Assembly: GCA_002269645.1 (NCBI GenBank) | Contig: NIVC01002086.1 | Span: 1-64,000, forward strand | Source of the DNA: Macrostomum lignano | Lineage: Eukaryota | DNA: 64,000 bases | Direction: 5' to 3' | Shown: piece after piece, positions 1 through 64,000 of the stretch | Layout of the letters: each line of letters begins with the position of its first letter | Position numbering within the stretch: the stretch's first letter is position 1 | Made by a program: the position numbers and the translations under genes | The notes under the pieces: generated by a model | What the model saw: the letters and a program-made list of their open reading frames with translations, nothing else | What the model was told of the DNA's origin: nothing | Database searches by the model: none

Positions 1-1462
1 CCAATCAATTTCTCCATCCGCGGCTCCTACCTTGCTTCCGACCCTTTACGGACGAATCAATTTGTATATCCCATGTTCAATACCTACCAGATAACTCTAC
101 TCTAATATGCATTTTTTATTTTCTATTGTACTCTGTACCGTATTCAATAGTCTTGAAAAATGCCACCTAAGAGAAGGCGCACTGAAGGAGACAGTAATAG
201 ACAGTACTGGCAGCCTCTACCAATATCCGTATGAGTCCTCCGCCTCCAAATCGGCTTCTATTCCGAAGGCCGCGCAATTTTTTTCTATAGTGCCAGACAG
301 GAAGTGTTTCATGCTCCCCATGATGATTCTTGGATTGTTATTTCATTGACTAGTTTGGAGTGATTCGCTACTGATTTAATTAGCTCGTATTTTCATTCTT
401 GTGAAGCAAGCAAATCTCTAAGTTACCTGGCAACTATAGATATATCAATGACTGCTTATTATAATGCCGACATTCCTTGTGTTTAGTGCCGACCCGTTTG
501 AATTTATTATCCATATACTCTGTATGGAACTGTCCAAGAATTGATGTGGCTAAATGTAGAAAAACAGACAGTATAACCTGACTTGTTGTGGCCCGCGTAA
601 ATATGTTCTATCTTCTATTCGCAGTCGCAACTGGCAATATCAATACACAGAGACTGAAACCTCGAGAACGCTAGACTGGTTTTCTTTTCTCTACTTTGCT
701 CTCTTTTTTGCTTTGTTGAAGGCCTTTTTAGACTATTAACCAAGATTTATAGCTGTAAGCTAACAGAAATCGTGGAACCAATACTATTCATGGTCTGTGA
801 ACCCTAGACCATGCCTGGATCAAACAAAGAAACTTTTTTATCGGGGGGGGGGTATGACAGCTGGTCGTGGCCATAAAAACGTCGGAAGGAAAGGCTCGAG
901 AGTTCGAGTCTACAAACGCTATATCCCTGGCAATTCAGTTTGAAATAAAATTGATACATACTTCCCTCCCAGAGACTTCTAAATATAACAGCTGTTGTCT
1001 TCAGAGCTCTCTGATACTTCCCCACCAACACACTGCCCGATTGTTTGCTACCAACAGACCTTTGAAATAGTTCCTTTTCTGTTCCAACTCAGTCTCATAA
1101 AGTAAACAACCATATAAATTTTAACGTAGATTGTAGTTCAGCTCTGGCTGCTTCAATGGCTTCGAAAAGGACACATTTGAAACAGCTAGAATTAGAATCC
1201 TATAGGGAGTGGATGAGAGTTTGAAGAGATAGTGAAGAAGAAAGGAGATAAGAGGAGAGGAGAGAGGCGAGGAGAGGAGAGAGGCGAGCAGAGGAGAGAT
1301 GCGAGGAGATAAGAGGAGAGCAGGATCGAAAGATAACTGAGAAGAGACAAAACTTGATGGCTGGATTGCCATTTGCAATTCTAAATGTGTCCAAGGGCCC
1401 GAGGGCCGGATGGAGAGGCTTTGGCCTGCGGACCGGAGTTTGCCCACCCCATGGTAGCTCTC

Positions 1463-1506
<44 letters not shown>

Positions 1507-1741
1507 TCTCTATGGTCGTTTCACAAACCCTAATTTTCACAACGAGGCTTTTCATATTGCTTGTTCTGCTTCTAGAACCAGAACCAATTTGTAAAGTATA
1601 ACTTTTTGTCTCCTTAACTAGAGGGATATACTTGCTATAAACTCTTAATTATTGAATGAAAATCGCCAAGAAGAAAGTGAAAAATTGTGCAAAGTGAGGC
1701 TAGGCTGTTCAGGCAAATTGTACTATATTGTGTATAGTTTA

Positions 1742-1905
1742 CAGTGGCGAAGCTAGGGGGGGGGCGGTCGCCCCCCTTAGGCAGAGACCGAAAAAAATCA
1801 AAGGGGGACCAAGCGAATTTCTGCCAAAAACAGAGCCACCCTCCGCCCCCTCCCGGCTTTACCCTTCAGAATCCCCCCCTTAAAAAATTTCTGGTTGCGC
1901 TACTG
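1742..1905. mobile_element. Short MITE with CAGTGGCG-type TIRs
   Basis: CAGTGGCGAAGCTAG / CTGGTTGCGCTACTG with internal G/C runs. No TSD seen. Confidence 0.45.
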
Positions 1906-3286
1906 CTATCTAGCGTACTCTATGGCTTAATAATATAAGTTGCATGCATTAATATCCAAATATAATATAATATAATATCCAAATACACTAATCTTAATCT
2001 AAATATACTAAATCTCTAAGGACACTACCACGCGTTGATTGTAATGAAAGAATCGTTAACCAGTATCATAACTAATTAAGTCATATTTTTACCCGTAAAC
2101 AAGAATCATAGGTACGCATTTAAATGTTCCTTTTTAGAGGACTGGACCCTTCTGTCTGATCTGCGGAAGAAGCAAGCAATCTATCGGATCACCCGCGGGA
2201 AATCTAACACGATCTCTGTAACATATTGCGATAGGGTTGCTCGCTTGACAACAATTAAGTAAAGAAAACTCAAAATGTTGATTCTGAGTTTTCTTTACAT
2301 ATATATTGCTCCTTGATGGCGCTGGCGAAGGCTTCGGGCCCTGGTCCACCAAAATCTGGCGCCAGCCCTTCGGCGGCTCAGTGCTACATTGAGCTCATTC
2401 ACTTTCTGTTTTCCCGAAATTTCTGAGTTTTAAACCCACGCCCAACGTTGCTAAACTCGCATTTACACGGATCAGGTGCGCACTGAAAATTTGACCAACT
2501 TCTTTTCCAAATTCAAAAACTCTGGCACTGCAAAATATTTACATAATCGAAAAGTGATTGTACGCAATTAATAACTAGTTAATTTGGTATTTTTAATAAA
2601 AAGCAGTTATCACTCAGGGTATTGTCCTTTTTGGTGAACCCTACTGTCAAAAGTAGTAAGGCATGGTCAGACTTACTGTTGATGCATTTTACGCGACACC
2701 CCAATCAAAAATGTAGATTAAAAGATAGTTTAAAAATGAGTCTATAAAAAACGAAAATATAAATTCACACAAAAGAATAATTTGTTTTCAACTGAAAGGC
2801 TAATGTCCCGCGACTGCAATCTCGAAGCCCCAAAACACAAAACACAAAAGTTTGAAAAAGAAACTTCGCCAACTTTTCTACTATCACAAGTAGTAAATTA
2901 TGCAACTGGAGAATTATCAAGGGTCACTTTTCATCTGACGTATCTTTTTAAATCGGACTGTCAAAAAGTGCTAGTTGTCAGTACACAAAGGTGAATACTT
3001 GAAAATAAACCCAAAACTAACCGAAATCACAGCAAAAGGGACATTTATACGGCGTTAGAAAAAAATTGCATTTTTTGAGGAGTCGGATCAAACGGACCAT
3101 TAGGGACGAATAACGGACCCACATAAGTACAAAGATGACAAACTTTTTAGCCATGAAGTTACTGAAATATGGCTCTTTAGAGTGATTTAATGTAAAAACT
3201 AGATATTTTTTCCTAAAGCAGACGCAACCCCAATGAGGACCCGTCGGGGTCCGAAAGACGTCCGCTTGACCCCACTTTTTACACCG

Positions 3287-5088
3287 GGCTCTCTCTCCCT
3301 CTCTTCCCCTCTCTCTCCCTCTTTCTCCCTCTCTCTCCCTCTCTCCGCCTCTCTCTCCCTCTCTCTCCCTCTCTCTCCCTCCTCTCTCTCCCTCTCTCCC
3401 CCTCTCTCTCCCTCTCTCTCCCTCTTTCTCCTCTCTCTCTCTCTCTCCCTCTCTCTCCCTCTCTCTCCCTCTCTCCCCCTCTCTCTCCCTCTCTCTCCCT
3501 CTTTCTCCTCTCTCTCCCTCTTTCTCCTCTCTCTCTCTCTCTCCCTCTCTCTCCCTCTCTCTCCCTCTCTCTCTCTCTCTCCCTCTCTCTCCCTCTTTCT
3601 CCCTCTCTCCCTTTCTCTCTCCCTCTATCCCTCTCTTTCCATCTCTCTCCCTCTCTCTCCCTCTCTCTCCCTCTCTCCCTCTCTCTCTCTCTCTCCTCTC
3701 TCTCCCTCTCTCTCCCTCTCTCTCCCTCTCTCTCCCTCTCCCTCTCTTTCCATCTCTCTCCCTCTCTCTCCCTCTCTCTCCCTCTCTCCCTCTCTCTCTC
3801 CTCTCTCTCTCCCCCTCTCTCTCCCTCTCTCTCCCCTCTCTCCCTCTCTCCCTCTCTCTCCCTCTCTCCCTTTCTCTCTCCCTCTCTCCCTCTCTCTCCC
3901 TCCTCTCCCTCCCTCTCCCCTCTCTCCCCCTCTCTCTCCCTCTCTCTCCCTCACTCTCTCCCTCTCTCCCCCTCTCTCTCCTCTCTCTCCCTCTTTCTCC
4001 CTCTCTCCCTTTCTCTCTCCTCTCTCCCTCTCTTTCCATCTCTCTCCTCTCTCTCCCTCTTTCTCCCTCTCTCCCTTTCTCTCTCCCTCTCTCCCTCTCT
4101 CCCTTTCTCTCTCCCTCTCTCCCTCTCTCTCCCTCCCTCTCCCTCCCTCTCCCCTCTCTCCCCCTCTCTCCTCTCTCTCCCTCCCTCTCTCCCTCTCTCC
4201 CCCTCTCTCTCCCTCTCTCTCCCTCTTTCTCCCTCTCTCCCTTTCTCTCTCCCTCTCTCCCTCTCTTTCCATCTCTCTCTCTCTCTCTCCCTCTTTCTCC
4301 CTCTCTCCCTTTCTCTCTCCCTCTCTCCCTGTCTTTCCATCTCTCTCCCTCTCTCCCCCTCTCTCTCTCTCTCTCTCCCCCTCTCTCCCTCTCTCTCCCC
4401 CTCTCTCCCTCTCTCCCCTCTCTCTCCCTCTCTCCCTTTCTCTCTCCTCTCTCTCCTCTCTCTCCCTCCCTCTCCCTCCCTCTCCCCCTCTCTCCCCCTC
4501 TCTCTCCCTCTCTCTCCCTCCCTCTCTCCCTCTCTCCCCCTCTCTCTCCCTCTCTCTCCCCTTTCTCCCTCTCTCCCTTTCTCTCTCCCTCTCTCCCTCT
4601 CTTTCCATCTCTCTCTCTCTCTCCCTCTTTCTCCCTCTCTCCCTTTCTCTCTCCCTCTCTCCCTGTCTTTCCATCTCTCTCCCTCTCCCCCTCTCTCCCC
4701 CTCTCTCTCCCTCTCTCTCCCTCTCTCTCCCTCTTTCTCCCTCTCTCTCCCCTCTCCCGCCTCTCTCTCCCTCTCTCTCCCTCTCTCTCCCTCCTCTCTC
4801 TCCTCTCTCCCCCTCTCTCTCCTCTCTCTCCCTCTTTCTCCCTCTCTCTCTCTCTCTCCCTCTCTCTCCTCTCTCTCCCTCTCTCTCCCTCTCTCTCCCT
4901 CTCTCTCCCTCTTTCTCCTCTCTCTCCCTCTTTCTCCCTCTCTCTCCCTCTTTCTACCTCTCTCTCTCTCTCTCCCTCTCTCTCCCTCTCTCTCCCTCTC
5001 TCTCTCTCTCTCCTCTCTCTCCCTCTTCTCCCTCTCTCCCTTTCTCTCTCCCTCTATCCTCTCTTTCCATCTCTCTCCCTCTCTCTCC

Positions 5089-5122
<34 letters not shown>

Positions 5123-7640
5123 CTCTCTCTCCCTCTCTCTCCCTCTCTCTCCCTCTCTCTCCCTCTCCCTCTCTTTCCATCTCTCTCCCTCTCTCTCCCT
5201 CTCTCTCCCTCTCTCCCTCTCTCTCTCCTCTCCTCTCCCCCCTCTCTCTCCCTCTCTCTCCCCTCTCTCCCTCTCTCCCCTCTCTCTCCCTCTCTCCCTT
5301 TCTCTCTCCTCTCTCCCTCTCTCCTCCTCTCCCTCCCTCTCCCCTCTCTCCCCTCTCTCTCCTCTCTTCCCTCACTCTCTCCCTCTCTCCCCCTCTCTCT
5401 CCCTCTCTCTCCCTCTTTCTCCCTCTCTCCCTTTCTCTCTCCCTCTCTCCCTCTCTTTACATCTCTCTCCCTCTCTCTCCCTCTTTCTCCCTCTCTCCCT
5501 TTCTCTCTCCCTCTCTCCCTGTCTTTCCATCTCTCTCCCTCTCCCCCTCTCTCCCCCTCTCTCTCCCTCTCTCTCCCTCTCTCCCTCTTTCTCCTCTCTC
5601 TCCCTCTCTCCGCCTCTCTCTCCTCTCTCTCCCTCTCTCTCCCTCCCTCTCTCCCTCTCTCTCCCCTCTCTCTCCCTCTCTCCCTCTTCTCCCTCTCTCT
5701 CTCTCTCTCCCTCTCTCTCCCTCTCTTCTCCCTCTCTCCCCCTCTCTCCCTCTCTCTCCTCTTCTCCCTCTCTCTCCCTCTTTCTCCCTCTCTCTCTCTC
5801 TCTCCCTCTCTCCCTCTCTCTCCCTCTCTCTCTCTCTCCCTCTCTCTCCCTCTTTCTCCCTCTCTCCCTTTCTCTCTCCCTCTATCCCTCTCTTTCCATC
5901 TCTCTCCCTCTCTCTCCCTCTCTCTCCCTCTCTCTCCCTCTCTCTCCCTCTCTCTCCCTCTCTCTCCCTCTCTCCCTCTCTCTCCCTCTCTCTCCCTCTC
6001 CCTCTCTTTCCATCTCTCTCCCTCTCTCTCCCTCTCTCTCCCTCTCTCCCTCTCTCTCTCCCTCTCTCTCTCCCCCTCTCTCTCCCTCTCTCTCCCCTCT
6101 CTCCCTCTCTCCCCCTCTCTCTCCCTCTCTCCCTTTCTCTCTCCCTCTCTCCCTCTCTCTCCCTCCTCTCCCTCCCTCTCCCCTCTCTCCCCCTCTCTCT
6201 CCCTCTCTCTCCCTCACTCTCTCCCTCTCTCCCCCTCTCTCTCCCTCTCTCTCCCTCTTTCTCCCTCTCTCCCTTTCTCTCTCCCTCTCTCCCTCTCTTT
6301 CCATCTCTCTCCCTCTCTCTCCCTCTTTCTCCCTCTCTCCCTTTCTCTCTCCCTCTCTCCCTGTCTTTCCATCTCTCTCCCTCTCCCCCTCTCTCCCCCT
6401 CTCTCTCCCTCTCTCTCCCTCTCTCTCCCTCTCTCTCCCTCTTTCTCCCTCTTTCTCCCTCTCTCCCTTTCTCTCTCCCTCTCTCCCTCTCTTTCCATCT
6501 CTCTCCCTCTCTCTCCCTCTCTCTCCCTCTCCCTCTCTCCCCCTCTCTCTCCCTCTCTCCCTCTCTCTCCCTCTCTCTCCCTCTCTCTCCCTCTCTCTCC
6601 TCTCTCTCCCTCTCCTCTCTCTCCCTCTCTCTCCCTCTCTCTCCCTCTCTCTCCCTCTCTCTCCCTCTCTCTCTCTCTCTCCCTCTCTCTCCCTCTCTCT
6701 CCCTCTCTCCCCCTCTCTCTCCCTCTCTCTCCCTCTTTCTCCCTCTCTCCCTTTCTCTCTCCCTCTCTCCCTCTCTTTCCATCTCTCTCCCTCTCTCTCC
6801 CTCTCTCTCCCTCTCTCTCTCTCTCCTCTCTCTCCCTCTCTCTCTCTCTCCCTCTCTCTCCCTCTCTCTCCCTCTCTCTCCCTCTTCTCCTCTCTCCCTT
6901 TCTCTCTCCCTCTCTCCCTCTCTTTCCATCTCTCTCCCTCTCTCTCCCTCTCTCCTCTCTCTCCCTCTCTCTCCGTCTCTCTCCCTCTCTCTCCTCTCTC
7001 TCTCTCTCTCCCTCTCTCCCTCTCCCTCTCCCCTCTCCCTCTCTCCCCTCTCTCTCCCTCTCTCTCCCCCTCTCTCCCTCTCTCCCCCTCTCTCTCCCTC
7101 TCTCCCTTTCTCTCTCCCTCTCTCCCTCTCTCTCCCTCCCTCTCCCTCCCTCTCCCCCTCTCTCCCCCTCTCTCTCCCTCTCTCTCCCTCTCTCTCCCTC
7201 CCTCTCTCCCTCTCTCCCCCTCTCTCTCCCTCTCTCTCCCTCTTTCTCCCTCTCTCCCTTTCTCTCTCCCTCTCTCCCTCTCTTTCCATCTCTCTCCCTC
7301 TTTCTCCCTCTCTCCCTTTCTCTCTCCCTCTCTCCCTCTCTTTCCATCTCTCTCCCTCTCCCCCTCTCTCCCCCTCTCTCTCCCTCTCTCTCCCTCTCTC
7401 TCCCTCTTTCTCCCTCTCTCTCCCTCTCTCTCCCTCTCTCTCCCTCTTTCTCCTCTCTCCCTCTCTCTCCCTCTCTCTCCCTCTCCCTCTCTCCCTCTCT
7501 CTCCCTCTCTCTCCCTCTCTCTCCCTCTTCTCTCTCTCTCTCTCTCCCTCTCTCTCCCTCTCTCTCCCTCTCTCTCCCTCTCTCCCTCTCTCTCCCTCTC
7601 TCTCCCTCCCTCTCCCTCTCTCTCCCTCTTTCTCCGTCTT
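3287..7640. repeat. 4.35-kb polypyrimidine/polypurine (CT/CTCC) tract
   Basis: Almost only C and T on the plus strand, with recurring TTTCCATCT landmarks. It is the source of all the SLSLP and REREG ORFs. Confidence 0.98.
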
Positions 7641-8699
7641 TCTCGCTTACAGCCCTGACGAAGAAATTTAATGTCGAAATATCGGCTACTCAATTTAAAT
7701 TGATTTTTTCAGTCCTTTCTGACTTTCTACCGTGTCAGTGCCCGAGATTGGAGGCGCCCTCCTCTCTCTCTCTCTCTCCCTCTCTCTCCCTCTCTCTCCC
7801 TCTCTCTCCCTCTCTCTCCCTCTCAGTCTCTGTCTGCCAATATTTATGCGCCCTGAAATAAGTGAACGAATTCGCGACATTTGTTAAATCAATACTCTAC
7901 TTCTCAACTCTGAATCTGCACTCTAAATATCCTCTCTGTATTCAAGAATTGATAATTCACTCATAACCCTGCATCAACAGTTACCTAACTAACGAATAAA
8001 CGTTAGCTCTGCTGATGAGCAAACTGCCTTGAACTGCCAAACTTCCAGTGTTCCATGTGATTCTTTAAGTAGAAAGAGACGATACTGAGCAGGCATTTCA
8101 CGCATGCATAGATTTGGCAGCCTCTGCAAATAGGTGGGCGGGACAGAGTCCAGATTCGTGACTTCGAGGTAAAATAAATGAAAGAAGACGGATATGGCTG
8201 GTCTGACTTCTGGTTTTTTTGGCGATATTGGATTTCAAAAAGCGATGTTTTCTTGGGATATTCTCCCCATACAGAGGGATCAGGTGACTGATTCTGACTG
8301 TCTTGTTCTCAGGAAACATCCCTATCCTTTCTGCGAGCTGATCACAAGGTTTTGAGCTGCTATGAGTTGAGGTGTAGAGTGACGCCTCAAAAAATTAAGC
8401 AACTTGATATAAAAAACATTTTAATATTTGCAGCACGCTACTATTGACAAATAGTAGTTAATAGTAGGCAGTTGCGAACATTATCGCATTTTCTTTATGA
8501 CATCAGCTTTCTATTTCTATTAGCCCTACTCATGCTATCGTTTCCTTTAATCTGCTTTAATTGACAGTTGTTAGATTACAATCGGGGGCTCTATACGAGC
8601 TGAGTGCACGATGTACTCTGCGACACTAAGTCAAAAACTTCTGTGTGTATGTGTATGTATCAAATTAGAGATCTATATGCCCACAACCATACAGCCCTG

Positions 8700-8870
8700 G
8701 AGGGCAATTCTGCCCATTTCGCTGACTCCTGAGAGCACATGCAAGCGCGCCAATACTGCACGTGGGCACGCACTCATAACACACGCTCACGCAGGGGTAC
8801 AGCGGGCCTGATTTTCTAACTGTCAGGCAGGTACACTCTGTGCCACCGTGACCACGTGCACTAGTAGTTA
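8700..8870 (-). mobile_element. Diverged copy of the SINE 3' body
   Basis: The reverse complement contains ggcacagagtgtacctgcctgac...ggcccgctgtacccctgcgtgagcgtgtg, resembling the 12401 and 15155 copies. Confidence 0.45.
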
Positions 8871-9122
8871 GATCTTCAATCATGCAGCAAGACCTCTCTT
8901 TATGGGAATACTTTTGCTTCAATTGGCTGAAGACAACATTCTGTTCAGAAGCAGCCGGTCGACCAATCAAAGAGGGCAAGAATGCGAAATTTGCTTTTAA
9001 AAGGTTTGCAATTGACATCCGGGAATTCTTTTCTGAACATATTGCATAAAGCTTGTAGAGATAGCCATCTTCTAGCAATTGCACATTTCTGCTGTACAGC
9101 GCGGAATTATTCTTTGGAATAA

Positions 9123-12100
9123 ATGGAAATCCACCGAGTGCAAAGTGTGCTCAGCGACGACTACTCAATCGAATGGAATGGCGACGGTCTCGATGGTGTT
9201 GCAGTTGTTGGGGGCGACTCACTGCAGCCAGCCCAGCCTACGTTAGGCCTGCAGAGAATGACGTCTAGATTGAGTAACAGTAAATGCGGTGTAAATCACG
9301 TTTGAAAATTTTTAACAAGGACCACTAGAAGTTACGGTTTTATGAGGAGGTAACACAAAGGACAATACCTTTGAAGCCACTATAAGAAAGATGGAATACA
9401 CTTCTAACCTTCTACTATTAATAGGAAGATTTCGCATCGGACAAGTTTGTCAAATTAAATTCAGAAAAGAGATGCTACTGTAAAATGTCAGGCAGACGCG
9501 CAAATTGAAGCAAAATGCATTTTTTTTCCTGCGCTGATTTTTCCAGTCGGATTTTAGACTTCAGGATTTTCAGATACGATCGCAGTTTTCCTACTTCCGA
9601 CAGATTTAAAAAAGGAATTCATGTATTCAAGGAAGTGCATGTAATACTGGAAGCCCTTTAGGTTAGATATTGACAATGCAATGATACCAAACTTAAAAGT
9701 TCCTACTTTAAAGGAAATAAGTGCTACGTCCTCATACAACGGTGAACTTGACCGCGGTTCTGATTGCTTTCAAGTATCCAATATGTTTAGTCAATAACTA
9801 TATATGAGGGAATGTATTTCGTTAAGTGGAATTCAATTTCAATTAGATTTTTCCAAGAACTACAGTTCAAGCTTATAATATCCTAATAATTATTTTATGC
9901 CATTACAGATGAGTCACTACCTTGTCTGGTTGTGTCACGGCTGGAGGTAAGTGTTGCAAACTTTCTGTGAGATAATCAAGGTAAAGCATAGAAAAAAAAC
10001 AATAATATCAAAAACCTTTGGGAAACCGCTTCCAACAGAAGATACCGCTGAAGGATTTCAGCAGCGAGGTGCGAGCCAATTTAGACATCGAACGCTTTCT
10101 GAAGGAAGCCACCCTGCTGCTGGATCTCGAAGGAGCCAATATTGAGTGCATCGTTGAGAAGATGCTGCAATCAATTTTCCGAGCCGATCAGGAGTCTCAT
10201 TCGAGTCGAGACGAGGCTGACTGTAGCAACTGGCTCGATGCCAAGGTTCAAGAGGCTAAGAAGACTCTGTTCCTTCAGGCCAGTTGGCTAGACTACACTT
10301 GTAAGCAGGCGTAATTCATATTGCGAGTCTTCGTGTTTCAAAGAATTACAGTTTTTAAAAACTCGAATGACTGCTCATTTTAACTTTCAGATCAGAGACT
10401 AGCCAAGACTATTAAAAGCATATCGATCATCGACAATGAAGGCCTGATTACCGACAATAGTTGGTTATGCACCATGTAAGATTCGAGAATAATCTGTGTA
10501 ATGGTGTTACCCTTCTGATGTTAGTTATTGATAAAGAGTAGCTAATTAATTTTTTTTCTAAATTCCTAAAACCCAGGTGCTCCTTGAACGGTGTGCACAA
10601 ACGACACGTGGCCATCGCCCGACTCGCTAGCCCAGTTAACCTGGGCCGCTCGTCCGAAGGCGTGTACTTTGTGCTGCTCGTTGTAACGCCAACAAAAGAG
10701 GTGAGAATTGTGCCTCTGGTCAATCATTGGAAAGGTGCTCACAAGAAGATGTATAATTCTTACGGCGATGCTAAATTTTTAAATCAAATATTGATTTTCA
10801 GAAAGGTACGAAGAGTGACATCGAGCTCGGTAGGACATTTGCTACGATTTTGGCCGACAGCGACTTTCGCCAGCGACTTCTTCTGGCCGAGACGGAGGCC
10901 GAGTTCAAGGAGATGCTGCAGGGCCATGCCCAGGATCTAGGAGAAGAGCAGAAAATCTACAGACGGAAAAGTCTGCGCACAAAGGACTTCATGTCACAAG
11001 CGTTTAGTTACGTAAGTTGAAAAAAAAGCACCTGCCATGCAAGGACTATTAATTTGGAAGGATGCTACCACTCTTAGTTAAAAACTCTTATTCAGGCTAA
11101 CAAAAAAAAATAAAAACTGAATTTTGCATGCCGTCAAGTGACGTTTTCCTGTTTTACCATAGACGAAACTCCGATCAGCAAAAATGAGGAGTTCATTAGT
11201 CGGTTTTAAGTGCTTAAATGTCTATGCTTTGCGTGCGCGCGGTCGAGTGGCCATAGACATTAAAGCCGGAAAATCTGACTATTGGGCAAATTTGTAATCA
11301 CGATATATAGCTCGTATTTCTCGTGCATTAAATAACTCTAGCCAATAGGCGATAACGAGCCGTTTAATGAACGCTTTTACACATTATTAAAGTCGCGTTA
11401 CAATTCCCTTTTATAGCATTAAAGATATAAATCGAAAAAACAACCATGTGAAATTTACCTTGATAAAACGTAAAGTACTTTAAGTAAAGTAAATAAAACC
11501 CGGTTTCCAGTAAGACTCCTTCAAGAACTTCGACTTTAGTTGTACATGATTTCGTACATCGATTTTTCAATTTTTTCTGCTTGTATCCATGTTCACTCGA
11601 ACGTCAATTAAACGCTTCTTCAGGACAGCACTTGGCTGCTGTGCAACGGAATCAGGGCGGACTTCAAGCGCCGCCTGCCGCACTATCCGTCCGACTTTAT
11701 GGACGGTGCGTTTCGCCCCGGTTTCAGTTCCGATTTTGTACGAGGCATGGCCGGAAAGTTCGGACACAGCTTTTATACTAAGGGACTACCAGCCAGCCTT
11801 GTAAAAAATTCCTAGTTTCCCATCCCGGTATTTTAGTAGTCCTTGTTTTAATCCCAGAACAAAAAAACGGAAGCAGCAGCAGAACACAACTTTGGTGACA
11901 ATTTAAAACGACGCGCTTCTTCTTTCTAATCAATTCAATCTGGGGTAGTTTGGTCATTACTTTAAAAAATCATGCTTGAAAGCAATTTAAACTTTTAATA
12001 AAATGACCAAAATAAGTTGAACCTAACATGTATCAGAAGGAAGAAATGTGCCGCTGTTAAATGACACAGAAGTTGTTTCCTTTTCCGTTTTTTTCTCTGA

Positions 12101-15100
12101 GAAAAAGTGTCAGAACTTTCCGGATATCCCTCGTACAATACTGAATAGGTTTTCACTTGATATATTGTAGAAAACATTCAAAATACTCGATAATTTCAAC
12201 AATTTTCTGCCTCTAGGCCTTCGCGGCAACGCAACCCCGAGAAAGGTGATGTCAACCATCACATTTTTATATTTTGCCTGCCTTATGCCCAGCATTGCAT
12301 TCGGAGTTCTGAACGACAATCAAACTGGAGGCATGATCAGTAAGTCGATTAAGGTTTTTAACTCTTTTTAATTCTTCCTTAGTGCTTTGGGTGACGTGAT
12401 GGGGGGGCCGTGGCCCAGTGGTCTAGCGCGGCGCTCTGGTGTGCCAGCCGCCCCGGCTCGATTCCAAGTGCAGTCACATTAATTTGGGGCTGAATTGGAA
12501 TCTCGGCTGGGCCCTGCTCGTGCAATTAAAACGCCCTTGATGGTCAACCTTCAAGGCGCAGTAAAGTGTACATGCTTAACGTCCAACGATAAATAAAGTT
12601 AGGGCCGCTGTACACTCCTGTGTGAGTGTGTGCCTGTGCGTATGACTGCGTACGTATCCGCGCGCTTGTGTGCCTGCTCAGGGGAGTCGGTGGAATGGGC
12701 GGATGTACTCGTAAAGCCTCTCACCGGTTGTGTGACAATGCCGCTAAAAGTGCACCAGGGTGCACACAGCCTCGCGGACGAGATAAAAAATGTACTTCTT
12801 TGACCACTGCAACAGCACAAATTTACAACGAAACCAATCATTTCAGCGGTGCAGCGAGTAATTCTATCGCAGAGTATTGCTGGCATCGCATTCGCACTAT
12901 TAGGTGGGCAGCCTCTGATTGTCATGCTGACTACGGCACCGCTAGCGCTGTACACGAGAAGTAAGTTAAATTAAATTGGGCTTTGTTTAGCATGAGATGT
13001 TGCAAGTAAAGCATCCTAGTTGGTTTTTTTGGTTTTATGTATCTATTTAATCATTCTTAGCTTAGCTATATAAAATAATAAAAATCAAAAGATAAACACT
13101 GGGTCTCCTTTCTATCGATTCGATTCTATTTTTACGGTAAAAACTGCCTCCTGAAATTTTGCGAGAAGAAATGTAGTTTCCCCGTCCTAGTTGTGTCGTC
13201 CTTGACTAAATGCACTCTGCTGACGATACGGCCAATACACGTTCCTTATCGGCCTCCATCTCATTTCTAATAAAGTCGACTTCAGCGTCCTTGTTCATAG
13301 GCCCTTGTCGTTGTATCTTTTACTGTCTGCATCAGTGTTTCTACCATGCACTGCTCTGAAGCAGAAGGACGCTGGAAAGTTTTCAGCTTCTTTTTAACAG
13401 TAAATCACCAAAATCTCCAAGTCTGGACTTCCAACTTTCAATTGAAGCAGGAATGCGCCTCACTGTAAATGTAATCACAAGTTAATTAAGCGAACACAAC
13501 ACCCGGGATATGGAAGTGCGGCCTCATTCTGTTTCAGCTGTCACTTGTTTTCTCCTGTGGTTCTGCTTTGCGACATTTGCTAGTCCAGTTAAGAAGTTAA
13601 AATACTTGGAGGCGTTTCCTCATTCTGACAAAAAAAATTCACCAAATTACTGCTTTTGTTTGTGCTGCAGAAAGTTCACCATTGGATTCGGTTTCCATAA
13701 AGACTATAGTAATAAGTACCGGATGCACTTTTTTGCCCGAACCGCGCACAAATGCTAAACTGCAAATTGGGGTTTTCCAGGGAAAAAATTTGGCAAAAGA
13801 TGGATGCCAGCAATAAAAAGCAGGTAAAGTTCTTCTCCACAGCATCAGTGCTGCATCAGCGATAATAATAAATAAAGGTCCGTTGCAAACAGTCCGAGTG
13901 GAACAATTAATAATAGTTCCAGATGGTTTCCCTGCCAACTGGTTTGCTACTTAGTACACCATGGAATGCCGCTGGTGTTGCACTTTTGCGGAATAAATAA
14001 GTGAAGCTAACTAAGATACTAAAAAGTTCTAAACTGTGCATAAATGCAGCAATCAATTGCCGAAACTGTATTCATAATTGCATCATTTTAAGTAGGTTTC
14101 AGTGTCATGGCCTTATCATGAGTCATGACACACCTACACTACAATAATTTTGTTGCAATGCAAACTTTCGGTAACTATGATATAGAAGTTGGAATGACCA
14201 AAGAGAGAATGCCAAAGTGGGAAAAGTGCAGAAGCACTTTATGCGAGGGCGGGCGTTCCAAAGTGCCTCTTCTACTCTCGGACAGGATCTTGTAGTGCTG
14301 AAGGAAAACTAGCTAATATGGTGGCAGGCAGTCGTGGGATCGAGTTTTCCGTTGGCTTGCCAGAGACGCGAGGCTACTAGAAATCAGTCGGCCCAGTGAG
14401 ATAAATACTACTCATGGTTCCTCGCATCTTAGCTTAGCTTCTTTCGCATCCTGTCTCAGTAGGCCTGGGCTTAAAAGGATGACCGAAAGAGAAGACGAAA
14501 GCCTTAATTTCGTACCCCGGTTCTATGCGAACTAAAGTTCGTTTTGTAATTAGCATTCAGATTATTGGCCGGGCAGTGGAAATTCCGCTTTCTATAGCTC
14601 TATCTCTGCCGAGGCAGACTTGCGCTGCAGCGTGTCAGAGTCCAGTGGGATCTTGCAGCCTAGTAGGCGATGCAGTGCCCGAAGGATGAAGGCTTCAACA
14701 GCAAGCGGCGGGATGAAAATTGGGCCAAAGTGCCACCTCAAGTAGGGGCTGAGTTCGCTTCCCTGGAGAGAGGAGGAGAGAGTCGATGCGATGATCCACT
14801 GCGGGAACCACTTTTTTCTTCTGAGGCAACCTGGCATGGGGTTCGAGATTCGAGATTATGGAAGCCTCGAGTTCTCAGCGCAGCGGTTATAACCTAATAT
14901 TTCTTTACGATGCCACTCGGGTTCCAGTGCGCGTTGGCTGAGAGAAGTGAAACTCGTGTCTAATGGCTTTTGCACTTGAGAGACCTGATGAGAATAGATT
15001 GGTATAAGTTCGGCAGGCACTAGAGAACATGGTTAGACACTAAAGAACTTCCTTGTAAAAAATCTTTCTACTTCGCCAAGCGTGAATTTCTGGTTCTTCA

Positions 15101-18100
15101 TTCCCTCTCTAAGTAAGATATTTTATCGGGTATCCACGATCTACTACAAAGGTCCAGGCTCGATTCCAAGTGCAGTCACATTAATTTGGAGCTAAATTGG
15201 AATCTCGGCTTGGCTCTGCTCGTGCAATTAACGGCCTTGAAGGCCAACCCCAAGGCACAGTGAAGTGTACATGCCTAACGATAAATAAAGTTCGGGCCGC
15301 TGTACACTCCTGTGTGAGTGTGTGCCTGCGTAGGAGCCCTAGAAGTTACCACTGTACAAGGACGCAACGCTCGTTTTCTAAGAAAATGAAATTAAAGGCC
15401 GAATTTAGCGTTACTGAGACGGAAAATCCACACAATTTTCCAGCATTTTGTGGACGAGTGGCTTCCTTCTGTTATTAAAACAGCCACATGAAGCCGCGGC
15501 ATTTGTGTTGTCCCAAAGTATAGCTTCGTAGGTTTATCTAATTTTCATGTAAATTTTTCGGGAATGCCATTCACTGGAGACTGTCAACCGGGCAATATTT
15601 CTCCAAACATACTGTTCTGATCTTAACTTCCTAACAGTCCCACCCGTAGGGAGACTACATCTCTAGTTTATAGCTAAAAAACTGAAGATTTCCTAACTTC
15701 TTATCTCTAACGTTACATATTTTGTTGGCGAAATCGGGCTTTAATATAAAATTCCGTTGAATGCGAGTAAATTTAGCATCCTGTAACTTCTAGTGGGCCT
15801 TAGTAACGTATCCGCGTGGGTTTGCGTGTGCCGCTTGCCTTCTCAACTGATGATGGTCGACGGTCTACCAACGATTCCGCAACCATTTTAGTTATATACG
15901 ATCTGAGCAAAGAGCACAAGCTGGACTTCTTTGCATTCTTCGGCTGGGTAGGCTTATTCAACGCATTCTTGCTGCTCCTATATTCAATGTTTGACCTGAG
16001 CAAGCTGATGCGCTGGTCAACTAGAAGCACAGAGGAGATATTCGCGCTGTTCATTTCGGTGGCCTTCACCGTGGACGCTTTCAAAAGCGTATATAGCAGT
16101 AAGTTATTTTAAATGTGGAACCATTTTGATCTAGCAATGATTGAATTTACATGTAGCTATCATTGGTCCGTGAGCAGACTTTAAAAAATTCTACTGCGAG
16201 AGCGCTACAACGGGAGCTGGCTCCGTTAGTAATTCCACCGTTGACGACGCCCTAGCAACGACAACTAGAGTGCTGGTGACAACAACTGTGGCGGCCGCTG
16301 GCGGCTTGTCGAACGTCACCGAAGCGTCGGCAGTTGCTGTCGCTAAAGTGTGTCATCGGGACACCAGCATTCTGTTTGTGCTGCTCTGTCTGGGCACCGT
16401 GTTCTTGTCGATGTACTTACTGAATTTTACTAAAACGTAAGCTATTTCCTACTTCATAGTTTACCGTTGTCAGCACAGCTCAGTTTTAAAGCATTGAAAT
16501 CATTTGAACCATCAAATGCAGATCAGTGTTAAAAACTCGTAACTAAGATTTTTACTTAAAAATCCCTTTGTACATAGCTCATCCATATTGCACGATAGAA
16601 AAATGTTTAACTCGTAAGATGACAGACTAGTTTCTTCCCGTTAAAAGAAAAGTGAATGCAATGAAACTTGTTGGCAACCTGTAGGTCAATTGCTACCTTT
16701 AGCCACCAACTGCTGGTCATCTATCAACAATGTCTTGCTGTTAACAAACGTGGTTTTAGAAAAAAACCAGCCGTACTTGGCTCACTACGGTGCAACGGTT
16801 TTAGAATTCCTACTAGCTAAACATATACACTGTATTGTCCTCTTGCAAAAGACGTGCTGTCAATCCATAGCTGCAAGCAGGTGTCAGTCTATTTTGATCC
16901 GATCGCAGAGCCCCAAATGCCCCCAACTGACTAACTAAATGACTCTAATTCCAATGCTGAAATTGCAGGCCATATCTAAACCGGGCTAAACGAGAGCTGA
17001 TCACTGACTTCTCCCTGCCCGTGTCAGTGCTGGTTATGTCCTTCTTTGGAACCTACTTGTTCCGCGATGTCTACCGTGAGCTCACTAATTGGTTACCATG
17101 AACAGTATTGGCAAGAGAAGAGAGCCTTGAATTTGTTTATAATTGCATTTTTCAGAGGAGAACTTTACCTGTAATCGTCAGCTGCATCTTGTCTTTGTGA
17201 TTGCCCAACCGCTGCCTTGGACAGCCATTCTCGGTGCATTTGGTCTGGCGATCCCGCTGTCCATGCTGTTCTTTATGGATCAGAACATCAGCTCGGCTAT
17301 GGTGAATTGCCCAACTAATAAGTGAGTCGTTTTCTGAGTTTTACTAAGCTTTTACTGTATCTTAGAATTATTGACACGTTTGGGCAGTTATTTTTGGAAA
17401 CGAACAAGAATCTCCTTTGCGTGATCAAAGCTCGACGTTTGAAGCTGTCGAGTTTCTGAGATTTCTCTCCCTGATTGCTATTTCTATTTTTCCCATGACG
17501 ATGAAACTTCAAAGGCTGCTCTATAGGGACCAGCTCAAAGTGCCACTTGCAACGACACCCACGCACTGGGATCAATGCTAATCAATTTGTAGTACATTTT
17601 GCGTGGGCAATTTAATTCATTTCGAATCAATGGCGATCAATGTCTGTTTTGTCAGGCTAAGATCCTTGAAGAACGCCGAAATTGTGTTTGTTTGCATTTG
17701 ATTTAGGCTCTGCATTATAATCAGTTTCTTGACCCCAGGAAACAAAGGACAATCCGATTGTCCCTGGAAATCATGGTTGCTAGAGATATGGAACTCAAAG
17801 CCCTTTGCAACAAACGACATTTGTGTCGTGCCAACTGAAACCAATGTCCACACCAAATGAAACCAACAATCACTTTTACCGAAACTGACAATCACCATTT
17901 CCTTAATCTACTAACACCATTACAGAAACCGAAAATCAATATCTACCAAAATCAACAACCAATAACCATTACAAAAACCAACAATCAACATCTACTGAAA
18001 CCGACAATCACCATTACCGAAACCGGCAATCACCATTACCGAAACCGAAAATCACCAATACAAAACCGACAATCACCAATACAAAACCGACAATCACCAA

Positions 18101-21100
18101 TACAAAAACCGACAATCACCAATACAAAACCGACAATCACCAATACAAAACCGACAATCACCAATACAAAACCGACAATCACCAATACAAAACCGACAAT
18201 CACCAACTACCGAAACCAAAAATCACCATTACCGAACCTGCTAAGAATAAAGCGTATTTCGTCGTAACATTTTTAACCCTCATCAACAGGCTTCGCAAAG
18301 GCTCAGCCTACCACTGGGACCTGATGGTAGTGGCCATCATCAACGGCTGCCTGTCCTGTTTCGGGCTGCCCTGGGTGCACGGCGCTCTGCCTCATTCGCC
18401 GCTGCACGTGAAGGCGCTGGCCGACCTAGAAGAGCGAATCGATTTTGGCCAGCATGTTCACCAGACGTAAGGCTCTACATTTTGACAAAAATCGATTCAC
18501 TGTATATTCGTTTAATTAGGCAGTAAAAATGTCTTTAGCAGGCATTCATCAAGGTCATAAATTAGCCGCAAGCAGTCGAAAAGACTTTTACAGCAAAGTT
18601 GAGACTGGTAATTCGGTATTTCAGTTACCTGGCATTTGAGATTGAGACGTTTACTGCCCTAACTGCAATGAAGCAGCTGCCAACCATGCAGGGAGGTCAA
18701 TATGAGGTCATGTTTCTTTTAGAAAAGCATTAAAAACAAGCAGTGGCGGCGCAGGGGAGGGGGGCAGAGGGGCTGCTGTCCCCGGGTGACCACCCTCCTA
18801 CCCCCTGTGGGTTGACCACCCTCCCACCCTCCCATCCCTCCGTGGGGTGGGGGGGGGCATCACAAACCCGAAAAATCACACCTCTAAAAAGCGCTTTACA
18901 TCACAAACCCGAAATATCATAAACCCGAAATACCATACATGACTCCGAAAGTTCTAGCAATGTACAACCCTATTTTGGTCTTTGGAGTTATGATATTTCG
19001 GGTTTATGATGGGAAGTGCTTTTGGAGTTGTGATTTTTCGGGTTTATGACGGCAACCCCGCGGGATGACCCACAATAATTTTATTTTTTTAGAATAGTAC
19101 GAGCTCGTTAGATGCGTCTTTGTGAGTTTTTTTGCAATCGAACCCTATCGAACCCGGTGGCTCCAGAGCAACCAGTTGCTAACCTCCGATATTCCCATTG
19201 ACATTTGCTCGAATTCTGCCGTCTATGGCCCGATTTTTAGTCACTCTGAAAATCCCCGATATGGCTGATCAGAGGAGAAAAAGAGTCGTCGACTCAGGAC
19301 GATCAGAGTCGTTAAGATAGAAAAGCAGAAAATTTAGACTGGGTCCTAGGAAAAGCATTTCTTGCATATTAATTATGTAATGTCACCTAAAAGAAACAAT
19401 TATTTTGCTGTAGATAGGAAAACAGAACAGGCACAAACAAACGAATCTATGAAGTTGGAGCAGCAATGAGTTATTTCAGCAATGAGCAGATAAAATTTAG
19501 TAAAGAAAACAGACTGACAGTTCAGCTTCACGAGAGAGACTTATTTCTGTCTCTTTTTTGCTCTCCACCATAGACTCAAGAACACAGATTTTATCAGAGT
19601 CTTCGACTTTATCTACATGTACATGGTCCTATCGGTTAGGCTCGGGATGAACGTGAATCTGGGGTTAGAATTGTCTATGGCCGCTCTGCAGCCAGTGGGT
19701 TTTTTCAGAGTGCTTTGGATTTCAGGCGGAGCTTAAGTGGCTAATCGGAGGACTGAAAACAAGCTAAAACTTGCGCTAAGATCTGCAGCTCTAGAACGGG
19801 CATGTAAAAAATCGAATGTGCCAACAGAGAATTAGGCTAGTATAAAAGAGCCTTATGCTGCCAGTAATTACCATGAGTAACAATCGGATTATACCCTCAA
19901 ACTGCTGACAGGGTGGTCAGAGTTCGCGAGACTCGCGTCACGGGCATCGTTTCGAGTCTACTGATTGGTCTGTCCCTGCTGATGTGCCCGCTGCCGTTGC
20001 AGTTCATCCCAGTGCCAGTGCTGGATGGCCTCTTCATCTGCATGGCCATCACGGCTCTGATTGGGAACCAGCTGTTCGAACGGACTCTGCTATTGTTTAC
20101 GGAGCAGGTATGGGGGAGAGTGTTATGCCGGCTATTCAGCAAGTTAATTAATGGGCTGCACACACACGGAGCATCGCGTAGAATAGACGTTTTTACTGCC
20201 TCGTATACACACTGTAGTTTGGACAAATAATATGGTTTGCTCAAATAATAAACAAGAAAGCTTGCATTCAGTGTGAGAGTTCGATATGCGTCATCCAGTA
20301 ATAACAGGATTTTACTTTATGTTAAAAATTATAATACACGCCAGAAATAATCATATACTCGTGTAGTTGTACATTATAAGCATGGAAAATTTAAGGCTAA
20401 AGGACGGTTTTACACTCGCATATGGAGGAAATTTCGCTGCATTAAAGAGATAGAAAGTTATCTCAGATTTTTAAGTAAACATAAAAATTCTCCAATATCA
20501 TACCAATTCTGGACTTTCAATTGCAAATAAACAAGTGTTACAGGTGTAATTTTGCCTAGTTACTAATGCCACCAAGGTGTACTACTAGGGCTAAACTTCT
20601 CTCTATTAAGACTCCACTAATTGTACTAAGTTTATTATTTCTAACCCTAGGAATCCTAATAATTATGGCTATATGTATGGGTTATCGTCAGTACGAGTTA
20701 CCCTGGTAGCTCCAGTGCCACTGCTGACTACTATATTAATTACTAATAGATTTATACTAACTGAAACCTCTCTCTATTGGCTCGCGTTACATTCGTTTAA
20801 ACAAACATTTAGTTGAAAAAACAAATTATTCGACTCGTTAAAAAGTTACTACGTTAAAACAAATATCATATTAAAACAAAATATTCGTGTAACTGTTATT
20901 TGGCGGGAATTTGACTTACAAAAATGTTAATATTTTCTTTAGAACAAAATATAAGCCTTACTGCACAAGTGATTGTTTTGTTTTTGCTCACTATAGTGTT
21001 GATTTATAAGTTCAATAAGTACTTTGAAAACTTGTTTCAGGCCGCCTATCCGCCCTCTCACTTTCTGAGGCGAGTGCCGCAACGCAAGGTGCACATCTTC

Positions 21101-22611
21101 ACCTGCTTGCAACTGCTGCAAGTGCTAGTTCTGTGCGCTTTGGGTTTTAACAGCATTGCCTATGCTAAGCTGGGATTCCCAGTCATTTTACTGCTGCAGA
21201 TGCCTGTCAGGTGAGTGCAGAATTAATTACAGAGAAATGCAGTAAGCGCTTATAGTTTACTTTACTTACTCGCCAGGTTAATATTCAATATAGCTATCGG
21301 TATAACTTGTTTTAATTGTTTTTTGCATTTTAAGACCCTCGTCGGTCGAAAGTGTGAGTAGCAACAAACGTAGCAATAAATATATTGTATATCATATATT
21401 ACATCGATCTTTATATAATTATTACGTATGGGCACTTCGGAGCGGAAGTGGATGGGCTGGGAGCGTTTACGGACACTCGTCCAGAGCTACGACAAGAGGG
21501 AGGTGCGGACAAGTGTACAGACACTTGAGAGGTGAACACGGCTCTGGAGGCGTACAGACACTTCGCAGATCCGAGTTAAGACTGCGACGGGAAGGAAAGA
21601 ATTCAGAAGTAGATAGGGATAAATAAATAAAGAGTAACACTTTCTTACCTGGAGAGGTTACTCGATGCGCTCATGAACGGCTGACTTCGCTTCGCTTCTT
21701 TGTAGAATTCTATATTTCTGATGAATATCTCACCTTTCTTTCACTAACTTAAGCACGCGAAGGACTATAGAGGGGTTCAGGGAGAGTAGTGCGTGCACAT
21801 TAATACTGCACACGGTGGGGTGAGAGCAGGGCTGGGGGTTGGGGCAAAGTCACACAGGGCTGGGGGTTGGGCCAAAGTCACATAGGGCTGGGGGGTTGGC
21901 GCAAAGTCACACAGGGCTGGGGGGTGGGGGCAAAGTTACACATGCAGGGGGGGTTGGGGCAAAGTCACACAGGGCTGGGGGTGGGGGCAAAGTTACACAT
22001 GCAGGGTTGGGGCAAAGTCACACAGGGCTGGGGGGTGGGGGCAAAGTTACACATGCAGGGGGGGTTGGGGCAAAGTCACACAGGGCTGGGGGTGGGGGCA
22101 AAGTTACACATGCAGGGGGGGTTGGGGCAAAGTCACACAGGGCTGGGGTTGGGGACAAAACTCACAGAGTTGAAGGGCGAGAGAGAAAGAAGGAGGGAGG
22201 CTAGCCAATCAGGAGCCTCCACGGCTAGAGACCTGATTTGGACTAGCCCAAACGAGAGAGAAACGGAAACGGGATCCAGCCAATCAAAATGCAAACTACG
22301 ATAAAACTAAAATGACAACAAGAATGGCGGAACAACAAGAAAGACATTGGGCAGATCAGGATGAGCAAGCGGAAGGGAGAGGAGAGGTGGAGCCGGTTGG
22401 GACTCGGGGCAAAGGGCATTGTGAAGCGCAGCTCGCAATTAACATTTACGTATAAATTGTCATGATATGATATAATCGTAAAGCTTTGTTGAATGATAGC
22501 TATGTTATTGAACAGGAGTACAAGAAGCTTTCATCTAAAAATTTCAGACACCTTCTAATACCAAAGGTAATCAATGAAAACTATTTGGACGCACTGGACA
22601 AACCAATGTGA
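9123..22611 (+). CDS. SLC4A11: SLC4A11-like (BTR1/NaBC1) solute carrier, about 846 aa, 17 coding exons
   Basis: Exons assembled by hand with GT-AG sites and matching phases: 9123-9279, 9909-9946, 10039-10300, 10391-10475, 10577-10700, 10802-11011, 11624-11705, 12217-12339, 12847-12960, 15892-16098, 16178-16436, 16969-17075, 17156-17321, 18290-18466, 19912-20107, 21041-21210, 22548-22611 (2541 nt). Family motifs: [113 protein letters not shown], and the terminal [15 protein letters not shown]. The first two exons are less certain. Confidence 0.93.
11741..12133. mobile_element. Tc1/mariner-like MITE, TA TSD, in SLC4A11 intron 7
   Basis: TA|CGAGGCATGGCCGGAAAGTTCGGACAC at the left end; GTGTCAGAACTTTCCGGATATCCCTCG|TA at the right end. 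Confidence 0.65.
12401..12660 (+). mobile_element. tRNA-derived SINE, near full length, in SLC4A11 intron 8
   Basis: A box TGGCCCAGTGG (12411) and B box GGCTCGATTCC. The body is shared with copies at 15155-15330 and 8700-8870. Confidence 0.7.
14291..15148. mobile_element. Probable solo LTR (858 bp) in SLC4A11 intron 9
   Basis: Perfect terminal inverted hexamers TGTAGT...ACTACA around GC-richer non-coding sequence. No TSD found; a SINE fragment abuts the right end. Confidence 0.45.
15155..15330 (+). mobile_element. 5'-truncated copy of the same SINE family
   Basis: Near identical to 12455-12640 (ggctcgattccaagtgcagtcacattaatttgg...gggccgctgtacactcctgtgtgagtgtgtgcctg). Confidence 0.75.
17945..18235. 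repeat. 21-bp minisatellite (CAAAACCGACAATCACCAATA) in SLC4A11 intron 13
   Basis: Period of 21 seen directly (18061 to 18082). Confidence 0.9.
21430..22445. mobile_element. About 1-kb GC-rich insertion in SLC4A11 intron 16 with an internal G-rich tandem array
   Basis: TTACGTAT direct repeat at 21422-21429 and 22446-22453 with a sharp GC contrast to the flanks. No TIRs or TG..CA ends. Confidence 0.4.
21832..22155. repeat. G-rich minisatellite (GGGGCAAAGTCACACAGGGCTGGGGGT alternating with a variant unit)
   Basis: Multiple G3-G7 runs per unit. Confidence 0.9.
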
Positions 22612-23486
22612 CGGCTGATTGTAAATCGCAAATTGTGAAACAAAGTTTCCTCCTTTAGATAATTATATTTCTTAACGGAAAGTCTCATGACTAAGTCTCA
22701 GATCTCAATGAATAGCGCATTGATTGTTGATTAGTCATTTGTTATTTATCGTTTGTTCCCGTGAAAGTGCGTCTTTAGTCTCTAAAAAACTCCTTGATGT
22801 CAGTGTTTTTCATTCCTTTGTCCCTATAGTCAATATAATGTGCAAATGTTTTTGTGTGATGGATCTTTTTTTGCTAGTAATTTCGCAACCAGTTTCTCTT
22901 TAGTTTCGTATTTTTAGTCTAACTAACCAGAACAGTAGTACGGACTGTTGCATAGATATATTTTTTCCTAAGTTTACTACTTTAAATGTGCATGTAGGTT
23001 TGATGGTTAGTCTAAGCAAAATTCGAAATATTTTTCACTGGACAAACAGCGCCACAAAGTATAACAGCGTAGCAACTGAATAACGTTTTCTCAAATCTTG
23101 TTTGTGGAAAAGCGCGCAATCATTTTTTTACTTGTTTACATGTTTCTCAGCAACAAACTATAGCTCCCATTTTTATTTTATTGATTGACAAGAATCTATC
23201 TAAAGTTTTACACAATTTGTTTGAACAGAATCCTAATCTTAAGCATATATATTTTATTTTCATCTAGTAGAAAATTATTTTGTATCAGCGTGGCAAAAAA
23301 TTGATAGAGGAAAACACGTTTTAAAAACCATAGGCAAACTAATTTTTTTTGTTTTTTGTGGTCTCTCTGCCTGCTCCAATATAATATAAAAAATAAATAT
23401 CATATTTGAAAAGCACGCAAAATTAAATGGCAATAGCTACAATTTACTCGGCTGATTTTAAACAAAGAGTTCTGAGATCTTGCTAC

Positions 23487-24377
23487 TGAAGTAGACGCCG
23501 TTGGCTTCCCGGTTTAGGCACTTTAGTTTATCTTAAGTCTCGAGCCTCTCGGAAGCCTTTTTAGCTCTTAGTAGCGTAGGTAGTGCTGCCACCAGTTCCT
23601 TCAGGTCTCGGCCTTCGGTGAGGTCAGCTTCCCGTCGGAACGAAAGAAGTAAGTCAACGAACTCAGCAGCGTGTGCATATTTGCAGCTCAACGTACTGGG
23701 CGTCTCGTCAGCAGATGCTGCCGGGCTCGATGGGTGGATGGGAGGGCTGTGTTAGCCTCTCGTAGGCTTGGGGTTGGCTTAGGTGGGTCTCATTCAGACC
23801 AATAGCAATGGGTCAAACGTACTCAGACACAGAACAGGCGTTCGCGCACTGAACTCGGAAATTTGAAGCCTCCTTGATTGAAGCCTCCTTGATTGAACCA
23901 AGGGTGAAGGGGGTCTGCATTTATAGCGCGGGATTCACCACTGCCCTAACGCACAAGACCTCGTGACTTTGTTCTATTTTTAGAACTGACATCACTGGGG
24001 CCTCCAGGCAGAGTGCACACGGCTGTGACTCAGTGTCTATTTTTAGAAACATGAGTCACTCCTCTTCTTATAGAGAAGGGAAGGGCCTTAGGTACGTGAT
24101 TCTCCCGTAAATACAGACCAGCGAGTGCAGTAAACATGTTTACTGCACTTTAGGACTCCAAGAAAGCAAGATCTGTCATGTGACTTGCTCACGTTTCAGA
24201 AAACGGGCAGAAAACGGGCGCAGAAAACGGGCAGAAAAGGGGAAAGGGGCAACGAACAGACCGACAGAAGGGAGGTGGGAAGCTGACCAGCGGCAGACAG
24301 CAACCCAGGGCGAGGGCGAGGGCGAGGGAAACTGCTGACTTAGTGCGACGCCTAAAACCAACTAGCGGATCACTACA
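23487..24377 (-). mobile_element. Solo LTR, 891 bp, 4-bp TSD
   Basis: Starts TGAAGTAG and ends CACTACA. CTAC is duplicated at 23483-23486 and 24378-24381. A TATAAA-like box reads on the minus strand near 23920. Confidence 0.75.
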
Positions 24378-24427
24378 CTACTTTGTTTAATAAAACGACA
24401 TATTTTAGGACCTGACTGATTTGAAAT

Positions 24428-24681
24428 TAAAATCCAGAGAAAAAAATTGATTGATTGATTAACTGATTGATTTATTGATTAGTTAGTTAATTGATTTATT
24501 GATTCATTGATGAATTAGTTTGTTGGTTAATTGGTTGATTGATTGATTGATTGATTACAACTGTACTTAATTGATTTATTGATTCGTTGATCCATTGGTT
24601 GGTTGAATGCTTGATTGATTGATTGATTGATTCATTGATTGATTGATTGATCGATCGATTGATTGATTGATTGATTGATTC

Positions 24682-24712
<31 letters not shown>

Positions 24713-24735
24713 CATTAATTCATTCATTGATTGCG
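24428..24735. repeat. (GATT)n microsatellite
   Basis: Seen directly. Confidence 0.9.
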
Positions 24736-25149
24736 CGGCCCAAGCTTAGGCTAATAAGGAGAGAGAGTTATTTGTCTGGATGATAGACACGATGCATGCG
24801 GTACCGTATGTATATCTGCACTAAATTCTACTCAAGAATATTATCAGAGAATCTGAGGAGTATCGAAACAACGACAAAGAAAGGACAAGATTCCATCCAT
24901 CATGCTGTATATGGTCACTCGTCAAAGGATTCCCTCCCTGCTCATCGATGAAGCTTTAACCCAGAATGGCACAGCACAATTCAGCAGAAGGAGCAGACCG
25001 CATCTGAAAATCACAAGACAGTTCTGCGGCAGTGCAAGTCCAAAAACCCGACCTCGCGTTAGTGTTAGTTTAGATTTAGTACAGCCGACTGGGGCAGTCG
25101 AAAGCTCAATTTGTCGAGTGAATAAGAAACAATGAGTTGAAAGGGCAGA

Positions 25150-27270
25150 TGGTGTAGATGATGGACTCGTTGCAGGAGATACTGTTATGTACGCTCGTAC
25201 ATAACAGAGGGGCCAGTAAGGCCGCTTTGCTATCGGAGTGCATGACAATAGTCTCTCCTCTCGTACCCTTGGAGTTCAGCTCTGCAGCGCAGGAGCTGAT
25301 GGCAAGGACTTCGTTCTGGAAGACTGTGGAGAGTCTGCCAGTGTGCTGGGCATGCGTGGCAATGACGCGGCCGTTGATGATGATGCAGACCCCAAAGCCG
25401 GCATGGCCGTTTTAATGGATCCATCCGTGTAGCAATGCATCTCCTGGAAATTCCAGTGGTCAGTGGCAACATTCCTAGAGGGGATGGTGACCTTGTAGCG
25501 CTGAAAGAGGTTGAGAGTGCGGGGTTCACCGTCAGATAAGACGTGGAGCCCGTCGCCGTCTCTCAAGTCTTTGAGCCTCATCGCAGTTGCGCGAGGATTG
25601 CGAGGGCTCTCTTTTGCTTTTGCATGAACGTAGGGTGACCAGTTCAGCCTGTGGTCCCGGGTAATACCTAGACATTTAGTTTGCTTGCAGAAGGAGATTT
25701 CCCTTCCGTAAAGCGTGAGCGGCCGAATCTGCCACTTGGTCCTGCCGGTGAACATGATCGCTGCGGTCTTAGTCTCAGAGAGCTTTAGACCACAACGATC
25801 CGCCAATTGCTCAGCGGCGTAGATGAAATTCTGAACAAGGTTCCTGAGGGTATCAGGGGACGGACCAGATGCCACCGCGGTAACACCGTCCGCATATCCT
25901 ACTTTCAGAATGGGGTCAGGCCGAGCATCCCGAAGGAGCTCATCGATGACCATATTCCAGAGAACTGGAGACAGCACCCCACCTTGCGGGCTACCTTTGC
26001 AGACGGGGACCGTCCTCTGGTGGCCCAGCAGACTGGCGGTGGCCGTGCGATGGCTAATCATGTACATGATCCATCCGGTGATATGTGAGTGCGTTTGCTC
26101 TCACAAAGAGCTGTTCGGAACGCCTCTGAGGGGCTTGTTCTTCAGCTCTACAGAGAGAAGGCGCCGTGCTTTGGCAGTCTCTCCATCAGCTTGACCAGGG
26201 AGGAGGTCAGGCTGATTGGTCTGAAGGATTTGATATAATGGTAGTCCGGGCGACCTGGCTTAGGGATGAAAATCACCTTTGCCTCGGTCCATAACCAAGC
26301 GTGATGCGCGCCCAATAAAGGCTGCAAATTTTACGCAAGAAGTCTGGGCATTTAACCGCCTTTCTTAGAAGGGCCGGTACAATGCCGTCGGGTCCTGGGG
26401 CTTTGAAAGGTTTGAAGGAATTAGCCGCTCTCACGATGCGGTCCTCCGTGATGATAGAGGCAGCCAGCGCGTGGCCTCCCGCCGAGTGATCCGGAGTGGT
26501 CGGGTGAGCTGGCTCGTTGGGAAAAAACGCAGAGAGCATCACATCAAGCGTTTCCCCTGGGTTGTCCGTGGACGTACCGTCGGTGCGTTTGACCGAGGAA
26601 AGCTTAGACATTTTGTCCAGCGTAAGCGCTTTAACAATTCTGGAGGTGGGGCGTGAGCCCTCTAGCTCTTGGCAGTATTGTCGCCATTTCTGAGCCTTTG
26701 CATTCCTAACCTGCCTTTTTAAACTCATGGATTGCTTCATGATAGGCGGCTTGGTCCGCTGGGCTCTTAGTTTTAGTTGCTCTTCGGTGGAGTCTCTTAG
26801 CTCTGCGACGAAGATTGCCGAGCTCGGGATACACCACGGCGCAGATTTTTTACCTTTATGCCTCAAAGGCGGCGGTTAGCGTTTCTGTCAACACAGTCGC
26901 GCACTCATCCGCCTCTCGGCATGACGTGATCGTGGATGGTTGGCCAGGAGACCGATGGAATTCTTTCAGGCCGAGCCCGAAGGTTTCCCAATCAGTGTTT
27001 CTGGTGTTCCATCTCCACGTAACACGAGTTGCGCTACGCGCGGTCATCAGGTTGAAGGAAATGAACTTGTGATCAGAGAGTGAGGACGCTGGAAGGACTC
27101 GCCACGCCTTGTAGAGGTAGAGCCTGGGTGTTGCGAGCGTTGCGTCGATCACCTCCGACCACCGTCCGTTGTCAAAAGTAGGAGTGGACCCAGAGTTGCA
27201 GAACTCGAGGGTCGTAGAGGCAACGTAGGCTAGGAGGTCTTCGCCTCTCTGATTAAACGCCCACCATACT
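25150..27270 (-). mobile_element. Degenerate non-LTR retrotransposon (APE endonuclease + RT + RNase H; I/R1/LOA-type group)
   Basis: EN: RGEDLL...N.GSTPTF...VIDATL...LSDHKFI. RT: FKAPGPDGI, KVIFIPKPG...FRPISLTS, PQGGVLSPVLWN, YADG (YADD-like). RNase H: YTDGS...HSDSKAAL. Frameshifts are present, RT subdomains 2-3 appear largely deleted, and both ends are truncated. Confidence 0.9.
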
Positions 27271-27663
27271 CACTGGGGCAGCACTGTCCATGATCAATGT
27301 ATGAAATAAATGAAGTATTAATTCTTTTATTATTTGGTTTGCAGGTAGACTCTAATCAGGCCCCGTTATTTTAAATATGTCAGACTTAAACTTGAGAGAA
27401 TTTTATTTCGAAATTCAACTTCAGAACTCTGGAAACTGCGGAAAGCGTGTGAATAACTTCATTGTTGCTATAATCAGACAGTTTCAAAGTGATTAAAATA
27501 TAGTTGGTTGCATTAAAAGGCGCAGGTTATTGCGTTAAAAGGTTATTGCGTTAAAAGACTGGTTATCAAGGTAAAAGACAGGTTATTGCGTTAAAAGGTT
27601 GCGTTTGAGTTAAAAACTTAATAACCAGCATTGCACGATCGGATTCATTGGCCTCTCCACAGC

Positions 27664-28870
27664 TCAAACAAACGGCGACACGCACTCGCACAGCACTCTG
27701 TACTTTTCCAACGACTCCCAGAAATCAGCCAGGTTGTTCGAATTGTGATATCGACCGATTGCATTTTCGCCATGTGGCCCGAAGTTGCCCGGCTCCACCG
27801 CGTTCCACAGGCTGTCGTCAAGGGTGATGTTGCAGCTGGCCCAGTGCCAGCCGCCTCTCGGCTCGGGACTTCCGGGAGTCCGGTAGCCTCCGAGCCACAT
27901 CGTGAATCCGGCGCTGTACTTTCTGTAGATCGTCTCCACGTGGCTCATCACGGTGGCGTCCATCACGTCGGCCATGATCACCAGACCGCTCTCCGAATCG
28001 CACTTCTGTCTGCTCGGCCACCAGAGATCGGCGTTAAAGTGCAGCTTGTACTTCACTCCGCACAGGTCGTCTCCGTAGCCAGACGGGCACAGCGCGCCCG
28101 CCTCGAGTCCCGGCTGCTGCTTAACAAACACCCGGACTCTCCTGGAGCAGCCGCAGTCCCTCAACAACTTGCTGCACTTGTCGAAAACGAACAGCTGGCA
28201 CGAACCGTCAGCAAGGCCGAACGCCTGACAGCGCGGGTTAAAGTGGCATCGGATGGCGCAAGCTGTCACGGATCCGGCCTCCGGAGCAGTTTCAACGAAG
28301 TCGCTCCTGATGCACAGGTAGCCTTCGATGACATGGGCGTAGGAACGTTTCAAAAAGTGGGGGGGGGCAGGTTCAGTGACGGATTTAGGGGGGGGGGGGC
28401 GCACAGGGTGCACGCCCCCTCGAGTTAGATTTTTTTATATGGAAAATGCACATTATCATGTACCGATTATTTTCAGACTCCATCTGGTCAGCACTCATTT
28501 TATAAAGCGCCGCTGGCACTCATTTTGGCGCCGCAGGCCCGCATTTTAGCACCGCAGGCACTCATTTTAGCGCTGCAGGCACTCATTTTAGCGCCGCAGG
28601 CACTCATTTTGGCGCTGCAGGCGTTATGTTTTGTCGCCCTGCAGCAAAATGCATTCGTGAAAAGCAGCAAACACCAAAAATAAGCACGAAGTCTACATTT
28701 TACATTTAAAATGTGAAGGGGCCAGATACCATTACTGGCCCCCCCATTTTAAAAAGTGGGGGGGGGGGCATGGCCCCACTGGCCCCCCCGTTCCTATGCC
28801 TAAGTTCGATGAGGCTGAAGCAACCGGAGGTGTTGCTCAGTGGCAGCAGAGCAGCGAGTAGCAGGACCAT
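27664..28870 (-). pseudogene. Secreted PAN/apple + C-type lectin-like gene (241 aa once the MITE is removed), coding exon interrupted by a MITE
   Basis: 28870-28805 encodes a signal-peptide-like MVLLLAALLPLSNTSGCFSLIE. It joins in frame with 28323-27664 (GYLCIRSDF...CAIRCHFNPRCQAF...SCQL PAN pattern; CTLD with QKC, MWLGG, WHW, WNAVEPGN, VLCE) when 28332-28804 and one TSD copy are deleted. No other stops or frameshifts are present. Confidence 0.8.
28332..28804. mobile_element. 473-bp hAT-like MITE with 8-bp TSD
   Basis: TSD TTCGATGA at 28324-28331 and 28805-28812. Imperfect 15-bp TIRs CATGGGCGTAGGAAC / GTTCCTATGCCTAAG. Internal G-runs and about five 20-bp GCGCCGCAGGCACTCATTTT repeats (28505-28625). 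Confidence 0.88.
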
Positions 28871-29299
28871 AGCAGGCTTAGTGGGACTCCCAGCGACACG
28901 TCTGTCTCGAGCCGAAGCGCTTCTAGCAGCTAGTAAGGGGCGCACAAGCAGTCGCACCGCACTTCTGCCGCCGGCTCTTTTACTGAGCCATTTATCGACA
29001 ACTCGATGCATCGAGAAATTTTTACAGGTTACTAGGCAACCGTTGATCAAAGAGTTAAAAAATTTCTCTAGCAATTTATTTTCAATTCAATCAAAGCAAT
29101 GATTAAGGATTTAAGTGCTTTTATTGTTTGACTACCTGCTTTATCAAAGCCCTCTCTTCAAAGAGAAATTTTAGATCAGAGCCATTTTTATGAATCTAAT
29201 GTGCCCGTTAGATGTGGAACATTTGGGATATTGCAGCTAGCTTAACACATTCATGCGCCATAAGCTATCAGCCTAAAAAGCAGTATTTTTGCCTATTTG

Positions 29300-30540
29300 A
29301 CAATGAAGCTGTTATGGCTGCCAGCCAAATGAACAAAGCCAACGCAGGCGTTGCGAGGGAAGGAGAGGAGAGGTCGTTCTGCAGCTAGATGCAGAGTGCG
29401 AAGTCTCTCAGAGCGGTGCAGCGGTGGCATTGGCGTCGCCACCTCTGGTTGCCAGTCGTCAGGCTGCTGCGGAGCCTCCGTGTCGTCGGCCCCGTCACCC
29501 CAGCCGTGGTGGTCATCCAGAATGTGGCGGCTGATGTGCCAGCGGCTGCCATCGAACAAAGTGATCGTGTTGCCCTCACGACTGCGACTGTCTGCGGCTC
29601 GAAAAAGCCGCTGCTGAGCTTTCCGCGCCTCGGCCGGCGGACGCGGATGCGGCTCCAGACTGTCAGCGCTGCGTCCTTCAGCGGGTGGTTTTGCTTGCGT
29701 AGCCGACGGTGGCATTTGGCCTGCTGCTGTCGCTCCGTGACGCTGCGCCGCAGTTCCTGGTCCGTCGTTGACTCGGTGCTTGCTGGTTGAAGACGCTCGA
29801 GAAGCAGGCGGAGCTTCCGTCCCAGCATCAGTTCAGCGGGCGTTGAATCTCGCTGTCGCACTCATGGCACAGCGCTAGAGGCAGTTCGGGTATCGACATG
29901 GTCGAAGACTCCTCGGGACTCGACCGCAGCAATCTGATGTCTGGAAGGCCCGAGAACTCTGCAGTTCAGCTTGTCCATCAGGTAGATTTCCATCAGGTCA
30001 TCGCCGTTCATGACGACGGTGAAGGTAAACGACGGGAGCTGGACGCAGTCGAACTCAACCGTGGCGTTGACCCCGCCGTAGACGCTGATGCTGGAGCCGT
30101 TTTATGACACGAGCTGTCTCCCAAACGGTCGCAGGGGATCCCGACGCTGGCTCTCTTGTACTCGCCCTTCTCGTCCGTGCTCACGGCAAAGATTCTTTGT
30201 TGAGCGGAGCTGTCGAAGTCGACGCCTTCAATCTTTTTCCGAGCCGAGTTCGGTGCCGCAGTGCTGCTCCTGTGCACGCTGGCGAAGTTGTTGAGGGTGG
30301 CATGACGCAAGTTTGCCTCGAATGCGTGCACGCCTTCGCCGCTCCGCTGGATGCACAGCCGGAAGTCATAGCGCTTGGCATACACGCTGATGGTGGGCTG
30401 AAACTGAAAGTGCTCATTGAGCAGTTTTCTTGCCGCTTCAAGTATCCCTGGAGCTTCATCTGGAGACTTGATGAGAGTCCGGTAGACTCGCACTCCTTCC
30501 CGCCCGAGTACTCAGCATACCAGACTCATAGACTGATAGA
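29300..30540 (-). mobile_element. Internally deleted Ty3/Gypsy-type LTR retrotransposon relic (gag, protease remnant, integrase C-terminus)
   Basis: gag-like LGREGVRVYRTL...LNEHF...KRYDFRLCIQRSGEGVHAFEANLR; protease-like FTFTVVMNGDDLM; integrase tail TPAELMLGRKLR, DGSRWH and LHRSERLR. No RT, RNase H or DDE core was found between them. Confidence 0.72.
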
Positions 30541-31817
30541 TGTACATATTGATCACTCACATGATTTCGTGAGCGAATATCCTTAAAGTGGGTTGACTTG
30601 ACCGACAGGATAAATTTGTTCACTACATGCAGATTTTTTCAGCCCCAAGTGAAAAGCGACAGTAGCTGAGATTGAGCTTAAAATTGCATACTTTTTCTGT
30701 TTTAAAATGTATGAGAAGTCAATTAGATTTTAGCTAGTTGAAGCAATACAATTGCATTGTTAATTTTATCCACAAGCTTTCAAATGCTATTTTTTTCTCG
30801 TCTAAAACCAAAGTGAAAAGCAGACAGCTTATCGAAAATACCTTATGCTAAAATGCTACTGAATATGTTTTCTGTAGCGTTGTTGAGATGTAACGCACAG
30901 AGAGTGTTTAAAGCGATTGTTTCAAGAAAAAATATATCACAGAATCATTTTGTTTGCTAGGCTAATGCCTGCGACGTCTTGTCACTGGTCACATCCGACA
31001 GTTCCCGCAGTCTCAACGGAGGCGCTTCCAGCGAATATTCTTTTCTGGCTGAGCAGAGTAGCTTTGAACTCCGAGATGCTTCTCGCTGGTGGATTTATCC
31101 TATTTATTGCTGAGATCCTTCAAGAGCTGAATTGGCAGTTGGTGGCTGCAGTTTTACTGAACGTTGAAGCAGAAGATTCAACAGAAATTCATCCCAATCG
31201 CAAAGTCAGCACGTGGCACGTCCAAGCCCCCACATTTATATCATACGCAAAGTGTCTAATGAAAGCCAAGCTATGTATTAATTGAGTTAACTTTTTCACT
31301 AGATAAGAGACTGAACCTCTGCTTCTACTTCGACGATTGCTTCAACAGCATCATCTATACTGGTAGTTAGTCGTTTTACCATGGTGTTCAGTTAAAGTTT
31401 CAGGCTGCTATTCCCGATGGCACGAGACGCAAAGTGGAATGGGCGCTTGAATCCATTCAGAATCACATGGGTGTGAGTCTTGATTGGACTATCATTAGCT
31501 TTTGACCAAATATAGTGACTGTTGACCAAATAAGAAGCTTTGCGATTTCTGCATTCCCTATCCCCGTTCCTCCATATTTGTTGCTGTTCTACTGAGTATA
31601 ATCACAATATACTAAACTCAAACTTATTTCTTAGTCCTCTTTTTAGTCTTCGGCACTGAGAATCAAATTGACTGAAAATTTACCATAGACTTGGTCTTCC
31701 ACGGGAAAAGACGAACCTAATTAAATGGCCGACAAAACCGATGGAGGTTAATCTATATTAATATCATATCTGTCGCATATCTGTGAAACTGCATGGTCAA
31801 AAAGTATCAATTTCACC

Positions 31818-32435
31818 ATGAACGATTCAAGCTGCCAGCTCAATGACAACCGCAGTGCTAACAACAAGAACAAGCTAAATTTGACTCAGCAGACAAAAGA
31901 TGAGGCTGAGGATGGCGAGGATGAATTCGAAGAAGATGGCAACGAGGTGCAAAATGACGAAGATCAAGAAGACGGAGGAGCAGAAGAAGAAGAGGAGGAA
32001 GAGGAAGTTGAAGGGGGCGATGCCGACCAGGGCGCTGAGGAAGAGGATGAAAGTGAACAGCAGGCGTGTGAAGACGAAGATCAAGAAGATGGAGACGATG
32101 GAGAAGAAGGTGAACAATGTGAAGAAGAAGAAGAAGAAGGAGAAGGAGAAGAGGAAGATGGAGAAGAAGGAGAAGAGCAGGACCCAGCCGAAGAAGACGA
32201 TAATGAAGAAAGATTCGAAGACAGCACCCAGCAGTCGAAGAAAGCCAGCAAGAATCGGCACGCGGTCGACCAAGCAGAGAACGAGGACGAAGACAATTTT
32301 GAGGAAGAGAACAGCGCCAATGCGGCCAATGTCCAGCAGGATGCTCAGGCAGAGGATGAGAGCGCCGAAGACGACGTCCTCGTTGATGTGGACCAGCAGG
32401 AGGCTGACCGGGCGGCTAGCGACGAAATATTTTAA
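31818..32435 (+). CDS. Highly acidic (D/E-rich) 205-aa ORF of unknown function; may be the last exon of a larger gene
   Basis: Open frame with a good ATG context (ttcaccATG) and non-periodic mixed GAA/GAG/GAT/GAC codons, so it is not a simple microsatellite. It ends in SDEIF* followed by AT-rich UTR-like sequence. Confidence 0.55.
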   Translation: MNDSSCQLNDNRSANNKNKLNLTQQTKDEAEDGEDEFEEDGNEVQNDEDQEDGGAEEEEEEEEVEGGDADQGAEEEDESEQQACEDEDQEDGDDGEEGEQCEEEEEEGEGEEEDGEEGEEQDPAEEDDNEERFEDSTQQSKKASKNRHAVDQAENEDEDNFEEENSANAANVQQDAQAEDESAEDDVLVDVDQQEADRAASDEIF

Positions 32436-33454
32436 AACTTGTATGAAAAATTATTTTATTATGCGTTTTACTTGTATAAGTTAAACAGTGCGATATCCGT
32501 GTGTACGAGACAGTTATTGTTTACTCGGTATTTTTTAACTCAATTTTCTTTACAAGAGACCCTGCTGCTCGCTCGCATGTATCCCTCTATAAAAACCTCG
32601 TTGGAGGACATCGTGACAACTGCGTTTTACGTGTACACAACCCTATAGCTGCTGTTAGTCATTAGCAAGTCAAAAAACACGAAGCCTTCACAACTATTTA
32701 AGAAGGTACAGAAGAAATCAACGTTCTATATTGAATTGTATTCGTTTTATTCGTAGAGTAATCGCTAATCCTTCGGTTTACGATTATTTATTCACCTGCA
32801 TTTTGGTTCCCAAACCCTATGTTATTTTCCATTTTAGCGATCATGGCCTGCTCAAAAGAAACAAAAAACTGTTAAACTGGGCTTATTCGTTTCGCTAGAA
32901 AAACTGAACGGAATATAGCCGAGCTATGGTGTCTCCCGTGGCATATACTGTATGGCGATGACGGGGATCCTATACATGTACATCCACTTCGGTTTACGAT
33001 CCTTTAAATGGGAGAAATACATGTAAATGATCGTGAATCGAAGGTAGTGCGTATTTAGATACTGTATTTACACACTGTGCACGACTATCAAACTACGTAC
33101 TGCATACACATGTACGAAATGAAAGCTTTATTTGGTCGGGGTTGCATGGAAGGACGGTCAGTAGCACAGAATACTGTGATATTCTGTGGTCAGTAGGTCA
33201 AACCGTATAGCGCATGTACATGTATGCGCAAATGTACTTGTAGCAGAATTAAAAACACTGACTCATTAATTCACCAGTTGCCTTGCAGCCTCAGTTGCCT
33301 TGTGCTTAAATGCACCTCATTGCCTGGACTTTTTAAGTCAACTTTTATGTAAATGCATATAGTACAAGTTGTAGAGTTATGAATAATTATTCATAAAATG
33401 CTACTGTAAGTAGACTAATTCAAACATGCGCAGCAAAACTTAAACTGTGAATCA

Positions 33455-33745
33455 GGTTACTATTTATAACGAAACTTATGAATCATGTTACTATTTATAA
33501 CGAAACTTATGAATCATGTTACTATTTAAAACGAAGATTAATCGTCTTACTATTTATAGCGCAAAGAAGAATCATGTTACTATTTATAACGAAGATTAAT
33601 CGTCTTACTATTTATAGCGCAAAGAAGAATCATGTTACTATTTATAACGAAGATTAATCGTCTTACTATTTATAGCGCAAAGAAGAATCATGTTACTATT
33701 TATAACGAAGATTAATCGTCTTACTATTTATAGCGCAAAGAAGAA
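33455..33745. repeat. 58-bp tandem repeat made of two related 29-bp subunits
   Basis: Period of 58 (33541 to 33599) with a shared TTACTATTTATA core. Confidence 0.85.
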
Positions 33746-35976
33746 TCATGTTACTATTTTTACCGATAAGCTAGATGAGTTATGTTGCGATTTATATTTC
33801 TCAAAAATTGCCTATAAATGCAAGCGAAAAATCCGAGCTAAAATCTCAGACTCGGAGCAGCCTCCAAAAGATATCTTGAGCTTGCTGGGAGCAGCTAAGC
33901 GAGGCTAAATCTCTGAGGGAAATAAATACCGTTCGGTAAGTCTTTGTTCGAGCCTTCGTTATTTGATTATTGAGAGCCTTGTTATTACCGACTGTTACTA
34001 ATCAGTTAATTTTACTGAGTTTATTGAATTTGAGGCCTTCCCTTTTCCTAAGGGATTGGATAGGATCTGCAGACAGATTCCGATACCTTTAGAGGATTCT
34101 TAATTGATTGATTTTGATACCCTAGAGTAACAGATAAGGGCACACGACTCTGATTCTGTTATTTCCAGAAGAAGACGCCCTTCCTGGAGGACCTCGTTAT
34201 TATTGTTATATAATTGACTTTGTTATTAGGGCGCATCTCCGATTTTGTTTATTGAACACATTGACGACAATTTAATTAAAGTGTGCTCTCATATTCGGCC
34301 GACTTCGTTCAGAGTCAACAGCGAGAATTCTTAAGCGCGCAACTGCAACCCGGACTGCAAAGAAGAGGAGCCCGCACAAGTGATCACTGAATTTTGTTCC
34401 CAGCTAGGCTTAAGGTCTGGAAGTGGGAGTTTTCGAGTGACTACCACCCGATTATACATGCGCTACAACCTGTGCAACACTAGCAATTTTCTTCAGTATC
34501 TGTCGGTTACATGTCGCTTCACTCCTACAGGTACATATGCTAAGATGCGTTGAATTTTTGATACCATCAATTCTAGGTTTTTTTAAAACAAAAGACTTAT
34601 AGACAGGTTATATGTATTACATTTTGTCTGGGTTTTGGATTAGGGGTGTTGTTGTTTGTTATCTGTTTACCTACCAATTAAATATACGCTTGCAGTCAGC
34701 CACGCCGCTCTCTCCCTTCACTCCTGGGTTTTCGCTTCGCTTCTCGCGGGCCCCTTAGCCGTCGCATTCAATTGCTTTAGTCGCACTAAAATTAAGCAGC
34801 TACCAATCCAAACCTAACCTTCAATTCAACATACCAAATCTGCAATTTACGCTAAGGGAAGTCGGCTGCTGGCTCTAGATTATTAAATTTAACCGCTACA
34901 CAAACCGTACGTCTTCCCGCCTTTATTCGTCACACTGTTTTTGTATAATTATTCCCTTCTTAAAATCTTGTCGTTCTGTTGTTAGTCGTTAGTCGTTCGA
35001 AAAAACCGTAAAAATTCCAGACGCTCTTTCAAATACCTACTTATAAAAATATCATTTAAATCGTAGGGGCCTATTAATCGATCAAGAAATAATCAACCTT
35101 TTGAACAAATATTAAATACATCGAATCATATTGGCAAAACAGGCTCTTTGCCTGAGCCAAACTTACTACTACTACTACTACTACCATGCAGATGCGTGGA
35201 CTTTATTAAATATATAGGGCCTATACATGCAGCAATACAAACCTAAATCAGATAGTTCTGTGTTAAAGATACATAGTTTATAGTTAATAAGCTACTTAAT
35301 TTGCCTAATTTAATTGTAATGGCTAGGGTTCCGGCACTGGAACCCGTTTTCTAATGGCTAATGATCCAGCAGTCTTCTGCAGGCAGGCAGTTATCTACTA
35401 ATAATGAAGTCTTGAACATAAGAAGTATATTGATTTGAATATCATCGTTTCGTTTTGATCTTAGGCCTATCTTGAACAAAATCTCAATATCAACCACCTG
35501 TTAAAAAGTAAAATGTTTCTGCTATATTATACCCATAAATATAGCTATTAGAAAATGGGTTTGTGCCAGAACTCTAGAAATTGCCTAATTTAATTTAAAC
35601 AGTACATTGCAAAACTAAAACTGTACTGTTCTCTGTAATTAGGCCCTAAGCAAACAAATTTTTTCAGTTTTCATATTTGTAATTTAAATGAGACATTTTC
35701 ATTTTCAACTTCAAGTGCTGTTTTAATGTTTTATCTAATACCTTTTAAATCCATTAATCTGTCAAAATCATGTTAAATAGGCCTAATAATTTTGATTTTT
35801 TCAAGATATATAGGTAGGGGCCTATAACTATTCCAAATTCCATTTGTGTTTGTCCTAGGCCTATTGTAGTATTGTATAGGCTATAATATTAATATATTAG
35901 GCCTAACTTTGTTCTTTGGTAGGGAGTCGGGACTTCAATAAGGGTCCAATTACTTGCCAAAATATGCATTCAAAAG

Positions 35977-38643
35977 CTGGGTTTTTTTTTCGCCAGAGAT
36001 AAGGTGCAAAATCGCACCTTGTGCCAAATTTCAAGGTGCGATTTTAAGGCTCAGAGTGCAATTTCTCTTGAGTCTTGTTTAGAATGTGAGGGTTTCACGA
36101 GAGATATTCAGACAGACATTCGAAACGATCGTCTGTAACTTTAAACAAAATTGACCCGCTTCAACCATCTTTTTGGCAAATACTTACGCAAGTGTTGGGC
36201 ATCGAATAAGCTTTAATTTATTAACTGAAGTAAAAATCCTTCTGACATACATTGATTTAAAAATTGCTTAGCAACACTCTGATTAGAAATCACTTTACTG
36301 TTGACTAAAATTGTTTTGATCGTAGCAGCCTAAAAGCAGATACTGGATTTAAAAATGCTTCGATTTACTCTATACGCATGTCTCAGCTTTAAAATGACAC
36401 CTCAGGCGTTGCAAAAGACAGCTTTGATGCTGAGATATTTGACACTAAACAATTGCTTTGCGCAAACTCACATTCAGAAATTTCACTGATTTTTATTGAT
36501 ATTTGTGCAGCTGCCATGTCCTTGTTTTTTTCATCAGAAACTTGTCAAATTCTAGTCATGTCCAGTTTAAACCTGGACTTCTCCTAAACTGTCTTAAGTA
36601 TTTGATTTTTAATGATGCCTGCCTTTATATTGCATAGATTGTACCTGAGTCAGTGAGTCTGTGAGTATACATTTGTATATATGGCGACCAATCATGACTT
36701 TTTCACCGCTTTGCGGTTCAAATAAATATACGAGTGTACAAGAAACATGTTCCAACTGTTATTGAGAGAAATTGACGTCGCGTTTATTAACAGTCAGTGG
36801 CAATTAATATGAAGCAAATAGTTTATTGTTATGTTTTTACTTTTTTTGCGTGGCAATTCTGCTATCCAAATCGGAATGAGGTAAGCGGTGGGAATAAAAT
36901 AAAAAGGAAGAATTTTTTCTACTGTTGTTGCAACCCAATAGCTATATGTACTTCAAACTTTTTAGATTGAACAGGCGATTTCTAATGTACTGCTAAGCTT
37001 TCCAATCCCTATGGACTACCGTAGCAGTTCTTAACTTTTTTTGTCTTGACTTCTAGACTCGGAATTCGGAACAACCTAAGGAGCCGCATGAAAATATTTA
37101 ATTGGATAAAGATATTTTCTAAAAACAGCTCAAGTCGTGACACATCTTCTTCTCACCTCAGTCCATCAACTGCTGCTCCTTCGGAGACCGAAGCGATCGT
37201 GAAAGTAAAACAGATCAGTTTAGATCCCATGGCCATGAATACAACCATTTCAATTGTGAACCTGCTTCGCTTACGAGTATGAGCACTAGCCTTCCATTTG
37301 ATGCCATTAGCTCACTTAACTCTGAAATAGTTCAAGGATGGTTCCAAATGTTGAGATCTGATGTAGAAGCAATCCAATTTGCGGAAATTTATCAACTGGA
37401 CTCCATGAATCACTCCAATGAAAGGCGGCGAATAGCTGCAGAATGCGTAAACAAGTTTAAGTGAGTCACAAAAACCCCATTTACAGTAACTACATACACT
37501 TGTACATTAGCAAGGCTCCATGCGATGGTTAATAAATGGAGAAGTAGACAAGCATCTGAACAAATATTGAATAAAAATCAGTGAAGTTTCCGAATGTGAG
37601 TTTGAGCAAAGCAATGTTTAGTGTCGAATATCTCAGCATCAAAGCTGTCTTTTGCAACACCTGAGGTGTCATTTTAAAGCTGAGACATGCATATAGAGTA
37701 AATCGAAGCATTTTTAAATCCAGTATCTGCTTTTAGGCTGCTACGATCAAAACAATTTTAGTCAACAGTAAAGCGATTTCTAATCAGAGCTAGTGTTGCT
37801 AAGCAATTTTTAAATCAATGTATGTCAGAAGGATTTTTACTTCAGTTAATAAATTAAAGCTTATTCGATGCCCAACACTTGCGTAAGTATTTGCCAAAAA
37901 GATGGTTGAAGCGGGTCAATTTTGTTTGAAGTTACAGACAATCATTTTGAATGTCTGTCTGAATGGGTCTCCCTAAAACACACCCCGCACCGCCCTGCAG
38001 CGCTACACATTAAAACAAATTGGACTATAACTAAAGACACTTCAGAATGCGTTTTCTGTTAAGCTTCAAGTTTTTATTAAATTTAGTTTTTTTACTTTGA
38101 AATATAAAATTCGGTGAACAATAAGTGATATTAATAATAATATTAATAAAATAATAATATTATAAATTAATAATGAAAATGAGAATATAAAAAAAATTAT
38201 AATATTTGAATAAATAAATAAAGATATTTCTTCCATTACTATTTTAACTTTTCCTTGCAATCAAATACTGCATTGACAAAAAATGTTATAATGTGTAGCG
38301 GTTCGGGGCCCGGTGCGGGGCGTGTTTTAGGGAGCCCCTATCTGAATATCTCCCGTGAAACCCTCACATTGCTCACATTTCTGACAACTGGGAATGTATA
38401 TTTTAATATCTTACATAAGGCTATAGCTATAGGCTATATCGCCTATATGACTTAATAGGATTTAAAGAGTTATTTTGTTTCATATTTTAAGGCAGTGCAT
38501 AAAAAATAGCTTAAGCATGGTTAAGCCTTTAAAGAAAAATGGTTATAAGACCGCACCTAAACCGTACCTACTTTTTTAATTTCAGGGTGCGATTTTAAAA
38601 TTTAGGGTGCATACGCACACTCTGCGCACAAAAAAAAACCCTG
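35977..38643. mobile_element. 2.67-kb non-autonomous hAT-like element with long internal inverted arms
   Basis: 8-bp TSD TTCAAAAG (35969-35976 and 38644-38651). Termini CTGGGTTTTTTTTT / AAAAAAAAACCCTG. An internal inverted repeat of about 430 bp pairs 36083-36513 with 37552-37964 plus 38341-38370. Confidence 0.82.
37965..38340. mobile_element. 376-bp MITE nested in the right arm of the hAT-like element
   Basis: Imperfect TIRs of about 45 bp (GGGTCTCCCTAAAACAC...CTACACATT) around an AT-rich core. TCTGAAT is duplicated at 37958-37964 and 38341-38347. Confidence 0.7.
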
Positions 38644-40805
38644 TTCAAAAGGCAACTTTAAAATAAAACTTAAAAGTAGTTTTTTAAATATATATAGGCC
38701 TATTGGTGTCACAATGTAGTGCCATGCCAGAAAATGATGTCTATACTTTCCATAGGCCTAGTCTAGATCATGCTTGCAGCTGGGTAGGGGCCTATATGCT
38801 CAAATAAAAAACTGTATAATTAGGCTTACAAATGCATGTAATACAAATACATTAAAAAAAATAATTGACTATATAGGCCTATCTATTTTCAAAACTACAC
38901 CAATGTTGCAACATTAAATGACCTTTTTTGAATTGCATGATGTACCCTTTTTAGCAGATAATTTAGCTGGTTTTTTAATACTTTTTTGGCAATATTATTT
39001 ATATCAAAAAATCAATACATATAAAGATTTGTTTAAATACTTATTACAAGCCTAAAAAACCTGGAAGGCTTAAAATTTATGCTTAAAAATAATTTTTTAT
39101 CTTTTTTTTCTACTTTGCATACAATAGCTTAAATCTTCCACATGATTTTATAAAGTGAATGCTAGGTATGCATAGGTCCATGCACTATTTTCTTAGGAGT
39201 GATGTATACCAACTGTCAACTTTGACAAAATTCTCACTTTTTTCAATACCGATAGGTTAGCTTAGTTGTCCTTAGTCTAGAAACAACTTGATAAATTATG
39301 TCTATTAAAAAAGAAAAAGGAATTATGTAGTAATACGCCTAGACCAAATATAAATTTTTATAAGTTTTCAAAACCAAAACCAAATGTACAAAAAGTTCTG
39401 AATACAAATCCAAATATCCAAATATGTTTCCAAATATAAGCAAAAAGTAAAAGGTAAATGGCAAGAATAACTATGACACTTTTAAGTAACAAAAATATCT
39501 CAGCGTCTAATTTATGATCTAAGTAAGCAACTAAGACTTCTATTCTTTAAACAAAATTCAAGTAAGATTAGGCTATAAGAATTAAAACTTATTAAAGAGT
39601 AAGTAAGTTTGAATTGATCATAATTCCTATATAACTAATCTAGCTAATATAATTACTAATACTAATTGACATTACATTTGTATTTGAGAATGTTCTTGAG
39701 AACCATTTACTGTAGTCTGAAAGTCTGCATTTGAATTTTGAAAAAAAACCAACTAATGATTATACTTAAACAATGATTGCCATAAATGTTTCTGCAACTT
39801 TAGGTTAAATGCTTCAAAGGTCTTATACTTTAATAATTTAACTTTATATAACTTTTTTTCAAATTTGTTACTGCAAAAATGAACAATATGACATAAAATT
39901 TTGCATTTTTTATATACTTTCTTATTTCAAAAGTTTTGTTTCTTTTACAAATGTGAATTTGTTTAGGCTTCTTGATTTTTCCAATATTTGGAAGCATATT
40001 TGGAAAATATCCAGAAAAAATTTCCCAATCCAAAACATAAATATTTCTAAAAAAAGACATTTTTTTGGATTTGGTTATCAAATCCAAATATTTGGATCCA
40101 TCACTAATTTAAAGACACTAATTTTTCGAAAAAAATAGTCTTTTTTGCTTGTTTAGGTTTCTTGATACAATTTTTTTTAATTTTTATCATTTGGGCCAGT
40201 CTTCAGCTGTATGTCTAGTGTAATTGACTAGGAGAAAAGATGGCAAAAATCTATGACTAAGGTATAAAATGTGGCAATGACATTATAACTTTGCATTGAT
40301 TTTTTTATTAAAAAGTTGAATGCATTTTTATATAATAAAATTTAAAATTAATAATATAAAATTAACTAAAATAATAAGAATATAAAAGTTGTTAGGCCTT
40401 TAGAGTTTACAATTTGTTTTTTAATGAAAGACAGTTGTACCAAAATGCCAGATAATTAATGCCAAGGCTATTTCACAAACTTCTAACAGATATCTAGAAA
40501 TCTAGAAATCTTGTCAGAAATCTCTGGGGGGTAAGTCTAATGAGCTGGACTATTGGTAATGTCCCTTTTTGACTATAGTACAATGTTGTATACACTGGCA
40601 TTTTTTAGAATAGATTGTATCCATGATTCTTGAATTGTTACCATAGCCAATTATGTAATCATTTGCATGCCATTGCTGCATGATGGTCTAAATTCTATTT
40701 CAGCTGCACAACCCACTGGCAAGTCTGCACTTTTTAATCTGTTCTGCTCTGGTTGTAATCAGGGATTAGACAAACTAGATAATTATTTTTATAGACTAAA
40801 AAACA

Positions 40806-43800
40806 ATGCTTCAATTAGCAAGTCCAACATCTCCTAGTCCGTCAGCTTCCATCTCGTCTCCAACTCTGTCTGCTGGCGGCAGCAACTTGACCACCGTTAG
40901 ACAGCCTGTAAATGCCTCAAATCACGCGATTATTAGTGGACCTACTAGTCACGTGACCTCCTCAGATGCCTGCTTGTCAATAGTGCACTCGCTGATGCAG
41001 CACAGGCTCGAAGGCGAATCGGAAGGCTTTAGCAAGCGGGCAATTGAGTCTCTGGTTAAAAAACTGAAAGAAAAACGAGAAGAACTTGACGCACTGATTC
41101 AGAGTGTCACCAGTGCCGGGGCAACTACGACCTGTTGCATCACTATACCCAGGACTTTAGATGGCCGGCTCCAGGTGCGTGTACTGTTGCACTTTGCCAG
41201 TTTATTACTTTGGTTTAACTAGGTTACTAGGACAATGTGATAATAGTCCTGTCCCATTATATTGATGACAAAAATAGTCTCTTGAATTATGAGAATCGCC
41301 TCTCTTAAATGATAAGAATCGCCTTTCTTAATCATGAGAATCGCCTTTCTTAATCATGAAGAATCGCCTTTCTTAAATCATGAGAATCGCCTCTCTTAAG
41401 TCATGAAAATCGCCGCTTATATTATGAGAATCGCCTCTTATATCATGAGAATCTCCTTTCTTAAACTGTGAGAATCGCCTCTCTTAAAGCATGAGAATCG
41501 CCTATCTTAAGTCATGAAAATCGTTCGCAAAAGTAAGCACAAACTCGCTTTGCTCGCATTTTTTCCTATGCTACTTACTGGCTCATCGTCAGAGGCGATT
41601 CTCATAATTTGAGAGACGATTCTCATAATTTAAGAAGGGCGATTCTCATAATTTACGAGAGGCGATTCTCATGATTTGAGAGAGGCGATTCTCATGATTT
41701 GAGAGAGGCGATTCTCATGATTTGAGAGAGGCGATTCTCATGATTTGAGAGAGGCGATTCTCATAATTTGAGAGAGGCGATTCTCATGATTTGAGAGAGG
41801 CGATTCTCATGATTTGAGAGAGGCGATTCTCATGATTTGAGAGAGGCGATTCTCATGATTTGAGAGAGGCGATTCTCATAATTTGAGAGAGGCGATTCTC
41901 ATGATTTGAGAGAGGCGATTCTCATGATTTGAGAGAGGCGATTCTCATGATTAAAGAGGCGATTCTTGTAATATAAGAGAGGCGATTCTTGTAATATAAG
42001 AGAGGCGATTCTCATGATTTAAGAGAGGCGACTCTCACAGTTTAACACAGTTTAACATTATTCTACAATTATGAGAATCGCCCTTCTTAAATTATGAGAA
42101 TCGTCTCTCAAATTATGAGAATCGTCTCTCAAATTATGAGAATCGTCTCTCAAATTATGAGAATCGCCACTCTTATATTGAGAATCGCCTTTTAGTCTTA
42201 AGTAATGACAATAGACACCTAGCAAAAGTGAAATCCAATGAATCATCATCCAATTTACCTGAACGTGCCTCCCCTGTCCCCTCAATCGCGCCCCAGGTTG
42301 CCGGTCGCAAAGGTTTTCCGCACGTTGTGTACGCAAAAATTTGGCGCTGGCCAGACTTGCACAAAAACGAATTGAAACACCTGCGGCATTGCCAGTTTGC
42401 ATTCGATTTAAAACAAAATGCCGTCTGCGTTAATCCTTACCACTATGAGCGGGTTGTGGGCGCCGTTATGGACCCGTCCGATGATTCGCCGCCGCTGCCG
42501 CCGCCGCCGCCGCCACCAGATCCGTCTTCTTTATCCCTGTCGCTACAGAGCCTGCCACCGCCGCCTCCGCCACCGCTGCTGACCCCGTCTGGCCCGGTGT
42601 CCATGCTGCACTCGCCGTTGCAGCGCCCCAGCTTGCACATGATGCCACCGCCTCCGCCAGCGCCTCTTCAGCAGCAGCAACCGTGGCTGGCTCACAGTCA
42701 GCAATCGATGGTCACTTGGTCTAGCGGCGTCGTTGGCAACCGGCCAAGTGCGGCTACAACCGCCGCCGCGGTCGCTTTGTCGGCGCCAGCGTCGCCTGGA
42801 GCTGTCAATCCGGAGCATTGGTGCTCCATCTCCTACTTTGAGCAGGACGAGCAGATTGGCGAGACCTTCAAGGTTAGCTTTGGGCTGTCTATCTGCCAGT
42901 CTGTCTGTGTCTATCTGCCAGCCTGTCTGTGTCTATCTGCCAGCCTGTCTGTGTCTATATGCAAGTCTGTCTGTGTCTATCTGCCAGCCTGTCTGTGTCT
43001 ATCTGCCAGCCTGTCTGTGTCTATCTGCCAGCCTGTCTGTGTCTATCTGCCAGCCTGTCTGTGTCTATCTGCCAGCCTGTCTGTGTCTATCTGCCAGCCT
43101 GTCTGTGTCTATCTGCCAGCCTGTCTGTGTCTATCTGCCAGCCTGTCTGTGTCTATCTGCCAGCCTGTCTGTGTCTATCTGCCAGCCTGTCTGTGTCTAT
43201 CTGCCAGCCTGTCTGTGTCTATCTGCCAGCCTGTCTGTGTCTATCTCCCAGCCTGTCTGTGTCTATATGCAAGTCTGTCTGTGTCTATCTGCCAGTCTTT
43301 CTGTGTCTATCTGCCAGCCTGTCTGTGTCTATCTGCCAGTCTTTCTGTGTCTATCTGCCAGCCTGTCTGTGTCTATCTGCCAGTCTGTCTGTGTCTATCT
43401 GCCAGTCTGTCTGTGTCTATCTGCCAGTCTTTCTGTATCTATCTGCCAGTCTTTCTGTGTCTATCTGCCAGCCTGCCTGTCTATCTGCCAGCTTGGCTGT
43501 CTATCTGCCAGCCTGGCTGTCTATCTGTCAGCCTGTCTGTGTTTATCTGCCAGCCTGTCTGTCTATCTGCCAGTCTGTCTGTGTCTATCTGCCAGCCTGC
43601 CTGTCTATCTGCCAGCCTGCCTGTCTATCTGCCAGTCTGTCTGTCTATCTGCCAGCCTGCCTGTCTATCTGCCAGTCTGTCTGTGTCTATCTGCCAGCTT
43701 GGCTGTCTATCTGCCAGCCTGGCTGTCTATCTGTCAGCCTGTCTGTGTCTATCTGCCAGCCTGTCTGTCTATCTGCCAGTCTGTCTGTGTCTATCTGCCA

Positions 43801-46800
43801 GCCTGCCTGTCTATCTGCCAGCCTGCCTGTCTATCTGCCAGTCTGTCTGTCTATCTGCCAGCCTGCCTGTCTATCTGCCAGTCTGTCTGTGTCTATCTGC
43901 CAGCCTGGCTGTCTATCTGCCAGTCTGGCTGTCTATCTGTCAGCCTGTCTGTGTCTATCTGCCAGCCTATCTGTATCTATCTGCCAGCCTGTCTGTATCT
44001 ATCTCCCAGTCTATCTGTATCTATCTGCCAGTCTGTCTGTGTCTATCTGCCAGCCTGCCTGTCTATCTGCCAGTCTGGCTGTCTATCTGTCAGCCTGTCT
44101 GTGTCTATCTGCCAGCCTGTCTGTATCTATCTGCCAGCCTGTCTGTATCTATCTGCCAGTCTATCTGTATCTATCTGCCAGTCTATCTGCATTTATCTGC
44201 CAGTGTATCTATATATCTATCTATATGTATAAACCAGTCTATCTATCTGTTACCCTAGTTCAGTCAGCTGAGTCTCCTAGAACAAAGCAAAAGCCGATAA
44301 AATATTTTGCTATCCAATTTATTTTTCATCCGCTTCATCAAAAGCTCAGCTCGCGAACCGTTGCAAAAATAAATTTTCTCGCAATCCAGCATCAGCTGGT
44401 CGTTAAACTGGGGCAGTAAAATCCCGCGAGCTTGCTTTCTTCATCAATCGTTTATAACTTTATAAATATTGTTTTGCACTGGTGCGCGGCATTAATTTCC
44501 TCCATATTTTTATTCTCTATCAACCGCTTGCCTTAGACAGGCTCTCTTTCTTGTTTCCTTTTCCTTCTGCTGGATACTGTCCGTTATCTGGGCGCCCTTC
44601 CCTGCCACCGCCTGCAATCTGAGTTGCTCAGCTACAAAATGCACCCGAAGCAGCACTGTTGTGTTTACGCTTGTTGGGGTCTGTCGGTTACGTCTGCTTC
44701 ATATTGCGCACATACTTTTGATTTTTGCCCTATTAAGTTAGTGTTGAGCGTTTCGAGTTAAGGCAGCGATATTAGTATGATCATTCTTCTTATTAGTCAT
44801 ATTAACTAAGCTCTAATCCGCTTTTGTAATGACACGGTCTTGTCTTGAAAACATTTGCACTCAATTTGAAATTTTACAAGCAGATCAGAAGATCGACTGA
44901 GTTGTGTAAATAAACAGGCTGGCATGGCAGACAGACACAGACAGACATATCTAGACAGGCAGACACAGACAGACATATCTAGACAGGCAGACACAGACAG
45001 ACATATCTAGACAGACATATCTAGACAGACATATCTATACAGACATACACAGACAGACATATCTAGACAGGCAGACACAGACAGACATATCTAGACAGAC
45101 ATATCTAGACAGACATACACAGACAGACATATCTAGACAGGCAGACACAGACAGACATATCTAGACAGGCAGACACAGACAGACATATCTAGACAGAAGA
45201 CAGACAGACATCTAGACAGACAGACAGACATACAGATCTAGAAAGACAGACACTAAGACCCTAAGACAGACAGATCTAAAAAGACACACTAAGACAGACA
45301 GACTGGCAGACAGATCTAAAAAGACACTAAGACAGACAGACAGACAAAGTAACAGAGCCAGAGAGACAGACCGACAGCGACAGCCTAACTTCTAAGTTCA
45401 GTTGAATCAGACCAGCCGCAGTTATTATAAGATCTTAAGGGTCGCACGGCCCACGGAATCGTCAATGAGTGCACTCCGTGCCCGCTGGTTTCGTCTATGG
45501 TTAATGCTTAGTGGCGCCCTTGACATAATGAGACAACACAGCTCTGCCTATGGATTGATGTATATGGATAAACCATAGACAGAACCTCTTTTGTTAAGAC
45601 TTGCCTGATAAAAATATACCATAGCAACGGTATAAAATTGAATACGTACCATTCCGTCTCTGTAATCAATGCCAGGTGCCCTACCGTCAGTCGATTGTAA
45701 CCATAGACGGCTACACAGACCCTTCTTCGACGCATCGGTTTTGTTTAGGCCAACTCAGCAACGTCAGGCGTACGGATGTGTCCGAACGGGCCAGATTGCA
45801 TATTGGCCGGGGCGTGTCGTTGAGCATGGTTGGCAGCGGAGACGTCTGGCTGGCTTGCCTATCGGATCATCCTGTGTTTGTGGAGTCGCTCTACTTGGAC
45901 AGGGAGGCCGGTCGTCCGCCTGGTGATGTCGTGCATAAAATCTACGCGTCCGCTAGGATTAAGGTGAATAGTCAGTGTTTTCCCTTCCTGTCATATTTAC
46001 TGCTTCCGGTTATCTATTTTATCTGATCATACTGATCATATTTTCATAGCTTTTGGACACCTATCTGTATCACTTTCCGGTCATTTTTATATCACTTCCG
46101 GTCATTTTTATATCACTTCTGGTCATTTTTATATCACTTCCGGTCATTTTTATATCACTTCTGGTCATTTTTATATCACTTCCGGTCATTTTATATCACT
46201 TCTGGTCATTTTATATCACTTCCGTTTATTTTTAAATCACTTCCGGTTATTTTTGTATCTCTTCCGGTCATATTTTTGTCGCTCTTAATCAAATTTTTAT
46301 CTTCTGTAATCTTAAAAACACAATTTAAAGCTATAATTTATATACTGTGTAGGTCTTTGTGTTGTACTTTATTATTATTTAGCTAATATGTCCTTGATCT
46401 GACACTGTGCACGATTCGTATAAAATTATAATATCGCCCAGTGTTTCGTACGGGGACCAGATTAATGCTCTTATTAAGACGGAGACTCTTGACCAGCTGT
46501 ATTTAAACATAAGAATCTAGCAAATTGTCTGCTTGATTTCTTTGCTGGGCTAAATATCCAAGTCTTACAGCGATTTTTCTTTCCAAAGTAATGTATATCC
46601 AGATATTATAAATCCATTCACGCTTTTTCTTATTTGCTCAACTTCCGGCCATCAACAAAGTACTTTCAGCCATTAACAAATTACTTCCGGTCATACAAAC
46701 AAATTACTTTCGGTCATATTAACAAATTACTTCCGGTCATATTAACAAATTACTTCCGGTCATCAACTAGTTATTTCCGGCCATTAACAAATTACTTCTG

Positions 46801-49800
46801 GTCATACAACAAATTACTTCCGGTTATTAACTAGTTACTTCCGGCCAGTAACAAATTACTTCCGCTCCGATAGTTTTTTCAACAATCATACTTTTGTTAA
46901 TGTAATTAATGTAATTATACTATAGCATTACTCTGTCCTTGATCTGACACTGCAAGATTTACATTAAATTTAATATCGCTCAGTGTTTCGTACGGGGACT
47001 AAATCAAAACTTTAGTCATTGTCGTTAGCCTAATTTAATAAGAAAAGCTGGCGAATTCCACAGTTAGCCTGCTTTTCCATATTCAGCAGACTATACATAA
47101 ATTTGCAACACAGCAACCAATGGGGTTATAACACAGATTCTAAAATGACTGTCAATGGGCCACTCAGGCATAAATGCGTATTAAAACAGCTTTCTACTTT
47201 CAGTTCAGTAGCAAATAAGAATACAGAAGCTATTTTATAAAAATAAAGGCAGCTGAAATGACTTTGATAAGTTTAGAACCCAAGCTTGCGAGCGTAAACA
47301 ACGTGCTAATTGGTTCAGTAATAATGTACATTGACCAGTCCACTGAAATGTACATGGCCGCTTCAGGCTGGAATTCTGATAAAGGCAATAAAAATTGGGG
47401 TGGAGGCGGGGTAGTGTGGAAAGGAAGGGTTGGAGGGTTTTTGCTGGGGGGATTAGAGCTAACATTTAAGAGTATATCAAAATGCTTCTGTTTAACTTAC
47501 TACTGAACTGAAAGTAGTTTATACGCAAATGTGCTGAGTAGACTATCTAGTTTATTCTAGTATCTGTATCTGTGGCTTATAGTTGATAAATAAATGAAAT
47601 TGAAGTCCTGTCTAATACCAGTTCACGGTCAACAACTAAAGTGGCTCGAAGTGGTGCAATCAGGACCAGATTAGAAAATTTATGGCCAGTTTAATAAGCA
47701 TAGATTTGCTAGATTTTTACCTTCTTATGTATAGTAAGTTCAAGTTGAGATTTCTACTGGCAACATTTATTGATTAAATCTAATTAAATTGAAATTGTGC
47801 ATCTGAAAATTGTCTAAGTTAACAAACAAGGTGTACTACGGTTTAAAAATTGCAAACAAATGGTGTGGTTAATCATAATTAAAAATTAACTGGTTTGGTG
47901 GTTCCCGGAGAATCCAGAAGGTGGATGTTCGCTCGCCCAGTAGCCCTTAAATAGCGGACGAGCTGGCAGAGAGTCTCGGGCCTGAAAACGTCGGAGAGGT
48001 CCGTGTTTGGGCCGAGGTAGGTGAGCCTGTCCCGAGTAAAGGCGGGGCATTCACAAATGAAGTGCTCCACTTTTTCGACACAGGAGAAGGCAGATAGGGC
48101 ATTCCTCGCTACGGATTTTTCCCTGGAGGTGGCAATGCCTGGCAAAACAGCCATGACCCGAGAGGGCCATGGTCACCGCCCTGATGTCCCTGCGGAAGGT
48201 GGGGGAAGAACAGGGGACAGCGGCGCGGGATTGTTGGCAATCGGGGGCGTTGGCCCACCTCTTCCTGTACTTTGAAGCCACCCACTGGTTGATCCGAGTG
48301 GGTCGTGTAGAGTACGTCTTTCCTATTTTACCCACAGATACTAGAATTACTAGATGGGCCACTCAGGCATATATACTTAGTAAAACAGCCTTCTACTTTC
48401 AGTTCAGTAGCAAAGAAGAATACGTAAGCTATTTTATAAGAATAAAGGTCCTTGAAAGGACTTTAATAAGTTTAGAACCCAAGCTTGCGGGCATAACCAA
48501 CTTGCTAATTGGTTTAGCAATAATGTACATTAGCCAGTCCACTGAAATGTACATGGCAGCTTTAGGCTGGAATTCCGAGAAAGGCAATAAAAATTGGGGT
48601 GGTGCCGGGTTGTTGTTGTTAAACGGGGGTGGGAAACTGGGCTTACCCGCGGATCAGCCCTAAAGGGGGCTCTACCGCTGCGGGGCACTTTCCAAGGGCA
48701 CGGGGAATTCCGTGGACCCGAGATACCCTCCTCGGAAGTCCGAGAACCAATTTAGTTGGGCCCTGACTAAGGCCAGGGGAGGCGAGGGACTTCAAACCTA
48801 TGGTACAAGACACCGCCAACCCAAAAAGTGGAATCAGGGACGGTGCTAGGACCGAGTCCACCCAGGCTACCCCCCAGCAGACAAGTCCTCGGGAGTGCGC
48901 GAAAATTGGAAACGAAAATGTTGGATATACTACTGGAAGCCGTCCAAGAGCGGGGAAACCCAGAAGTCTTGGAAAGGGCTGAACTATTGGAACGAGTCTG
49001 GAAGGCTTGTATCCGAGGGCTAGTCTCCTGTCAGGCCCGTGACCAAAGACCTATAGGGCTGCAAGCCACAAGGGCATCACCTATCCAGCTCAATATTGGA
49101 GGCCAGGCCAAGGGGGGGGGAGGGGCACAAGGGGCAAGAGGAAACCGGACTCAGCCGGTTTTCCCCGATTCGGGACGAACATCCTTTCCAGGACTCCAAT
49201 CCACTGTCAGAGATGAGAGCCGAGACGCAATAAGCAGGGAGACAACCAGAGGAGCCAGCACAGATGGACCAAGGACAGAGCAGGATGGACCGGGCAGGGA
49301 GGGCAGAGCTCATAACTCCGGAGAATTGGAGCGGCAATCTAAGTCCTTACATTGATAAAAACCAATACAAGTGGTGCCGGGTTAGTGTGTGGAAAGGCGC
49401 TGTTGAAGGGTTTAAGCTGGAGGTAAAAGCCAATAAAATGAGCCTGGGCTTTATAATTACATTAAAATGCTTCTGTTTAACTTACTACTGAACTGAAAGT
49501 AGCTTACACGCAAATGTACTGAGTGGCCCATCTAGTTATTCTAGTATCTGTAATTTTACCTGCTATCTGTAACAACTTTTGGGTGACGCAAATGACTCTC
49601 TGGGACACTTCTTGGCCGAAGGTTTACCACAATTTATAAAACATTTATTGCAGGTATTCGACATTGGCCAATGCCATCAAGAGATGAAATTGCAAGCTTC
49701 CAGAGCCGCCACAAGCGCCGCATCCGGCACCGACAACGGGCCGCTGCAAGGCTCGGACACCGGCGTCGGGGTCGACGACCTCAGGCGCTTGTGCGCAATT

Positions 49801-49926
49801 CGATTGAGCTTTGTCAAAGGCTGGGGCAGAGACTATAATCGGCGGAGCATCAAGGAGACGCCATGTTGGGTTGAAGTTCAACTGCACAAACCTTTGCAGT
49901 TGTTGGACGAAGTGCTGTACGGATAA
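40806..49926 (+). CDS. SMAD4: SMAD4/Medea co-Smad, about 501 aa, 4 exons
   Basis: Exons 40806-41174, 42297-42872, 45676-45963, 49654-49926, all phase 0 and GT-AG. MH1 motifs: [67 protein letters not shown]2 motifs: [53 protein letters not shown]. There is no C-terminal SSxS, which supports a co-Smad rather than an R-Smad. Confidence 0.95.
41290..42190. repeat. 23-bp minisatellite (GAGAGAGGCGATTCTCATGATTT) in three blocks of alternating orientation, SMAD4 intron 1
   Basis: Blocks at about 41290-41520 (reverse), 41590-42030 (forward) and 42070-42190 (reverse). Confidence 0.9.
42885..44250. repeat. 22-bp minisatellite (GTCTATCTGCCAGCCTGTCTGT), SMAD4 intron 2
   Basis: Period of 22 with 20-bp variants. 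It begins just after the exon 2 donor and produces the [10 protein letters not shown] ORFs. Confidence 0.95.
44925..45375. repeat. AGAC/TCTAGA-rich simple repeat
   Basis: Seen directly; related to the reverse complement of the 22-bp array. Confidence 0.85.
46060..46865. repeat. Two ACTTCCGGTCAT-core minisatellite blocks (46060-46270 and 46640-46865), each followed by a shared 70-bp segment
   Basis: 21-bp unit in the first block. TGTCCTTGATCTGACACTG...CAGTGTTTCGTACGGGGAC occurs at both 46388 and 46934. Confidence 0.8.
47132..47574. mobile_element. TIR MITE, copy 1 (empty allele), in SMAD4 intron 3
   Basis: Homologous along its length to 48333-48611 plus 49371-49552. Diverged TIRs and a diverged 8-bp flank repeat (GGTTATAA / GCTTATAG). 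Confidence 0.7.
47870..48330 (-). mobile_element. 3' fragment of a LINE (C-terminal CCHC zinc-knuckle region) in SMAD4 intron 3
   Basis: [15 protein letters not shown]...[14 protein letters not shown] followed, after a frameshift, by [13 protein letters not shown], typical of the LINE ORF2 C-terminus. Confidence 0.8.
48333..49552. mobile_element. TIR MITE, copy 2, 8-bp TSD, carrying a 759-bp nested insertion
   Basis: TIR CAGATACTAGAATTACTAGATGGGCCACTCAG / CTGAGTGGCCCATCTAGTTATTCTAGTATCTG. TSD ATTTTACC at 48325-48332 and 49553-49560. Confidence 0.8.
48612..49370. mobile_element. 759-bp GC-rich insertion of unknown class with 13-bp TSD and a 175-aa plus-strand ORF
   Basis: GTGGTGCCGGGTT is duplicated at 48599-48611 and 49371-49383. 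The segment is absent from the sister MITE copy at about 47400. Confidence 0.7.
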
Positions 49927-50202
49927 TGGTCACAATCATTACTTCGAACCGCTACCACCAATTGAAACAATTTTATTTTTTTAACTGGTTTATGTTGTTC
50001 TTTTTTAGTTTTTCGAATTTGTTGAAGCGTTTATATATGCGCTATTATGTTACTGTCTATTCAGTAGTATTGCTTCTCAGCAGGTTAGATAGTTGTTAAG
50101 TTCTGAGCTAGCGGAAGTGTGAGCTAATCCAAGATGAAGCTCAATTAATCCATTTAAAACTCCTCAATTGCCACAAAATTGCCTTACTTGCTACTTAATA
50201 TA

Positions 50203-50420
50203 GGGAGTTTTAGCCTACTGGTTAGAGCGTCTGACTCACCACTGAAGCTCTGCATTGCTTCAGTTCACCCAGCTGTAAAATGGGTGCCAGTATTAGCTGG
50301 GGTAATTGAGGGTGTGTGTGGCGACTCCTAAGTCCTTGGACTGAACAGCCGCACGCAGCCTTCAGATGCGCCGCGCAATAGCTGCGGCAGAGCTGTCGGT
50401 TGCACATCTACCTATTGGGA
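50203..50420 (+). mobile_element. tRNA-headed SINE relic with a CORE/V-type conserved central domain
   Basis: A-box-like TAGCCTACTGGTTAGAGCG, followed by CTCTGCATTGCTTCAGTTCACCCAGCTGTAAAATGGGTGCC. The B box is missing. Confidence 0.55.
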
Positions 50421-51294
50421 CATGTGTAATTATTATTACTAATATTGAGTAGTATATAACAAACAACTTTATAGGTTTCATTATATTGTTCCTAAAAATC
50501 AGATTTATCACAATGTTTGCCTGACTACTACATAGTATCGCTTATACGCTTCCAATTGTCGATCAACTTATTAAAAGTACATTGTCAGGCTACAAAAAAA
50601 TGTGTACTGCGCGCGTAAACAAAGCATTTAGTTATATTTTGTATAATTAAATTGTGAATAGGGCCTCCGAATTAAACGCGTTTTAATTGTTTAAATGCTT
50701 CCTTTAAAAAATCACGAGTTTTAATCGCGCTTCTTTCATTTTTTGCCTACTCGCCACATTTAAGTTGATGTTTCCTACAGATTACTGTAAGTAGAGTTAG
50801 TAGCAGCTTGTTAATTTTTATTTTTGTTTAGCGTCACAACATTAGACTATACTTGGTACATCTGTTTTTTATCCGGCCAAATTGTTGTAGTAAAATTTCA
50901 TTTAATATTAAACTGCTGATTGCAAAATCTTGTGGATTCTTGATATCATCATGCAATTTACTGAATGCGTAGCTGTCTTGTAGTAATTTGTTAAAATCAC
51001 AGATACCAGCATAAGTAGAATGTCACTCGCTTCTATCAGATACTCTTGTTTAGTAGCAAAATGAGCGTTTTTTGCCTTGATATTAGTAAAAAAACAGTAT
51101 CTTATATTTAATAGATATTTAAAGTTTCTGCAACAATCGCCTCTGGCTTTCCACAAGCAGACCCATTAAATTAGCAACTTCATTGTGTGCATAGCGAGCA
51201 CGAGAAAAAAGGGTTGGCGCCCCACCCCACAGCCAGGCCAATAAACAGTTTGGCTTTCCTCCTGCCCGCTGGTGTCTTGCCCGGGGGTTCACAA

Positions 51295-51625
51295 ACTCGA
51301 AATTTCACAACGTCGAAAGCACATTCTTTCACAAGATCGAAACTTCATAAGGTCGAAATTTCACAACATAGAAAACTACTGTACATATTCACTTTAACTC
51401 CAATCGTGGATATCCCTAGAATTGTTTAAATCCCTAGACCTCCAATTCTGCAGTTTCTAACCTAAGGACTCCTAGTTTTCTAACCTAAACGCTCATCGCC
51501 ATAGTTCTTATTATAATAAGTTTTCGACGTTGTGAAATTTCGAGCTTATTAAGTTTCGACCTTGTGAAAGTGGCTGCTATTTAAGTTTTCGATGTTGTGT
51601 TTCTAGGATTTCGACCTTGTGAAAG
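51295..51625. mobile_element. Foldback/MITE-like inverted repeat
   Basis: TTTCACAA..TCGAAA subrepeats at 51295-51385 are mirrored at 51518-51625. Confidence 0.5.
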
Positions 51626-51639
51626 CACCCCTCTTGCCC

Positions 51640-52975
51640 TCCTCTCATTGTGGCCGAGCTACATTGGCCCCCAAGGCTGACTTTCGTCCGTCTGACTTGC
51701 CCCTCTCCTCACTGCTCTCTCATTGGCTGAGCTAGATTGGGCCTTATTACCCCTAGGCATAGTTTCGTCCATCTGACTTGCCCCCTCTCCTCACTGCTCT
51801 CTGATTGGCTTGAGCTAGATTAGGCCTTACCCCCTAGGCATAGCTTCGTCCGTCTGACTTGCCCTCTCTCCTCACTGCTCTCTCATTGGCTGAGCTAGAT
51901 TGGGCCTTATTACCCCTAGGCATAGTTTCGTCCATCTGACTTGCCCCCTCTCCTCACTGCTCTCTGATTGGCTTGAGCTAGATTAGGCCTTACCCCCTAG
52001 GCATAGCTTCGTCCGTCTGACTTGCCCTCTCTCCTCACTGCTCTCTCATTGGCTTGAGCTAGATTGGGCCTTACCCCCTAGGCATAGCTTCGTCCATCTG
52101 ACTTGCCCTCTCTCCTCACTGCTCTCTCATTGGCTTGAGCTAGATTAGGCCTTACCCCCTAGGCATAGCTTCGTCCGTCTGACTTGCCCTCTCTCCTCAC
52201 TGCTCTCTCATTGGCTTGAGCTAGATTGGGCCTTACCCCCTAGGCATAGCTTCGTCCGTCTGACTTGCCCTCTCTCCTCACTGCTCTCTCATTGGCTTGA
52301 GCTAGATTAGGCCTTACCCCCTAGGCATAGCTTCGTCCGTCTGACTTGCCCTCTCTCCTCACTGCTCTCTCATTGGCTTGAGCTAGATTAGGCCTTACCC
52401 CCTAGGCATAGCTTCGTCCGTCTGACTTGCCCTCTCTCCTCACTGCTCTCTCATTGGCTTGAGCTAGATTAGGCCTTACCCCCTAGGCATAGCTTCGTCC
52501 GTCTGACTTGCCCTCTCTCCTCACTGCTCTCTCATTGGCTTGAGCTAGATTAGGCCTTACCCCCTAGGCATAGCTTCGTCCGTCTGACTTGCCCTCTCTC
52601 CTCACTGCTCTCTCATTGGCTTGAGCTAGATTAGGCCTTACCCCCTAGGCATAGCTTCGTCCGTCTGACTTGCCCTCTCTCCTCACTGCTCTCTCATTGG
52701 CTTGAGCTAGATTAGGCCTTACCCCCTAGGCATAGCTTCGTCCGTCTGACTTGCCCTCTCTCCTCACTGCTCTCTCATTGGCTTGAGCTAGATTAGGCCT
52801 TACCCCCTAGGCATAGCTTCGTCCGTCTGACTTGCCCTCTCTCCTCACTGCTCTCTCATTGGCTTGAGCTAGATTAGGCCTTACCCCCTAGGCATAGCTT
52901 CGTCCGTCTGACTTGCCCCCTCTCACTGCTCTCTCATTGGCTGAGCTAGATTGGGCCTTGCCCCTAGGCTGAGTT
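51640..52975. repeat. 81-bp satellite, about 16 copies
   Basis: Period of 81 (52163 to 52244). Central copies are near identical and edge copies are diverged. Confidence 0.95.
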
Positions 52976-53827
52976 TCGTCCATCTCGCGTTTACTTGTGT
53001 ACAGCGTATTAGCAGCTTGCTCATTATTAACCGGATATGCTCTAGGAGGTCAAAAGCCCGAAGAAAGGAAGGGAATTTTAGCTGCCAATTTAAATTAAAT
53101 TTAAGTGCCACTGCGCAGATGAACTACTGAAAAAGCATACATGTACGCTCTACTTTTTCATAACTTTAATTGCGAGAGGCATATCTAGTTACTGTAGTAT
53201 CTGTGGTTAAAATTAAAAAAGCGGGGAAAGGAACTCAGATTGGCCTGAAACCAACAACGGGAAAGATTATTTTCTTAACGCTTTAATTGCTTCGTGCTCC
53301 TACAATCACAAGTTGTAGCTTTTTAGTTGTTAAAATGAAATAATAACGCCACTTATTTTTGGATTTCTGCGTTGTTATACTGCTTTAAGCTTTTTGAACA
53401 ATGATTGTGCTTTGATAATTTAGTTACGGTTACTTTTTTTCATTTGTCTGCTAAACGGATCCTTCAATATTTGACTCTCCTCTCGTACAAGCAAACCGAG
53501 ATTATTAATAGTAAAAAGGACTTTTCAAGGAAATGAATTACTTAAGCTGAAACACTGAACAGTTTTAAATAATCATTTTTTCGCAGGTCCTGTGGGAGTT
53601 TAAACTGACACAATTAAACTAAGTCGAAAATCAAGTATCCCATGCATATAACTGTACAGAGTAATTTATGTAACGTTGGTTAAATTAAAATAAACAAAGA
53701 AACTGCTGCTTTCACTGTTTTTTTACTTTAGCAACAGTATTTTTACTGTTTAACAATAAAATTTAATGAGCTTGATTTTGCACATCCTTGTTAACGATAA
53801 ATTGTTAATTTACAAAAAAACATTAGT

Positions 53828-54106
53828 TCAAGATTTAGAAGCCGTAGAAGCCGGGTCAATCTTTGACTGCACAGGCGGCCCAATGCTACCAATACCAGTC
53901 ACGTGTTGGCTACTTAAAGTAGCGAGCAGGTGTTTGCCTCTTCGCACCTGCTGTTCAATCCGGACAACATCGCTGGCCGGAATGCGGCTGTGCCGGCGGA
54001 ATTCCCGTTTGGCCAAGTCGGCCACTCCCGGCTTCTGGCGGCCGAGCCGGAGAAAGTCTCGATAGAGCTGCAGCACCGTCTGCCTGATCTTGCCGCCTGG
54101 TGGCAT
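53828..54106 (-). CDS. SDHAF1: Succinate dehydrogenase assembly factor 1 (LYR family), 92 aa, single coding exon
   Basis: The sequence from the ATG at 54106 reads MPPGGKIRQTVLQLYRDFLRLGRQKPG...KREFRRH...DVVRIEQQVRRG. It has the LYR motif and the GKPG/EFR/DVxRIE/RRG pattern of SDHAF1. The upstream Met in the ORF track lies in the neighbouring tandem repeat. Confidence 0.85.
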   Translation of the reverse strand: MPPGGKIRQTVLQLYRDFLRLGRQKPGVADLAKREFRRHSRIPASDVVRIEQQVRRGKHLLATLSSQHVTGIGSIGPPVQSKIDPASTASKS

Positions 54107-54237
54107 GAAGCGATCGGTTGATTGACAGGAAAGCCTGGCTGCAATGGGAAAATAACTGTTTAAAGAATTGCTATGGAAACTGTGAAGTACATGTAGCTGG
54201 GAGCCACACTTGAAATAATGTAAATGGAATTTGATTA

Positions 54238-55380
54238 TCAGTGTCATTTGACTGTCAGTGTCATTTGACTGTCAGTGTCATTTGACTGTCAGTGCCAATT
54301 TGACTGTCAGTGTCATTTGACTGTCAGTGCCAATTTGACTGTCAGTGTCATTTGACTGTCAGTGCCAATTTGACTGTCAGTGTCATTTGACTGTCAGTGT
54401 CATTTGACTGCCAGTGTCATTTGACTGTCAGTGACAATTTGACTGTCAGTGTCATTTGACTGTCAGTGCCAATTTGACTGTCAGTGTCATTTGACTGTCA
54501 GTGTCATTTGACTGCCAGTGACAATTGACTGTCAGTGACAATTTGACTGCCAGTGACAATTGACTGTCAGTGACAATTCGACTGTCAGTGACAATTTGAT
54601 TGTCAGTGTCAGTGTCATTTGACTGTCAGTGTCATTTGACTGTTAGTGTCATTTGACTGCCAGTGACAATTGACTGTCAGTGACAATTTGACTGTCAGTG
54701 TCATTCGACTGTCAGTGACAATTTGATTGCCAGTGTCAGTGTCATTTGACTGTCAGTGTCATTTGACTGCCAGTGACAATTGACTGTCAGTGACAATTTG
54801 ACTGTCAGTGACAATTTGATTGTCAGTGTCAGTGTCATTTGACTGTCAGTGCCAATTTGACTGTCAGTGTCATTTGACTGTCAGTGACAATTTGATTGCC
54901 AGTGTCAGTGTCATTTGACTGTCAGTGTCATTTGACTGCCAGTGACAATTGACTGTCAGTGACAATTTGACTGTCAGTGACAATTTGATTGTCAGTGTCA
55001 GTGTCATTTGACTGTCAGTGCCAATTTGACTGTCAGTGTCATTTGACTGTCAGTGACAATTTGATTGTCAGTGTCAGTGTCATTTGACTGTCAGTGTCAT
55101 TTGACTGCCAGTGACAATTGACTGTCAGTGACAATTTGATTGTCAGTGTCAGTGTCATTTGACTGTCAGTGTCATTTGACTGCCAGTGACAATTGACTGT
55201 CAGTGACAATTTGACTGTCAGTGACAATTTGATTGTCAGTGTTAGTGTCATTTGACTGTCAGTGTCATTTGACTGCCAGTGACAATTGACTGTCAGTGTC
55301 ATTTGACTGCCAGTGACAATTGACTGTCAGTGTCATTTGACTGCCAGTGACAATTGATAGTCAGTGAGAATTTAACTGCC
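54238..55380. repeat. 17-bp minisatellite (GTGTCATTTGACTGTCA)
   Basis: Period of 17, immediately upstream of SDHAF1. Confidence 0.95.
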
Positions 55381-56394
55381 AATCCAGCCATAACCCTTAA
55401 TAAAATATAATTCTATTAACATTAATATAACCCAACCGAATCCCAAACTCATACCTAACCTTATAACTCTACCATATCCATATGGTAGAGACAATAGACA
55501 GCAATCTAAATAGACAGCAATCTATTTATGGCAGTCAAGTTGCAAATTAATTTGAATAATAAATATTTTATATTTTGACAAAAAATTGCCAAATTGTCAA
55601 TCCTGTATTTGCATTTTAATTTTACAAGTTCATGCAAATAAACATCAGATACTATTTATTATAAGTTAGCATTAAAGGCGTGTATTATTTTAGCTAAATG
55701 ATTTTCGTTAAAGTATAGTCAGCAAAAGTATTAAAAAATTATGAACAAATAAAGTGAAAGACGCTTAACTATAATTAGTGTATGTACGTGTAAGAGTATT
55801 AATTTCATGTACACGTAATATTAGATTTGCATCAGGTATAAATTTAGAGCAATTTCGGTCTTAACAGTTGTTTTAATGAGAAGTGCAAACATAACTGACT
55901 GAATTTTTTGCTGAAGAATGAATGCTAAAGTTTGTTGTTCAATGGCTATAGGAGAGTAAGAAAGTACAAACCCGGAAATTCCGGAGACGTTATATTTTAA
56001 CAAATTTCAAGATATCAAATGTAGAAACTATATTTGGTTGTTATTTAGTTATCGCTTTTTGCAGACCATTTTAGCTCACAACCATTGAATTTTAATCCAA
56101 AATATGTTTGCATAAGTAATGGAGATTGTGTCCATATGCAACAAATGAAGTTTAAAATGAATTGCATTGCTTTTTTCCTCACTGCTTGTGCCATGTCTAA
56201 ATGAGAATCTGGGGGTGAAACTTATTGCTTATTGCTCCATTGCTTTGACTAACATACCTTGGATTGAATTCAAAGCGTGTAAATAATGGACTAGAAAACG
56301 GGTTGCAAAAATAATAGGCATATAATTAACTTACGACGAATAATAGAACAGGAAAGGTTGGCAGTGGATAAAAATATAGCATTTTCCAAACCAA

Positions 56395-56940
56395 CTGAGC
56401 AAGCAATTTAATCCTTATTGGGAGAATCAAGCTATTGAAGACTTGTTTTTCATTGTCTATGGTCCAAAAGGGGGTCTATGGGACAACAAATTTGAGAATC
56501 TGGGTGCGCAATTAATCCCTTTCACAATGCTCGTAAATCATTCACGAATAAACTTCACTGAAATAACGTCAGCAACTAGATGGCACATCAAAAACGATTG
56601 ACATTAACACTTTGATTTCAGAGACGCCACAGGCACAGATTTTGGCGCCGCAGGCACTCAATTGCCTCATGGTTTTTGGTACCCGCCGCCCCGAATCTCA
56701 CCCCCCCCCGCTGGCTACGCCACTGGTGCTCGTTAAATTCCTTGTCTGCCATATCTATCTTTGTCTAATGAAATCTGTTATTTTCTATGGTCTGAGGCTT
56801 GCACAACTGTGGAAAGGGTTAATAGCGCGCCCAAATTCTCAAATTGGTTGCTCCATAGACCCCCCTTTCGGGTCACAGACAATGAAAAGCAAGTCTTCAA
56901 TAGCTTGATTCTCCCAATAAGGATTAAATTGCTTGCTCCT
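56395..56940. mobile_element. Foldback element with arms of about 130 bp and a MITE fragment in the spacer
   Basis: 56395-56525 is the reverse complement of about 56810-56940. The spacer holds GCCGCAGGCACTCA (as in the 28332 MITE) and a CTGGCTACGCCACTG terminus. Confidence 0.55.
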
Positions 56941-57146
56941 AGGCTTAATTGGCTTGAAAAATGCTATATTAATTTATTAATCACAGTTTTTCACATGCTT
57001 GGCACTTAATCTGGGTGTGTGTAATAATTTGGCTGCTTTGATGGCACTAAAACATGCTCAACTACGTTTTTAGACCGAAACTGACCTCCTAGTTGACAGT
57101 GAGTATACAGTAAGAAATTCTTCTATATTTCGCACACGAAATGCTG

Positions 57147-59495
57147 CTACAGGTCAGAAGTCAAATTATCTGAGCTGTCAGTTAAAATATGCATCAAATC
57201 GGTCCGGCCGATGTGTCTCAGAGCAGTTTGGATTGCCAGCCGCAAGCTGCCTGGATGGCCAGCAGTCTCGCCAGACCTACTGCAGCTTGAATCGGCAGCC
57301 AGTAGACTCAGACACAGTAGGACAGGCTCAGCTGACTGTTGCAAAAAGCCTCTGGTACCTGACAGTGTCGGGCAGCCGGCCAGCAGGGCATCAATAAATC
57401 TGCTGGAATCGTCAACGCTTCCAGAACTCCTCAGCCCGTCTGCGAGTTGCCGCCGAGCCAGATTGGATAATTGAAAATTTTGCTCACTATTTTTCTTATC
57501 AACAAAGCCAAGTCGTTCAACTTGGCTAATAGCGGCATCAACTTGCAACTTCGATTGGTCTTCTGCTTTCGCTTCTTCCTCGGACTCGTCAGCTTCATTG
57601 TCCGGCTCTTCATCGTTGTCGTCTTCAGAATCGCAGAATGCCGAATCGGGAAATTCCGCAACCAACTGATTGAGCAAAGACTTTGCTGCCGAATTGCCTG
57701 CAACACTCGACAAAGCTGTTCGTGGGTTGGCACTGACACTCTCAACCAGCCAGCGACAGACGCCAAGTTTCTGGGTTGGAGAGGCGAACTCTGCAACAGC
57801 GGCCAAGCACAGCGGCGTGTGTCCGGTTGGCCAGGGCTGATCGAAATTAATAACTAATTGAGCTGTTGAAGCAAATTCTGCAACAACTTGAAGCAGGTCA
57901 AGCCGGCAAGACTTGGCCATGTAGTGAATCGGAGTTAGACTCTCAACACTGTCCGGCACGCTGAATGCTGAAGCTGCAGCCGTCAGCGCTAGCGAGGGGC
58001 ATTGCGCCGCTGATCCAAATTTGGTAAGCAGGCAGCGAAGGATGACGCGAAGTGAGTTGCACCGGCCATCAGCGGCGCAGTGATGAAGAACGTTGCGACC
58101 TTCAGTATCGTAGCAGGTGTGCACCTAGCCGGATCCGTTTGGGGATGGATGGAAGTCAGGTCAGGTTGTTGCAACAATGGTGCAATCACGTGAGTCAGTG
58201 TGTTGCAGCAATGGTGCAATCACGTGAGTCAGTGTGTTGCAGCAATGGTGCAATCACGTGAGTCAGTGTGTTGCAGCAATGGTGCAATCACGTGAGTCAG
58301 TGTGTTGCAGCAATGGTGCAATCACGTGAGTCAGTGTGCTGCATAAATGAATGCAATCAAGTGAGTCAGTGTGTTGCAGCAATGAATGCAATCAAGTGAG
58401 TCAGTGTGTTGCAGCAATGATGCAATCAAGTGAGTCAGTGTGTTGCATAAATGAATGCAATCAAGTGAGTCAGTGTGTTGCAACAATGGTGCAATCAAGT
58501 GAGTCAGTGTGTTGCAGCAATGGTGCAATCAAGTGAGTCAGTGTGTTGCATAAATGAATGCAATCAAGTGAGTCAGTGTGTTGCAACAATGGTGCAATCA
58601 AGTGAGTCAGTGTGTTGCAACAATAGTGCAATCAAGTGAGTCAGTGTTGCAGCAATGGTGAAATCAAGTGAGTCAGTGTGTTGCATAAATGAATGCAATC
58701 AAGTGAGTCAGTGTGTTGCAACAATGGTGCAATCAAGTGAGTCAGTGTGTTGCATAAATGAATGCAATCAAGTGAGTCAGTGTGTTGCAGCAATGGTGCA
58801 ATCAAGTGAGTCAGTGTGTTGCATAAATGAATGCAATCAAGTAAGTCAGTGTGTTGCAACAATAGTGCAATCAAGTGAGTCAGTGTGTTGCAACAATAGT
58901 GCAATCAAGTGAGTCAGTGTTGCAACAATAGTGCAATCAAGTGAGTCAGAATTAACAAATTACGTTAAACGGCTTATTGAGCTCAGGATATCAGGTAAAC
59001 AAACCTGCTCAGGCCACTCGTCAAGAAGTCTTTCAATAAGCGGACCGCCTTCAGCTTCCGTATCCAAATCGATGGCAAACATGAGCAATGTGTGGCCAGA
59101 CGAATTTCTATGACGCAGCACAGTTTGAGCAATTCCATGCCTAAATTATGCAGGGTAAAATGAGTAAGACAGAAAATGAGAATGACTAATTATGTAAATA
59201 GGAGATGTATATTGACAGAGGCGTCTCACCGCTCAGCAATGCTGATCATGTGCCAGCAAGTATCGATTCGCTTCTTCAGCAAGGCGTAGCCAAGCGCACT
59301 CTCGCGGTATGTCCGATTATCGACTGCGGTTAGCAGCTCCGGACACGAGTCCAACAGACTCAACAAGCTGTCCCTAGCCGAACCGGTGCTAGCATACCGG
59401 TTGAGGCACCGGTTCACCAGGTCCGGATAAGCTAGCAGGGCCTTTTGCGAAGCTGACGGTAGACTGCAGAAAGTGCGCACTTCGTCAGAGGCCAT
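57147..59495 (-). CDS. Ankyrin-repeat protein with acidic tract and C-terminal death-domain-like region, about 459 aa, 3 exons
   Basis: Exons 59495-59230, 59140-59005 and 58124-57147 join in phase through GT-AG sites. Ankyrin-like segments: RESALGYAL, SGHTLLMFAI, EGRNVLHHCA, SLTPIHYMA, TGHTPLCLAA. Acidic run DSEDDNDEEPDNEADESEEE. The C-terminal LRLAIQTALRHIGRTDLMHIL resembles death-domain helices 5-6. Confidence 0.8.
58168..58948. repeat. 34-bp minisatellite filling intron 2 of the ANK gene
   Basis: Unit CAATGGTGCAATCA(C/A)GTGAGTCAGTGTGTTGCA(G/A), about 23 copies. Confidence 0.95.
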
Positions 59496-60149
59496 TTGAC
59501 GAAGACCACACTGCAGGCAATAAGAAATTTTATAATAATAAGTTTAAGACTATTAAAACTTTTATTGTCGCTAAGCTGCTGCGTAAACTATGTAATCGCA
59601 ATGGTTGTAGCAGTGGCTGAAAGAGCATTTTTCGCTTATATATATATAACTATCCGTATAACTATTACTTGTACATAGCGAAAAATGCTTTTGATGTCGA
59701 CTAATATATTGATATTTCTAAGAATCTTGCTCAAACTCAAATCATGTAAGGGCATAGGAACTTATAGGGCTAGACGGCTAGTTCATGTCTCTTAACGTCT
59801 ATCTACAGCTAAGGGCATCCTAATTCAGTCTTTACAAAAAATCTTTGCCTCTTTTATCTGAAGCGCGTTGATTGGCTAAGAGAGAGAGAAATTGCAAGGT
59901 CGGATTTTCCAAGTAAAATCCGAGGCCCAAAACCCTAGGCGCATACAAGCGTAGGACACACAAATAGAGTACACCCCGAGCAGAGTCATAGCGTACCTTA
60001 GCCTATACCTAGCAATTGCAGCAGATTTCAACAACACATTTTACACACACAAACACGCGCACACAAATTGGCTAATACAGACTACTATACACTGGATTTA
60101 AAGACTAATCGCTGTAATTAATTAATTAATTAATGCTCTGATGCAAGAA

Positions 60150-60490
60150 CTACTCAAGTAGGACAGGAAGCTACATTTCTAGGAAATTTTTAGGTAGGCA
60201 GGTTTTACTTTCACCGAAAATATCGATTTTTTAAACACCAAAACTGTTATTGCTATTGACAGGAGAGACCCAGTGTTCATCTTTTGATTATGTCTCTAAA
60301 ATCAATTAGTCGAGCCGTGCCATTGCCAGATGACACATTGGGTCTGTCCTCTATCAAAATCAATAGCAGTGTTTTGTGCTGAAAAAATGAAAACCTCTCA
60401 TCTCTTGTAATGTATTTTTTTCGGTAAAACCTGCCTTCTAAAATTTCCCAAGAAATTTAGTTTCTCGTCCTTTTTGAGTAGTCCTTGAGC
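60150..60490. mobile_element. Palindromic MITE between MRPL15 and the ANK gene
   Basis: ACTACTCAA..GGAC..AGGCAGGTTTTAC is mirrored by GTAAAACCTGCC..GTCC..TTGAGTAGT, with a second internal inverted pair. Confidence 0.55.
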
Positions 60491-61133
60491 TGATTATGGT
60501 GAAATAGTTGCACGAAATTTACGTTACAATATGAGGAAATAAAATGACGAATGGAGAAAACGAAAATAAAAAATTTCGTTTTCTACATGTGCACTGTTAT
60601 TCATCCGTTACCGTGAGTTGCTGGGGATGCAGATTTCTTGGAAAATTGTTCCACTCTTTTTAAACAAATGCCAAATTTTAAACAAGAGTCTTTACTGTTT
60701 TTGTAATCTTATTTATTCTGAATGCATAAGAAAATATACTTGACACTGCATTGTGAAAACTTAGAAGCGCGTATATTTCAGCTTAATCTCACTGAATTAT
60801 GAAACTAACAAATAATACACCTGCAAAACCGGTGAACAGAAATCAGCATTCCAAAAGCTCAGTAGTACAGTGCGAGTTTTAGTTTAAAATAGAACATTTA
60901 AAGCCACAAAGTTTACATAAAACAATTTTCATAGAAATCGCACCTTTTCATTTTTAACCTATTGTCAACTTTGAGACGCTCAGTAACAAAATGGTGCTGT
61001 GGGCCTACTCAATACAATGAATGAAAACGTCAATACGGTAACACAGTCGACTGAAGATGATAACGTTTGACTGCTAGAAATGCGTACAGTGGTGACTTTA
61101 AAGGTCTCAGATAAACAAATCAACTTATTTATC

Positions 61134-61450
61134 ACTCCTCTGAAGTCCCTAAACTTAGATGTCACTCCTCTGAAGTCCCTAAACTTAGATGTCACTCCTC
61201 TGAGGTCCCTAAACCTAGATGTCACTCCTCTGAGGTCCCTAAACCTCCTCTGAAGTCCCTAAACATAGATTTCACTCCTCTGAGGTCCCTAAACCTAGAT
61301 GTCATGTCACTCCTCTGAGGTCCCTAAACCTAGATGTCACTCCTCTGAGGTCCTTAAACCTCCTCTGAGGTCCCTAAACCTAGATGTCACTCCTCTGAGG
61401 TCCTTAAACTTAGATGTCACTCTTCTGATGTCTCTAAACTTAGATCTTAG
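61134..61450. repeat. 30-bp minisatellite (CACTCCTCTGAGGTCCCTAAACCTAGATGT)
   Basis: Period of 30 seen directly. Confidence 0.9.
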
Positions 61451-61628
61451 AAACCTAGAGGAATGTCAGGGCTTTAATGTATCTAAATTCTATTTATCCC
61501 TCATGTCAAACTATAAAACCCAACATTTCACTATTTTATAAAACTACAAATTCAATAATTAAACTAGCCAGCAAAAACAAAGACTGTTAGCCGATAAATA
61601 AATCCTTATATATTTGCGTGAATCCAAG

Positions 61629-62702
61629 TCAAACAGGCCGCTGATAGTGAGCCAACACGTCAGCACTTAGAGGCTTGTACACCAGCCTATCCGCCACGCT
61701 AACAACGCTGCCAGGCTGAAGTCCCGCGAATATTTGCCTGGGAGATTTCTCCCATTGCTGATCCTCATGTTTAATTGAATCAGTGGATAAACTGTAGCCA
61801 TACTTTTGAGCCAATTCGTCTCTGCACCTGTCAATATCGGCCGGATTAGCCAGATAGCCGCGCGACTCGGCGCTGGAGTAATAGTCTATGGCCGAGACCG
61901 GCGGCAGCTTGCAGGCTGGCAGCGGTTGGCCCGTGGCAAAGAATGCTCTGGGATCGGATTTAGCGGCAATGCTGCTCAGATCGTAGAACCGGCAGACTAT
62001 GCGACCGCCGCTGCGTTCGATGGCAGCGATGGCCGCCTCCGAGGCGTGCTGAACCTCAAGGCGGGCGAACCTGGCCGTCAGGTTATCCAAGCCTGCGTCG
62101 TCAGTGAGCTGGTAGCCGTATTGGCGGTCTTTCAGCGGGAACAGTCGGGTGGCAGCAATGTCGGTGAGATCCACCTGAGGGCGGGGTCCAGTTGAACTGC
62201 CTATCAATATATTAATCCATCAATCGAGCAATCGATTTTAACTACTACGAGTAATCTACCTATCTATCTACCTACCTACCTATCTATCTATCTACCTACC
62301 TATCTATCTATCTATCTATCTGTCTATCTATCTACCTATCTATCTATCTATCTATATATCTGTCTATCTATCTATCTATCTGTCTATCTATCTATCTATC
62401 TCGCTTCGCTCGCTCTTTCTCGCTATCTACTAACTATTGCCAGGATCTGCACCGGAGCGGTTACGAAAATTAGATTTCTCGGTAGTTGCTCGCACTCTTT
62501 TGCACTACTTGAGTAGTCTGATTTTCGTTCGGCATGGCTGGTTCCAGCAGGTAGTTCCTCTGGATAAAAGCGCTTACCGCGCCCATTGGCTTTCCAGCTG
62601 CCTTAATCGTTTCCGGTGATCTTGTGTGCGTGCATTCAGCTTGATTGGCTGCGGCAAGCAAGCTCGAAAGAGCTCGCTTCGCTCGCTCTTTCTCGCTATC
62701 TA

Positions 62703-62745
<43 letters not shown>

Positions 62746-63270
62746 CCGATCTATCTATCTATCTATCTATCTATCTACCTATCTATCTATCTACCTATCT
62801 ACCGATCTATCTATCTATATATCTACCTATATATCTATCTATCCATCTATCTATCTACCTATCTATCTCTCTATGTATGTATGTATCTATCTATCTATTT
62901 ATCTATCTATCATCCATCAATCTAGCAACCCAGCACGCACCGGCTTGCTAGGATTAATCCGGCCCAGGTCAACCAGCCGCTGCAGGTCCAGCAGGCTGAT
63001 GCGGACTAGCTCCCGCCGGTGCAGCCAGTCGGCATTGTACGGCTCGCTCGGTATGGCCAGATAGAACGGCATCTTGCGCACGTGATTGCCAATAGGCAGG
63101 AAGCTCTGCCGCTCGCCCCAACGCTCGCCCCATTCTTCGCTGCCGCCAAATTGATACCGTTTAGTCCAGTGCCTCTCGCCCTGAGGATCAAAGCGTTCGG
63201 TAGCTCTGGGGCCGTACAGATCTATCCGGGGCATACGCCTGATGAGGCCCAGCTTGCTGCGTACTGACAT
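61629..63270 (-). CDS. MRPL15: Mitochondrial ribosomal protein uL15m, about 291 aa, 2 exons
   Basis: Exons 63270-62941 and 62174-61629 (phase 0, gtgcgt...cctcag). Motifs [60 protein letters not shown] and [14 protein letters not shown] match animal MRPL15. Confidence 0.92.
62255..62920. repeat. Two (TCTA)n microsatellites in the MRPL15 intron flanking a unique 240-bp segment
   Basis: Blocks at 62255-62400 and 62695-62920. Confidence 0.9.
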
Positions 63271-63379
63271 AATCACTTTTGCTGAATTCGCCCGGCTGAA
63301 ATCAGTGTGTTGTGAACTTATTTTTGTATTAGCAAAAGTATTACATGTACTTTTGTCTCTCTAGACTCATGCTGGGATA

Positions 63380-63860
63380 ATGTCACAGCTGTCTCTCTAG
63401 ACTCCCAGATGGCCACAGCTGTCTCTCTAGACTCTCAGATGGCCACAGCTGTCTCTCTAGACTCTCAGATGGCCACAGCTGTCTCTCTAGACTCTCAGAT
63501 GGCCACAGCTGTCTCTCTAGACTCTCAGATGGCCACAGCTGTCTCTCTAGACTCCCAGATGGTCACAGCTGTCTCTCTAGACTCCCAGATGGCCACAGCT
63601 GTCTCTCTAGACTCCCAGATGGCCACAGCTGTCTCTCTAGACTCTCAGATGGCCACAGCTGTCTCTCTAGACTCCCAGATGGCCACAGCTGTCTCTCTAG
63701 ACTCCCAGATGGCCACAGCTGTCTCTCTAGACTCTCAGATGGCCACAGCTGTCTCTCTAGACTCCCAGATGGCCACAGCTGTCTCTCTAGACTCCCAGAT
63801 GGTCACAGCTGTCTCTCTAGACTCCCAGATGGTCACAGCTGTCTCTCTAGATCTCTCTAG
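63380..63860. repeat. 30-bp minisatellite (ATGGCCACAGCTGTCTCTCTAGACTCYCAG), about 16 copies
   Basis: Period of 30; it produces the MATAVSLDSQ ORF. Confidence 0.95.
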
Positions 63861-64000
63861 ATTGCCACCATGAAATAAAACAAAACGATCGCATGTTTTT
63901 TTGACAAAAAAGTGAAAAGTTAAAAGTGAATAATTTTGTGCAGGTGGGCTACGTACGCAAAGTAGAATTCTCATAAAAATTAGAAATATATGGCCCAAAA

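What the first reader, a model, noticed from the sequence alone, without database searches (positions are those of the whole stretch)
27664..28870. hAT-like MITE inserted in the coding exon of an otherwise intact secreted PAN/C-type-lectin gene, with possible splice rescue
Seen: a perfect 8-bp TSD, 15-bp TIRs, and in-frame restoration of a 241-aa signal peptide + PAN + CTLD protein on removal, with no other lesions, so the insertion is probably recent. Also seen: the second TSD copy plus the next base forms an AG acceptor (..tcatcgaag|GCTAC, phase 1). A phase-1 GT (GCC A|gtgggg) lies about 25 nt inside the element, and the far end of the MITE is in frame with the lectin body (ORF 28413-27664). 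Established: introner-type DNA transposons create introns by co-opting TIR or TSD splice sites. Inference: this is either a fresh knockout allele or an intron-gain event in progress.
Basis: partly seen in the sequence, partly recalled or inferred. Interest (0 to 1): 0.75.

Follow-up and report, generated by a model that had tools for sequence, protein, structure and literature searches.

The report
Old MITE-disrupted flatworm lectin pseudogene
A small hAT-like transposon does sit inside the coding exon of a Macrostomum lignano PAN/C-type-lectin gene, but a diverged duplicate of the locus carries the same insertion and has decayed further, so this is an old, ordinary pseudogene and not a fresh knockout or a nascent intron.

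Summary
The sequence facts hold. A 473-bp non-coding element (28332-28804) has 16-nt terminal inverted repeats (13/16 matching) and perfect 8-bp target-site duplications. It interrupts codon 22/23 of an intronless 241-aa PAN + C-type-lectin gene on the minus strand. Deleting it restores the frame, with no gap relative to three uninterrupted homologues.

The window is Macrostomum lignano assembly Mlig_3_7, contig NIVC01002086.1. A duplicated locus on contig NIVC01002519.1 carries the same element at the same site with the same duplications. The two element copies differ by 21 substitutions and 6 indel events (95.1% identity), so the insertion predates that divergence and is not recent.

The sister copy has also gained a stop codon and two frameshifts. 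The window copy keeps an open frame but has replaced residues that the sister copy and the outgroups conserve (V76L, G85V and E147V, conserved in all; S58G, P63S and S75L, in most). dN/dS between the copies is 0.54, not distinguishable from 1. The coding sequence diverges as fast as the flanking non-coding DNA. Neither locus has an annotated coding sequence.

The proposed GT/AG pair exists and is in frame, but it is one of 23 such in-frame pairs. The element's ends carry no splice sites. Verdict: an old pseudogene disrupted by a miniature transposon (MITE). Splice rescue is unsupported, though not directly tested.

The parts
28805..28870 (-). First part of the lectin coding sequence: ATG (28870) to codon 22, MVLLLAALLPLSNTSGCFSLIE. 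It is a hydrophobic, signal-peptide-like N-terminus, and its last 8 nt are duplication copy 1.
28805..28812 (.). Target-site duplication copy 1 (TTCGATGA on +, TCATCGAA on the gene strand).
   Evidence: D7. The same sequence is present in the sister locus L003.
28332..28804 (.). 473-bp non-autonomous element (MITE) with no coding capacity. It has G/C homopolymer-rich subterminal regions.
   Evidence: Its orthologous copy is at L003 6556-6988 (433 bp), 95.1% identical in aligned columns.
28789..28804 (.). Inverted-repeat arm next to duplication copy 1 (gene strand CTTAGGCATAGGAACG; ancestral CATAGGCATAGGAACG as in L003).
   Evidence: I3
28332..28347 (.). Inverted-repeat arm next to duplication copy 2 (+ strand CATGGGCGTAGGAACG; ancestral CATAGGCGTAGGAACG as in L003).
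   Evidence: I3
28506..28622 (.). Internal 21-bp minisatellite, 5.6 units, consensus AGCGCCGCAGGCACTCATTTT. The sister copy has two units fewer. The same unit occurs in other M. lignano MITE-like elements.
   Evidence: Relatives.
28324..28331 (.). Target-site duplication copy 2.
   Evidence: D7
27664..28323 (-). Remainder of the lectin coding sequence (codons 23-241 plus stop): PAN/apple domain, then C-type lectin domain. The frame is open, but there are derived replacements at conserved positions (G58, S63, L75, L76, V85, V147), and EPG replaces the family's EPN motif.
28706..28708 (-). First in-frame stop met by translation from the ATG when the element is not removed (54-aa product).
28778..28779 (-). 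It scores -0.7 bits against a generic consensus.
   Evidence: No RNA evidence.
28323..28324 (-). This AG is host sequence that existed before the insertion.

Best explanation
This is an old, duplicated pseudogene. A non-autonomous DNA transposon inserted into codon 22/23 of an intronless, secreted PAN + C-type-lectin gene of Macrostomum lignano. The element is ~470 bp, with 16-nt inverted repeats and an 8-bp target-site duplication, i.e. hAT-like. It belongs to a group of M. lignano MITEs that share a 21-bp internal minisatellite. The insertion truncates the product to 54 aa. It happened before the two present copies of the locus (contigs NIVC01002086.1 and NIVC01002519.1) diverged by about 4-5%. 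Since then both copies have drifted. The sister copy picked up a stop and two frameshifts. The window copy picked up only substitutions, several of them at residues the family otherwise conserves. Shown: the insertion anatomy, its presence in both copies, the divergence, and the extra lesions. Inferred: that the insertion was the inactivating event (it is the only disabling lesion the two copies share), and that neither copy is expressed as a functional mRNA.
For: Insertion anatomy and frame restoration. No gap at the junction in three homologues. The window equals M. lignano NIVC01002086.1: L004 is 100% identical over 20.6 kb, and neighbouring ORFs are 98-99% identical to M. lignano proteins. 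The sister locus L003 has the same element at the same site, with both TTCGATGA copies. Divergence between the copies: element 21 substitutions in 427 aligned nt plus 6 indel events; coding sequence after the element 25 in 668 plus a 7-bp duplication. Lesions in L003: a 1-bp deletion in the first coding part, TAC>TAG at codon 24, and the 7-bp frameshift. Inverted repeats are 15/16 in L003 against 13/16 in the window. dN/dS = 0.54 (17 non-synonymous, 9 synonymous); p = 0.16 against neutrality, p = 0.01 against omega 0.2. Window-specific replacements where L003 and all three outgroups agree: V76L, G85V, E147V. Where most agree: S58G, P63S, S75L. Coding divergence (3.7%) lies inside the range of the flanking non-coding bins, 1.6-4.8%. 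No coding sequence is called at the lectin position in L003 or L004. The best protein match anywhere is 54%.
Against: The window copy has no stop or frameshift apart from the element, while its sister has three. By my estimate this has a chance of about 0.2 under neutrality: 57% of simulated sets of 13 random substitutions leave the frame open, times roughly e^-1 for no indel. That is unremarkable but leaves some room for residual constraint. dN/dS of 0.54 is nominally below 1. Expression was not examined directly. The absence of an annotated coding sequence is indirect evidence. The two contigs could be divergent haplotypes rather than duplicates. That would change the wording (an old polymorphic or fixed insertion) but not the age argument.
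Confidence: 0.85

Rival explanations
1. Splice rescue or intron gain. The element is removed from the window copy's mRNA as a 457-nt intron, using the cryptic GT at 28779 and the host AG at 28323. The product is a secreted lectin with G23 replaced by LRHRNGGAS, and the gene is still functional.
For: The GT and AG exist, are both phase 1, and give a stop-free product that keeps the signal-like N-terminus and both domains. The change falls between the signal-like segment and the first PAN cysteine, where the homologues vary. A 457-nt intron is within the range of M. lignano introns: the reported means are 1.1-1.4 kb, and a real 766-nt intron with a non-consensus donor, CCG|GTGCGT, was recovered. 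Introners that add codons are documented (PMC9860276). The window copy kept an open frame while its sister did not.
Against: This is one of 23 in-frame, stop-free GT..AG pairs. With five GTs upstream of the first stop, at least one would share the phase of a given AG about 87% of the time. The donor scores -0.7 bits on a generic consensus and the acceptor has A at -3. The element termini carry no splice sites, and exact excision is impossible. The window copy has lost residues that are invariant in the sister copy and outgroups. The coding sequence is as diverged as the flanks. No coding sequence is annotated, and no matching protein exists in UniRef, NCBI or Logan-derived sets.
Confidence: 0.05
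2. A recent insertion in one copy was later transferred to the other copy by gene conversion, so that sharing does not imply age.
For: The two contigs are a mosaic. They are 100% identical over window 29.3-36.0 kb, right next to 93-98% identical tracts. Conversion or identity-by-descent tracts therefore do occur at this locus.
Against: The element lies in the diverged tract and is itself 4.9% diverged, with 6 indel events. That is as much as the surrounding coding sequence (3.7%; dS 5.8%). A recent transfer would make the two element copies near-identical.
Confidence: 0.03
3. The gene was already non-functional or dispensable before the element arrived, and the MITE is a passenger in a dead gene rather than the cause.
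For: Both copies share EPG where all three homologues have the sugar- and Ca-binding EPN motif. The gene is embedded in transposon debris: LINE reverse transcriptase 25.3-27.2 kb and retroelement-like ORFs 29.3-30.6 kb.
Against: Apart from the element, the two copies share no stop or frameshift. All cysteines and most invariant residues were intact in their common ancestor.
Confidence: 0.12

Closest known systems
hAT-superfamily MITEs (non-autonomous Ac/Ds-, hobo- and Tol2-type elements)
   Same: It has an 8-bp target-site duplication, short (16-nt) inverted repeats, small size, no ORF and internal tandem repeats. A related 207-bp M. lignano element (L006 2007-2213) has the classic CAGTG terminus, a perfect 14-nt inverted repeat and a perfect 8-bp duplication, TTTTAAAG.
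   Different: The terminus of this copy is CATAG (ancestral), now CATGG and CTTAG, not YARNG. No autonomous partner or transposase was found or could be searched for. Other superfamilies with 8-bp duplications (P, Merlin, some Mutator) are not excluded.
Ds/dSpm insertions in maize exons that are spliced out through cryptic sites (Wessler and colleagues; cited from my own knowledge)
   Same: A non-autonomous hAT-type element sits in a coding exon. A cryptic donor inside the element end and a nearby acceptor could give an in-frame, slightly altered product.
   Different: In maize the splicing was demonstrated by cDNA, and the alleles are leaky. Here there is no RNA evidence, and the evolutionary signals point to decay.
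Introners (Micromonas, Aureococcus, Symbiodinium and others; PMC9860276)
   Same: These are MITE-like DNA elements with inverted repeats and target-site duplications inside coding sequence. Some families add codons on splicing.
   Different: Introners are families of many similar introns whose ends or duplications supply the splice sites, sitting in genes that stay functional. Here there is a single exonic copy with no terminal splice sites, and the host gene is decaying in both duplicates. No flatworm is mentioned in that survey.
Transposon-disrupted duplicated pseudogenes in the redundant M. lignano genome
   Same: The Mlig_3_7 assembly is more than half repetitive and holds 180 Mb of duplicated blocks at >=95% identity (PMC5730564). 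M. lignano is a hidden polyploid (PMC10468722). A gene broken by a transposon and present in two decaying copies fits this background.
   Different: Nothing material.

Membership tests
hAT-like MITE | 8-bp target-site duplication | tested here: met
   TTCGATGA is 8/8 on both sides in the window and in L003. The related L006 element has TTTTAAAG, also 8/8.
hAT-like MITE | Short terminal inverted repeats (about 10-25 nt) | tested here: met
   The arms are 16 nt, matching 13/16 in the window and 15/16 in L003.
hAT-like MITE | Terminal 5'-YARNG-3' motif | tested here: inconclusive
   This element has CATAG (ancestral), now CATGG and CTTAG: 4 of 5 positions, with T where R is expected. The related L006 element has CAGTG. 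The motif is common in hAT elements but not universal (my own knowledge).
hAT-like MITE | Target-site preference nTnnnnAn | tested here: inconclusive
   TTCGATGA has T at position 2 but G at position 7. TTTTAAAG in L006 fits both positions. Two sites are too few to judge.
hAT-like MITE | Autonomous partner encoding a hAT transposase with matching termini | not testable with these tools
   No whole-genome search of M. lignano was available. There is no transposase ORF in the window or in loci L003-L006.
hAT-like MITE | Multiple dispersed copies (a family) | tested here: inconclusive
   No second full-length copy was found in about 105 kb of M. lignano DNA. Related elements share the 21-bp minisatellite (blastn E 2.4e-10) and have weakly similar termini (shuffle p 0.01-0.03): L006 2007-2213 and window 56600-56727. 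The translated minisatellite also appears in an M. lignano gene model, P0004.
Introner / transposon-derived intron | The element is removed from mRNA by the spliceosome | not testable with these tools
   No RNA-seq access. Indirect evidence: no coding sequence is annotated at either locus, and no spliced-form protein is in the databases.
Introner / transposon-derived intron | Splice sites supplied by the element termini or the target-site duplication, allowing near-exact removal | tested here: not met
   No GT or GC occurs at any of the nine registers across duplication copy 1, read directly from the sequence. The nearest GT is 25 nt inside the element. The AG is host sequence that existed before the insertion.
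Introner / transposon-derived intron | Many similar copies forming introns in unrelated genes | not testable with these tools
   Only about 105 kb of the 764-Mb genome could be read. None of the three related elements seen there lies in a known exon.
Introner / transposon-derived intron | The host gene remains under purifying selection | tested here: inconclusive
   dN/dS is 0.54: p = 0.16 against 1 and p = 0.01 against 0.2. The sister copy has a stop and two frameshifts. The window copy lost three residues invariant in the sister and outgroups. Coding divergence equals flank divergence. The evidence leans against constraint.
PAN/apple + C-type lectin domain protein | C-type lectin fold and sequence signature | tested here: met
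   The family profile hits solved C-type lectin domains: codakine 2.9e-5, mosGCTL-1 9e-5, and snaclecs. Pfam Lectin_C reaches E 0.0034 in 2 of 4 family members, below the cut-off. UniRef names the M. lignano homologue a C-type lectin domain protein. The AlphaFold model was too poor to use (pLDDT 39.7).
PAN/apple + C-type lectin domain protein | PAN/apple domain | tested here: inconclusive
   The profile matches the PAN domain of MIC5 (1hky) at 4.9e-5. Pfam PAN_1 reaches 0.0048-0.033, below the gathering score.
PAN/apple + C-type lectin domain protein | N-terminal signal peptide | not tested
   Only a hydrophobicity scan was run (Kyte-Doolittle 3.2 over residues 1-9). No signal-peptide predictor was available.

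The most novel reading that the evidence does not exclude
The window copy is still transcribed, and the MITE is spliced out through the cryptic GT at 28779 and the host AG at 28323. That would make this an intron created by a hAT-like MITE in a flatworm. It would have been gained before the locus duplicated, retained in one duplicate and lost to decay in the other.
Probability: 0.04. Interest if true: 0.6.

Novelty: new member of a known kind. Interest (0 to 1): 0.15.

Why it matters
It matters little beyond annotation. The result documents one transposon-disrupted lectin pseudogene pair, and a small MITE group in M. lignano that carries a 21-bp minisatellite. It also shows that an 'otherwise intact ORF plus a perfect target-site duplication' is not a reliable sign of a recent insertion in a genome full of duplicated blocks. 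If spliced transcripts did exist, it would be a rare, datable animal example of intron gain from a DNA transposon. The evidence here points the other way.

Tried and rejected
1. I searched for other element copies through a chimeric query of its six-frame ORFs. The only hit was an M. lignano gene model whose N-terminus is translated minisatellite.
2. Two DNA-pattern scans of JGI metagenome contigs, one for the minisatellite and one for the subterminal region plus inverted repeat, gave 0 hits each.
3. Genomic DNA could not be fetched for P0001, P0004 or the 249-aa ORF; none is on record.
5. Exact cluster look-ups of three window ORFs found nothing in the collection.
6. Structure prediction from a 4-sequence alignment gave pLDDT 39.7, so I ran no fold search.
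7. Rfam gave only a chance-level hairpin hit, 21 bits against a cut-off of 90.
8. I looked for an empty site for the L006 MITE in the paralogous L005 locus, but its flanks have no homologue there.
9. A third copy of the locus may lie on NIVC01000184.1, about 33 kb from uL15m. It could not be reached because look-ups accept only proteins from the window or from earlier searches.
10. The extended inverted-repeat alignment beyond 16 nt is dominated by G/C runs and is uninformative.
11. Scoring the donor with a generic metazoan consensus is weak evidence, because a real M. lignano donor recovered here, CCG|GTGCGT, is also non-consensus.

Full report
**What is in the sequence**

The gene lies on the minus strand, with its ATG at 28870. 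The first 66 nt encode MVLLLAALLPLSNTSGCFSLIE. A 473-bp element then occupies 28332-28804, and the frame resumes at 28323 with GYLCIRSDF... down to the stop at 27664-27666.

The octamer TTCGATGA (+ strand) flanks the element at 28324-28331 and 28805-28812, 8/8 identical. The terminal 16 nt are inverted repeats with 13/16 complementary. Inside the element there is a 21-bp minisatellite of 5.6 units at 28506-28622.

Removing the element and one octamer gives a 726-nt ORF of 241 aa. The chance of >=13/16 repeat matches is 3.8e-6, and of an 8/8 repeat at fixed positions 1.5e-5. If the element is not removed, translation stops after 54 aa. The one correction is that the inverted repeats are imperfect.

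**What the gene is**

The restored protein has three homologues at 44-54% identity:
- a Macrostomum lignano UniRef entry named 'C-type lectin domain-containing protein' (P0001);
- two proteins from ~1-kb Logan contigs (P0002, P0003).

In all three the junction region is continuous: FSPIDGSLC, FDGIEGFLC and YEAIEASRG, against FSLIE|GYLC here. In both Logan contigs the ORF is uninterrupted.

A profile of the family matches solved C-type lectin domains (codakine 2.9e-5, mosquito GCTL-1 9e-5) over positions 101-237. It matches a PAN/apple domain (MIC5, 4.9e-5) over positions 35-72. The Pfam hits to PAN_1 and Lectin_C are below the gathering scores. An AlphaFold model from the shallow alignment was unusable, with pLDDT 39.7.

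**Where the window comes from**

Two other window ORFs (57147-58124 and 61629-62207) are 99% and 98% identical to M. lignano proteins. A look-up of the 205-aa ORF at 31818-32435 returned two places in assembly GCA_002269645.1 (Mlig_3_7):
- NIVC01002086.1:21818-42435 (locus L004), which is 100% identical to window 21818-42435, so the window is the first 64 kb of that contig;
- a second contig, NIVC01002519.1:88177-108794 (locus L003).

**The decisive comparison**

L003 contains the same lectin gene with the same element at the same position, flanked by the same two TTCGATGA octamers. The copies are not recent duplicates of each other in this tract:
- The elements differ by 21 substitutions in 427 aligned nt (95.1% identity) plus 6 indel events. 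One of these is a loss of two minisatellite units.
- The coding sequence downstream of the element differs by 25 substitutions in 668 nt plus a 7-bp duplication.

L003 carries further disabling lesions: a 1-bp deletion in the first coding part, TAC>TAG at codon 24, and the 7-bp frameshift.

The inverted repeats of L003 are CATAGGCATAGGAACG and CATAGGCGTAGGAACG, matching 15/16. By repeat symmetry, two of the three mismatches in the window copy are mutations acquired after insertion.

The insertion therefore predates the divergence of the two copies (K about 0.04-0.06). It is not a fresh event.

A gene-conversion transfer of a young element is unlikely, because the element is as diverged as its surroundings. 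Conversion or identity-by-descent tracts do exist next door, however. The contigs are 100% identical over window 29.3-36.0 kb and 93-98% identical over 21.8-29.3 kb.

**Is the window copy still constrained?**

- Nei-Gojobori counting gives 17 non-synonymous and 9 synonymous differences, dN 0.031, dS 0.058, and dN/dS 0.54. This is not significantly different from neutrality (p = 0.16). It is incompatible with the strong constraint expected of a working lectin (omega 0.2, p = 0.01; omega 0.1, p = 2e-5).
- Polarising with the three outgroup proteins shows where the window copy is the derived one. At V76L, G85V and E147V, L003 and all outgroups agree against the window. At S58G, P63S and S75L, L003 and most outgroups agree. 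Both copies have EPG where the family has the EPN motif.
- Coding divergence (3.7%) is no lower than that of the adjacent non-coding and transposon sequence (1.6-4.8% per 250-nt bin) or of the element (4.9%).
- The window copy has no stop or frameshift, but this is not surprising. Thirteen random substitutions leave the frame open in 57% of simulations. With about one expected indel, the joint probability is about 0.2 (my estimate).

**The splice-rescue idea**

The GT at 28779 (CCA|GTGGGG) and the AG at 28324-28323 are real and both phase 1. They would remove 457 nt and replace G23 by LRHRNGGAS. Several points count against reading this as a rescue:
- It is one of 23 in-frame, stop-free GT..AG combinations in the region. 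With five GTs upstream of the first stop, a phase match to a given AG is expected about 87% of the time.
- No GT or GC occurs at any register across the first octamer, read directly from the sequence, so exact removal is impossible.
- The AG is host sequence that existed before the insertion. The element ends supply no splice site, unlike introners (PMC9860276).
- Intron length is not an obstacle. M. lignano introns average 1.1-1.4 kb. A real donor recovered here, CCG|GTGCGT, is also non-consensus, so I do not lean on the weak donor score.
- ORF 28413-27664 starts with GTG and has no in-frame ATG upstream of the lectin body, so it offers no alternative start.
- Neither locus has a coding sequence in the deposited annotation.
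- No protein more than 54% identical to the restored, spliced or read-through products exists in the 5.8-billion-cluster database.
- Direct RNA evidence was not obtainable with these tools.

**What the element is**

No second full copy occurs in the window or in about 40 kb of additional M. lignano DNA. Its minisatellite and, more weakly, its termini recur in three places:
- A canonical 207-bp MITE at L006 2007-2213. Its inverted repeat CAGTGGCATAGCCA is perfect and its duplication TTTTAAAG is 8/8. The minisatellite match has blastn E 2.4e-10, and the terminal similarity has shuffle p 0.01-0.03.
- A 5'-truncated relative at window 56600-56727, nested in a larger long-repeat element.
- The N-terminus of an M. 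lignano gene model, P0004, which is translated minisatellite.

Two independent 8-bp duplications and a CAGTG terminus in the relative make 'hAT-like' the best label. The terminus of this copy (CATAG) departs from YARNG, and no transposase partner could be sought. Superfamily membership is therefore likely, not established.

**Verdict**

This is an ordinary, old, transposon-disrupted pseudogene present in two decaying copies in a highly redundant, repeat-rich genome. The reading 'recent knockout or intron gain in progress' is not supported. I put the residual probability of functional splicing at about 4-5%.

Noticed in passing
window 56373-56970: An element of about 600 bp with long inverted repeats (78 nt at 94%, 61 nt at 84%, 28 nt at 86%). 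Its core (56600-56727) is a 5'-truncated copy of a small hAT-like MITE that ends ...GCTGGCTACGCCACTG and carries two units of the same 21-bp repeat as the lectin element. It looks like a nested or composite MITE.
   Followed up: partly
L006 2007-2213 (NIVC01000184.1:537010-537216): A canonical 207-bp MITE: perfect inverted repeat CAGTGGCATAGCCA, perfect 8-bp duplication TTTTAAAG, and internal 21-mer-like units. It is the clearest relative of the lectin element. No empty site was found in the paralogous locus L005.
   Followed up: partly
window 21818-36067 vs L003: Contigs NIVC01002086.1 and NIVC01002519.1 are a mosaic. They are 100% identical over window 29.3-36.0 kb but 93-98% identical, with several indels of 150-280 bp, over 21.8-29.3 kb. 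The switch lies about 450 bp upstream of the lectin ATG. This could be a gene-conversion tract, an identity-by-descent tract or an assembly collapse.
   Followed up: partly
window 3000-7900: A strand-asymmetric satellite of about 4.8 kb (GC skew down to -0.99, AT skew -0.96). It gives artefactual ORFs of 340-1542 aa (LSLSPS... on one strand, GEREREG... on the other).
   Followed up: no
window 42900-44400: A long minisatellite immediately after the first SMAD (MH1) coding block that starts at 42228. It reads through as the repetitive '[20 protein letters not shown]' ORFs and is presumably intronic.
   Followed up: no
window 25276-27152 (-) and 29293-30586: The lectin gene is flanked by retroelement debris. 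On its 3' side there is a LINE-type reverse-transcriptase fragment (RVT_1, 8e-11). On its 5' side there are ORFs without Pfam hits. Part of the LINE region (26318-26567) is absent from the sister contig.
   Followed up: partly
window 27524-27597: A 16/20-bp tandem repeat (AGGTTATTGCGTTAAA) 67 nt downstream of the lectin stop codon.
   Followed up: no
window 63409-63873: A 30-bp tandem repeat that reads as MATAVSLDSQ about 15 times.
   Followed up: no
P0004 and P0005 (UniRef M. lignano models): Two likely annotation artefacts. The N-terminus of P0004 (GAKMSAY heptads) is translated 21-bp minisatellite. P0005 fuses mitochondrial uL15 with the neighbouring ankyrin-repeat gene (window 57147-62207).
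   Followed up: partly
window 28716-28788: The G/C-run palindromes in the subterminal part of the element form a hairpin. It gives a chance-level Rfam hit (mir-BART14, 21 bits against a cut-off of 90).
   Followed up: yes
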